Positions 1 to 64,000 of a stretch of 64,000 nt of DNA are shown here, one piece after another (position 1 is the first letter of the stretch; each line of letters starts with the position of its first letter). Position numbers and translations under genes: made by a program. This DNA is from Dipteris shenzhenensis (lineage: Eukaryota): the NCBI GenBank assembly GCA_047967505.1, contig CM106538.1; one strand, written 5' to 3'. The notes beneath the pieces are model-generated. The model saw nothing but the letters and a program-made list of their open reading frames with translations. It did no database searches and was not told where the DNA came from.

Positions 1-816
1 TTGGACACAAAAGCTAAAGGTTTTGTGGTTGAACTTTAAAATCTTAGGGATGATTCAAGTGGACAGTTGACTATTCTACAGATACTTGCCAACACAATCT
101 TAGGCTAGGACACATAGTCAACATGCCTTGCCTAAGTAGCTATAAGTCCTATGATAAATTATAGGGATACTACCACAAAATAGGAGGGTGATCAAATGGA
201 CTACCTTGTTCTAACCCGACCGGTATCAACAGTGCATGCACCTCGAGATGTACTACGATACACATATTGAAAGATTTCATTGTGTTAAATTTAAAAATGT
301 TAACACTATGCTATCTTCTTTCTCGACACAGCTGCCTAGGCACCCATCCCTAGTTAATAAAAATATCTACCTTTTTTTTTTGGCAGGGGGGGGGGAGAGT
401 GCATAATTCGGCGTAGGCACCACCTCCTATTATCTTACTATTAGTAATTTGCAAGCTGCCATGTGGTGCCCAAAGGGCTTGCCACATGGCATGAGTTGGG
501 GTGACTTGAGAGGTCTAAATATGGAAGATGGGGGATTTCAAAATTCCAGCGGAAGCTCTACCTTGCCACCCATTCATTACCCAAGTTTTTCCCCCTTGTC
601 AGTAGAAGACGTAGACATGTCCCTCCATCAAATTCAAGTGTCTCTCCTGTGCTTGGTAGCTCCCTCTAACTCCTTTGCCCAGGAACCCATAATCCATCAT
701 CCCCTTTCTTTCATGTCAAAAAATGTGTTGCGACAAGCCTAGGGGCTCTCCTAACAACTTCTATGAGTCACACTTTCTCTAAGTGCAACTAATGCTCATC
801 GAACGCGTAGGGGGTG

Positions 817-1065
817 CACTACTAAAAAACCCCACGTATCACCGTGTGTTCAAGGGGTATTTAAAAGACCCCTCAACTACAACTTCCCCCTAATAAAACC
901 ACCCCTCTTTTTACCGATGAACTAATGGATTTTTTACTAAATTTGAATTTAAAAACCCCTCCTAGTATTGTAATATTGTTAAGCTTTTACCTTGAGTTAA
1001 AATTAAAAAGCCCTCCTTTTGAATGCATGTGATACACTAACATTCTGTGAGGTAAACCCCCTAAG
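817..1065 (+). mobile_element. CACTA (En/Spm)-type transposon terminus with subterminal repeats
   Basis: CACTACTAAAAAACCCC starts at 817. It is followed within about 250 bp by several AAAA(A/G)CCCCTC-like motifs, typical of CACTA subterminal arrays. No matching opposite end was found. Confidence 0.5.
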
Positions 1066-2010
1066 ATCAAACGAGATGATTTCTTATGTGCTTGATGAAT
1101 GAGTGATCTCTCCTATGCTTTGCTGCCAAGTACTTTCATGGGAAATTTCAGGATGGCTAGAGTGCGAGGGGACAAGCCGGAGGACGGGGAAAGGGAACTT
1201 TTTGTGAGATTCAAAAGACTCGTGCTGCTTTTGAGCAGACTGTAATGAAGAGTTGGGAGATTGGAGATCAAGAGCTAGCAATAGCAAGTCTTCGATCACG
1301 TATTTCCGCTGCTCCAGAGCCTTCAATGGCAAAACGTCTCAAAAGTGGTCACAATAAAGAAGATGTTCTTGTCCTTACTTGTGATTAAAGCGGATGCTGG
1401 AACAAGCAACAGTGATCTGCCTAGCAATACATCAGGTAATGATCATTAACCATGTGCCAATGTTGGAGATGATTACATATCGTTGCATTATTTGAGATGG
1501 ATTGATTTCATAGGCAAGGCAGCATTCTTTAAACGAAAAGCTGTGCTTTGTACTTTTAAGTACTAGTGTCTCTCAAAGAGTCATAATTGAGTTTTGGGTC
1601 TCCTGCCAAATCTGCATGTGTCTCAGCCTTCTAGTTTCTGTTCTACCAAGTGCCTACCGTAATTGTGAACTTTAGGACAGCACTCGTTCAACTGCAAACC
1701 AATGAGTACTAACTACAGCATTTGTATATGGGATTCATTTCCTTCTTTTTCCTCTACACAAATTACTTTCTATCAGTCTTTGCCAGTTGCTTACAGTGGC
1801 GCAATGATCAGTTCACATTATATCATAACAATGAATTCAATATTGGTTTTTTGTATGACAAGAATGTTTCTTTATCCAACATTGCTTTGTCATTCAATAT
1901 TGGAACAATGCTCGATCTTCTCAAAATGGGCTATTTGGTTATTTCGCCCTTCGATTCTTCTTGATACTTTTGGTTTCTGGGTAGGTAATCACGTACTCTT
2001 TTCTTTAGAA

Positions 2011-2080
2011 AAGGAGTAGGTGGACGCTATGTAACAACAATCGCTAAGGAGTAGGTGGATGCTATGTATGAACAATCGCT
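2011..2080. repeat. 35-bp tandem duplication
   Basis: aaggagtaggtggaYgctatgta..aacaatcgct occurs at 2011 and 2046. Confidence 0.9.
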
Positions 2081-4202
2081 ACGACGATATACTTGTTCTA
2101 GGCTGTGTAAATAGCCTGTTTTCGAAGGTTCCGAGTTCCCACTTTTGGAAAGATTCCCAAAGTCTGCTTGGTTGAAGAGGCAAACGAGAATTAGATAGGG
2201 TCGTCCTACTCATTGGCTCTCATCATTGCTTTGCAGAAATGGGCTGCATTTTCGAAGGACGTTTCCCCATCAATTTTGAAGAGGAGCCACAGAAGTAGAG
2301 ACATTGCGTGACTTGATGGGTTGTGAGTTCAGCATCAATTCTCAATGGGCCTTTCGTGCAGCAAGACACATCTACACAGTAGCACATCGGCTCTTTCTTG
2401 GCAAAGCTGTGTTTTTGGCATTGTTGTGAAGAATTCGTTGCGAGAGGTTTCTTGTTAGAATGGAGAGCAGTGAGAGCGAGGAAGAGGATAAAGATGAAGA
2501 TGAACTTGGACTACTAGTATTTGAGCTCTGACAAGCTATGAGAGAAGAAATGGAAGAATGAAGGTAGGACTTCATAAAAAGGAGAGATGAATGATTGAAG
2601 GCGCATAAGCTGCAGCAAGGAAGTATTGATGATGAGACATGCATTTTGTTTACATCAGGTTCAGGCCCTTGCCACACTGTCAGGATAAAAGAGTTCCGCT
2701 AACTTCCACAACATCTTTAGTAACTACATTTGGTCTTGTTGTTGTAAGTCATGCAAGAAAAAATTCGAGCCTTTGATTGCCTTTCTACGAATTTGCTCGA
2801 AATGCATCTGTGCCATCAATCCCCTTACAATTCACCTCTGGAGAAATTGGAGGCTGTTGAGTTTGCAGGATCACAAGCAGGGCAGCTTTTGCTATTCTCA
2901 GGAGAGCTTTGATGTTCAAATTTGGTATTCTTCAACGTTGAGTAATATTCCACTCCATAGCTTTGATAGTTGCAGGGCTGCACGCTTTAATAATTGGCAG
3001 TGTGTTTTAATTTATGATGTACAAACCAGCAAGTTAGAGCAGAGGCTTTTCGATATTGCCCTGTCGAAAGGTGTATTGCAAGTTTCCACCCAGACAGGAA
3101 TGAGATCTGTCTACTAAACTGAGCGATTCTTTGATATCAGTACTGCATTAGATGGGCATGATGAAAGGACTCTGTTGCGAGGCTTGTTACGTAATGAAAG
3201 TGTCAGTTAAAAAAGGTGTTAAACGTCAAATTAAAGTATAAATCAAGCATTTCAATATAGATATAGAACATATTTACTGTGGGGATTAAAAAGTACTTTA
3301 AAATAGTAGACATGATGCCAACTAGTGCCATATCCACACAGAAATAGATAATGATACCATCCATGTCAGAGCAAAGTGCTAGAGAGCTGGAAAGCATAAG
3401 CCCACTGATGATGACTCTGATCCAGATGATGGTGTTGAACTGAGCTTGACAATCTAAGCAATGCCTTAGAGGTTGAAGCAGCTCCTGTACATTATTGTTG
3501 ACACATCCAAAGTTTCAGCCAAGACTGCCAGTGAGGAACGGTTTTCTCGTGGGAGAGACTTTCGCTGCTAACCAAAGATGAAAGGGTGAACTTGGAGCTT
3601 CCCAAGATCAACATATTGAGAACATCAGTCATGGAGATGGAAGCTTTGGTAAAAAATTTAAAGACAGATAATATAGATCACTGAGAAGATTATAGACTAG
3701 TGATGGACATTGGGTGAAGTTAAAGATGCAGCGTATTCTCAACATGGTGATCATATGTCATTCTGCCTCTTTGACGTACAAGGTGATCTTGATTCATAAG
3801 TTTGATAAAGGAGTGATGCAGCCTACTATAGTGGGATGCATGCGCAGACTATGAGTTCACCAGATTTGGCATGGGTAAATAGGATTTGAGTTAGATTTGT
3901 TTGAGGTGTATGACCAGCTTGGGCATGGTACAAAAGCTCAAGTCTTTAGGCAAATACGGAAGCTAATCTTAAAATTAAATGTGTACTTAGTCGTTAGTGT
4001 CCTCTCTACATATGTCAATGAGAGACCTTGACACCTTATTTATGCCCCTGCATAATTGAGAGTGGATTTGATGTAGACGATGCTGTGGAAAGTGTTCCTA
4101 TCCATTGAGATGGTTCCAGTGATCATGTTAGGGCTTGAGCATTTTGGAGGATGTGCTTGTTTTATTTTTTCTTTATTTCCTTGTTTTCTTAATGCTCCGC
4201 AG

Positions 4203-4288
4203 ATCCTTTTGGACACAGACATTGATGTGGATCATATGTTTGCAATCCTCTACCTTCTCAAGCAAGATCCATCCAAGGTAAATTGAAG
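4203..4288 (+). pseudogene. Isolated exon of an inosine-uridine-preferring nucleoside hydrolase (plant NSH3-like N-terminus)
   Basis: Polypyrimidine tract and AG at 4201-4202, then ILLDTDIDVDHMFAILYLLKQDPSK, matching the ILLDTDxDxDDxxALLYLLK motif with the last Asp changed to His. GT donors lie at 4278 and 4289. No other exons were recognised. Confidence 0.7.
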
Positions 4289-6771
4289 GTTAGATCCTTA
4301 TCCCTCTCTGCGATACGAGGAAGTAGTTACACATGTTTGTTGATTGCCATTATGTATCTTGGTTTTCCGTTTCAAATTTGTTCTCCCAATTTGGCAGTGG
4401 TGACACGTTCCGTAAATGTATCATGAATCTGAAGGGATGGTTTGCAAAAGGAGGGTCGCATTTGTGCTGGTGTGGAATGCTTGCTTATTCCATCCAAAAG
4501 CTTGCATCCTTTGTAGGCTTATGTGACCATTGGCTGCCTCCTCGCTTAATATTCCCCTACAACGGGCTAGAAAAAGCATGTGCCTAACTCCAACTTCCTT
4601 CCCTAACGTTATTATTCCTAATCACCCTGATATTATGCAGGCTTATAAGTATGGTATCTCTTGATATTATAATGAAGTCGATTCCATGAGCTACCTCCTC
4701 CTTTAATGTATCCTCCCTTAATGCTATCCTACAGTATGCTCCTGGCTCCCAAAATCATTTGCCAAAGCTCCAAATATTGCCACCATTTATGTAGAAAGGA
4801 CACGACCCATCTAAGGCTTTGTTCCCCTTATGTATATGCTCATAAGCTTAACCAACGTGCAAGCATAGTACATATATATGTCTTTTTTTGCCACCAGCAT
4901 TTGTTAAGATTGAGTGAGATTTTAAGCTTAGGTACAAATTGTGGCTATACATGGGTGGGATTGATAAGATATTGTCCAAGACCATGATGATTTTGAGCTC
5001 GAATGCATCTTAGAATCATCATGTCATGATTATCCTAATGCATCCACGAGTCGGATTTATTATGAATCGTGTATTCTATAATGCTTCAGAAGCAAAGTTC
5101 CCACATCCTGTGAGGGCTAGAGTGATGCCATAATTACATGTCCTATTATATCATATATGGTGTGGTAGTTGATTTTAGATGATGACCTGTTCTTTTGCGA
5201 TAGCTATAAAGTAAAATTCATTCCCATGTTTTTGTTGCAAGAATCATAGATCCGCATCCCTGCAAAGTATTTATCAACTAACTAGTTCCAGCCTCCTGTG
5301 ATATTCTTGAGGTTCAAGTGGGATCTAGTCAGCATAGGATGTAATATGCTGCCCAGGTCTGCCCTATGTATTCACATGTATGAAAAAGAATGCAATGGGG
5401 CATAAACTAGCTGGATTCGTGTGATTTTCTATTGGTCTTAGCTATCTCAAAGCTGAGAAATAGGGTGCTTAAGGCATCTATTGGTTGGTCTGTAGAAAAA
5501 TTATTTTGGATCTACCTCTTGTGTAAGTACATCCAATATATGGGCTGTTTAAACATATTTTTTTAATCTACCTTTTGTGAATGCGCATGTCAATTATTTC
5601 ATATGGTATTCCTTACTGCACTCTCTCTCTCTCTCTCATTCAGATTTGCAGACGTGCAGCCTACCCACGATATTACCTGGCAAGGTGGAGCCTCCAAGAG
5701 CCTCCTTGGTGTACACATACTGTACAGAAAGTCTGCATGTCAATCAGCAGCAGTTCATCGCTGTCTGGAGTAGATCTGGAGGCCTTGAATATGGTGTCAT
5801 CATCCCAAGATCTTGCAGGGAGTATACGGAAGACTGGCAAATGTGTATGGGTAGGTATGGAAATTTGTATTCAGGTTTGAGGAGCAGAAAAAATGATTTT
5901 CCTTTCTTTGATTTGAAGGTTTAGTGTGTGTCGTTAACAAGCTTATTATAAGCAATCTTTTAGCTCTCAAATTACTGATGCAGTAATGTATATCTATCAT
6001 CTCAAGCATCAGATGCCTTTCATAATGTTTTATTCAAAATATCGAATCATAAATAGCCTTATGGGCATGAAATTTGATCTTTTAGGCAATTTGCCATGGC
6101 TTGCAACAAAAAATAGAACTTACATGGCAGTAGAGGAGTAGCTAAGAATGGCCTAGATTATCAGATAGAGGTTTGCTTTCTCACTAATTGTTACTAGACT
6201 ATTGCTGTAAGCACTCTTTTGGAGACACATTGAATGACTCACTATTGCCGTTGTTACACAAACTACTATTTTTGTAGTTGTTTTTGTTCAGGGAAGCAAC
6301 ACTGGCTGGAAGGCTTCAATGACTGCCATTTGTTTGGAGGATTTGCTCTCATCTACAACATTGAAACTGATCATCATTTTATCCATCAAGGAGACCTCCT
6401 ACTGCTACAATCGACATCTTTCCTTGGAGTTTTACAATCTATCAGTTGCTGTCTTCAGGAAAGTAAAGCTACATTTCTATTGTCGTCAAACAAGTATATC
6501 TACTCAAGCATTCCTGAATTCACTGTGCTGTACTATACCTCTATTTGGATGATTGCTGAAGTCTTCCCAAATGCATGATAAAATTCTATTGTGAAGTGTC
6601 ACCATCTTTGGAGACAATTTTGCCTCTATTTTGCACAAAAAACAGTGCAAAAATGGGCTTTTAGTTCTATGCTGAGTCAGTAATTTTTATATTGTTGTTG
6701 GACACCTGCAACAAGTCAAACTTCAACTTTTCATTGGCTTTCTTGGATTCAACAGTTGAATACAGCAAACA

Positions 6772-7407
6772 GTGTGCTGTCTTAAAGGTTTGGCGATCAA
6801 AATCATTGACTTTCTATTGTTCTTGTCAGCATTCTAGAGGCATGTGATTGCATCTTTTTCCGCATTGTCTAGAGACGTTCGTAGTAAGATTCAGATTGTT
6901 TGACAAACATTGAGCTCAAGATAATACTCTCTTGAAAAACACTGATCACGAGATATGACCGGCTTGATTGATATGTCTACCAACTTGTGGAGTTGTTGAG
7001 ATTGCTTTCTTACATGTGAAGAGGAAATCAAGAAGCACTCCATAGATGTAGATAGTCCAAATATAAGATGTCATACCTTGGATGTAGCGTGTGCTGTCTA
7101 TAAGGTTTGGTGATCAAAATCATTGACTTTCTATTGTTCTTGTCAGCATTCTAGAGGCATGTGATTACATCTTTTTCCGCATTGTCTAGAGACGTTCGTA
7201 GTAAGATTCGGATTGTTTGACAAACATTGAGCTCAAGATAATACTCTCTTGAAAAACAGTGATCATGAGATATGACCGGCTTGATTGATATGTCTACCAA
7301 CTTGTGGAGTTGTTGAGATTGCTTTCTTACATGTGAAGAGGAAATCAAGAAGCACTCCATAGATGTAGATAGTCCAAATATAAGATGTCATACCTTGGAT
7401 GTAGCGT
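6772..7407. repeat. Near-perfect 317-bp tandem duplication
   Basis: gtgtgctgtc...ccttggatgtagcgt starts at 6772 and at 7089, with few substitutions between copies. Confidence 0.95.
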
Positions 7408-7544
7408 TTACTTGTATGTGACTTGGTACTGTCCTTGTGTTAGAGGAAGATGTATGCTTACACGATGTTGTAGATGTTGATGTGCATGCATTGTCTATTG
7501 TGGATTACAATGTAGCTCTTGTGTATGATGAATGAAGTGGATGT

Positions 7545-8350
7545 TTTGCATCTTGAAAGTCTATGGCATCATAGAGCAGTTGATATGGGAACAAGTGCTT
7601 GATGAGCATCTTGTTAGAATGTCATCTCCTAGTCTGTGCATTGATTACACAATATGCACAACATGGGCATTGTGAGGAAGCAATAAACTCTCTTTGAATG
7701 GTCCAATGCAAGCCTCTCTCCAAATGCATGCACCATAGTTTGCATCTTGAAACCTTTTGGCAATATAAGGTAAAACAATAGTACATGCTGAAATTATTAG
7801 ATAGGGTTTGCTAGGAAATGGTATTGTGCTTGCCAATCTTTCATGGATATGTGGTTTGCTAGGAAATGGTATGATGCTTGCCAATGCTTTGATGGGATAT
7901 GTCGCTCGCTTGCAAAGGCAGAAACCCGATTGACAAGCTTCCAATTCACCCCTCTGAATTGTTGAACCATCGATTTGATGGATGAGAAATGTTCGAGGGT
8001 GAGGTGTGCACATATGGGTTGCAGATTGCAAGTCGGCCAAGAAAAGGTGATTTTGGCTTGTTCAAATTGGGCATAAATGATTATAATTATCTAATATAGA
8101 TCGTTGACTTGCTCAAACTTGGACAGTGTTATCGACCAATCTTGGACCTTGCCCACGATTGTCCTACCCACAATTGTCCACACTTGACTATTGGTTGAGC
8201 CTTGGACTTGACATGCCTAATGTGTTGTCAGTTGTCATCGGGCACATTCGTGCACGCGATAAAAAGGATGCAAGGTGACGGAGTGTCTCCAAATGCAATC
8301 ACCTTTACTTGCATCTTGAAAGTTGTGGTAGCATAGGAATAGAAGATAAG
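7545..8350 (+). pseudogene. Degraded PLS-class pentatricopeptide repeat (PPR) gene fragments
   Basis: Frameshifted translations give LITQYAQHGHCEEAINS, LSPNACTIVCILK, VHAEIIR*GLLGNGIVLAN and MQGDGVSPNAITFTCILK..GSIG. Unrelated sequence interrupts it at about 7950-8250. Confidence 0.8.
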
Positions 8351-8699
8351 TTTTGGCAAATACATGATGACATGATTAAACAAGAGGGCATAGACAGTGT
8401 CTAATAGCACTACCCCTTTGTTAGCATTGCCTTCAGGCAGAGCTCTCATTACACTTTTGTTAAACAAGGTGGCGTTGCCACTATGGCCCTGTCTTTTTTT
8501 AAAAAAGGTTTGAACGAGTGTTTTCCTTTTTTTTAGGTTTCTTTTTTTTGTTTCTTTTACCTATTTATTTTTTTTCTTGTGACTTGGCTCTTTTTTATTT
8601 TGTTTTTATCTATCTTGCATATACATTTGTGAGCTATTCGAAGTTTCCTATATGCAGGGCTTTAGATTTAATTGATCAACGTATAGCATTTCTTAAGAT

Positions 8700-9620
8700 T
8701 TTTTTTTTCCCTATGTGTGTATGTATATTATGAAATGATCCATCCAATATGCGTATGATGTTCCACAACGAGTGGCTTGTTTTGGAATGTTGCTCCAGAT
8801 GTGATCCAATTGTGTTCCATATATTGTCGTGATGTGATGGCACTGTAAGTTGTACTTGAAATTGGCCATAAAACGTAGGGCTTTAGGTGGTTTTTACATT
8901 TTTCTTAATATATATTATTATTATTATTTTGTGTTTTATGTGAGAAGGTTTTCTATCCTGTCTTTAGAAATTGATCAATGTATAGTATTTCTCGAGGGTT
9001 TTTTTTTTCTTATGCGTATATGTATGTCATGGAATGATCTGTCCAATATGCATATGATGTTTCACAGCGAGTGGCTTCATTTGGTATATTGCTCTAGATG
9101 TAATCCAATTGTGTTCCATATATTGTCGTGATGTGATGGCACTGTAAGTTGTACTTGAAGTCGATCATAATTTCTTTTAATGTTTGTGACTGTTTTGTTT
9201 TTTGTAATATGTCAATGTTGAAATCTTCTATTAATATCACGTTGTTTGCATTGTTGATGTTCGATAGTATGGTTTTTAATAATTGGGAAAATAATTTATA
9301 TGTACTAGATGGTGATCTGTATAAATTGTGTATTGGTTGTTTTTTGTTTCGATGTGTGTAGTTGTTATATTTCAATTCCGTGTTTTGTAATGTTATTTGT
9401 TCGTAGAATGGTGATGTGATTTCGTATTAATATATGCAGGTGGAGCGGTTGTTTATGCATTTTTAAGTTGAAGGGAGACGTGTTTCTCTTTTTTCAGTAT
9501 GGGTTTCTTGTAAGCAAATAATATATGAATTCATGTGTTGGAATGGCTACGATGTCTTCTTTGTATTTTTGTAATGATCTTGTGTTTAAAGATTGAATAA
9601 AAATAGTCCTTTCTTTATGG
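8700..9620 (-). pseudogene. APE-type endonuclease domain of the Helentron (C-terminal part duplicated)
   Basis: IQSLNTRSL, NLYRSPSS, VILIEDFNIDIL, TTIYGTQLDYI and YWTDH. About 190 bp of the C-terminus is repeated at about 8670-8860 and 8970-9160. Confidence 0.85.
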
Positions 9621-9744
9621 TTGTGGATTTCATTGTTGATATTTTCCCATTTTGATTGAGTAGCTAGTCTCTGCATTTCTTTGTGTACATCTTTATCTAC
9701 AAGAAAGTTTTGTTGTTGTAGTAGTTGTAGCAAGTAAAGGTTTT

Positions 9745-10860
9745 GTTAGCCCTTGGGATCTGTGTATGGTTCTCGCTGCAGTTGGTTGGATCAGGAATTG
9801 TCATCGAGTGAGGAAAGTTTTTTTAGAAGGGCCAATTTGTATTTCTTTTGTTACTCTTAATATTGGTGTCCATTTTCAATTAGTAGTTGTGTACGCATGG
9901 ATCTTGTTTCTCTTCCTATTTGTGGGTTTTGAAATTAAATCCATATGATGTCATCATTTTGATTTGTGGACATGCTCATGAAAATACCATCTGCGCCGTT
10001 TACAAGTCCGTCTTGTTGATTTATGTTTCCTGAGCATATTTTAACCAGCATTTTGTATAATTGTTCTTAGGCCATCTGAATAGTTTACATGAAATGTGGC
10101 TATTATTATTAAATGTATCAATTGCTTTAATGTTATATTCTTTTCCTTTTGTTGCATGAAATACCTTTTCGTTGTGGTTATTCATGTCGAAGTTTGTGTA
10201 GTAAAGATGGGGGAAAGTGGGGTCTTGTGGTAGTGGATGGAAGCAGCGGTCATTTATGTATTTTATTTGTTCTGGAGTGTGTGCACATATTGTGAAACTG
10301 TTGAATGCCTCTATGAATTTGTTGTTGTTTTGTTGCAATGGTTGTTTCAGCTCGTAACATTTTGGTTTGTAAGCCAGTATGTGTCTGCTATTGTTTCGAG
10401 TGTCTCTTTTTCTTGTTTGAATACCCAACTGTCTCTTACTGGTTTGGCTTGGTACAAGTCCCCTAAACAAATGACATCGATGCCATCAAAGTATTCCGTG
10501 TGGTTTCTTTTGAATGTATGCATGTGAAGGTTTGCAAAATCTAAAGTTCATCTACCAACTAGTGAAATCTCATAAAATACAATAAGTTGTACTTGTTCCT
10601 ATAGGCGAATAAGTGTATCTAGTTTTTCTCTCCAAGCTTGTTAGGTTCTTTGTTTGTAATGGTAAATGAAGTGCAAAGTGAAAAGTGAGCCCCTTTATGT
10701 TGTATGCCGCTTTTCTTGTATAGGCTAATATTAGGACATATATCAAATTGTAATTTATGTTTTGTATTGTTTGATTGTAATGTCACAACAAACCTTGAAC
10801 TAAGAGCATCAGAAGATATGTTTTCCCTGCTCTAGTCCCACCTACTAAAAACAAGTGTAT
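9745..10860 (-). pseudogene. PIF1-like SF1B helicase domain of the Helentron
   Basis: Walker A HLFLVGGTRAGKTYLL (about 10815-10860), AYTRKAAYNIKG, NQQDGLVNGADG and R*QFLIQPTAARTIHRSQG. Motif VI appears deleted. Confidence 0.85.
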
Positions 10861-11692
10861 TTTTTTGTTTGGTTTTATTCATTTTTGTATCATAATGTCA
10901 TCGAATAGTTATCTTTGTTCAAAGTTCAATGATCGAATCATTTTGAAGTACTCGCCATTCTGCATGAGAATTTATTTTTTAATAGGAATTATGAATTTGT
11001 TATTTAGTATTTTCTGCTATTTTGCTTTCATGTCTAATGCAATGTCGTATTTGGGGAAGTTGTGGTCTTAAGTTGCGTCATTTTTTATTTTTGTATCATC
11101 TTGTTTGTTGATTAACTATCGCAAGCATTTGTTTCTTAATCGTTGTCGTCGTCTTTTGTATATAAAGCTCTATTTTTTGTAATTGTTTAATATCGAGCAT
11201 TATAAGCCTCTTTCCAAGATCCATGTATTAATAATTCATGTTCTTCATCGTTTTTGAAAGGAAAGTATGATAGTAACTGTTCACGATAATAGTTCTCTAG
11301 ATCTTTTGTTACATTGAACTTGATGAATCTTATGATTTTGGTTTTTTTCCTTTTTTTGATGGTCCCGCTTTTTTTATCGTATTCTGCAACAAATGTTGTT
11401 CATATTTTCTCTTTTTTTATATTTGTCTATGATAGTTTGACATGTAATATCTCTTGATTCAATGAGGACTTGTTGCAATTGTTGTTTTCTTTTAAGAATG
11501 AGAGCTCTATTTTGTTGATGATTTGTGTTTATGAAGGAAAATTCTCTTGTTGTTCTGTGTAATGGGTAAAGATAGAGTAATGAAAGATGCTAATTGTGCG
11601 CACATTTGTTGTGCATGCAAAAATGATTTTCCCATTGCTCGCAATCTATCGTGTATGTTACTGTCATTTTTTGTGCAACCTTTCATTGTTTG

Positions 11693-12570
11693 TCAGAGAC
11701 TTGTTGTTATTGTGTTAGCCATTTTTGTCATGTATGAAGTGCAATATGTTGTAGCCGAGTATGGATCGATAATGTATTGTATGTCCATGCTTGATTGCCA
11801 TAAAAAACTCATTTCATGATTGAAAGCATTCGTGAAAATGTCTTTTGGTTGTCTCTTTAAGAACATGGTTGTTTTTTCAATTGATGAATGTAGTGCTAGT
11901 ATATATGTTGAAATGTCAATTCCAATATCGACTACCCATTCAGCAAATGCCATTTGTGAGTCAGGTTCTATACGATTTATACTTGTAGAAATAGATTGAT
12001 ATATTTGTTTGTAACTATGAATCATGCTTTGTGATAGAGGTTCTAGTATCACTATTTCATGTAGTGGAGGCTTTGGATAGTGAAATCAGCAATTGCTGCT
12101 GTTGTTTTTTTTTCAAGTGAATGTGTGTTTATACATTTGTATGTCTTTAATGTGTGTTGGTAGCAGGCTCCTGTCGCATGTTATGTATTTGTCAATAAAG
12201 GAGACAATTTTCTCCTCCTCATGAATACCATATATAGGTCCAGGTTGCACACATAAAATTCCGTGTTCATGCTGGCTTCCTCTATTTTGAAATTTTGTAA
12301 TGAAAAAGTAGTCCATGATATTTTCAAGTAATCGTTTGTCTTTTCTTATCAAATTTAGGATTTTTTGGAGTTTATGTGTGTAATATCTTACACATATCGT
12401 CGGGTTGTCTCTTATTAGTTCTCTTATTGTGACATTCGAGTCTTTGTCTTTCTATTGTGTTTTCTTGTTGTTTGAGTACTTTTGTGGTAGACATCTTGTC
12501 AAAGGTTCCCATAATCATTCTGCACACGATAGCATCATAAATAAGGTTGGACGTCCCAATTAACATCTAA
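11693..12570 (-). pseudogene. HUH Rep (rolling-circle initiator) domain of the Helentron
   Basis: Motif 1 LGRPTLFMMLSCAE, motif 2 KFQNRGSQHEH (12263-12295), FIDKYITC, and motif 3 MDIQYIIDPYSATTYCTSYMTK. Confidence 0.9.
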
Positions 12571-12630
12571 GCTCCAATCAGGGAGGGAATGGTCTGTTCT
12601 AGGGTCAAACATGAACTACTAGCAATACAT

Positions 12631-13180
12631 TGTTAGTATCGATAATAAGGGATGGATTTCCCTTGCAATAATCTTCTTGAAATTTTGGAGGTGCCATGAA
12701 AACCGGCGGAACCTTGTCAATCTCTTGACAAAATATAAAGAGGGGAGAGGAGAGGACTGGAGATGAGGAGGGAGGGCACAGCTAGAGAGCACACCCCAAA
12801 TGACTAACTGTACACTAGATTTAAAAAATGTAGAATATATACAAACCCTTTTAGGGTTAGGGTTAGGGCATCTAACCCTTTACTCTAATGGGTTGATGCT
12901 ATGCACATATCTAACACATGATGTTGAGATGGTTTCTCAACACCTTCCCTCAAGATTAATAGCATGAAGTAGGCATTCCCTCAAGATGATGATTCTGGGG
13001 AATCAAAGAAGGACTGAGCATTACATTCCATTACACCCCTTTAATGGGAATGTCCTTCCTCTGTGTCAAACCAAGATCTTGTCGGTGCTTCTCATAAAGC
13101 TCTTTACGAAGTGGTTTTGTAAAGATGTTTGCAACATTCTCTTTGCTATCACAATGTTGCAGTGTGATGCCACCAAGTAA
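12631..13180 (-). mobile_element. 3' end of a Ty1/Copia element nested in the Helentron (RNase H tail, PPT, about 312-bp LTR)
   Basis: The minus strand reads ITLQHCDSKENVANIFTKPLRKELYEKHRQDLG, then the purine tract TGAGGGAAGG abutting TGTTGAG at 12942. The candidate LTR 12631-12942 is bounded by TGTT...AACA. Confidence 0.75.
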
Positions 13181-14465
13181 CACTCTTTCTTTGATAAATG
13201 ATGTTTTATATTATCTTTTGGTCATTATCCGAGCATGTGTGTCTTCTTTAAGATATACAATTTGTTTTTTGAATAGTAAATGCTTGCAGCGCTTGCAGGA
13301 TATGCATGCATGCGTTGGAGTATCTCGAATTGTGTCAATATATGCACGCACATGTTTTGTAGGAGTTTCAAATGTTTCGGAGTACTTCGCCAGTGTTATG
13401 TAATCATTTCTTAGAGATGTATGCTTTCTTTTTTTGGTTGTCGAATCGTTTTGAACACTCGGAGTTATCATTGCTTGTGTTGTTTCTGGAGAATAAGGAC
13501 ATTGCTTGGTTCTGTTGATGTTCAAGTTGTGGGTTCTTTTCTCAGTGTTTGGATTGTAGCATCGTCTCTTTTTTTTAAGTTTGAGATTGTACATTTAGTC
13601 GTATCGACACGTATTGCAGTCAATGGAAACTTTTCGTGTAAGGTGCGCACTATGTCATTTGTTGAACTGTAGTTGTTTGTTTTAATAATGTCCTCCAAAC
13701 TAAGGACCATGGCTTTTGTCCAAAGAGTGTTCTTCTTTTTGATTGGTTGCACCATGCTTATGTATGTAAACATTTCAGGATGTTTTATTATAACTTGTAC
13801 TTCTTTTGTTTGTTTTGGAAGCTTTGTAGGCACTAAACTATCATATTTTATTTCATTAGCATGATACGTTTTCAGTTTAAAACCGAAAGGGTTGAATAGA
13901 ACATGTTGCAAGAATAGGTTGTCAGCACAGTAGTAATAATGATCATGTAGCAATCCTTGAAAGTATTCTTCAGTGTTGTTGATGTGCGAGTAAAGCTATT
14001 TAAAGAGGCATGATTCAATGAATTGTAGCCCCCATTCCTCCTGTGGAAATGTAGTTGTCTGTAGCAATTTGTATCCTTCGGAGTAAACTAATTGTTTTCG
14101 TGCTGTATGCATCATATGAAAGTGCAATATGTAAGATATGCATGTAAAAACACATTTGTTTTGTGGATAAAGGTTGTAGAAAGAGTTGTCAATGTGAATT
14201 TCTTTTGAGGAAATGCACTAACTTTCCATGGTGAGAGCTGCAGGGGAAGTTTGTACATAGAATGCTGGTGTCTGAAACTTGATTGTGGATGTGATGAGAT
14301 GCCTTTTGTAATCGCTCGATGAATGTGTGTACCACAATTTGATTAGTATCTAAAAGTAGTAAAGTGAAGTGTTTAACTGTATTGTCACATGCTATTCGAA
14401 GATAACATGTTAGCTTAACGAAATTTAAGATATATTTTTAATATAGATGGTCTTTATTATATATT

Positions 14466-14497
14466 CCTCTCTCTCTATCTCTCTACCCCCCTTATAT

Positions 14498-14540
<43 letters not shown>

Positions 14541-14568
14541 TATTCTTTATCTGTATCTATTTTATATG

Positions 14569-14613
<45 letters not shown>

Positions 14614-14707
14614 CCTATCTCTCTATCTCTATCTATGTTAAATGTATTCTATCTCTCTCTCTCTACCTCACTCTTTATTCTCTCTCTCTCTTGCTCCCTC
14701 CATCCCT

Positions 14708-14740
<33 letters not shown>

Positions 14741-14760
14741 CTCATATATATATATATATA
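14466..14760. repeat. (CT)n/(AT)n compound microsatellite
   Basis: Long CT runs, C runs and a terminal (AT)n. Confidence 0.95.
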
Positions 14761-14764
14761 GGGA

Positions 14765-16143
14765 AACAGATAACTGCAATGTGTCAAAGCTATCCCTTAG
14801 CATAAAATAGCATCTGCGTGCTAAATGTCCATCAATAAAGCATCCCACAAGGCAATCTAGGCCTATCAGTGCATCCAACAAGCATCGCAATGCATCCAAA
14901 TGGCCTATAAAGCATACACTGTAACCTAGTGCAACCACGAATGAGCACTCATGGCTCAGACTACAACCATAGTGATCTGCATAAAGTATATCCAAAAAAT
15001 CACAGCCCGACAGCAATGACCGCTAGTGAAAATAGAACTTGGGATGCCTCAAAACATGGGCATCACTGCATAATCGGACTCAGCAAGACAATATGCAAAT
15101 ATCTCTCTTCTACGGGAACTCCAAAATCTCATCCGAGGATGGAGTAAGAGCGAATCAATGCTTGCATTTACTTGCAAAAACGAACCTTAGGTAGAGGGGT
15201 AGCCTTATGTGCCAATGGCAATCAATGAGAAGGTCTTGGAACCTTTGAGAATTTTCTTACAAAGAGACGATGCAAAAACATTGAGAATCACAACTCCCTC
15301 GATTCTTCAAGGAATGGAAAGAAACTTTAGATAGATGTTTCAGGCAGCCAACGGGACAGACAACTTTGCAAATAAAGGCCCAGATGTTGACATCCCACTT
15401 ACACAGGAAATGAGGAAATGAAGACAGTGGAGTAGACAGAGCTTCACCACAGCTTCAGAACTTCATGGAATCAGAAGCAACTTCACAGGTAGAAGTTTTG
15501 GAACGCTCTAAATTGACTGGGAGTGTATGAACTGCAAATGGTGGCATGGATATGGAGATCCAATACACGAATTCTATGCACGAAATTGAATTTCGTCACT
15601 TTTTGCAAGAGTTGTAACTCTTCACTGATTACAACTTCACTGAAAACTCTGATGATAGAGACGTAAAAACAAAAAATAAAGTATTCAAAGTCTTCTATGA
15701 CTTTGCATTTGATCTCAGGGCAAGATTAAGCATTTAGAGAAAGATATCTTCATCACAAGACTCTCATGTTTAAAATAGACTGTCCTTTGCCTCCAAAACC
15801 ACCTACTGCTGTGCTGACTTGCAAAAAACCACTTAGAGAACTTTCCAAAGGTTTTTGCAAGGTCTATGTACACCAAGATGCAGGTAAAGTCATCAAATAG
15901 AGCTTCTCCTTCCTTCCATAGAGCTATAGCAGCAGACTTTGAGCTCCAGGCTCTCACTTGGGCTCAGCTAGAACACCCACGCTCTGATACCAGTTGAGAG
16001 ATCCCAATGGAAGTAGAATGGAAGAAGGTGAGAGAGAGGGAGATCCTAAAGAGAGAGCCATGCAAGTTCTGGTGGGTGCAAAACACCCTAATCTTCTATG
16101 TCATCCATATATATATGCATTTGAGTATTGTACATGACAATCA
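14765..16143 (-). mobile_element. LTR retrotransposon 5' fragment: short LTR, tRNA-iMet PBS, non-coding-looking internal region
   Basis: GCTCTGATACCA at 15981-15992 is the reverse complement of the canonical PBS TGGTATCAGAGC. An LTR-like segment with a TA-rich box lies at about 15995-16143. The extent of the internal region is uncertain. Confidence 0.55.
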
Positions 16144-16264
16144 TCTGTTTCGAAAGAGTCCCAAATCTCCAAAAAGGGTTGCACAAGAAAGAAAAAGCTC
16201 TACAATGCAAGGACTTGTTCTTGTATATGTAGACATAATTTTCTATTATCAAAACGAAGCATTG

Positions 16265-17220
16265 TAGTTGAAATATTAAATACGATAAAACATTGACAAG
16301 CCATTTAAGAATAAACTTTACATATTGCTAATAAGACATTCGCTTTGAATAAAAACAAGCCATATTTACAAGAGTATATCATGTTCTTTTGTTAAAAGCA
16401 AATCATTCTACTTTCGAAGGATAACAAAGTAAAAAACAAGGAAGATGCATGGTTGTTAGATTTACAGGGTAAAAAAGTTCAAATACTTGTAGTAATTTTT
16501 TACATTAACACTAATTAATGAGTACTTATATGAAATTTCTGTAAGTGTATAACTAACTATTATGAGAATAAATAATCGTACTTAAAATATTAAGTAGCAT
16601 CAAAATTTGATAAACCATGGAAAAGAAAGAGTAAAAGAGTTTATGTGCTTGAAGTAATTACTTGGATTATTAGAGCAATTAATAAGTACTTATTGGAATG
16701 TTTTACTTCTTAAAATTCAAGCATTATGAGCACGAAATTTCTATGGGTATGTGATTTGAAATTTTAAATACGATAAAATATTGAGAAGCCATTTAAGAGT
16801 AAACTTTCTATATTGCTAATAACACATGAAACAAGAAGAAATGTCAAATTTTTCTGCACTTTAAATAAAAATAAGCCATATGTACAAGGGTATATCATGT
16901 CCTTCTGTTAAAAGCAGATCATTTTACTTCCGAAGCAAAACAAAGTATAAACCAAGGAAGACGCATGGGTACTAAATTTATAGGCTAATAAATTTATATG
17001 AAAATTTTGTAAGTGTATAACTAACTATTATGAGAATGAACCATCGTACTTAAAATATTAAATAGCATAAAACTTTGATAAGCCATTCAAGAATGAACTT
17101 TACATTACATATTATTAATGAGAAATGAAACAATAAGAATGTACAAGCCTTTTCTATGTACAATTTTTTTTTCTTTGTATAAAAACAAGACATATTTACA
17201 AAGGTATACCATATCCTTTC
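16265..17220. repeat. AT-rich degenerate tandem repeats (3-4 units of about 0.3-0.5 kb)
   Basis: aaatattaaata..ataaaa..ttga.aagccatt.aaga.t.aacttt recurs at about 16271, 16760 and 17052, with a partial copy at about 16583. Confidence 0.8.
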
Positions 17221-17415
17221 AAAGCACAGCACTTTGCTATTGAAGCAATAAGTCTCTGTGGTTCTTACAAAGAAATAAACATGGTGGAGTATTCCTGTAC
17301 AATGAAAAAGTGCGTGTTGAGTGTGTAACCGTTTGCTATACAAGAGCAAAATCACAAATTGAAAAACCACATGGCACTATAACACACTGTGGCAGAAGCA
17401 TCATGATCAGAAGGG

Positions 17416-19008
17416 CTAGGCAACAACATTCCGCAACGGAATAAACCTTGCAACTGCACCATGCATATTGACTAAAAACCTGCCTTCAATTTTCTTGTCG
17501 AAGAGTTCGAACTTCAGGTACTGCGTGTCATCCTCCAGCATCTCAATAAATGGATGCGGTAAGTCCAAGACTTTATCAACCCAGATGTCTTTCAACATGA
17601 TATCTACAGTTCCACCATCTAGACTGGTAATAATGCCTTTCACCTTTGGAATTTTCTCCAAGATCGTAACTTGGTTGCATGTCAGGCAGCATGCTACAGT
17701 GTTGTCTTTTGAAAACTTTCCTTCTTTACAGATACTGCATACGGGTTTGTAAAGTGTTGAGTTGATTCTATGACACTAAGCGCACTAGTCACCTTCACAC
17801 AAAATGTTGACAAAGTAAATTATCAATAGAATCAGATAAATCCACTAAGTATCGCAAACGTTATAGAGAAGTAGAGCGTACTTGATTGCCGTAGCCAATT
17901 TGTTGAATGTGTTGGTGGAAGACACGAGCCAACCTTGTAGAGATAGATGGAATTCGAGCTGGGACCAAAATGGTTTGATCTAACATGTTTAGTGCGATGG
18001 GCTGGCTGTTCTTCTTTATCCCAACATTCCTTAGTATAAAGTGACAGAAATCGACAGCTTTGAACGTTTTTGCGATCTTCACATAGTCCGAACGTTTGTT
18101 GCTCCAAAATATCAGCTGTTTGAAACAAGGAAAAGTCAAAATAGGTTTTGTAAGGACAAAAGAGAGGTTAAGATCTACTTTATGCATAATGGTTGGAAGA
18201 GAGGTAATTGCAATAAGCAAATACCATTATTAAGTCCTTCGCATCCTCACCGTCACCAACAATCAGCTCATCCATCTGTCGGATTGAACTGCCAAGCTGA
18301 TGACTGTAACTGCAACTGTTGCCAAGGGGAGATAATTCACTTGGCCTTTATTTATGAGCTCCTTACATTCATCGTTGTACTTGCAAATGGTTGTTGTGGG
18401 AACAAACATTGGATTTAAGATAAATGGCTCAAACTGTTCGATCCTGGTGGAAGGATCAAAAACCAACGTGAAGTCAGCAATTCCTTTGTCATTCCGAGTA
18501 TTTCTATTGCATACACAATAGTTGGTTATTCTGATACAGTTACCAACATTAAGGGTTTTGAAGAAATCCGCATAGTAGACCTTGCCTATTGCGAGGGTGA
18601 TACAGCCATTCCCCTCTCTGTCAGTAAGATCTAGCTTTAAGATTTTGGGATAACCGACATTTTGTAAAGTCCATGTGCCATACTTGTTAAGAACTCTCCC
18701 TTCAAATATTCCATTTCTAATGGATAAGTCAATTTCATCATTGATAGAGGCCTATTAATCAGAGAATACTCAGTGTCTGTACTTGCTTGGTCCGATGATT
18801 CTAAGGATAAGATATTGGGAGATCTTTGATCCTTTGGGGACTCTAACTTTATTCTTTTATCATCTCTCCCATCAACATTCGGAAAGTAGCGCTTCACGAA
18901 AGATTTATCAATGGTTACGATAGCACTAGTGAATAATTCTACATCAGCATCATAGTCACTAGTGCCTTCACCTTGGATGAAAGAGTTGCTCATCTCTGTA
19001 AAAAACAA
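17416..19008 (-). pseudogene. RPA70-like OB-fold ssDNA-binding protein (frameshifted), probably Helitron-associated
   Basis: GIFEGRVLNKYGTWTLQNVGYPKILKLDLTDREGNGCITLAIGKVYYADFFKTLNVGNCIRITNY...DFTLVFDPSTRIEQ aligns by eye to RPA70 DBD-A. The C-terminal YKPVCSICKEGK...CCLTCNQ resembles the DBD-C zinc ribbon. Confidence 0.7.
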
Positions 19009-19266
19009 ACATTGTTCTAAATTTCATTATAAACTAGATACTTTAAATTTAGCTTATAAACCATTCATCATGAAAGTACTACTTCCACATGCAATTTTTA
19101 AATTTAGATTTTAAAATACGTCTCGCAACAGCACTTTAAAAAGATAAAACTTAAAGATAAAAGGAAATTTTTAGCATATATATTTGAAGCCTCTTCCAAC
19201 ATAACATCATAATAAAAAACAAATAATAAGATATTCTAAAATTATTATATTGACACCTTCTTGTAA

Positions 19267-19530
19267 CAAAGTTTACTTGGATTTTATTACTTTTAGTGCT
19301 ATGTACTACATGTTCTATACCACTTAACTTGAAAGTGATATGTACAAACTACACCACCTGGCTTGAAAGTGATATGTACAACAAAGTTTACTTGGATTTT
19401 ATTACTTTCAGTGCTATGTACTACATGTGTAATCTATACCACTTAACTTGAATGTGATATGTATAAACTACACCACTTGGCTTGAAAGTGATATGTACAA
19501 CAATATGTATACTGTGTACTACTTAGCTTG
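19267..19530. repeat. About 115-120-bp tandem duplication with internal cttgaaagtgatatgtacaa subrepeats
   Basis: caaagtttacttggattttattac occurs at about 19268 and 19382. cttgaaagtgatatgta-like units occur four to five times. Confidence 0.85.
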
Positions 19531-20751
19531 AAAGTACTTATAAACTCTGAAAAACCTAATGCCCTTGCGGTTTCATAGTACCAGGGCTTAATCATACTCT
19601 TGTTTTTGGTTTTCTTATACTTGACAACCTTTCTCTTATGTGTCTTCTTCCTAGCATTGATGGATCTCAAGTTTGAAGATCCATCTGGAGATGCAGTCTC
19701 TGGAGTTAGAAGTGACTACTAAAAAGTATAATTTCCTTTCAACGCTTTGTGTTCAGCTCCTAAGTTCTTAAGATGATGTATAGACAGTGCACTAGTTTCT
19801 CAGCGCAACCATAAAGCTTGAATAAAAATAACTGCATGACAGTACAAAATATTATAAGTCACACATTAAATACCTCACATAGTTTAAGTGAAGAAGCCAT
19901 TCTATGCACATTTCATTTATTATATGAAATTCAAGAATATCAAAGCATGAGTTACCATGTAGAACGAGTACCGAGGACCAACGTGCAATCAATTCAACAT
20001 TGGGATGAACAAAACTAGGTATGCATGCATTCGTAATATATGAACCAACAACTGATGAATCTGAAATATAAAACATTTGAGTTATAATCTAGTGCTGAAA
20101 GTTCATTGTTCAAAAAAAACCTGCTGGTAAATTACGTCTGCTATCTTTGGTACGTCTTGCAACTGCTCCAGGTAAAAAAAGAGGGTACAAACATGTACAC
20201 CAGCAGCTGCTCGCTGCTAATGCCACCCAAAAAGCAAAAAAAACTAATTGAAACAAAAAGCCTTTATATTATTCTGAAAGCCACTCTTTACATCCAAGTT
20301 GTGAAAGCCACTTTGTATATCTCTATTCTGAAAGCCACTCTGTACATTGACATACACTTGGACTGTAAAAATTTCAAGGATGTAAGAGCATGACATAGAA
20401 TCTCCATAAGATAATTATAAGTAAACGGCCATAAGATCATGGGGTACAATCAACAGCTCGCATCTAAGTCTTTACATTTCATTAATCTACATGAAACTCC
20501 TAAAGTAATACGAGATACAAGGCACACCTAGTAGTAGTATTGCGTGATGTGGACTGTAGCGGCCATTAGTGTCTCTCTTTAGTTTAAATACCCAATTTTT
20601 CCATGTGGCACGCTTCCTAAGTGTCATTATGAGAATTCAAGCTAACTCAGATTTTATTTCAGGCCGAAAATTAGATGGATGAAAGCAATAATTATGTATG
20701 GCCATCATCTTTATGGATGAAAACCGATGCATTTCCCGGAGTAGGCATCCC

Positions 20752-22005
20752 CTACAAACATGTTTGGACAATCATGCTTGACTGCACTCAACCCTTAACG
20801 GGGCTGCAGATTTCTGACCTGCAAATGAGTCAAATCTATTCACAATTGATTGCAAAAGAGAAATCCAAGTTGGAACAGCTGAAAACTCAGATATAGCAGC
20901 ATGTCCCAGAGGCAAAACTAGGATCCAAGCCTAGGAAAACAATGCTGAACTGCCCGGAACTGTCTGAACAGCAAAGAGAGTTGAAATTGACCTGAAAAAT
21001 TAGGCAAAACCTCTAAAATCTGGCGTAACCAGTTGCAAACAGCCCCAGGTGACTATTGACAGCTCTAAAATGTTTACAACAACTTTAAATGTTGCAGCAA
21101 AGATCTAAAATCCAGCAGGGCAGCAATCGCCTGCAAAACACCTTCAAGGGAGAAGCGCGCACAAGAGAAACTGGTCAAAGTTGCTCTATGAACAGTCACA
21201 CAGCAAGAGGCAGCTCAGAAAGACTTCAGAAAGAGTCCCAAAGCTCCAGAAACGGTCGCACAAGGAAAAAATAGCTCTTGGAATGCAAGAATTGGTTCTC
21301 CTATGTGCAGAACGGGTACTGATGATAATGGATGCTGCAGAGTAGGCCAACTAAAGCTGTAGCTCACACTTTCGCACGACAGACTAAGATAGGAGCTACT
21401 TTTTGTGATTCCCTAAGAGGGCTATGTAAGGACAATAATTATTTCGATCGATATTGTCGGTGGTCATTTTTTACATTTGGAATGACTTGTTGTTACGAAA
21501 CAGAAAGGTTTGCGTTTCTAATAACCAAAGTATAAGGAGGAAGACCTTACATGAATGTCATCACACTCAGTGTGCACAAACATGTTTGGACAATCTTGGT
21601 TAGCTGCAATCAACCCTTAACAGCTGCAGAGCAATCCAAGTTGGAACAGCTCAAAACTCAGATGCAGGAGCACTAAAACAGCTCCCGGAGGTAAAGCTAG
21701 GCTCCAAGCCCAAGAAAATAGTACTGAATATCCCCGAACAGCAGTCTGAACAGCAAAGAGAGTCAAAATGGACCTATAGCCCAAACTGACTGTGGATAGC
21801 TCTAGTCACACAGCAACAGGCAGCTCAGAAAGGCTTCGGAAAGAGTCCCAAATCTCCAAAAAGGGTTGCACAAGAAAGAAAAAGCACCTACAATGCAATG
21901 ACTTATTCTTGTATATGCAGAATGGATACTGACAATAGCGGACTGCTGCAGAGAATACCAAATATAGCTGTACCTCACACTTTCACACGGCAGACCAAGA
22001 TAGAT
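20752..22005. repeat. Diverged direct duplication of a 0.45-0.65-kb module (partial copies at 16149-16233 and about 25320-25465)
   Basis: acaaacatgtttggacaatc at about 20754 and 21576. Shared blocks aatccaagttggaacagct, tctgaacagcaaagagag, aaagagtcccaaa and ctcacactttc. Confidence 0.85.
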
Positions 22006-22324
22006 CTTGCGTTAGTCCGATTTTGAAGAAATTTTATTAGAGCAAAGCTCTCTTGAAGGCGCATGTTTCCCTGACAGGGGTATGTATGACCAATAATCAT
22101 TTTACATGTGGCAAAATGCAAGCAGTGTCAAGTAAATAAGGTAGAATGCCTAAGATTGGAAGGGTTTTCACATCCTCTAGACATCCCTGGAAGGAAAATG
22201 CGAGGGTATTTCCATGGGGGGAGATAATTAAAGTCCTACAAAAAATAGTGAATAATAAAAGTTTTAAGTGTGTAAACATCAAATATTCAAAAACTTTGTG
22301 TGTGCCTCATGAACCTAGAAGAAG

Positions 22325-23532
22325 TCAAACACACAAGGAAAAGAGAACACTAGAAACTGTAGGACATGCTTATTGGTGACAATCAAGTTCAAGTAACCTC
22401 AGATGGATCAAACACACAAGAAGAAGAGAGCACTACAAACTGTAGCAAAGAAGAGAAGTTCAACAGATGTGTTGACATACAATCAACCTGTACAAGTTTG
22501 AAGGACAAAGAACCATAAAATGGGCTGCCATTTGGATAGCAGATGAGCTGACACATGGCTCTCACATAGGGTTGGATGTAGCAGCAGATGGTTGCCACAT
22601 AGGCAGCAATGTCTTCATGAAGATAGGGTGGCAGATCTGCAGCAGAGAAGGTTGGATCTGCTGGACATCGATCAGGCCTAATACGTTGTTCTATACAGGC
22701 CAGCAGAGGGCAAAGGAGAGTGATGCATGGAATAGAAATGGGCCCAGAATGTGAGTATAGAGTGGCAGCGCTATTGGCATTTATAGCTCCAGCCTGTGCT
22801 TGGCCAGATCAGCTGTTTGGCCACCAAATATCCTGGTCTTGGGAACTATATAGAGGCAACATGCCAGTCAAACACACAAGGAAAAGAGAACACTAGAAAC
22901 CATAGGACATGCTTATTGGTGACAATCAAGTTCAATTAACCTCAGATGGATCAAACACACAAGACGAAAAGAGCACTACAAACCATAGCAAAGAAGAGAA
23001 GTTCAACAGATGTGTTAGACATACAATCAACCTGTACAAGTTTGAAGGACAAAGAACCATAAAATATAATGTCCAGAAAAGAATCGTAAGTACATGACCA
23101 TAAGATCCATGGCTCGAAATCAATGCCACCGTGGGCAGATCAACATGGATATTGTCCAACATTAGGGCTGCCATTTGGACAGCAGATGGGCTGACACATG
23201 GCTCTTGCATAGGGTTGGATGTAGCAGCGGATGGCTGCCACATAGGCAACAATGTCTTGATGAAGATAGGGTGGCAAATCTGCAGCAGAGGCCTGATACG
23301 CTGTTCTATACAGGCCAACACAGGGCAAAGGAGAGCCATGCATGGAATAGAAATGGGTCCAGAATGTGGGTATGGAGTGGCAGCGCTATTGGCATTTATA
23401 GCTCCAGCCTGTGCTTGGCTAGATCAGCTGTTTGGCCACCAAATATCCTGGTCTGGGGAACCATATAGAGGCAACATGCCAGTCAGGGCCCCTTGGGGAA
23501 CCATATAGAGGCAACATGCCAGTCAGGGCCCC
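22325..23532. repeat. Tandem duplication (about 540-660-bp units) ending in a 40-bp tandem repeat
   Basis: gtcaaacacacaaggaaaagagaacactagaaac at about 22325 and 22867, and the units differ by indels. ggggaaccatatagaggcaacatgccagtcagggcccc occurs twice at about 23455-23532. Confidence 0.9.
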
Positions 23533-25789
23533 TTGCTAGAGCATTCATCTGAGATCCACTGAAGCTCATAAAGGTTTGAAGGAGTACAAAGGTAGAGTCT
23601 TAGATTAGATCCACTTTGGAGTGTTTTGGTTGTTCTTTACTGCTATTTTGAGTCCATTCTTGTGGACACATGTCATGCGAAGGGTATGGTAGAGGAAACA
23701 GTCTCGATACTCGAGACCGTCAGAGGAGTCAAACAGACTCAAGAATGAGGTGACAAACTCTGCGTGAGCCTTCACTATAGAGACTATGATAAAGATGATG
23801 GTATGACGAAGCTACAAGACCGCCGAGATCACTAGGAAGCCCTTACTGAAAGTAGGAATAAGGCGATCTCATTTGTTTACTCTGGCCTCCTAGCGAGATA
23901 CACGAGACCCTGTGGATCACATGAATAATGGCGTAGCGAAGAAGATCTCATTCGAATGCTACAAGAGCAAGACAGACCCGTTACACTAATCGCCTGGATC
24001 AGTCAGATTGAGAATTAAATCACCATTCATCAATGAAGGATGGACAAGAGGTCGTGTTTGCTTGTATTCATGCAACTGAGTGGTGAAGTAGTCATATGGT
24101 GGAAAAAGCGGTGCCTGAATACTCTGACTCACACTGAATCAAGGTGGCCGTCTATAGCTGGAGGACCCTTTGTAGGGACATCAAGAAGAGATTTCTGCCT
24201 CCACAGTACATGGTCTGACTCAAGGACCAATTCTTCAACATGACCTAAGCTTCCAGTGAAACAGCTAGCTATTATGGTAGCCAATTCACTTAAATATCCA
24301 TTCAGCTAGGAGTCGATGATAATGACAAGCTCCTCAATTTTTAGCATAGAACTAGTGGCATTCATGCTTGCATAGAACTTCAAACTTAGGCATAGGGCTC
24401 AAGTTGAACATCCCGTGGCATGTTTGGAGTTTCGAACTAATGGCATTCACACTCGTGCAGAACGTCCAGCTTGTGCAAAGGGGGCAAAGCCCTTGAGCCC
24501 AGCATCAATTAGGCTCTACCTCTCAGTCAAGCTAGGAGGTGAAAGTAGGAATAATGCCCCAAGAAAAAGCTTTTTAGTGGGAACAAAGGGGATACCAATT
24601 TTGATAGAGCCCTTGCTTCTCACACGGCATATGAAGCGGGAGTGCCGTCGTCTAAGGATTCTGTTCCAGTAGCTAAAAACCACATCTGTGGTCATACCCT
24701 TTTTCTATGCATGCTTGTAGACAATGTCGTGGTCCCTTGGCCTAAACTCTGAACGTACCATGTCAGATAATGTGGAGAGCTTACTTGCTACAACCAACTC
24801 CCCATAGTGGAAGAGTTCTCAAAGATCACACAACTTTTATGGTAATCACTCACTCCGTGTACACAATAACATAAGAGACACAAGCACAGATCTGAGAAGT
24901 GCACAGCATGTAGAATACTCAAAACAGTATATAAAGAATTCTCCACAGAATGACAAGCCCTGATCCAAACCAAGATCTCAGTGTAATACCATTGAGCAGC
25001 AAGGTGCTGCCTTGATGTGGACCCTTCTGACTTGCAAAGTGCTATCTTCTATCTCATCCTGGCACCTTGAATGTTCTGTCAGCCTGTATGCTCTCCAATG
25101 AGATTTAGTGGGCTGTAGGATTGCTTTTGGTTCACCTTCTGTGGGGGGACAGCTGTCACCGCTCATCCTGGCCGCTCAGCAGGCTGACTAGCAGGCCAAC
25201 CTGCACAGCATGCTGACCTGCCACAATGTGGCATGCCAATTGGAAAATGCTCTCACCGGGCCTGTTTCTGACCGCTTATAACATGGAGCACCACTAAAAC
25301 ACCCTTTGGAGGTAAAGGCACAGGTTCCAGGCCCAAGAAAACAGTGCTGAACTGCACCGACCAGTCTGAACAGCTAAGAGAGCCATAATGGACCTCAAAC
25401 TAAGACCAAATCAGGGCCAAAAACTGATGTAAACGTTGCCTCAAATAACTCTTGACAGCTCTAGTAGAAATAACTGTTACAGCTTAAACAACAAATAGAA
25501 TATAGGAAGAGAGAGAGAACTTTAAATATATTATTCGACCAAACAATGGGAAAAACACAGCACAAATTGAGCACAAACTATCCCAACAACATGGGCAAGA
25601 TGCTATGGTTGCAAGATTTAGTAAAGCATCCAAGGGATTGGTGGTGGGCATTTTGGTACTGCCATCACAATGCTCTCTCTATACTTTCTTTGCACACTTT
25701 GACCACCACCATAGCCTTCACCTCTGAGCTTACACCCTTGAAGCTCAATTGGAATCAAAGACGGTGTGCTTAAATCTGTTAGATTTGTG

Positions 25790-26010
25790 GTTCCTCCACC
25801 AAAGGTGAGTCCTCTACTAGTGGTGACAAAAAGAAGGGCGGCAAGAAGAAGTTTTAGGGAGAATGCTTCTACTGCAAGAAGAAGGGCCATGTGATTGCAG
25901 ATTGCCGGGTCAAGAAAGCAGATGAAAAGAATGGTACCTTGAAGAAGACAGATAAGGGGAAAGAGACAGCTAACACAGCGTTGGATCTATTTCTGGCCAT
26001 GAATGATAAA
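25790..26010 (+). mobile_element. Copia-type gag fragment with CCHC zinc knuckle
   Basis: KKKF*GECFYCKKKGHVIADCRVKK (CX2CX4HX4C at about 25864-25905). Confidence 0.7.
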
Positions 26011-26069
26011 GCGATAAATATTTTTAATTTTAATTTTGTGTGGGTATTTGTATATTTGTATTGTGTAAG

Positions 26070-26110
26070 GCAGAGAGTGTGTGAGAGAGATAGATAGCAA
26101 TTAGAGCGTG

Positions 26111-26156
<46 letters not shown>

Positions 26157-26198
26157 AGAGTACAATAAGTGACACAAATAATGCACCTGGCCGTATGA

Positions 26199-26239
<41 letters not shown>

Positions 26240-26771
26240 AGTCAGGGACACAAAGGGAGGGAAAGAGATGAGGGAGGGGGAGGGATACAAAGGGAGACAG
26301 AGAGAGTTAAGATTGCATTTATTCATTTGCACCTCTAAGTTGAGAAAGAGAAAAATATGGAAGTTAATTAAGGTCTTTGAGAGACTAAGAGATTGAAAAA
26401 AAACCCAGATACAACTGATCCAAAGGGTGGATCTGCTAATAGAATACAAAAAGTGTATACATAAAACCAATGTCCATGACAATGGAGATGGGGACAGAAA
26501 GAGGGAGATGGAGAGTGGGATAGAGAGAGAGAGAGATAGAGAATGGGAAGAGAGAGAGAGTTAAGATTGCATTTATTCATTTGCACCTCTAAGTTGAGAA
26601 CGAGAAAAATAAGAAAATTAAGGTCTTTGAGAGACTATGAGATTGAAAAAAAACCAAGATACAACTGATCCAAAGGGTGGAGCCGCTAACAAAATACAAA
26701 AAGTGTATATGTAAAATCAATTTCCATGACATAGATAGCTAAGGGCAACATGGCAACAAGATGATCATCGG

Positions 26772-26804
<33 letters not shown>

Positions 26805-26970
26805 CAAATAGGGACACAAAGGGAGGGAAAGAGATAGAGAGACAGAGAGAGAGCAAGGGAGAGGAGGGGAGCAAGAGAGAGAGAGAGAGAGAGAAAGAGC
26901 AATGAGGGACACAAAGGAAGGGAAAGAAAGAAAGATATATTAACATCCTCGGAAGACCTTATGGGTCTAT

Positions 26971-27028
<58 letters not shown>

Positions 27029-27108
27029 TAGCTAAGGGCAATGAGAGAGAGAGAGAGAGAGAGTGAGTGAGAGAGAGGAGAGGGAGATAGCTAAGGGGGG
27101 AGAGAGAG

Positions 27109-27165
<57 letters not shown>
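26070..27165. repeat. (GA)n-rich microsatellite region with an internal duplication of about 260-bp period
   Basis: Long GA runs. gagagagttaagattgcatttattcatttgcacctctaagttgagaa occurs at about 26300 and 26555. Confidence 0.95.
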
Positions 27166-27166
<1 letters not shown>

Positions 27167-28435
27167 TCCAAAGAAAAAACAATAAATATAAAAATATTAT
27201 AATTAAGAGCATTTTTAAGGGCAATGCCCATTTATAAAGTACACTTCTAAGATCATTTTCACATTTTCAGTTTCCCACTCTTGAGTAACCTTGCATTCCA
27301 TAGCCTCCTCTTTCATCTTCTCGAGCATCCTCCTACACTCATGGCTTCCCCTAGAGAGGCTTTTGACCAATGGATTTCATCCACTGATTCCCATGCCTCT
27401 ACAGATTAGGTTTATCCTATCTTCTACAAGGCATTCCATCTTGAGTCTCTCTCCTTCCTACTGATAATCCCTCTCTTCAATTTTTTGATAGACTTATCCA
27501 TGGGCAATCTATCGCAATTGCTAGCTCCCCTCGCCAATGGGTTTCATTGGATATTTTGACCTCTTTTGATGAGAGTGCTAACTTCAAGAAGACACTAGGT
27601 AGGGCCATGGATAATGTCCCTATCTCTCTTCGTGAGTACACTATTCCCATTACCATTCTCCTTGCGACTAGCAAGTTTGATGAGAATGTTGGCAAGCAGC
27701 TCGAGGGTCCTGCATCCACGTGGTGGAGGAGGTCCATCAACAAGTGGTGGAGGAGATGACCTAAACCTAGACTTGGAGCCTGAGAAGCATATTATTAGCC
27801 TAGTTGAGGAGCAAGTTGAAAGCGAGGTCATCTTATCTTCATATCCGACTCATGCATATCCATCCTCTACCTATAATCCAAATGAGGCAGCAACCAAGCC
27901 ACACCTTGTTTCGGTTGATCAATCGAGATTGAGGGTGAGGAATACCTTACCCTATTGGAAGTGTGAGAAGAAATCATCTCCGAGAGGATGAGGTGCTATG
28001 TCGGCTCTCGAATGACACTTTTGATGATGTCATTGACTTTGATGCTCCAATCAATCTCGATGAGATTGCACGCTTTGATGATTCGAGCCCCACCGATCTG
28101 AAGGCAATCCAACTAACATAGAAGGCAATCGAGGATGCTGCACCAAAGTATGACATGTCCGATGAGCAGTTCATGAATTTGCAGAGGGAATTGTTCGGGG
28201 ACAGAGATGAAGAAGCTGGCACCTTAAGCCAACATGAAGTTCAAGACCAACCACAAAAGGGAGTCCAATTGGACACTGTATAGCTGACGCACTCCGCGAT
28301 GAGGCAGAAAAGGTATGTAGCTTTGCCAGCTTCATCATGTGATTCAAAATCATCAGTATAATTCTAGGTTCCATTTTAAGAACAAAAATCATTGCTTTTT
28401 CTTCAACTGGTAGGGAATAAAAAATAGTGTTTTAG

Positions 28436-28720
28436 CAGCCCCTCTGGTGGGGGTTCAAGGGCGAGAGCCCTTGAGGCGACAATACAAGGAATATTCCTTG
28501 ACTATTCCATGGATGACTAGTCGGTTCCACTGACTAGGTTGACTAGTCGGGTCCACTAACTAGGTTGACTAGGTTGACTGGTCAGCCCCATCAACTATGT
28601 TGATCCGACTACTGCCCTCATAGCTATAAAGAGGCGACCTTCCCAATCCATTGAATCAGATCCATCAGATCATATCAGATCTTCTAGCAAGAAGTTACGA
28701 GACCAACCACATAACCCCAT
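28436..28720 (+). mobile_element. LTR fragment of the same Copia family as 41058-41453, in the opposite orientation
   Basis: 28436-28618 is the reverse complement of about 41058-41230 (gactagtc/gactaggtt subrepeats, ggaatattcc). It continues into a TATA-like ctataaag. Confidence 0.8.
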
Positions 28721-29004
28721 GCCATGCGTGGTCATGGAGCAAAGCCATATAAGGGTATATAAGAGTCTAGATAGTATAAATTAAATGCCACCCATTAGGG
28801 AGCAGCATAGGAGAGGTTTAACCTAAGCAACAAATTATTAAAAGTAAAAAATGAACACAAGCAAAGCTTTAACATATTAGTAAGTAAATAACTAAATATT
28901 CTTAAATGTAGGTACTAATATTCTTAGATAACGCTTGTAAGTCTTATAATTGTAAAAATCATAAAAGTGTAACTAAAGGGGAAGAGTAGTTTGGGGTTGG
29001 GGGG

Positions 29005-29596
29005 TGTTATAGGAAACCTAGAAAAGTGGTGAATGTATGCATATAACAAGGGGGAATATTAAAAATATTAATTAGTGTTGTCTCTGTGCCAACATGGACT
29101 TAGGTAGCACAGAATGTGTGTGTAGAGAGTAGCGGCAAAACTCTGCTTTTACTTGCATAAGGCTTAGAATAATCTCTCTTACGAATCCTCAACATGCATG
29201 CTCTACATGCAAGCCCTACATGATGCAAGTTCTACATGCGAGTTCTACATGCAACTCCTACATGTGAGTTCTACATGCAAGTCCTACATGCAACGTGCAA
29301 CTCCTACATGCAACATGCAATTCCTACATGCAACTTGCAACTCCTACATGCAACTTCTATATGCAATTTCTACATGTAGAGAGAGAATGTCTTCCAATTC
29401 CTACATGCTTACCACACTTAAGCCTATGTCTCTCATCGGAATACGATCTGAGGTCCTAAGCTACACTTATACTACAAATGACAACATTGATATATTTCTA
29501 GGTGACAAAAAGCCTCGGAACCCTGCATAATACTGAGAATACCCTGCTCTTCCCGTGGAAGCTGTGGGAAAGAGCCAACATTTGGTGCCGCTGTCA
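29005..29596 (+). mobile_element. Athila-like LTR (29005-29580) with tRNA-Asp-like PBS
   Basis: TGTT...AACA ends, followed by TGGTGCCGCTGTC at 29583. It shares tgtgtgtaga..gtagcgRcaaa with the LTR at 40524 and has an internal ctacatgcaa tandem array. Confidence 0.7.
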
Positions 29597-30539
29597 AGTA
29601 TAACTTAGGCATGTGTAAGCATGTTTGAAGAAAAAGACCACCATGAAGTATTACACTCAAACCACTCAAGGGCTAGGAGAGCTAAAATACTTCCAACTCT
29701 AGCCAAAGATAGTAATTCCTAGTAAGAAGCATTACTTATCGACTTAGGATTTACATGTTTTGTTATCAAACAGCCACTTAAAGAAAAAAAAAATTAGGCT
29801 ATGTGATGGATTTTCATGTGTAGACTTGAAATTTTGAACATTTTTTCTTTTTATAGAAAAGCATTTTGACATATCCACAAAAAGTTATGGTCAATGAAAG
29901 GATAATTGTCCCTAACCCCTACCCACAAAAGAAAAAATTGAAATCACCCCCCTATCCAAACGTGGATAATTCCAATGGTTCACAATAGTTGACTAATTCC
30001 CCTCTCTCACCTCCACCTCCATAAAAGTGCACACATCCCCCTCATTCTCCATCCTCCACATTGAGCTTTCATCCTCTTCCAAATTCGAAGCCCCACACAA
30101 GACCTTCCTCCCTCTCCATCGACCACCACCCTACTCCCATCCTCACACAGTGAGTTATTTCGAGCCCCTCTCGTTGGCGATGACCCATCCACCATCCATT
30201 ATCTTCCTCGACAATCCTAAAACATCAAGAGAGTATTGAAGGAAGCGATTGAAAGTGATCATCTCCCCTTCTCTCTTTATTTTCTGTCATTTTTTATTTC
30301 TGTCATTTGAGCTTTTTGTCAAGTTTTCATTTCTCTCAACCCCCTTCTTCCACTCTCGCATCTCTCTTCTCCCCATTTCCGTTCCATGCTCCCTCTCCCC
30401 TTTTCTAAACTCTCTCCCTCCTCACATACTCTCCCCTTTTCCCACATATTTTCCCCCTCTCTATCTTCCACACTTCTCTCTTGCACTCCCTCTTCACTTC
30501 CTCTCCTCTCACCATGGCAACCTCTGTCTCCCTGATGTG

Positions 30540-31396
30540 TAGTCTCCATATGATCTAACCCGGTGTAGATATGCGATGGTCTAAAAGGCTGCATCTAGCT
30601 GGAGTGGAGAAACACCAAACTTGGCATGAATGATGTGATGTGGTATAGACGGTTTCCCCCGGATCATCCGTGAGAGCATGAGGATCTACAAGCACTCCAC
30701 CCATGTCCACTCTATTCTGACATGTCAGGCCCCCAACAAGGGCTACCATACATACCGGCTGGTCGAACCAAGGAGTCGAAGAGAAGAGCCTTGGTTCGGG
30801 GTCTTGGAAGTGGGAGTGAAAGCATTGTCTCTCTAGTCGAGTCAGTGAGGCGTATCCCCTACTTAGTCTGGCCTGCATCGCTGGCCTCATCATGAAGATC
30901 GGGCCGGAGAAGATGACCCCCAAGTAAGTGTATGAGGATACGATCTCAATTGGTGACCCACCGAAGTAAAAGTAACTTGCTTCCGTTGCATGTTTGCTCG
31001 AGAGGTGTTAAAGATCATGACCTTGGTCTTGCCAAGGTTGACCTCCAAATCATGGGATAAACAAAAAGCATGCAGTGCATCCAGGTGTCACTGGAGCCCC
31101 TCGAGTGTGGACGACAAGAGTGCCACATCATCTGCATAAAGAAGAATCCTGATGACGATCCTGGCAAGTTAGCAACTGGTCCCTCCGAACGCCCCTATGA
31201 AAGTCTCAAGCTCATCAATGTAGAGGCCAAATAGGGTCGGTGATAAGGGACAACCCTGTTTGACCCCTATGGTACTCAGGATCTCATCTATCCAACCTGC
31301 GCCTGTTCGAACTCAGCCTGAGACTCTCTCATACGATGCCATGACTACCCAGATGATCTCCTGATCAAATCCCACTGTCTGTAGGCATGTGATGAG
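30540..31396 (-). mobile_element. Non-LTR retrotransposon (RTE-like) reverse transcriptase fragment
   Basis: GVKQGCPLSPTLFGLYIDELE, ILLYADDVALLS, LDALHAFC..DLEVNLGKTKVMIFN. Confidence 0.9.
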
Positions 31397-34329
31397 AAAA
31401 TACAAACTATTATGTTTCTTACTTAATGCTTGCTACATTTGAAGATTGACAATCGATGTACCAATTGCGTTTATAATAGGGAAACTCTAAAAACTAAGGT
31501 CTTTTTGGCATTCTTCATGAAAGATGAAGAAGGATTGGGACATGAGAAGTGATGCAATCGACCTTGTTGTTGAGATAGAAACATAATATCACTAGGGTTC
31601 TAGTAGGCATTTATGAAGGCATAGAAGGAGTTGCTCAGCCTTCATCTTCCCCAGGGAACGAGAAATATGGGCATCCTTGGAAAGGGGAGCGATTTGTGTG
31701 TAGAAGGAGCGTCAAATTGTTCAGCTTTATTTTTTGAATTTGATCATTGTTTTTTAGAGGGCACTATCATCTGAAAGGATTTGGCGTATTATATTATCCC
31801 AAGTGGAGGTACCTATGGATTGTGTAGAGACCAACATGTATAAATATCTCTCAACGGAATGAAGCTTCGACTCTTTGGGGTTCAGTGTTCAAGCTCACTA
31901 TTGTGTTCATGTGATTGATCTTCACTGCGTCCATGCTCTCTTACACTATCGTGTTCTAGCATGCCCTTACCCTTGCACTCTCTACCCTTGTACTCCCTCC
32001 TCCTCCTCCCTCCTCCCTCCTCCTCCTCCTCCTCCCTCCTCCTCCTCCCTCCTCCTTCCTCCTCCCTCCTCCTCCTCCCTCCTCCTTCTCCTCCCTCCTC
32101 CTCCTCCTCCTCCTCCTCCCTCTCCCTCCCTCCTCCTCCACTCTCATCCCTCTTCCTCCTCCTTCCTTGGACCTCCTCCTCAACCCTTACCCCTCGAATC
32201 TACAAAGGAGACTAGCTCTCCACTCCTCAACCTTGGACTCCTCCTTAACCCTGCAACCCCCTCTGAACCCTAGAACTCCTAGTTAGTTCTCTCAACCCTG
32301 TCCCCCTTTGAACCCTGAAATCCCCTTAACCCTTGAACTCCCGTGGAGGCGAGAGCCTGCATCAATTGTTATAATCAAGCCCTCTTTCTCATTCACATGT
32401 GCATGAGATCTAGTTTCCACACTTTAGCCTACACCCCTCTCCGGAACATGACCCGAGAACCTATGCTACACTTGTGAACACCTATGCTACAATGAGCAAC
32501 GACACAACTGTAGGTGACCAACACCCTCGGAACCTACATTTGAGTAAAACAGAGACAACATTTGGCACCGATGCCAGGGAGGTTAGCGCTTGAAGTGAAA
32601 GCGGAGCATGTGCTTGCATGTGTGAAAAAAGAACCCCATACGAAAAACCATTCAAGATACATCCCTCAAGGCAAAGGAGTGAAAAAGTGCTTCCCAATGA
32701 TGCAAAAGGATAATGTTAAGATACAAAATCACATCAATACAGTAAACACCCAAAATTAACCCTTAATCCCTCCACATCGTATAAAAGCAATACCAACCCC
32801 CCACATTTCTTTCCCCACACTTTTGCTAGCCACTTCCTTCTCCAAATTCCGTTAAGCCTTCAAAATTTCCATCTTTCTCTATTTTCCATCCTCCAATTTC
32901 TTGCGAATGACTAGCCCACCAAAGGAGGCCATAAGGCCCTCCTTTCCAAAACTCCCCCCCCCCCCTCATTTCACAAACCTCGCCTCTTGGGGCCTCTTGC
33001 ATCTCCGACGCCCCCCCCCCAAAAAAAAAAAAAAAACCTAAGCCGTCATCGCCGCCGTCGACACCCTCCCCCCCTCAAGAAAAAAAAAAAAAAAAGGGGT
33101 TAAACTAATCCCAAAAACTAACTGTAGGTTAGGTTAGTTGAACTTAGGTTAGAATAATTGACCCTAGGTTAGGTTAATTGACCATAGTTGCTCATACATT
33201 AGGTTAACTGACCATAGGGTTAGATTAAGTTAACTGTGTATCAGTTATAGTAACTAAGTTTAGCTAGTTGGGCTAATTACAGTCACACTAACTGATATAA
33301 TTAGATAGCTAGGTTAGGTTAAGGATTAGTACAATACTTAAGTCTCAACTAACTAGCAGTTAGATCACAACCATAGTTAGGTCAAAGGTCTAGGACCATT
33401 CACACTTAGACCTAAGGACAAAAAGGCCCCTAAAATCCCCTAACTTTGAGGGTCCATATCTTGCCTGTTTGGGACCCGAATTTGACCCCGATTGAGCCAC
33501 AACTTCACACATGAAACCATTGAGATATGAGAAATTTTTCTAGCCAATCCCACACCATTTTAGGCATCCATATCACTCGTCAATTTGCGCCCCCGTGTGG
33601 GCCCCTTTTTCGCACTAATTGGCTCATAAGATTCGGCCGAGACCTCCGATTGACAATCCGTCTGCACCGGCACATTTTCCCACTCACGTAGAACAATCCT
33701 AGGCACATTTTTAATGTGATGGTCCCTATGATACTAATGCATCTCCAACCCCCTAACCATTTATTCCTTCTTTGGGAGCCCATATCACGGCCGTTTAAAG
33801 ACCAAATTGCACCTGGATTGAACCCAAATTTCATGCATGTAAAGATCTATTGTAAATGAAGTTTTTCAAAGTGTTTAACCATCAATTTTGGGCTCCGGTA
33901 GTTGCCTCACATAGGCACTGGTTTCGACCCGTCGTTTGCTTATTTTTGACCATTTTCGGGTGCATGAAGGTCAAAATCATAATCGGACTTTGTAGTCATA
34001 TGCACCCACCTGAAAGTCACAAATAGGACTTGTTTATGCACCTCATATATGGATGAAGACTAGCCCCTGCATACTTTTGTGAGCTTTCTTCAGCCCTTGA
34101 CACTCTTCAAGAATTCAACCTCTCACCATCGACAAGTAGCATGGAGGAAATCACAATTGAAGAAGCAATAACTAGCAACGAGCAAAGTCAGAACACCTTA
34201 AAGAACGACGCAACCGCAACAACAACAACAATGGTAGATGGCACTTTGGTAAATTGGAAATGCCAAAGTACAATGGATGAGGGGACCTTGTCAGGTTCCT
34301 TCAACTCTTCGATGCCGCATGTGTTGCTG

Positions 34330-34900
34330 GAGGTGACCAGTCAAATGAAACCAAAGCTGCTTGGTTCCCGATGGCCCTAATCAGTGAAGCTTTGGAATGG
34401 TACCTCGACCTTCTCGTAGAGGAGAGAGCCACATGGGAGTTGCTATCTGACCAGTTTTTAGAAGAAGATTCTAAATAGAAAGGCTGCAAGATGACCCTGC
34501 ATTACAACTCAGCAATATAGATATGCACAAGAAAGAAAAGGTCAGAACATACTTGGGAAGAATGAAAAGATTAATAGCAAAATGTGATCCGTGTCTGGAC
34601 AATAAGTACCTCATAGCTTGGTTCATCTCTGACCTGAAAAAATCCATTTGCAAGGATATGAAAAAAGTCAACAGCTATGCACATTTCAGTGATGCTCATG
34701 AAGCTGCAATTGACATTTGAGGATGGCATGACCAATTCTGATAGCAACAGTGATGGCTATAAATCAAGTCATCATGACAAGAAATCTTCAAAGAAGGGAA
34801 GCACTTCCCACAAAGATTGCACCAACGAAGATAGAGTGGAAGCCATGGCCCTAAGAGTAAAAGAAGAAATGATACAAGCCATCGAGCAAAAGTTTTCCAC
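34330..34900 (+). pseudogene. gag fragment of element 1
   Basis: LISEALEWYLDL...TWELLSDQFLEE and EKVRTYLGRMKRLIAKC, resembling a retrotransposon gag core. Confidence 0.7.
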
Positions 34901-34904
34901 TGGG

Positions 34905-36315
34905 CACAAAGTTTTCATTGCCGATCACATGTCACAATTGAGGACAAGAGAAGAGCCAAAAGGAATAGAAGATGATCTACCAAATGCTGCATTATTTCAA
35001 ATAGATGCTATGCCTAATTGGTATGCAGACATCATTGGGTATTAAATGGCAGGAATACCACTTCCTAAAATGAAAGTAGTGGATGCTAGGAAACTAATTC
35101 TAAAAGCTGCACCCTATCAACTCATTTCAAGACAACTATACAAGATGGGCAAGGACTAGGTTTTAAGGAGATGTGTGATGCCACATGAGATCATGCCAAT
35201 CCTTAGTGAAGCACATGAAGGCATTACAAGTGGACATTTCCAAGGGGAAGAAACAGTAAGAAAAGTCCTTCTCGCAGGATACTAGTGGCCAATACTTTGG
35301 TCGGATGCCTATGAATATGTCAAAAGCTATGACGTATGCCAACGAACTTCTAAACCACAACACAAAGACTTCAATCCCCTAACAACAGTCGTTGCACAAA
35401 ACCCTTTGAAAAATAGGGGATTGATTTTGTGGGTCCCATCCATCCAGCAACAAAAGGAACACAGGCATACTACATAATTGTGGCCACATATTACTTTACT
35501 AAGTGGGTTGAAGCTAAAGCTATCAAAAAGGCAGATGCCAAAAGCACAACAAGGTTCTTGTACGAGAATGTGATCACCCAATTTGGATGTCCCATTGAAA
35601 TTGTGTCAGATAGAGCACACATTTTGTCAATGAGGTCATCCAAGAACTCTTGTCTGGCTTTATGGTGATCCATAGAAAGAGCACACATTACTACCCCCAA
35701 GGGAATGGACTGGTCGAATCCACCAACAAAATTCTATGTATTGTCCTCACCAAGGTAGTAGAACCAAAGCGTTCTGATTGGGCAAATAAACGAAATGCAG
35801 CCTTATGGGCATATAGAACCACACTTAAGGTCAGTACAGGAAATACACCTTTTCAATTGGTGTACGGCCTTAAAGTTGTGGTCCCACTGGAATTTGTAAT
35901 ACCTAGTCTATGCATAGCAGTACAAGAACATATGGGAGATCATGAATCACTGAAAGAAAGACTCTACCAATTAGAGAAGCATACAGAGACCAGATTACTT
36001 GCCTACCATGCCATGACAACAAAAAAATGAAGAAGGAAGGCATGGTTTGATAGAAACCTCAAAGACAAAGACATCAAGGAAGGTGACCTGGTTCTACTGT
36101 ACAATACCAAAGTCCATAAGGGCAAGCTCAAATTTCTAGGTCAAGGACCCTATAGAGTCAAAAAAATGAATCCCATCAGAGCTGTACTACTAGAAACAGT
36201 GGATGGAGTCCAGTTCACAACAACAATAAACGGGAGCTGACTAAAGCACTACTACATCAACATGCAAGCCATCCCTGACAATAATGAAGATTTGGGGGTC
36301 CTAAGTCTTCCATAG
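34905..36315 (+). pseudogene. Integrase of element 1
   Basis: ILSEAHEGITSGHF...DVCQR (HHCC), GIDFVGPI, FTKWVEAKAI, IVSDR, YYPQGNGLVE, ALWAYRTT, GPY. Confidence 0.95.
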
Positions 36316-36717
36316 TTAGGACTAGATTGTTTCACGAGCACTCACTATAGCATATGTATGCCTTCGCACATATAGGTAGTTTCAATTGATTTCAACCTAG
36401 GGCTCAGAGGTGATGATTGAGTCCTAGCTACCCTATGATTCCCTTAGCAAATTAAGCATATAGGAGGAATGCCTACCTCACTAGTCATGCATAGTGCACC
36501 CACACATTTCGAGCACCATGAATAAATTGCACAAATAAAAGCCCCAAGAGATACTTGTTTTAAATCCACACACACAACACCCTCATCACAAAAAGACTAA
36601 TATACATTAGCCACTCACAAAAGAAACATGCACTCTTGGCACATGGGACTATATTGGCACTATCAAATTGGGACCTAATTCATGTGTGCAATGCCAGGGT
36701 GAAGACAGTCCAATAAG

Positions 36718-39700
36718 ATGGGAAAAAGGTCTACAATGCCATCGGCAAAGAGACACCATGCCAAATGGCCTAAGCCTCAACCTCAACAGCCCTCCTCAAA
36801 TCACCAACCTAAAGAAGGACACAGCGTAGAATCACCTTCCCAGAGGTCAGCACCAAATGACCACGGCTAGTGGTTTTGGACAATGATATTGATGAGCAAA
36901 TAAATGCAACATGCCAAGAAGAAATGCCACAGAACCAAGGGATACTAGAGGCAGGAGAAATTGAGCTAAAGCAATTGACTATGCAGGATGCAGGGGTAGA
37001 ACACCTTGAGGACCAGACCAACAAAGATCTAGCAACAGATGGAACAATACAACTTGTATGGCCACGAGTCTCAATGTTTGCCATGTCACCCAATGCTTAC
37101 AACTTCTTGCAGTCAAAGGGACTAGGTAGTCTTTTTGAGAAGCTAAAATCCTTTTCACCAACACCTGCTATGACAGAATACATTTGTCAATTCATAACAT
37201 CATATAAAAGTAGAGAGTTGGAGAAAGATAAGTATGGAACAATAACATATAAAGAAAAGACCTTACAGATCTACCTCAGTAGGTCCACTATGCAGGAGGC
37301 TTTCTCATTTCTAGATGCACGAGAAGAATATCCAAAGAAACATTTGGATGCAAGGTTCTCTGAAATTTAGGATTTATTCCCACCTAACACAAAGTCACAA
37401 AGCGGGGGAATACGCCATGATACGATTCTGGACCCCATATGCAAAGAGACAGCTAAGTTTTTGGCTGACATTTCCAATCATTTAGGAGTGAGAAAAAACT
37501 ATATGTCAGTAAAAAATCTCACTCCTTGGTAGAGCAAAACTACAAGATTGGGTTCAACACATATCCTTGCTACTGCTAACCAATTATGTATCCGCCGCTA
37601 CCCATAATGGCAAAAGCTACATTTCCCATCTATTGGCCATAATAATTGGGTTTGCAATAGAGAAAGAGGATGACTCTACACCCCTCTCAACACAAGATAT
37701 AGAGGACTTTGAAGCATTGATATTATTGCCAGAATGGGAATTAGACCCTCCACCTACTTTCAATGAGGATAGAATGGAAGGGCAACAATCTGAACAGACT
37801 CTAGAGAATGACAATGTGGAACTCTGCCAAAGAACACTACAACTCAGTTTAGTCTTGCTCCCGCAACAAAAGGACTCGAGCATGGAGATCCACGAGGATA
37901 CCATTCCACATAATGACTTTGCAAGAGATCCGAATAGCATACCTCTCCAGGAATCACAAGTCACCAATGTTGACAACTCCACGACTCTAGAGTCACAACC
38001 CCCAAATGTCTCTAGTGGTACCATACAACAAACTGTTGTTCAAGACGTAGATCAAAATTCCACATGGGCACATGGGAATCAACTGTATGTCCAATACAAG
38101 CAAGGCCATAGCACATTCTAGATCATACAACATCATAGCCAACAGTTACAACAATGGTCTCAATTATTTGCTACCATGGTGTCAGATGAGCAAGAAAGAG
38201 AAATGGAAAGACAGATGCTCCCATCACTCCAATCCAAGTTGCAAAGTGCCGAGACTGAAATTATGAACCTCAAGGAAAGCATGGCAGAACAAATGCAGCA
38301 ACAACTCCTTGCACACAATGCTCTAGCAAAAAGTAGAAAGGATGCCCTACAAGCCACGGTTTCTCTTCAAGATAAACACCTAAAGCCACTTGTGATGATA
38401 TCAAGAAGGAATTGGTGCAATTAAATGAAAGATTACTACTTCAAGAGGATCAGCTCCATGCCACAGAGACACAAACAATGAGCTGCAAAACAATCTCAAA
38501 GAGGGTGAATGTCAAATTCAAGCACTAGAGAAGGAAGGCATGGCATCAAGGGAGATATTTGTGCACACCAAAGCATAACTGGACACTCAAGAACAAGAGA
38601 TACTCCAGCTCCACATGCTTAATGATCAATTTCCAGGGCATCCAAAAGCAGCTCAACAGTTTAATAGTCTAAAGCTTGCATACACCTCCACATTGGGTAA
38701 GTATAAAGATAAGTGCATAGAGTGGCAAAATCAAAAAGATATAATTTCCAAGTTGGAAATTCAACTACTGGGTCAAGCTGATGATGATGCAGAGGGGTCA
38801 GCACAAGATCTTTTGATACAAGGCATCACTACATTATACCAAGAGCTTGTTGCAGTTCTCCAGTAAGAGGATCACCTTGAAGGAAGAATACGCATACTCT
38901 GGAAACACTTGCAAATCAAAATGTTACATGCAGTATCTGGTCTTGATTGGACAAGACTAGTAAGCACAAATAATCTCCGAGATCTATGCCTGCACATGGA
39001 TGAAGATGAGAGGAATGTGTTCTGTCTCTTAGTGCATGCAAATCTCATACAGTTAAAGGCTGATGCAATACTACTATATGAATGCTTGATGGGAAGCCCC
39101 CCTCTTCGAGTAGTATCTGGACTCCTACCTTTATTGCAAAAATCACTAGCAACTTCCATGGGATACAACTCCCTGGAGAATCCAAAATTAAAGTTGTCAA
39201 TGCCTACCACAAGCGACAAGGATCTGCCAGAGGTATATGTGGTCTACGTTCAATCTAATCTCCCCTATTTTGCCACTCTCTATTCTGATCTACTCACATC
39301 CCTACCTAACTCCAGTACCATCCTCCATACCTTTCCAGAAATCCATGCTAATCCATATTCCTTGCCATGCCTCTTTGCCCATGCCTCTCAACACTATCAC
39401 CTAATCCAAGAATCTGACTCCTATAGTTACACCTAACTTTTTTCCAACACTTGACAATCCATCCCTTGAGGATTATCAAGTTGCTAAATCAATTTGTCCT
39501 TCTCTCCCTCCACTTTCCACCAACATCCCTACTTCTAACTTCTCGAATTCACTACTTGCTTTGACCTCAAGCTTTTCCCCTATAACTTCTTCCTCTCCCC
39601 CAAGACCACATGTTCCTCTGATCTCCCTTGAGTTTTCAATGGAAGACACCATTAATAATTCCATCAATGAGCTTCAAGAATTGGATAATCCAATTTGCTC

Positions 39701-40476
39701 ACCCACAAGATACAGATAGGATTCCCATGCTTGGCAATCCCATTGGTGGTTTTTGGAGGCAATACCCAAACATGCAGTTAAGAGGAGGATGGGACCTCTT
39801 GAGAATTTCAATGAGTATCCGCCAAGCACAAATCACTCCAAACATCAGCATGAAATTGGAGCCACAGCCTGCTTGGCATAGACCAAAGCTACTAAATGAA
39901 AACTACCTCCTTGAATACATGCAGGATCCATCTTCCTTTCACACGCATCCCACATTTGATGCGGTGCCCCATCGCTACCGGTGGGATGCCAATCATCATG
40001 ATCCAGATAACGCAGATGCTCCTCGCAATTGGCCATTAATCAATAGAAACTCTAAAATCAAATGGACAAGGTAGGAAACACTCATCAGAGCCTTGGACAG
40101 ACATGCATCAATTATGCAAAGCAGTTTTGACAAAACACTGAAGGAAAGTGTAAGATATAGTGAAGCCTTAGCAGTCATCCTGGAGGTGTCCCTCACCATT
40201 GACGACCATTTGCCCAACCTCAGCTTCAATCCAAATCAATAGATAGATGCTCAAACAACAAGTCACCTCTTTCAAAAGGCCATATCTCTTCAAGGGCGTC
40301 ATGTTTGCTTGTTTGAAGAAATGGTTGACATTGGCTTCTTAAAAACTGAGCAAGCAATCTATGATGTTCGTGGATTACAAGGAAAAAATTGACAAGAAGC
40401 TCGCTCCATCTATCACTACCGCCATCTTTACCATACTCATTGGGTAAAGACAACCGCATCACAACATCATCTGTAG
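36718..40476 (+). pseudogene. Long extra ORF downstream of pol (env-like position), function unknown
   Basis: Chain of same-strand ORFs (36870, 37567, 38176, 38615, 38909, 39628) linked by single stops or frameshifts and ending about 40 bp before the PPT. Homologous to 56114-58257 and 43935-44905. Confidence 0.75.
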
Positions 40477-40750
40477 ACCCAACCATAACCCGAGGATGGG
40501 TAATCAAATTGGTTTAGGGGAGTTGTTAACCTTGTGGCAACAAGGGCCAGAAGTGTAGTCTAGGACAACAACTATGAGAGCATTGTGTGTGTAGAGTAGC
40601 GACAAAGCTCTACTTGTAATATCTTGAGCTTGAAAGATAGTATGATAAATCTTAAAGGATGAGGATAGCCAAAATCCTCTCTAGAAAAGATCCAATCATA
40701 CTTGCAAAATCAAGATCTAGAGAGAAAAACACTAAAAGCCTACACTTTCG

Positions 40751-40870
40751 GAGGTCCCTCCACTTTGTGTAGAGACCCAAAAGGTCCTCCCACTTTGTGT
40801 AGAGACCCAAAAAGTCTGCCCACGTTGTGTAGAGACCCAAAAGGCCCCCACAAAAGTGGAGGGACTCCTG
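40751..40870. repeat. 30-bp tandem repeats in the 3' LTR of element 1
   Basis: cactttgtgtagagacccaaaa-containing unit occurs three times, with a partial inverted copy (aaagtggagggac). Confidence 0.9.
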
Positions 40871-41057
40871 TCCAAAAGGTCTCCTACAAAAGAGGTCCGA
40901 CCACGGAGGTACTTATGGATTGTGTAGAGACCAACATGTATAAATATCTCTCAATGGAATGAAGCCCCAACTCTTTGGGGTTCAGTGTTCAAGCTCACTA
41001 TTGTGTTCATGCGATTGATCTCCATTGCGTCCATGCTCTCTTACACTATCGTGTTTT

Positions 41058-43930
41058 AGGGCGATAGTCGGATCAACGTAGTCGGTGGAACCGACTAGTC
41101 AACCTAGTCAGTGAAGCCGACCAATCAACCTAGTCGATGGAATTGACTAGTCATCCATGGAATATTTAAGGAATATTCCCTATACTGTCGCCTTAGGGGC
41201 TCTTGCCCCCGAACCCCCACTAGGGGGGCCAGCTGGCCCCCAGGCCCCAGCAAGAATAAGGGGCTCCCACACAATCACCTTTCTACCATCAATAGTCTCA
41301 TTGTTTTTTATAGACCTCATCTGACATGCAAGTCAGGATCCATCCAGTGTCTCGAGCTCAGACATGGCTTCTCCTCATATGGGGGCCTTACAACTTGAGC
41401 ACCTTGGACCACTAGTGGTTACCAGGACGGTGGGGCGTTGAGCATATCTAACATCCCCCTCAATGTCCACCTGCAAGTGAACTGAAAGTGAACTGCCTTC
41501 TCAGCCCAATGCTGAGTCTCTGAAGATGACCCTGAAGCTGATCCTTCCCGAGTGCCTTGGTGAAGATATCTGCTCCATTTTGGTCTATTGGGATAGTAGA
41601 TCAATTCCACTATCCCGTCCTCGATCAAACCATGCACATAGTGATACTGAATCTCTATATGTTTTGTGCGTGCATGAAACACTGGATTTTTAGCAATGGC
41701 CATGCAACTTTGATTCTGCTGAGAGATGAAGATCTTGCCTAGCTCTTGCCAGACTTCAACCCCCAAACAGTAGTGCATCAAGCCTAAGTTTATTATTTCA
41801 AACTTGTGCTCAATGCCTTTCTAGTCTGCTATATCATGTCTTCATAGTCACCTGTAATAAGGAGATCATCCACATATAGAACAATAATAGTAGATTTTCC
41901 ACCTTTCCTATACACATACAAGTTAGCATCCGGGGCACATCTTTTGAAGTTTAATTTATGAAAGAATTTGTTTATCCGTTGGTACCATGCTCTTGGGGCC
42001 TGTTTCAGCCCCCGTACAGAGCCTTCTTCAGCTTACATACCTTGTTCTTGGGATAAGGGGCCTCAAACCTTGGTGGCTAACCACGTACACCTCCTCCTTG
42101 AGGTCACCATTCAAGAATGTTGATTTAACATCCATTTGATAAACTGGCCACTTTTTATGAGCAGCCACCGATAGTACTATGCGAATAGTGGTCATTCTGG
42201 TAGTCGGAGCAAAAGATTCCTGAAAATCAAACCCTTCAACCTATGAAAATCCTTGTGCAACCAATCTGGCTTTGTACTTTTCCAAAGTCACATCAGCCTT
42301 GTACTTTACCTTCCAAACCCACTTGGTGCCAACAACCCTTGTGTTAGGTGGTCGATCTACCAGCTCCCAAGTTTCATTCTTCATGATGCTGTCATATTCT
42401 ACTTGCATAGCGTTTTTCCAATCTCAGTCTGCAAGTGCTTCCTCCAAACTCGTAGGCTCCTTAACTTCTGCAATAATCTCAGCCATCAAGGCCATATTGA
42501 CTATGTGAGCAGAAGCCCTCCTTTGCTCCTCGGTTCTCTGAGACCACCTTGGTCCATCTGCATGCTGCTCAATAGACATAGGCATCTAGTTATCATGGTC
42601 GTAGAGCTACCTTACCCATTGCGGCAATGGCTTTTCCAGTGGTGTAACAATAGGTTGGTGACTTAAACCTTCATCATCTGATATTTCCTCCTCCTTTATA
42701 ACTCCTGGGACAAGTCCATAGTGAATTACCTCTTCGCTTGATGATAAAGTGGAGAGCTCTTCTCTATCTCCATTGCATGTGGCTGCTCCCTGAACACCAC
42801 ATCGCGGCTCGCTATGATCTTCTTTGCCTCTTGGTCATACAACTTATAGGCTTTCTTCTCATCATAATAGCCTAAGAAGATACATTTGATGCTTTTTGGT
42901 TGTAGCTTGTTTCTCTCTTTGTCTGGTACATGCGCATAGCATTCACACCCAAACGTTCTAAAATGGGAGACAGATGGCTTCTTACCGATGTAAGCCTCGT
43001 GGTGCTTTACCTTTGAGTGCCTTTGTATAGCTCTACGATTAAGGATGTAAATTGCAGTATTGACAACCTCAGCCCAAAAGTGGTTTGGCAGTCCAGCACC
43101 TTTCAACATACACCTCCCCATCTCCACGATGGTCTGCATTCGGCATTTAACAACCGAATTTTGTTGAGGCATATGTGGTGTCGTCGTTTGTCGCTTGATC
43201 CCTTTGCTCTTGCAAAAATCTCCAAACTCTGTATAAACAAACTCACCACCACCATCCAATCTGATTTTCTTCACTTTTCTCCCTGTTTTGCTGTAGCCAT
43301 TCTTTAAATTTACCAAAAGCTTGAGCCTTTTCACGAAGAAAGTACACCCATATTTTCCTACTATAGTCGTCGACAATCAATAAAAAATAGGAAGATCCCC
43401 CCAAGGCCTGTGTAGGCATCTTACTGCACAAGTCAACATGCACCAACTCTAGAGGAGCGTTTGCTCTATTTTTGCTTTCTTGTGGGAATGCCTTTCTCTG
43501 TTGCTTGCCCATCATGCAAGCTTCACATGGCTCTTTGATTTCTACTACTGCAAGTAAGTGAGCAACCATACCTTGCTTCTACATCTCCTTCAGCACTGCA
43601 AATCCAATGTAGCCGAATCTTTCATGCCAAAGTCTGCTTGTGCCCACTCCAACAGTGGCTGTAAGAGCACTTAGCTCATACAGGTTGTTTGTTACTCCTT
43701 ACTCCTGTGCCAACAAGATTGCCAACACTATCCAGAATTTTGGCTCCTGTCTTGTTGAACCTCACCTCATGGTCAAGGTCAGTTATGGAAGCAGTTGATA
43801 GCAAATTTCTCTTGATTTGTGGAACATACAGCACATTAGATAGTTTCTTAACATCTCCATTTACAGAAACAAATGAAACCATACCTATACAAAATACTGT
43901 GTCATTTTTTGCTGATGGAAGCACAAGTAG
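41058..43930 (-). mobile_element. Ty1/Copia element (protease, integrase, RT, partial RNase H, PPT, truncated 3' LTR)
   Basis: [103 protein letters not shown] precedes TGTTAG at 41453. Confidence 0.95.
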
Positions 43931-43934
43931 TGTC

Positions 43935-44905
43935 GAACGTGATGACGAGGCAAGGAGAGAATCTGGGGACATGGGGGAGAAATATGGCAGAGTGTTAGTT
44001 GCAGAAGGGGGAGTAGAGGGGAGGGGGGGAAGAACTGGGCAACTGGTTTGAGCAGCTTGGTAATCCTTAAGGGTAGGATTAGCAAGGGAGGGGAAGAAGC
44101 TAGGTGTAAGGGGCTCATAAGTTTGTGACTATTGGGTTAGTTGAAAATGGTAAGAGGCATGAGCAAAGAGATGATGGAGGAAATAGATATTAGGATGGAG
44201 CTCAGGGAAGGTTAAGAGGGTGGTAGCAGCAAGGGTAAGTGAGGTTATGATGTTGGCAGAAAGAGTGGTTAAATATGGGAAGTTGGATGTGAGATAGGTG
44301 ATGTCATCTTCCGACACTTCTTTTTGCTGGTGCGATGGGATCATCAGCTACATGGGTGGGATGTCGGTTATGTTTTGCCTTGCAAATAATAGTGATGGCC
44401 TTTGTAGCAATGGCAACAAACTTGCAATAACTCTGAGGGGAGAACTACCCATGAGGCATACATATGCAATGAAAGCATCCATCCTGAGTGCTATAAACCC
44501 AGCATGTGTAGACAAGCAAAAGAGATTTTTCTCATCTTCGGACAAGTCTTGGCAAATTATGCATAGGGTTTTAGTCCTGATGGAACGTTCCCATTTGATT
44601 GTTGGATGAGCAGATATGATCCTTATTTGGAGTTGCTTCCATTCGATAAGCACACGTGCGTTGAGGTGATCTTCCACTTGATGAGCAGCCACAAGCTCTT
44701 GGTACACCACCATTGTGCATTGTAGTGGGGCTTCACTGGTGTTGTCTTCCAATGCCTCATTGTTGTGCACTAGCAATTGGAGTTCAAGCTTGGAGATGAT
44801 TATCTTTTGGGAATGCATCTCATTCATTTTTTCTTTGTATTGATGTAACAAGTCGTTTTGGACCTGCATTGTGTCTTGGCTTTCAGAGTACATGAACATC
44901 ATAGG
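43935..44905 (-). mobile_element. Third copy (fragment) of the Athila-like extra ORF
   Basis: IISKLELQLL...YQELVA...WKQLQI...CLMGSSPLRVIASLLPLLQ is homologous to about 38740-39430 and very similar to 58050-58257. Confidence 0.85.
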
Positions 44906-44939
44906 AACCCCCTATGATGCCAGCAGATGACTCATGTTA

Positions 44940-45310
44940 GAGAGATTAATAGATGCATTGTTCACATGCAAGATGATGCCTAAATATTTCTTAAGTGGGC
45001 ATTCAAATATTTCCATGTGTTTATTTAGGGTTGTTGGGAGTAGCTACTAAGGGTGAGAGAAATGCCAATTGGATGCTTCCTGCATTAAGAGGACTAGCTT
45101 GTGGTGTGTATAGGCAAGAATATTGTGAGTTCCTTGGTCCATAAGGTGTATAGGCATGAATATTTTGAGAGGCTTGGTCCATAGTGTGTAGTTTCAGATA
45201 CTAATAGAGTAGTGCTTTTGAAATACTTAGATAAATTTTGGAACAACAACAATATGCACAACAATACAAATGCACTCTTCATTGAGGATACTACATACAA
45301 AAGGTTCTGT
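44940..45310 (+). pseudogene. FCP1/NIF-like (HAD family) phosphatase-domain fragment
   Basis: IFLKWAFKYFHVFI*GC, then VYRQEYC (40-bp tandem duplicated), then VLLKYLDKFW...NTNALFIEDTTYK, resembling the FL..F.V.IWS and LK.L..W...NTLLIDDSPYK motifs. Confidence 0.55.
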
Positions 45311-45389
45311 TAGACACTCTCTCCTAGTTTGTGTAGGTAATTAGAAGCACTATTCATAGATGAGGAGCTTTGGGAATCCCTCAACATTT

Positions 45390-46900
45390 TCAGGGGAGGA
45401 TGGCTTGATTTTGTCCTTCTTTCAAAACTTATAGGAGCTCATTCTTACTCCTTTTTGACTAGCTTGCCACGAGATTTTTGATTCGGGATCTCTCCCTTAG
45501 CCCTTGAGTCAAGGGTAGATTTGCTTGATCTCGAAGGGGGGGACAGGACATTAATTTGCTAGTGGAGACCAATCACCCTACTGGACATTGCATACAAGAT
45601 CTTAGTGAAGGTCTTGAGCTTCCAGTTGGGGCCCCACCTCTCGAACATTATTCATGATATGAAGACAGGCTTTATTTAGGAGTGCAACATCTTGAACAAC
45701 ATCTTTACCGTTTGGGAGGTAGTGGACTAGGCCAGAGAGAAGCCACAACCTCTCACTATCCTTGTCTTGGATTTTGGGAAGACTTATGACAGGTGGTCCT
45801 TTTTGGAGGGCACTATGCAAAGGTTAAGCTTCTTAGATAGATGGATTGAAGAAGTCTGTGGTCCCTATGTGTAGAGTTCTAGCTAGAGGATCATTAGAGG
45901 TCACACAAGCAAGGTCTTCTATCTTTCTTGCTTGGTGTGTCATGGTTGTCCCCTCACTCCTTTCCTCTTCCTATCTGTTGTTTGCTGAGGAATTGGGCTA
46001 CTTTTTACATTCTTAGGTGGCAAGCCTTATAGAGAGGAGGCTTACGATCAAGCAAGAGGATGAGCTTCTTGATTCAAAGTTTGTGGATGGCATGGCCCTA
46101 TATGTGGAGGGATCAATAGTGAGCCTTTAGACAGTCCAAGGAGCCTTGGCTATTCAACTGCGAGGCCTCTGGGGCTTGGATCAACTAGACCAAGTCTATT
46201 GGATTCTTCATAGAGGTAGAGGAGGTCCGAGATTGGAGGTCTCCTTACGGATTTTGTGGATCTCACAGGGACAAATGATGAAATACCTTGACTACTAGGT
46301 GGATATTGGTATCATGGCAGAGCAGTAGATTGCCCCGGTACTAGAGAGTGTTCAGTGCAAGCTTTTGTATTGGAGCTTAGACAAACTCTCCTTAGTAGTC
46401 CGCACCTTGGTGGCCAACTTGGTCCTTCTTGCCACAGCCTAGTACATAGCCCCCTACTAGTTCATTCATAGGGGGTGCATGGGACAACTTGGTGTGCAAC
46501 TTCCTATGGGAAGACTGGATGGCACAAGTAATACCAGAGCCAGAGTTGCTTGGTAGAGAGTGATCATGCCACAAGCTTTAGTAGGTTTGGGCATCATTGA
46601 TCTAGAGATGTAGAGAAAAACCCTTCTGGGAAAGTTAGTCATGCGACATCTTACCTTGGGCATAGAGCCTTGGAAGATCCTCCTTTAGTGTGGGCATCTC
46701 AAGAACACCCCCCCACACACAAGAGGATAGTGGCAACAGTTACATCGGTGGATCTTCTTGGAGGCCCCGCTCACTAGGAAGGGCTACCATTGATGCAGAG
46801 CCTACGCAAAGTCTAGAAAATACTTATAGAAGGACTCATATGGGCTTGCCCCCATTGCAAAAAGGAGTTTGAGAATTAACCCCTGATTTTGGCACCTGGA
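45390..46900 (+). mobile_element. L1-clade LINE reverse transcriptase region, decayed
   Basis: WRPITLLDIAYKILVKVL, TGFI, HGCPLTPFLF, SKFVDGMALYV (FADD site), IN*TKS, KYL. Confidence 0.85.
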
Positions 46901-47949
46901 AATCCAAGATCATGATGGCCTCATGCTTGGGCAATGGAACAACATCACCCTGGCATAATGGGACAAGGTATCACCATTGTCTAGGCCCTTTGATACATTT
47001 TCCATTGGTGTATATTTTGCACATGGGATTCATGTATGATAACATCAAGATCTTAACCTCTCAATGCTTTTATCATTATTGTAGGTGTGTTGGTTGACAG
47101 ATAGACAAATAGAAATGGATGCTTCCTCTTTGTGAGCTGCACCCGCACCCCCCTTCCTATTTATCTTTCCTTCTTGGCCTTCATCTCACCATTGTGACTA
47201 TAATTGGAGCCACGCATTGTGCTAGATCTTCACAAGGGGGCGCATTAAGCTCGCAGCCCCCTCTACATTCCCATGACATTGCCACAATTTTCACGAGTCA
47301 TGGCTATCGTACAAACCAACCTGCCTCCCAAGAGCTAGCTACAAGTAAACCTCATGACTAGCAACAACAACAAGAGGTGCTCCCGTGCCCAAGTATGCCA
47401 TTAAGCCGTTTGAATAGCAGCCCATTATGTGGTGCATTTGAGCAACAACTAGCCTTCATTGCATGTATCCATACTCTAGCCTCTCTCATCGAGGTTGGCA
47501 AGAAGTGACCCACGAGCTAAATCCCCTTTCAAATGTACATCCAGCCCCTTTGAGCCCCTTTTGTTGAAGGCAAAGCCTCAAAGCAAGCTAGCAACTCAAT
47601 TGTGCATTCCATTCCCATCCAATATTGAGAGCTTGAGCTTGCTTGTGCAAGCACTTCTTGTTGATTCCCCCTTCAACCTTCCTCTACTAAATCACCTCCA
47701 AGTCTTCTCCTATTAAAAGGTTTAGCTAGAGGCTCTTCCTAGGCTAGAGGCTCTTCCTAGTCTATGACACGATCGAGACATTCCTAGGCTATGACACAAT
47801 CGAGGCATTCTTGGGGGACCTTCTCCTCATGGGTGCTTTCTTTCCACCTTCCTCTTTCCGATTCTCTCCTTTCAGGGGGAGGTGTAGTTTGTGGTGACCT
47901 TTGGTCTAGCCAGAAGGTCTCTATGGTAGCACCCTCAATCCCCACAACT

Positions 47950-50460
47950 GTCAAAGTTCTTCTTTCGGTGTCGACGGATAAGCAATAGGTATAGCATGTA
48001 GTGACTCTTCTTTAGGCCATGGTAGTTATAGGAAGAATAGTTGGCCTCATTCCCTTGAGGAGACAAATTATGGATGCGATCCAGGCCAGCCTATTGGCAC
48101 TAAATAGTGACCACATTCAAGAGGTCACTATTTATGGATGCAGTATTTTCCTCCTCTAGCTTTTGGCTCCTTGGATACTGCTCTAGCTCTCGTGGAGAGG
48201 AGTCCACAAGATTCATGGATTCATGGAGGACATGGATTTGACTCATCATGTTCCCTACTTTCTTGTGATGGTCCACTTCTTGGGGCTTGCAAGGGAGTAT
48301 AGGTCCATCCCTCCCCCCATCTGGCAAGATTTTGGCATAGTTTTAAAGTACCCTTCAGAGTCGGAGATGGAAATGGTGACAAATGATGGATTCTGTCAAT
48401 TCAAGCTAGTGGTATAGAGCCTAGATACCCTTCTAGAGGTGATCCTCTTGGAGACCTTAGAGGGAGGTACATTTCACCAACATTTGGAGGTCTCCAATTT
48501 ACTAGGACAGTGTTTGAGGTGCATGAATAAGGGGCACCTAGCCAAAGATTGTACGAGAGGCCTAAGTAGGGTGCATCCCTCCTCACAGGAGACACTAGTA
48601 CAACATAGTGACATGAGAGAGGGTGGGACTTGGAGACCATCTGGACAATCACAAGAGCAGTTTCAATGACAACAGGTAGAATCCCAGACCCCATGGGTTG
48701 AACCTTCAGAGGGAAGGTGGACCAAGGTAGGGAAAAAGAAGTGAGGCAAATGGGCCAGAAAGAATCAACATCAATGAGCCAACCACAAGAGGCAAGCACA
48801 GGCAACTGCGCAAGCACAAGGAGATCAGGATGGTGGCCCACAGATAGGCATACCATGAGATCCACAGAGAGCCCTCGACTTCATGGCATTCTTCAAACCC
48901 CTTTGGAGGGGAGCCTTCTTGCTGCCCCACAAGATTCCCCATGGGTAGGAGTGGGCACTAGAAACTCTGAGTATTAGTTCCCTTAACCTCCTCAGAGTTT
49001 GGAGGGGGAGCCACAGAGACTATAGGTGCCACCACCATAGCAAACTTCTACGATAGTGGTAGACCTCGCTCAGCCTCCTTCCCCATCCCCCCTGGATCCA
49101 CCTGCCCCCTTGCAGTAACCCCCTTCTATACCTTCCCCACCTCTGCCTTCATTGCATGCCCTCCTATGGTGATTACCCCTATTACCCACCCACCTCCTCC
49201 AGTTCCCTCTCCTTCTCCATAGACTATAGTAGTCTCGCCCGGGGCCTCTTCCTCATGCACCCTGCCAGGTCCGATGGTAGACTCCTCTTTGGGAGGGCAA
49301 AGCTTCTACACCAACCTCTCCTCAGAAGCAACAGCAAAAGGCAGTGCTTTGGGCATGGAGGATACAACTTCTTCTCACAGGGAGGGGTTTCGAGACTGAA
49401 TCCTCAGATCTCTGCATGCGAGCAGGTTGGTCTTTGTCGAGGGAATTTTGGTGGTTGGGACCTTGGAACTATTTGGAGATCCCTGATACTTACCCCATGA
49501 CCCTGGAGCTGACCATTCTAATCTTGCAAACCCAAAAAGGGGGCATTAGCATTGATCCTACATCCACCTATTTTGGATCCTCCATTTTGCCTCCACATGG
49601 GTGGAGAAATGGACTCTAGAACTTTTTGATGTGATGATGGAGCACATGCATACTAGATGATGGACGAGTGGATGGGACCTCAAGGCATGGATCTTTAGCT
49701 GGCCCATGGTGGTTCTGCATATTTTTAGCTTGGATTTTCTCCAGCAAATCCTAGATCAAGCCTAGCCATAGCTATTTGTCATTAGAGACAATTCTCACAC
49801 AACTTCATTATTGGACACTACATCAATGTGCTAACCTCTTTGGTGTAGATGTTTCTTTTATGTAGTGTTGGGATCCAAGGGTTGGGATTGAGCCAATGGT
49901 GACACTGGTTTGTTGGCTCATAGACACAAATTATTCGCCCTCTAAACCCCCAACAAAGTCGCTAAAATTTGGTTCCCTAGAGCAGGCTCCCATGCACAAA
50001 CAAGCCTTCTTTACTACTATCCCATCTCCTTGTTTGATAGTGGTGAGTTGGAATGTGCACAAGGTTCATGATCATGTGCATAGCCAATCTCACAGTACCT
50101 GATTCTCTGCCAAGAATTGCATCTAGCTTTGGTAGGTAGACCAGTTGCTCTTCTCTTGATTCAGGAGCACACGTTTTCAGCAGCAGCAATAGACATTGCA
50201 TGCCATCACCATCTTCTCTCTGGAAGGGGAGTGGAGATCTAGTTTCGAGCAGTTGGTAGGAGCATCAAGGTATGCACCTCAGTATCTCAAGCATTGGCCC
50301 CAGAGGTTTTTACATAGGGCGAACTCATTCTAGGCCACATAGTGTAGATAGGCCTTCAACCAAGAGAGACCCAGATTGGTATCCTGAATATGTATGCACC
50401 TACTTACAAGCAACACCGCCCAGCTTTCTGGCGATAGCTCACATCTTCATTGCATTGATG
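47950..50460 (+). mobile_element. L1-clade LINE 5' part: ORF1 with CCHC knuckle and start of the ORF2 endonuclease
   Basis: ORF1-like VVIGRIVG...CLRCMNKGHLAKDC (about 48510-48552). ORF2 starts LIVVSWNV (about 50035), then LLIQEH and IGILNMYAPT...RPAFW. Confidence 0.8.
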
Positions 50461-51879
50461 AACATCTGCTAGCAAACCACAAACATTACCAAGAGCAAAG
50501 CTCCAAAATTCCCATGATGGAGAGCGCGACAGTCTATTTGTAGATATGGCAGAGGAACTCGAGGTTGGGCTGACTAGGTAGGGGAGGGCGATCAAATGGC
50601 AAGGCTGAATTCCATGGAGGTGAAGCTGAATATGAAGCAGAGATGAAGCCAAGGGTGTTGTAGAAGTGGATGCATTGGAGGGGACGACGGTAGATGAAGC
50701 CGAATTGTTGTGAGTGGTATTCCCTCCCCTCACCCCATATTTAATGGTATTCCACTTCCCTCACCCCTATTCTCCTTGCATGCTATGCTCCTCCTCCATT
50801 CCCCCATTCCTGGCATGCTAGCACCCATGCTCAAGCACCAAACACTTCATCATGTTTCTTGCATTGAATTGGATTCTTGCTAGGGGTTGGGGGCTTGAGA
50901 GTCCAATCATCACATAAAATATGCCTTTGGCTTGGTGGAAACAAAGGAGGATGAGGTTATCCCCCATATCCATGATAGTGTACTTGGGACTACAACAGAG
51001 CTTCCGATAGATGGTGCTGAAACAAACCCACATAGTGAAGCAAAACACACACAACCAATCAATGTGGCTTCTGGCTACTTTGCTAGCTCACCAAATGAAT
51101 CAATCTGAAGAAGCTCTAAACTACTCTCTTGGACCTCTTTAGTGAAGGGAATCACTCAAAGCAATGCGATTGACTCCTACTGTAGATGACAATCGAGCAA
51201 CATTGAGTTGTCACAGGTCCAAAGTGGAGTGTGTGAAATTTGTGTGCAACTTCAATTGTGTTGGTTGATTGATCAATAGCTATAGCTATTTTGGCTATGT
51301 TATATAGTTATGCCCACAGTAGGCTGCATGATTTTTGCATCCAATCTTAGCTAGTGTTATTTAATCGAGAGCTACATGTTCCTATAGTGTTCATCCTTTC
51401 ATTTTGATCCACTTTATATGACGTTCTCTTTTTAACCAGGTTTTGCCACAGTAACCCACAAATGGTATGAGCTTGATAATTGATCTATTATATCTTCTAG
51501 GTGCACTTTTCCAAGAATGAAAATGGATCTATTTAGGGGGGTGTTCGATAAGCCTTCTAGAAAAAAGGTTCCTTTTCCAAAAATGGAATGATTGGAGAAA
51601 AGAAGTTTCAACAAGGTGGAGAGATTGAAAATAAAAGTCTAGGTGACGAGGAGGTATCAAGTGTGAATTAGAAGACCTATCGGGAGTCTTCTAGAGAAGC
51701 AAACACCCATCATGTACTTGCACACTAGAAGATTTGTCTAGAGAATACATCCTCTAATACTTGCGTAATTCTTGCCATCTGTGATGGTAATGGGGAAAAC
51801 TATGGAGAGAGATCAACAAATGAGACAGTTGATCGATTGAGAACTTGCAATCCATATTATAACCTAAATCTATCTAACG

Positions 51880-54800
51880 TCCATAACCTATCACAAACAG
51901 GTCCACCACCTTGTAAAACCATGGCTAACCTGCAATGCCTCCATGTATCAGAGATTCATGTTTCACACCCATAGCCTTAAGAATCCACCCAACATTCTTT
52001 GAGTTCATGAGATTTACTGTGTATGCTAGATCCTCCACTCACACATGAAGAACCAATCAATCTAGAGGTGCCATTCTTTATGGTTGACCTCGATTGGAAT
52101 AATGACCTGAAGAATGTGCCCATACCAATAAGGACTCAGAATTTCCTTGGGACCTTGAAACTGAGGCTAAGAATGCTCGATTTGAAGATCAAGTCTTTGA
52201 CAACAATGACTTAGCCATTTTGAATTCCCTTATGGTGGTTGAGCTTCCCAAAGTTGAAACTCCAAAGTTGAATAATAGCAAAAGATCCTGCAAGAAAGCT
52301 AAAGGAGGAAATCACCCCGCAAAGCCAAGGCCAAACACTTCAATGAATTTGAACAAGTCCAAACTAGGATCGTTGAATTGTATCTTGCCAACAAGCCAGC
52401 TCCCTCAAAATCTAAGCCATCTCCTCTTGAATAGTCCCCTGATGGACTTGAAGAAATATGCACATCAAATGAACCCTTGCTTGGGGAATACTTTGCCAAT
52501 GGAAAAGTTACCCCATAGTTCCCAACATAAGAAGTTTCAAAAGTATAAGCCACATGCGCAGATGAAGCTTGATCAAAAGACTACAAAAAAAGAAAGTCCT
52601 GAGCCTAACAAATTGGTTAATGATACTATGCCACCCAATACCCATAGCACATGTTAGCCTAGTTCAACACCATCAGAGGTTGATCTTTGAGAAGTGCCAG
52701 AGTACTTCAAGAACTACACAAGTGGTAGTGTCCCCATAGCAATTCCAAGACCACTAAGAGAATCTGAAGTTCAAGAAATTGATAGCATTGGAAAGACTCC
52801 AATCTATGAGGGATCAGAAAAAAATCAAACAATAAACCTCGCCCTTGAAGGGGAGGAAGAAAAATTAGTTTTCATTGGGAAACAACTTACACAGGAAGAC
52901 GAAACCAAGCTCAAAGCACTCCTCATGGAATACTGAGACTGCCTAGCATGCTCATACAAGGAAATGAAAGAAATTTCACTAGAAGTGACAGTACACATGA
53001 TACCTATAAGGGAAGGTGCCCACCCTAAGGTATGTGACCTTATCAAACAAATCCAAAATATGGCACCATGGTTTATGATGATGAACTGTAAAAACTCTTA
53101 GATGTCAGATGCATCTATGAGATCAAGCACACTGATTGGGTTTCACCCATCATCATCGTGCCTAAATGCAATAAGAAGCTAAGAATATGTGTTAACTTAA
53201 AGAATATGAATGCGGCCACAATCAGGGATCACTATCCCCTATCCCTTAACAGAAACAATGTTGGAAAAGGTGGTAAGTTTCAAGATATATAGCTTCTTGG
53301 ATGGCTTCAGTGGCTATAACCAAGTGCAAATTGCTCCTAAAGACCAATAAAAAACAACATTTGCTATAGAATGGGGTATTTTTGCCTATAGAGTCATGCT
53401 ATTTGGCCTTTTTAATGCCCTGACCACATTCCAGCAAATCATGTTCACAGCTTTCAAGTCATTTCTTAATAAGTTTTTGTAGGTGTTCTTGGATGAGTTG
53501 TGCATCCACTCAAACAAAAAAGACCACTTCAAATGTCTTGAAGCAGTACTAATCAAATGCAGGGAGTATGGCATCTCCCTAAATCCAAAAAAATGCCAGT
53601 TCATGGTCACCCACAGAGTCTTTTTGGGACACATCGTTTCTCAACCTAGGATTGCAACTGACATGGACAAAATCAAAATCATTATGGAATTGCCTCCTCC
53701 TACAAATTCCAAAGGTGTACAAGAATTTATGAGCCATGCTGGCTATTATAGAAGATTTATCTTGCAGTATGCCATGAAAGCCAGACCACTTTACAAATTA
53801 TTAGTGAAATTCTTATGGATAGAAGAGTGTGACCAATCCTTTGAGCTTTTAAAGTGGTGCCTAATCACAACACCCATCCTTATATCTCCCAATTGGGATA
53901 TTGATTTTCATGTTTATACTGATGGATCCAAGTATGCAATTGGGAGTGTACTTTGTCAAACCTGGTGAACATAAGAAACACTACCCATTCTACTTTGCCA
54001 GTTGACAACTCAATGATGCAGAGAGCAACTATACCACCACAAAAAGAGAAGCCCTAGCAATGGTGTATAGTGGTAAGAAATTTCGGCACTATCTATTGGC
54101 AAATGATTTTGTCTTCTACATCGACCATTAAGCATTGCTTTATCTTGTGAACCGTTCGTGCACAATAGGAAGAATAACCAAATGGCTCCTCTTGCTTCAA
54201 GAATTCAAATTCAAAATAGTGGTCCGCATTTCCGATCACATGTCTCGTGTCAAGTTGGAAGAAGAAGCCACTGGAGTAGAAGATGACTTGCTAGATGCCA
54301 CACTATTTCAGATAGATGCTGTTCCAGATTGGTGTGCAAATATCATTGGGTACTTAATGGCAGGAAGACCACCTCCTGAAATGAAAGCAGTGGATGCCAT
54401 AAAACTAATTTTAAAAGCTGCACCCTATTAACTCATTTTTGGACAACTATACAAGATGGGCAAGGACCAGGTTTTAAGAAGATGTGTAATGCCTCATGAG
54501 ATCATGCCAATCTTGAGTGAAGTCCATGAAGGCATTGCAAGAGGACACTTCCAAGGGGAAGCCACAACAAGAAAAGTCCTCACAAGCTACTGGTGGGCCA
54601 ACACTTTCGGCCAATGCCTCTGAATATGTCAAAGGCTATGATGTATGCCAACAGACTACTAGCCACAACACAAGGACTTCAATCCCCTAACAATAATTGT
54701 TGCACAAAAAACATTTGAAAAATGGGGCATTGATTATGTAGGTCCCATCCATCCAGCAGCAAAGGGGACACAGGCACGCTACATCATTGTGGCCACATAT

Positions 54801-57800
54801 GATGTATGCAAACAGACTACTAACCACAACACAAGGACTTCAATCCCCTAACAACAATTGTTGCACAAAAAACATTTGAAAAATGGGGCATTGATTATGT
54901 AGGTCCCATCCATCCAGCAACAAAGGGGACATAGGCACGCTACATCATTGTGGCCACATATTACTTTACCAAATGGGTTGATGCTAAAGTAGTCAGAAAG
55001 GCAAATGGCAGAAGCACAGCAAGATTCTTATACAAGAATGTGACCACCCATAATTCGGATGCCCCATGTGTCGGATAGAGGCACGCATTTTGTCAATGAG
55101 GTAATCCAAGAGCTCTTGTTTGGCTTTATGGTAATAAAAAGAAAAAGCACACCCTACTACCCCCAAGGGAATGGACAAAGGCCGAATCCACTAACAAAAT
55201 AATATGCATTATCCTCACTAAGGTAGTAGAACCATAACATTTTGATTGGGCAGAGAAACTAAATGCAGCCTTATGGGCATACCGAACCACACTCAAGGTT
55301 AGTACAGGGAATACACCTTTCCAATTGGTGTACGGCCTTAAAGCTGTGGTCCCACTAAAATTTATAATACCAAGCCTATGCATAGTAGTACAGGAACGCA
55401 TGGGAGATCATGCATCCTTGAAAGAAAGACTCTATCAATTGGAGAAGCATAAAGAGACAAGATTACTTGCCTATCATGCCATGAAAATAGAGAAACACTG
55501 AAGAAAGGCATGGTTTGACAAGAATCTTAAAGCCAAAGACATCAAGGAAGATGACTTGGCCTTGTTATACAATGCCAAAGTACACACGGTTAAACTCAAG
55601 TATCTAGGTCAAGGACCCTACCGAGTAAGAAAAATTAATCCCATCAGAGTTGTGCTACTAGAAACATTGGATGGAGTCCAAATCACCATAGCCATAGATG
55701 GGAGTTGACCGAAGCACTACTACTTCGACACACAAGCCATCCTTGATAAAAATGAAGATTTAGAAAACCCAATTCTTCCTTAGTTAGGATTATATTGTAT
55801 CATGAGCGCTCACTTACATATGTACGTCTTCACACTAATAGGTAGCATCAACCGATTTCAACCTAGGACTCAAAAGTGATGCTTGAGTCCTAGCTACCCT
55901 AGGAAATCCCAACAACAACAAAAAGCATATAGTTAGTCCCTACCTAATTATTAGGTCACATGCACTCACACGCTTTCACTTAGGCACATAGTTGATTGCA
56001 TGAATAATTGTGCCACACACTTTCATTCCACACTCTCAAAGCATGTGTAAAAATAAGATCTCTTACAAACACACACAAATGTCATACCTACATGCCAACT
56101 AATCTAATGATCAATGGTACACCATATGAACATGGATGCAGATTTTGAAACAATGCTGCCACTAAAGATGATGCGAAGAAAGAGCCCACCGCCTCAACCC
56201 CACAAGACCCCCTCCAGAGTTCGTAGCCATCTACCTCCTCTCAACCATGGTGACCATAGGCATTTGTGGTTCAGAGCGATAGCTCTGAGGAGGATTCTGT
56301 GCATGACATGGAAATCCAAGAAGAACAAATGCAACCCCAGTCGCCACTGGCCTACACAACCATTGATGGTGTGGGCCGCAGTCCTTGGAACTTGTGTGGC
56401 CACCTACATCGACTTATGCTCTTTCCAATGCAACAACATCTTTCTTAGAGCAAAGGGGTCTAGGCAGTTGTCTAAGAGCCTAAAATCCTTGGAGGATAGT
56501 CCTACAATGACCACATACATCAGGGACTTTCTCCATTCTTACCACTCCAGCGATGCACAGGTTGGCAAGTACGGCACCATCATTGTACATCAGAGCCCAT
56601 TCAACATTATCCTCAATAGTACAATCATTCAAAGGGCCTTCTCACTCCCAACACAAGGTGTAAAATACCCTACAAGGACTACTGAAGCTAAATTTCTCAA
56701 AGTACAGCCTCTCCTCACCAAGAGCACAAAGTTCTATAGGGACATGATATTACTTTGCACCATCAATAACCCTCGCCTCAAGGAAGTAGCACAATTCCTA
56801 TCCACAATCCTAGGGGTTAAGTGCAGTAAGAATAGATCCCTTCCACTCCACACATTTGTTTTGCTTGAGTAGGAAGCTAAAGCAAGACAAGATCCAGCAC
56901 ACTGTCATCTTCTTCACAAAAAAACTAGATGGTTCATCAGGCCAAAAATGTAAAATTCCACACTTATTGGCTGTAATCATCAATAAAGATCTACAAGAAT
57001 GAGAAATGACTTTGCCCTAGTCACCAAAACCTATTGAGGAGTTAGACATTCCCTTCTCATGAACAAGGGAGCTGTCACCAACTTCTCCTACTATCACATT
57101 GGCAAATGCGGATACCTCCGAAGAAATGCCTATTCTGGAGGTCAAAATTGAGGAATTGCCCCATGAGATGCTACAGCTCGGTGCACAACTGCAACCAATA
57201 TATCTCCAACAACAACAGCAGCTAGAGCCTGAGGCTACATTGGCACTAGCACCACCCATCAATGTGATGCAAGTCCATGAGTCACAAGGGGAGCTAGTGC
57301 CAGAATAACAATATGAATATTGTACCCAAGTGACTGACTTACCATTGGAACAACCCCCAACAAGTACTACAGAATCATCAGGATGGCTACATGGGCACCA
57401 ATTGTATTAGCAGTATCATGCCAATCCTCATCACTTTTTGTCATTCTCCATCATCAAGCTAGCCAAATGCTCCAAATGTTAGAACTATTCACTAGCTTGG
57501 CCAAGGAGGAACATGCACAAGAATTGGAAAGACTGACTATAGCAACAATCGAAGACCAATTCCATGGAATCTCCATAGAGGTCAGGGCACTTTGGGAGCA
57601 AATAGATGAGAAAGAGGTTGAAGAAGTGCGCATGAACCATGCTGTCCAAGCTCAAGAGAAGGCAATGAGGGATGTGACCTCCAACCTCCACCAAAGCCAC
57701 ATACAAGTGACAACAGCAGTACAAGCTACGACAATCCTACAAAACTCCACACATGCTCAGTAGATGGAGGAACTAGCACAAGCTCGACCCACTCTAATCC

Positions 57801-58257
57801 ACAAAGAAGAAGAGCTCCGAGATTGCCAAGAAAAGCTTGAAGACATGCAACAGTCTTTGGCAATTTCAGTATTAACTTACAAGGGACAGCCAAATTTTAA
57901 AGGACCAACTTGCTACCACTAAAGAGGCCAGCACATCTCAAGCACAAGTCTTGGACCAATGGTCCAATACCACTGAAGTCATTCCTCAACAAGTGTAGGT
58001 CACGTTGCAAATGAAAAAGCTTAAGGAGGCATATATATCCATCTGCCATAAATATAAAGAAAAAATGGATGAGTTGCAATCCCAAAAGATAGTCATCTCC
58101 AAGCTTGAACTCCAATTGCTAGTGCACAACAATGAGGCAATGGAAGACAACACCAATGAAGTCCCACTACAATCACAACGGTGATGTACCAAGAGCTTGT
58201 GGCCGCTCTACAAGTGGAAGAGTGAGTGCTTATCCAATGGAAGCAACTCCAAATCAA
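51880..58257 (+). mobile_element. Athila-like Ty3/Gypsy element 2 (RT, RNase H, integrase, extra ORF; truncated, no LTRs seen)
   Basis: WVSPIIIVPK, LRICV, YSFLDGFSGYNQV, VFLDEL, FHVYTDGSKYAIGSVL, NYTTT. The integrase is very similar to element 1 and has a 161-bp tandem duplication at about 54637-54960. Extra ORF at 56114-58257. Confidence 0.92.
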
Positions 58258-59294
58258 GAAAAATATCGATCAAAATTAAGAATTTTTAGTAATACTGAGT
58301 TTCACAAACATAATATTGAAAAAAGATGTCAAATCTTTAGGTAGTCCAAGTTTCGAGGTCAGGGTCCTCTTATCTGCCACCATCCAAACAAACAGATGCG
58401 TCAATTTTACAAGCAAAGACGTACGAGCAGGTTTATATGACCGTGTTTTTCAAGAGATTTTAAAAATAGTATTTCTTTAGGAAACATGGTTTTTACACTT
58501 TTATTTTCATTAGAACTAGATCCCTTTATCATAAAAATATACAGACTAGTCACTCATTCATTTTTACATAACATAAATCTTCTTATTCATAGACATCCCT
58601 TTGTACCCTTGGTATTACCTTAAAAAAGTATTTGAAAAATATTTCATTTAAGAAACGTCCCTCATAATCACTCTCAATATAATAATATTATACATAAATA
58701 ATTACTTATTAAACACATTTATATCATATGGCAATATCTTTCAAGTGTTTTTATAGTATTAATAGCAAGATATTTATGGACATGTTTCTACATAAGTTTA
58801 AATTACTGTAAATAAGTATTAACTTAGGCTTATATATCACTCTCATAAAATACATGTAATATTTAATACCAGGGATGATTTTTTCATGTTAGTTTCGTTA
58901 ATAAGCGAAAGTTTTATATGGCTTGTGAAATTTTATATGCTTTTATAAAAATAAGAGCTTAGTATATTCGCCACAATTTGAAACTAAAATTAAAAAAAGA
59001 GCTAGGTTTAGCCTTTAAGATTATAAAATTATAAATAAAGTCCATGAAAATTTGCCAAAGTTTTATATAATAGATAAATATATTTGGAAACTTTCGCCAA
59101 CATATTATATATACAATTTAAAAATTTGGGTAGATCTATAGAATTAAGCACCAAAAGAAGACTTGTGCAATCAAGTATAATCTAGTGTTAACATTTAATG
59201 TTTGCTAGAATGATAATTTTTGCTTACTAATTCCTCGCTAACTGTGGTGTCCTGTTACTTCCATTTTCACAAGTAACCCTTCCATTGTTTGCAG

Positions 59295-59445
59295 GTTGCT
59301 ATGCATAGAGCATGTTCAAAAGAAGGGCGAGCTACTTCTGAACCTGGTATTTGAATACATGGACACAAATTTGAATAAGTACATGGATTTTCATGGACAT
59401 AGCAGTAACAGCACTCGAAATCCATTGCCAGTGAAACTGATTCGG
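59295..59445 (+). CDS. CDKB: Single internal exon (exon 2 equivalent) of a B-type cyclin-dependent kinase-like gene
   Basis: ttgcag|G-LLCIEHVQKKGELLLNLVFEYMDTNLNKYMDFHGHSSNSTRNPLPVKLIR|gttcgt. The 151-nt exon is open, and its sequence and intron phases match CDKB exon 2. No other exons were found. Confidence 0.75.
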
Positions 59446-61599
59446 GTTCGTTCAATTGTATTACAGAAGCTCATAAATTCGAACTATGTAACCATTTATA
59501 CTTGACAATTCTGAAAAACAAGTAGTTGCAAAGCTCTGGAATTATATATATAATATCAGACCATGGTGGGTTGCCACAAGCTACCCACTAGATCTTAAAG
59601 GAGACCACCTATGGGATCAAATTCCGAAGGTGGGGAGGAGAGTATTCATTTTTCTAAGGTGTATTAATTAATTTGATTATTTTTAGAGGAATGGGTTAAA
59701 GCCGACGGCGCTGCCACTTAGGTGGTCATAATGTAGGCCATTGTGAGATATTAGGTTGTGGTAGGTCTTTATGTGAGTATGCTTGGCCTTTGCTCTCGTA
59801 GATGAGAGAAGTGTGTGCCTTCCTCTCATCTCCCATGCTTGACACCTTGTTCTTGGATCCTTGTGCAAAGTTTTATCTTGGCATTTGTTTGTGTGGGCTG
59901 GTGCTGGGACAAGCGTTTCATACTGCCGCTTCAAGCGTGTGGGTTGCTATCATGATGCTTCACCTTTTTGTGTAAGTTGGAGGTGGTTTTATGAGTCTCG
60001 TAGTGTTCTGTGTCTAGGAATGTTTTTCGTTGTGAATACTTGTGATTCGATTTTTCAGTGTGGGAAAATATGGGCGTGATCACGGTAGGTTGTGTGCCGA
60101 AAGTTCGCTCATCTGCTCATCTCTTTGTTGCTATTTCTCTTGAGCCAACTGATGACTGCTCTATATATTTCTTCCGTGGGCTGTGATTTACAGCATCTTG
60201 AAGCCCGCACCAGTTTCTAAACAGAGCTATATCTAGCTGCAGCACATATATACCCATCATCATTTTTGGTATGAGAGCATACCTCATCTCTGCTATAGCT
60301 TAGCAGTTCCTTGATTTTGGACAAAGGAAACTATTGGTTCCTCAGAATTCAGGTTACGAGCCCATTGTCCTCATCTGTTATATTGGCAACTACTTGTTTT
60401 AGGAGTATGAGATGCACAGATGAGATGCACAGATCGCACACCACCTTTCATTGAGAGCACAATCCGCAAACATGTGACCAGGATTCCGATAGTGACTACA
60501 CCAAAGATCCTTTAGAAGCTTACTAGCCGAAGACTCTCTAGTTCCTGAGAGGAATCCTTATTTTTAGGGACTTGTTGGATTTCTCTCCTCCTCAGCATCC
60601 AACTCTTTGTTGTTGCTGTTGTTTGAGCTTTCATCAAAACTGCCAAAAGCCATATCCACATCAATGCGGTGGTGCTACACCTCCCTCACTTTTCACGGGG
60701 CCGCGCCTGACTTCCACACATTAATATACCTCGCTCTCGCTTTTCTTGTTGATATAATTATATATCCACACAATCGACTCCCTCCATCGACCATCCACTG
60801 CTTATCCCCGCCCCGTTGATCGATGTAGCCCGAATGGTGCTCTCAACAGAAGGGCCGGTACCCTTCTTCTCTCTCTCTCTCTCATGATCCAACAGTGACA
60901 ATCAATTTTAAGCTTTCTCATCTTTGTGAGGCTCTTTTCTGCATCTTTTGATTGGCAGCGTCACGATTTCTCGTATGTGAGTGTCCCACTCAGGCATCTC
61001 TCCCTCTAATTTTAGATGCACTTGCGACCACACAAATTTCATCCTTGTAGTTTTCTCATCCGATTTGTGTTTTTGCGTTGAGCTAGTTCTTTGATTCTTT
61101 GAGTCGTTAATTCACTGTATAATTGAAGTGTTGGGGCTGCTATGTTTCTATGTGGTAGTGTATGTAAAGTTGCTTGGTAGTCTCCAAAGTACTCATCAGT
61201 GCATTGAAGATGTATTCCAATACATAAATCTGAATTTGTGGCTGCCAACAGGTCGAGCTTTGAGGGAGATCGGGGGCTGTTGACGTGTTGAAATCATCTA
61301 CTGTTGGTTGTGGTTGTGCCAGGCAAAATTTGGTGAGAACTCAGATCATTGCCTCTCTCTTGGTTTGTTCTACAAGCTCACGGATGCCCTTAGCGATTGA
61401 AGTTTTTTCTCTACCCTCCAATGATGACGTTCTCTATTAATTTGCATATTTGTAGAGACACGTTGACAAAATTCTCTCTTAATCTATGTTGTAGCTTTGT
61501 GACGTTCTCTCTTCATTTGCATAGTTGTAGGCTGCTTGTAGAAATACAAACTCATTCTGCATAAAAGAAATACAAACTCTTTCGTACATACTACGAAAC

Positions 61600-62485
61600 A
61601 TTGTTAGACATATGAAGGGGGTAATACGCAACCCCCTCAATTCTTGCAACAACAACTTGGGGGGTCCAAGTTAGGGGCATACTCCCACCCCCCATCAAGG
61701 ATGTATCCACTGCCTCCACCTGAAATGTATTGTCCTCCCTTAGATGCTTACCCTCAACATGGTGTATATCCTCACCCTCTGCATGGACCTCTGCATGGAA
61801 GATTTCCCCAGCCTCACCCACTAGCCCCCCTCCTTCCTACTCCCCTGACTCCTCTTGCTAAAGAACCCGGAGTCAATGACCTTGCCAAGGCCCTGAATGA
61901 TCTTCGGCTTGAGATGGTGGGCATCAGAAATCAAGCCAATCGCCCTCCAAGAGAACGTGCCAATGTTGTGTGCTACGAGTGCCACTAGAAGGGTCATTAT
62001 TGCACCGAATGTCCCAATATTCCAAGGGTGAATCTTCTAGGTGAATCAAGCACCGAGGATTCTGACGTAGAGGTCCTTAACCCCGAGAAGAGAAGTCGTA
62101 CCACCTCGAACCCCTCTCCAAACCATGGACCGGGCCACCCCAAGAAGAAGGTGCCCTTCTCAGAGCCCTCAGATGCTGAGATGGCAGACCCACCAATAGA
62201 GAAGACTAAAAGATCTTGCAAGAGTAAGTGGTCACCCTCGGATTTTTCTATCGGCTTAGGGCAAGAAGACTATCTGGTCATTCAGCGCCCTTGCTCATCG
62301 GTCTTTGAGCATCATGCTTCCTCAACTAATAGCATTAAGCCCTAAGGTGAGACGTGAGCTACAGCAAGGGCTCTCAACAAGGAGGAGCAAGAAAAAGGAA
62401 AAGGTACGAGAGATTTCTTCTATCTCTGAAGATATTGATCGGCACCTGCATACAGTTGATGTCATCATAGATAATTGCTATTGAA
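61600..62485 (+). mobile_element. Ty3/Gypsy gag C-terminus with zinc knuckle and pre-protease region
   Basis: Pro-rich region, DLAKALNDLRL, CYECH*KGHYCTEC (CX2CX4HX4C), QLIALSPKVRREL. Confidence 0.8.
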
Positions 62486-62545
62486 GAGTTTTCATTTACA
62501 TTGTTTCAATTATCCTTGAACTTACATGATAGTATCCTATCAACA

Positions 62546-62818
62546 TTTGGATGTAATGCAAGTCTAGCAATGTGGCCCCTTGATAAGATGAATGTTGCTT
62601 TGAAGCTAGCAACATAGAAAATATACTCAGTCTACCTTTGAATGTTGCTTTGGATGTAATGCAAGTCTAACAATGCAGCCCCTTGATGAGATGAATGTTG
62701 CTTTGAAGCTAGCAACATAGAAAATATACTGAGTCTACCTTTAAATGTTGCTTTGGATGTAATGCAAGTCTAGCAATGCGGCCCCTTGATGAGATGAATG
62801 TTGCTTTGAAGCTAGCAA
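62546..62818. repeat. 103-bp tandem repeat, about 2.6 copies
   Basis: tttggatgtaatgcaagtcta at 62546, 62649 and 62752. Confidence 0.95.
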
Positions 62819-63073
62819 TATCTTGTTGTTGTATTCATGTGGTGGACTTGTATTCATTTTGTATTCATATAGTAGATTTGTATGAAAATAAATTAAAGTA
62901 TTTCTTCATTTGAAGATGTGTTATACTTGATTTTCAACGCACTTTAGGTGCACATAATTTTATAAGGATAAGAATTATTATGCTATTTTTTCAGCATGTG
63001 TTTAGAGAAAAGAAATTATGTTCTATTTTATGCTCAACTAATAAAGACATAATTTTTTAAACAGGTACTTATC

Positions 63074-64000
63074 ATGGGAAGAAAAAAGAAAGTTCAAGCT
63101 CTACAGAAAAATACAAAAATGACATCTTTCTTATTACCTTCTACATCATTGGGCACTAAGATAAACATGTTTACAACATCAAGTACACCAGAGAATTCTC
63201 TCAAGTTCATCATCCATGAATCATGAAGCAATTTATCTGACTCTTGAACATGCTTTGGGCACAATGCATCATGCTAGAAATCAATGTTCTAGATCACTGC
63301 TTAATGATGATAGTTTTAATAGGGATTTGAGTTTTCAAGTCTTGGAAGTAGGGAAGATAGGATCACAAAACTGTAATCAAGGGAATGCAATTGGAATTGA
63401 AAATTCATCAGCTGGCACATCATTGACAAATAATGAGGTAGTGGATTTAACTGGATTGGAAAGTGGAAAAATGTCAAAAACAGTATCATCAATGTCAACA
63501 CCAACTGAAGAAGCCATTGAGAATGCATCACAAAGTTGCAACTCTTCAAGTAAGCGGAAGAGAAAGAGAGCTTGGGATATTCATAGGAATTTTCAAGAAG
63601 ATTGGGTAGCCAAATATCCTTGGTTAGACGTAGAACAAGTGGACACTGGAGATGCACCAAAGTGGGCCATTTGTAAAATATGCACATGGGCAAGGAAAAA
63701 GGAGGCATGGTTACAATTGAAGATCGATACGATTGAGAAGCATTGTGGGAAGGTTTACAAGACTGTAGAAGGTACAAGTAATGAAAAGAAAGTGATCAAA
63801 GAATGGGACAAGGAAAATAACTGTCACTTAAAAAATGAGATTGAGTACAATAAGTTCTTTCTTGCACAAGAGTCTAGCAGAAATAAAAGTGAAGGATCAT
63901 TGAAAAAGCGTTGGGAATGTATCGATGATCAGGTTGATAGAGAAAAGATAGTGCAATTCTCAACTATCATGCAAATATTGAAGCAAGGCCACTCACTGAT
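63074..64000 (+). mobile_element. N-terminus of a hAT-like (ZNF862/TTF-type zinc finger) transposase, runs off the window
   Basis: ATG at 63074 and one apparent frameshift near 63195, then open to the window end: KRKRKR (NLS-like), RNFQEDWVAKYPWL, CKIC, KIDTIEKH, HLKNE, KIVQFSTIMQILKQG. Confidence 0.7.

Follow-up and report, generated by a model that had tools for sequence, protein, structure and literature searches.

In the window, which comprises the 64,000 nucleotides analysed here, we found three copies of an extra gene, referred to below as copies 1, 2, and 3. The original prediction placed a single open reading frame (ORF) of about 1,200 codons between an integrase and a polypurine tract (PPT), present in three copies. 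The three are indeed homologous; one is near-complete (copy 1), one is limited to the 5′ two-thirds (copy 2), and one is a 3′ fragment (copy 3), and they represent two types rather than one. The features are as follows.

35286–36315 (+): decayed integrase of copy 1, end of pol, recognized by a sub-threshold Pfam rve match and nucleotide identity to copy 2
36330–36530 (+): similarity breakpoint between copies 1 and 2 in the spacer from integrase to extra ORF, a putative recombination junction
36718–36873 (+): start codon (ATG) of copy 1 with the basic N-terminal tail, in frame mod3=1, translation beginning MGKRSTMPSAKRHHAKWPKPQP
36861–37532 (+): copy 1 block A, conserved and globular-looking, frame mod3=0, with an in-frame TAG at 37368 and a terminal TAG at 37530–37532
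37513–38424 (+): linker of copy 1 (acidic, Q-rich) together with the first helical part, in frame mod3=1; in-frame TAG at 38119
38426–39436 (+): helical region of copy 1 together with conserved block C, in frame mod3=2; TAA stops in frame at 38576 and 38864
39405–39719 (+): S/T/P-rich tail of copy 1, in frame mod3=0; across 72 codons its amino acids are 40% identical to those of copy 3
39622–40476 (+): candidate coding stretch without a comparator, including a 150-codon ORF piece (39622–40074)
40905–41059 (+): LTR-like repeat of 155 bp with a TATA-like motif; its partner at 31805–31959 is 94.2% identical
43935–44911 (−): copy 3, 3′ part of the extra ORF, type 2, adjoining a copia fragment below about 43900
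56111–58267 (+): copy 2, 5′ two-thirds of the extra ORF, type 2, truncated near 58267

The integrase frame of copy 1 closes at 36240, and an LKHYY tail continues in the next frame to about 36315. Since the integrase thus ends at about 36240–36315 and the ATG stands at 36718, the spacer is about 400 bp long, as had been proposed, and same-strand ORF pieces follow it (36861–37370/37529, 37513–38121, 38122–38424, and 38426–38866 in the 5′ part; 38867–39436, 39405–39719, and 39622–40074 in the 3′ part). From the ATG to at least 39719, these sense-strand pieces span about 1,000 codons, or 1,119 if the final piece (ending at 40074) is counted in. Homology to the other copies backs about 970 codons and stops near 39630, the point where the copia fragment cuts copy 3; the stretch 39622–40476 has no Pfam match and resembles nothing else within the 64-kb window. 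The pieces of the proposed ORF are real, but the stated length of 1,200 codons can only be a maximum and the frame is not open, being broken by at least five frame changes and the four in-frame stops listed above. The PPT to which the pieces were said to run is not evident at 40476, and the sole purine run of at least 8 nucleotides in 40300–40560 lies at 40379–40388.

The basic N-terminus begins at the ATG as described, and the quoted motifs (FLQSKG, MTEYICQFITSY, KYGTI, QEAFS, ISKLEIQLL, YQELVA, WKHLQI, CLMGSPPLRV, and LLPLLQ) were all recovered. The linker is acidic (net charge −20 for copy 1, −11 for copy 2) and Q-rich, and S, T, and P together make up a fraction of 0.40 of the copy 1 tail (39405–39719). 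Extra ORFs of the class eORF-3′F are defined as sense ORFs of at least 250 codons, located downstream of the polyprotein and not derived from tandem repeats. The largest open piece here has 253 codons (copy 2), the copy 1 pieces read through for about 1,000 codons, no tandem repeats occur inside 36718–40476, and the conserved frames lie on the sense strand (best tblastx E-value 7e-77 for sense vs. 1.8e-30 for antisense).

The extra-gene copies fall into two deep types, with copy 1 as type 1 and copies 2 and 3 as type 2; the latter two share 85% nucleotide identity in their overlap (58047–58267). Copy 2 is open over 56111–56872 (253 codons) and then proceeds in other frames (56814–57308, 57338–57763, and 57873–58172), while copy 3 is open from 44911 to 44348 (187 codons) and lies beside a copia fragment with a Pol_BBD match (residues 78–117) in 43676–44128(−). 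The homologue positions given earlier were right: tblastx aligned copy 1 with copy 2 (37044–37472 to 56382–56809; 38525–38872 to 57876–58222) and with copy 3 (38693–39596 to 44848–43940 on the minus strand). All three copies are pseudogenes with stops and frame changes in each, and the extra gene is inactive in this window today.

Between types, block A of copies 1 and 2 retains 38% amino acid identity over 126 codons (nucleotide identity at codon positions 1, 2, and 3 of 0.54, 0.63, and 0.29), and block C of copies 1 and 3 retains 48% over 149 codons (0.58, 0.71, and 0.30); the same region shows 32% identity between copies 1 and 2 over 97 codons. Local alignment scores for blocks A and C are 191 and 351, against maxima of 49 and 63 among 200 codon shuffles each. 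Part of the copy 1 linker aligns with 57338–57763 of copy 2 (score 113, 23% over 94 codons), and the N-termini of copies 1 and 2 align weakly (score 41, 40% over 30 amino acids). The excess of identity at positions 1 and 2 over position 3 has a bootstrap 95% confidence interval of 0.19–0.40 in block A and 0.26–0.42 in block C, and in the conserved blocks pN is 0.35–0.42 vs. a pS of 0.84–0.93. Retention of 38–48% amino acid identity while third codon positions have reached the random level (0.29–0.30) shows that the extra region coded for a protein under long purifying selection, whose synonymous sites have since become saturated. This agrees with the earlier view that motifs kept at the protein level across diverged copies reflect selection. 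A dN/dS near or above 1 was found only for the close pair of dead copies (2 and 3, 44 codons) and not in the deep comparison; because all copies are dead, selection is visible only in the latter.

The similarity of copies 1 and 2 changes abruptly behind pol. In 200-nt windows, their identity holds at 0.81 as far as 36331, falls to 0.68 across 36332–36527, and lies at 0.49–0.60 thereafter. Their integrases share 81–88% nucleotide identity, 76–86% amino acid identity, and a position-3 identity of 0.68–0.82. Pairs of identical residues use the same codon in 52 of 68 cases in the integrase; block A has 13 such pairs of 47, and block C has 26 of 68. Because identity falls to about 50–57% within about 200 bp past the integrase stop despite such similar integrases, the extra region appears to have been exchanged by recombination between element lineages, and the sharpness of the break shows that the extra gene is an evolutionary module apart from pol.

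As for the host element, copy 2 has the Ty3/gypsy domain order of reverse transcriptase (RT), RNase H (RH), then integrase (INT), with RVT_1 and RT_RNaseH_2 in 53483–53968 and integrase-like ORFs in 54432–55705. The copy 1 element lacks protease (PR), RT, and RH, and its integrase matches rve on 35417–35668 with 23.4 bits (E 7.5e-05; curated cut-off 32.6). An additional archaeal-type RNase H is a defining feature of Tat elements. Within the OTA superclade, the Athila clade is recognized by having neither this additional RNase H nor a chromodomain (Neumann et al., 2019). Pfam matched neither a second RNase H nor a chromodomain in the post-integrase pieces or copy 2 pol, both of which belong to decayed copies, and the PR-RT and RH-INT gaps of copy 2 leave no room for an additional domain. 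We therefore regard the element as probably Athila-type, an assignment made from gene order and absent matches rather than from an RT phylogeny. The ATHILA primer-binding site (PBS) in Brassicaceae is TGGCGCCGTTGCC, complementary to tRNA-Asp/Asn (ATHILAfinder preprint). Allowing up to three mismatches, we found 8 matches to this motif vs. 4.05 expected, with the 5′ ends of both elements rearranged; the best (32563–32575, 2 mismatches) adjoins no recognizable LTR end. The 155-bp repeat pair is the only repeat that flanks copy 1, and full LTR limits were not found around it. No Rfam family was detected in 30000–60000, and the antisense ORFs in 39996–40513 had no Pfam match.

None of the extra-region pieces matched a Pfam family at the curated level, including ATHILA ORF-1, Transposase_32, Transposase_28, and PMD, and no full-length match to a described env-like or PMD ORF emerged; the sub-threshold rows for HTH_56 (E 0.048), Nop53 (0.036), and LRS4 (0.073) are at chance level. 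A phmmer search with copy 1 block C (285 residues, with X at one stop) returned none of 1,835,955,588 representatives at E ≤ 0.001. Word-index protein searches gave 365 candidates for copy 2 block A and 1,554 from an alignment, without a match among them, and none of the 364 stretches hit by a pattern search of JGI metagenome contigs was confirmed. The pattern CLMGSxPLRVxxxLLP occurred in one JGI metagenome contig that had nothing else in common with our sequences and looks like a chance hit. Structure prediction was of little help, since AlphaFold2 gave poor models: that of block A (mean pLDDT 32.7) was unusable, and that of block C (mean pLDDT 56.2) showed long helices at low confidence. Foldseek found no PDB match for the block C model at E ≤ 0.001, and the wide VIA-align search returned generic long helices only (best Z 5.9, residues 1–57). 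The extra gene is thus an orphan with no detectable relative in the libraries searched, in which the host lineage is poorly covered. The integrase serves as a gauge of that coverage, as its best match has 62% identity and its named integrase matches only 37–41%; poor coverage weakens the result accordingly. The representative collection includes some plant proteomes (Pinus and Adiantum matched the integrase).

Separately, the ESM Atlas returned RING as a lead for block C (score 0.91, 10 of 10 best matches). A RING finger (zf-C3HC4) was rejected, since of its eight zinc ligands in C3HC4 spacing numbers 5, 6, and 8 are absent, no RING family matched at E ≤ 10, and the AlphaFold2 model is helical there. 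The residues invariant in block C are C120, C132, H136, and C152 (copy 3 numbering).

Taken together, we consider it probable (roughly three in four) that a lineage-specific extra gene at the env-like position (eORF-3′F) is represented here by three decayed copies belonging to two types with a deep split between them, and that this gene is a previously undescribed orphan among the 3′ sense extra ORFs already known as a class in Athila/OTA elements. The nature of the gene admits other readings. It is possible, though doubtful, that block A is a far-diverged ATHILA ORF-1 or Transposase_32 (PF03078 or PF20167) domain, which would refine this explanation by making the gene the known ATHILA-specific post-pol ORF with a long helical C-terminal extension. 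The nearest ESM Atlas cluster for copy 2 block A is ATHILA ORF-1 (score 0.90, 151 of 256 features), and another cluster listed carries Transposase_32 on 14% of its members; the Atlas itself flags the match as weak (fewer than 170 shared features, a family common to 4 of the 10 best, and a recognition value of 2018 against a mark of 2300), and hmmscan with block A of both types matched neither family even at E ≤ 10. The layout is suggestive, as the sense-strand 3′ ORF of sunflower Athila 14 has a nuclear localization signal followed by Transposase_32 at residues 133–312 (PMC11728184, in the part available), which resembles the basic tail and the domain at about residues 100–240 of the extra gene. 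Among Athila elements, 16% contain PF03078 (PMC6317226, in the part available). The gene resembles the ATHILA ORF-1/Transposase_32 ORF, whose function is described as unknown (ATHILAfinder preprint; PMC11410651), in its place after pol and in its layout, where a domain of some 150 residues comes after a basic N-terminal tail; it differs from it in about 700 further codons of linker, helices, and block C, which accounts of that family, in the parts available, do not mention. The frame changes raise another possibility of about the same, rather low, standing, namely that the region is not a single gene but two or three neighbouring frames or exons (roughly 270 codons for A, 300 for B, and 400 for C with the tail), whose joining or expression would have relied on splicing, on re-initiation, or on +1 ribosomal frameshifting at the terminal TAG of A. 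The block A frame closes at an aligned TAG in both types (37530–37532 and 56870–56872), past which homology runs on in the +1 frame (score 85 vs. 31 and 38 for other frame pairs), where the copy 1 linker aligns with frame mod3=0 of copy 2 at 30% over 135 codons. Both types have a pyrimidine-rich tract just 5′ of this TAG and no nearby ATG for the +1 frame, so that a +1 frameshift or splice at the conserved TAG may have joined gene halves, and the shared change leaves room for what may have been two or more ORFs. The net frame change over the B-to-C interval is likewise +1 in both copies, where the homology is not significant (score 29 vs. 17–25 in control frame pairs). However, both copies carry other, unshared frame changes, and one coincident shift in the same direction has a chance of about 0.2 (rough estimate); the aligned TAG is explained by G/S-R codons that are conserved in the +1 frame; no donor for a GT...TAG mini-intron joining block A to the linker restores the frame in both copies; and the A/B junction is covered by two sequences only.

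A true envelope-type membrane protein, with block C resembling a class I fusion subunit (heptad repeat, Cys turn, and hydrophobic anchor), is very unlikely, even though the gene occupies the position of retroviral env. A heptad-like segment at 38807–38917 is followed 20–25 residues later by conserved Cys residues and then by about 40 hydrophobic residues, and a block C profile retrieves just four PDB sequences at E ≤ 10, all of them helix-bundle constructs of HIV-1 gp41 (E 0.078–0.72). These E-values are inflated by three repeats of one helix in the engineered constructs; the best single-stretch value is 1.5, and natural gp41 chains are absent among the matches listed. In a Kyte-Doolittle scan, nothing stood out convincingly as a membrane anchor, a signal peptide, or a hydrophobic stretch like a fusion peptide. 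The earlier statement that there is no obvious transmembrane segment thus holds roughly, with the reservation of two borderline stretches: copy 2 follows its basic N-terminus with the highest 19-residue mean (1.75, residues 85–103), which is not conserved in copy 1, and the candidate anchor in conserved block C has means of 1.55–1.65 with R, D, K, and E inside it. Upstream of the heptad segment there is no hydrophobic stretch (maximum 1.11), and the AlphaFold2 model resembles no fusion protein beyond the generic helices mentioned above. The long coiled coil proposed originally shrinks to short heptad segments and low-confidence helices: a first crude heptad score found nothing in most pieces, and a second version was weakly enriched in block C (11 of 300 and 20 of 300 shuffles reach the observed value). 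Coiled coils and transmembrane helices are in any case too common to argue for Env (PMC4408406, in the part available). The extra gene is thus like HIV-1 gp41 in its post-pol position and its sequence of heptad-like helix, Cys, and hydrophobic stretch, and unlike it in having no fusion-peptide-like segment, clear anchor, or conserved signal peptide. We give still less credence to the stronger version, in which block C and the preceding helices are left over from an authentic envelope subunit of the fusion type and type 2 also keeps an N-terminal signal-anchor; if true, a plant element family would once have had a real env that was swapped between lineages as in retroviruses. Equally improbable is the capture by transduction of a host gene or pieces of one. 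The sense orientation would fit (PMC7264820), and the sharp break after the integrase could mark the acquisition, but this gene occupies an identical place in both types, and synonymous divergence between them is saturated, which indicates long travel with the elements; moreover, the search of 1.84 billion representatives, some plant proteomes among them, turned up no homologue, and no Pfam domain was matched.

An orphan 3′ sense extra ORF has clear counterparts in description. The statements that follow refer to the available parts of PMC6317226, PMC1142308, PMC2410132, PMC11728184, PMC11963269, and, for the Athila env-like ORFs, PMC7264820. Most OTA elements carry extra ORFs, as originally asserted for Athila/Tat, and these are highly heterogeneous; ORFs of at least 250 codons were counted in 3,372 Ty3/gypsy elements and fall into 314 unrelated groups (PMC6317226). 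The extra gene is indeed longer (about 1,000 codons) than the 487-amino-acid ORF of sunflower Athila 14 (PMC11728184), yet because extra ORFs are so common and heterogeneous in the superclade, the case is less unusual than first assumed. The env-like eORF-3′F of Athila4, Calypso, Cyclops-2, and Bagy-2, likened to the extra gene by description and not by sequence, is likewise sense, between pol and the 3′ LTR, and preceded by a short spacer. Env-like proteins of the Athila lineage show little mutual similarity, and none was intact (PMC1142308); such ORFs are similarly lineage-specific, with almost no similarity between families, mostly degenerate, and with helical segments (PMC7264820; PMC1142308; PMC6317226). 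Unlike the classic env-like ORFs, the gene described here has no convincing transmembrane segment and no Pfam family. Tat/Retand elements also have a long region between pol and the 3′ LTR, in which antisense extra ORFs encode TRP28 or PMD (PMC11963269), whereas the extra gene is sense and matches neither PF04195 nor PF10536. In Arabidopsis, distant Athila families recombine, and copies without pol keep gag and env ORFs under purifying selection (Marco and Marin, 2008, PMC2410132). Copy 1, with its break after the integrase and no PR-RT-RH, resembles these recombinants, although the host is different, the gene is unrelated in sequence, and the copies here are all dead.

We tentatively suggest, from composition, that the product of the extra gene was a soluble multi-part accessory protein, a reading to be set beside the borderline hydrophobic stretches of copy 2 (1.75) and block C (1.55–1.65). 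It would have consisted of a basic tail, serving nuclear import or contact with nucleic acids; the conserved domain A; a disordered, acidic linker; long helices; and a conserved helical domain C, hydrophobic and with Cys/His residues, which is predicted to mediate self-association or partner binding. The roles first suggested for such a protein (anti-silencing, targeting, or a particle scaffold) are candidates at most. Expression from a subgenomic or spliced transcript is predicted, and the protein might have acted in trans for the element family; such action would explain why it was kept in copy 1 even though protease, RT, and RNase H are missing there.

Post-pol extra ORFs are widespread in Athila, Tat, and Ogre elements; their function is unknown and its very existence is debated (PMC6317226, in the part available; ATHILAfinder preprint). 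This case alone, with only dead copies, does not resolve what the proteins do. It brings to light an orphan protein whose blocks A and C are conserved, and is a clear example of an extra ORF that was under purifying selection across a divergence in which synonymous similarity was erased and that also moved as a module relative to pol. Selection across such deep divergence, together with modular movement, argues for a function and for env-like modular exchange.

The extra ORF behind the integrase of this Athila-like element is present in three decayed copies, in a window crowded with decayed plant transposons; fragments of a LINE endonuclease and of a Helitron, copia integrase, and gypsy-type RT/RNase H/integrase also occur there. 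The integrase frame of copy 1 stops at 36240 and continues as a short tail in the next frame up to ~36315, and a spacer of ~400 bp separates the integrase from the extra ORF, which consists of the following pieces:

36718 (ATG), + strand: basic tail, opening MGKRSTMPSAKRHHAKWPKPQP
36861-37532, + strand: block A, a conserved protein block
37513-38424, + strand: acidic, Q-rich linker and first helical part
38426-39436, + strand: helical part and block C, a second conserved block
39405-39719, + strand: S/T/P-rich tail
39622-40074, + strand: ORF piece without a comparator

The reading path through copy 1 requires at least five frame changes and crosses in-frame stops at 37368, 38119, 38576, and 38864; neither tandem repeats nor an Rfam family were found in this region. 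The original prediction of a ~1,200-codon ORF with homologues elsewhere in the window is largely right: both the pieces and the homologues are present. The polypurine tract (PPT) that it described is not borne out, and its long coiled coil gets weak support. Both homologues are recovered by tblastx and are listed here with the fragment that adjoins copy 3:

56111-58267, + strand: copy 2, starting with an open 253-codon piece, followed by several frame changes
44911-43935, - strand: copy 3, starting with an open 187-codon piece, cut near 43900 by a copia fragment
42726-43900, - strand: the copia-type fragment (Pol_BBD, rve, SH3_retrovirus) that adjoins and truncates copy 3

Other pieces were noted elsewhere in the window:

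9097-9426, - strand: LINE endonuclease-like fragment (Exo_endo_phos_2, E 2.6e-4, below the cut-off)
12116-12451, - strand: Helitron_like_N fragment (E 2.6e-8)
61608-62345, + strand: gag-like piece of another element, with a putative CCHC-type knuckle (CYECH.KGHYCTECP)
63165-63998, + strand: 278-codon ORF, open at the window end, without a Pfam match

Copies 2 and 3 share 85% DNA identity across their 234-nt overlap and are therefore grouped as one subfamily (type 2), whereas copy 1 belongs to a separate, deeply diverged type (type 1). DNA similarity between the two types is barely detectable (59-63% in patches), yet their proteins align well, with scores of 191 for block A and 351 for block C against maxima of 49 and 63, respectively, in 200 codon shuffles.

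Amino acid identity between type 1 and type 2
Block A: 38% over 126 codons
Junction-linker: 30% over 135 codons
Middle part: 23% over 94 codons
Pre-C helices: 32% over 97 codons
Block C: 48% over 149 codons
Tail: 40% over 72 codons

In blocks A and C, codon positions 1 and 2 are 54-71% identical between types, and position 3 only 29-30%, which is the random level; the bootstrap interval of this difference lies well clear of zero. Of the residues that the two types share, just 13 of 47 in block A and 26 of 68 in block C are encoded by the same codon. By these comparisons, the extra region was a selected gene in the past, since neutral drift to such depth would leave no protein similarity. A selected protein-coding gene had been predicted, and the codon-position contrast agrees with it. 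Because dS is saturated, no numeric dN/dS is given for blocks A and C; the weaker blocks yield roughly 0.2-0.5. For the closely related copies 2 and 3, pN is 0.11 and pS 0.04 (44 codons), which matches the pattern of dead copies.

The frame of block A closes in both types with a DNA-aligned TAG (37530-37532 in copy 1, 56870-56872 in copy 2) and the homologous coding frame goes on in +1. At this junction (37490-37560 and 56820-56900), both have a pyrimidine-rich tract before the stop, and the +1 frame has no ATG near its start. The arrangement could reflect two ORFs, a splice acceptor, or a +1 frameshift at the stop; a mini-intron was also considered, but none fits both copies. Alternatively, the two copies may have decayed coincidentally at the same place, which we roughly estimate as unlikely though not negligibly so, because both contain other, unshared shifts. 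The interval from B to C likewise has a net +1 in both copies, and its homology is significant in no frame pair.

The integrase presents a different picture from the extra region. Between copies 1 and 2, its protein identity is 76-86% and its third-position identity 0.68-0.82, and 52 of 68 identical residues share the codon. In pairwise alignment, DNA identity falls from 0.81-0.88 in the integrase to 0.68 at 36332-36527 and 0.49-0.60 from 36528 onward, so the depth of divergence differs between pol and the extra region. This is most simply explained by element lineages having recombined (template switching) where pol meets the extra ORF. Furthermore, copy 1 is without protease, RT, and RNase H: its gag-like ORFs (34057-34886; gag-like by reading only, with no Pfam match) directly join, at ~34887, an RNase H/integrase linker that is homologous to copy 2 from 54198. 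Copy 1 looks like a pol-less derivative that still kept the extra gene. The same behaviour is described for Arabidopsis Athila, in which distant families recombine and purifying selection maintains the gag and env-position ORFs of copies that lack pol (PMC2410132). The copy 2 integrase contains a 161-bp tandem duplication (54637-54958, 97% identity). In two database proteins related to the integrase (50-53% identity in its core), the integrase N-terminal zinc-finger region occurs twice in tandem.

The RT, RNase H, and integrase of copy 2 follow the gypsy order. A second RNase H and a chromodomain had no match in the decayed copies; by the criteria of Neumann et al. (PMC6317226), the absence of matches in such copies favours the Athila clade over Tat. 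No convincing occurrence of the Athila primer-binding motif, as given in the ATHILAfinder preprint, was found. The sole stretch shared by the putative ends is a 155-bp LTR-like repeat with a TATA-like motif (31805-31959 and 40905-41059), from which LTR limits could not be set, and there is no polypurine tract at 40476, where the PPT had been placed. Directly after the first repeat, a long CT-rich low-complexity run, followed by homopolymer C and A runs, gives proline/serine/leucine-rich pseudo-ORFs (31960-33100). The LTR-like region downstream of copy 1 includes tandem repeats of 30 bp x 3.4 (40752-40851) and 26 bp x 3.1 (41073-41153), and 41058-41229 has a 79% match on the opposite strand at 28618-28438. 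Just before this region, two ORFs (79 and 95 codons, not in the same frame) run antisense (39996-40513, - strand); they have no Pfam match and no comparator. Tat/Retand elements typically carry antisense ORFs at such a place.

Blocks A and C of both types match no Pfam family even at E<=10. A phmmer search with block C against 1.84 billion representatives and two word-index searches with block A returned 0 matches, no relative was found in JGI metagenome contigs, and structure searches gave no fold match. As a control, the integrase reaches a best identity of 62%, and its named matches (one fern, one pine) 37-41%, so the host lineage is poorly covered in databases, which limits the meaning of the absence of extra-ORF relatives. 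For block A, the nearest ESM Atlas entries are two clusters, one of ATHILA ORF-1 and one in which some members are Transposase_32 (score 0.90, flagged weak). This lead gains some weight from a sunflower Athila 3' sense ORF with a similar layout, in which Transposase_32 spans residues 133-312 and an NLS is also present (PMC11728184). The nearest entry for block C was a RING finger (0.91), which we rejected on three grounds: only 4 of 8 ligands are present, RING HMMs give no match, and the modelled structure is helical. Searched against PDB sequences, the block C profile retrieved only HIV-1 gp41 helix-bundle constructs (E 0.078-0.72), a curiosity given that the score sums three copies of one helix (best single stretch, E 1.5).

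The encoded protein begins with a basic tail and block A. These are followed by a linker that is acidic and rich in Q, S, and T (net charges of -20 and -11 in copies 1 and 2, respectively), then by helices poor in proline, block C, and a tail rich in S, T, and P. From a two-row alignment, AlphaFold2 predicts helices at residues 6-53 and 61-101 of block C and a small helical bundle at 113-170, with a mean pLDDT of 56 and values of 65-82 for residues 80-150 only; the block A model is unusable (mean pLDDT 33). For the coiled-coil-like stretch originally proposed, long helices are predicted at low confidence; heptad periodicity is weak by a crude count, and clearest at 38807-38917. Both types keep the same four Cys/His residues in block C (C120, C132, H136, and C152, copy 3 numbering). 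Hydrophobicity peaks are borderline, both at residues 85-103 of copy 2 (1.75, not kept in copy 1) and within block C (1.55-1.65, interrupted by R, D, K, and E). We consider an envelope very improbable; our best guess, with a probability of about 0.35, is an accessory protein that would be soluble, possibly nuclear, and self-associating, and would act in trans. The earlier suggestion of a selected, non-envelope accessory gene is reasonable.

Extra ORFs as a class are already known, and the gene described here is a new orphan within it. According to Neumann et al., most elements of OTA, the superclade including Athila and Tat, carry extra ORFs; those of at least 250 codons, from 3,372 Ty3/gypsy elements, form 314 groups that are dissimilar to one another, and a domain match of any kind exists for only 21.4% of extra-ORF proteins in Ty1/copia and Ty3/gypsy taken together (PMC6317226). 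Env-like proteins of the same lineage are described as having little similarity among them and being mostly broken (PMC1142308), and two further sources assign no function so far to the ATHILA ORF (ATHILAfinder preprint; PMC11410651). The useful additions made here are the clear evidence of long purifying selection on such a gene and of its modular exchange relative to pol.
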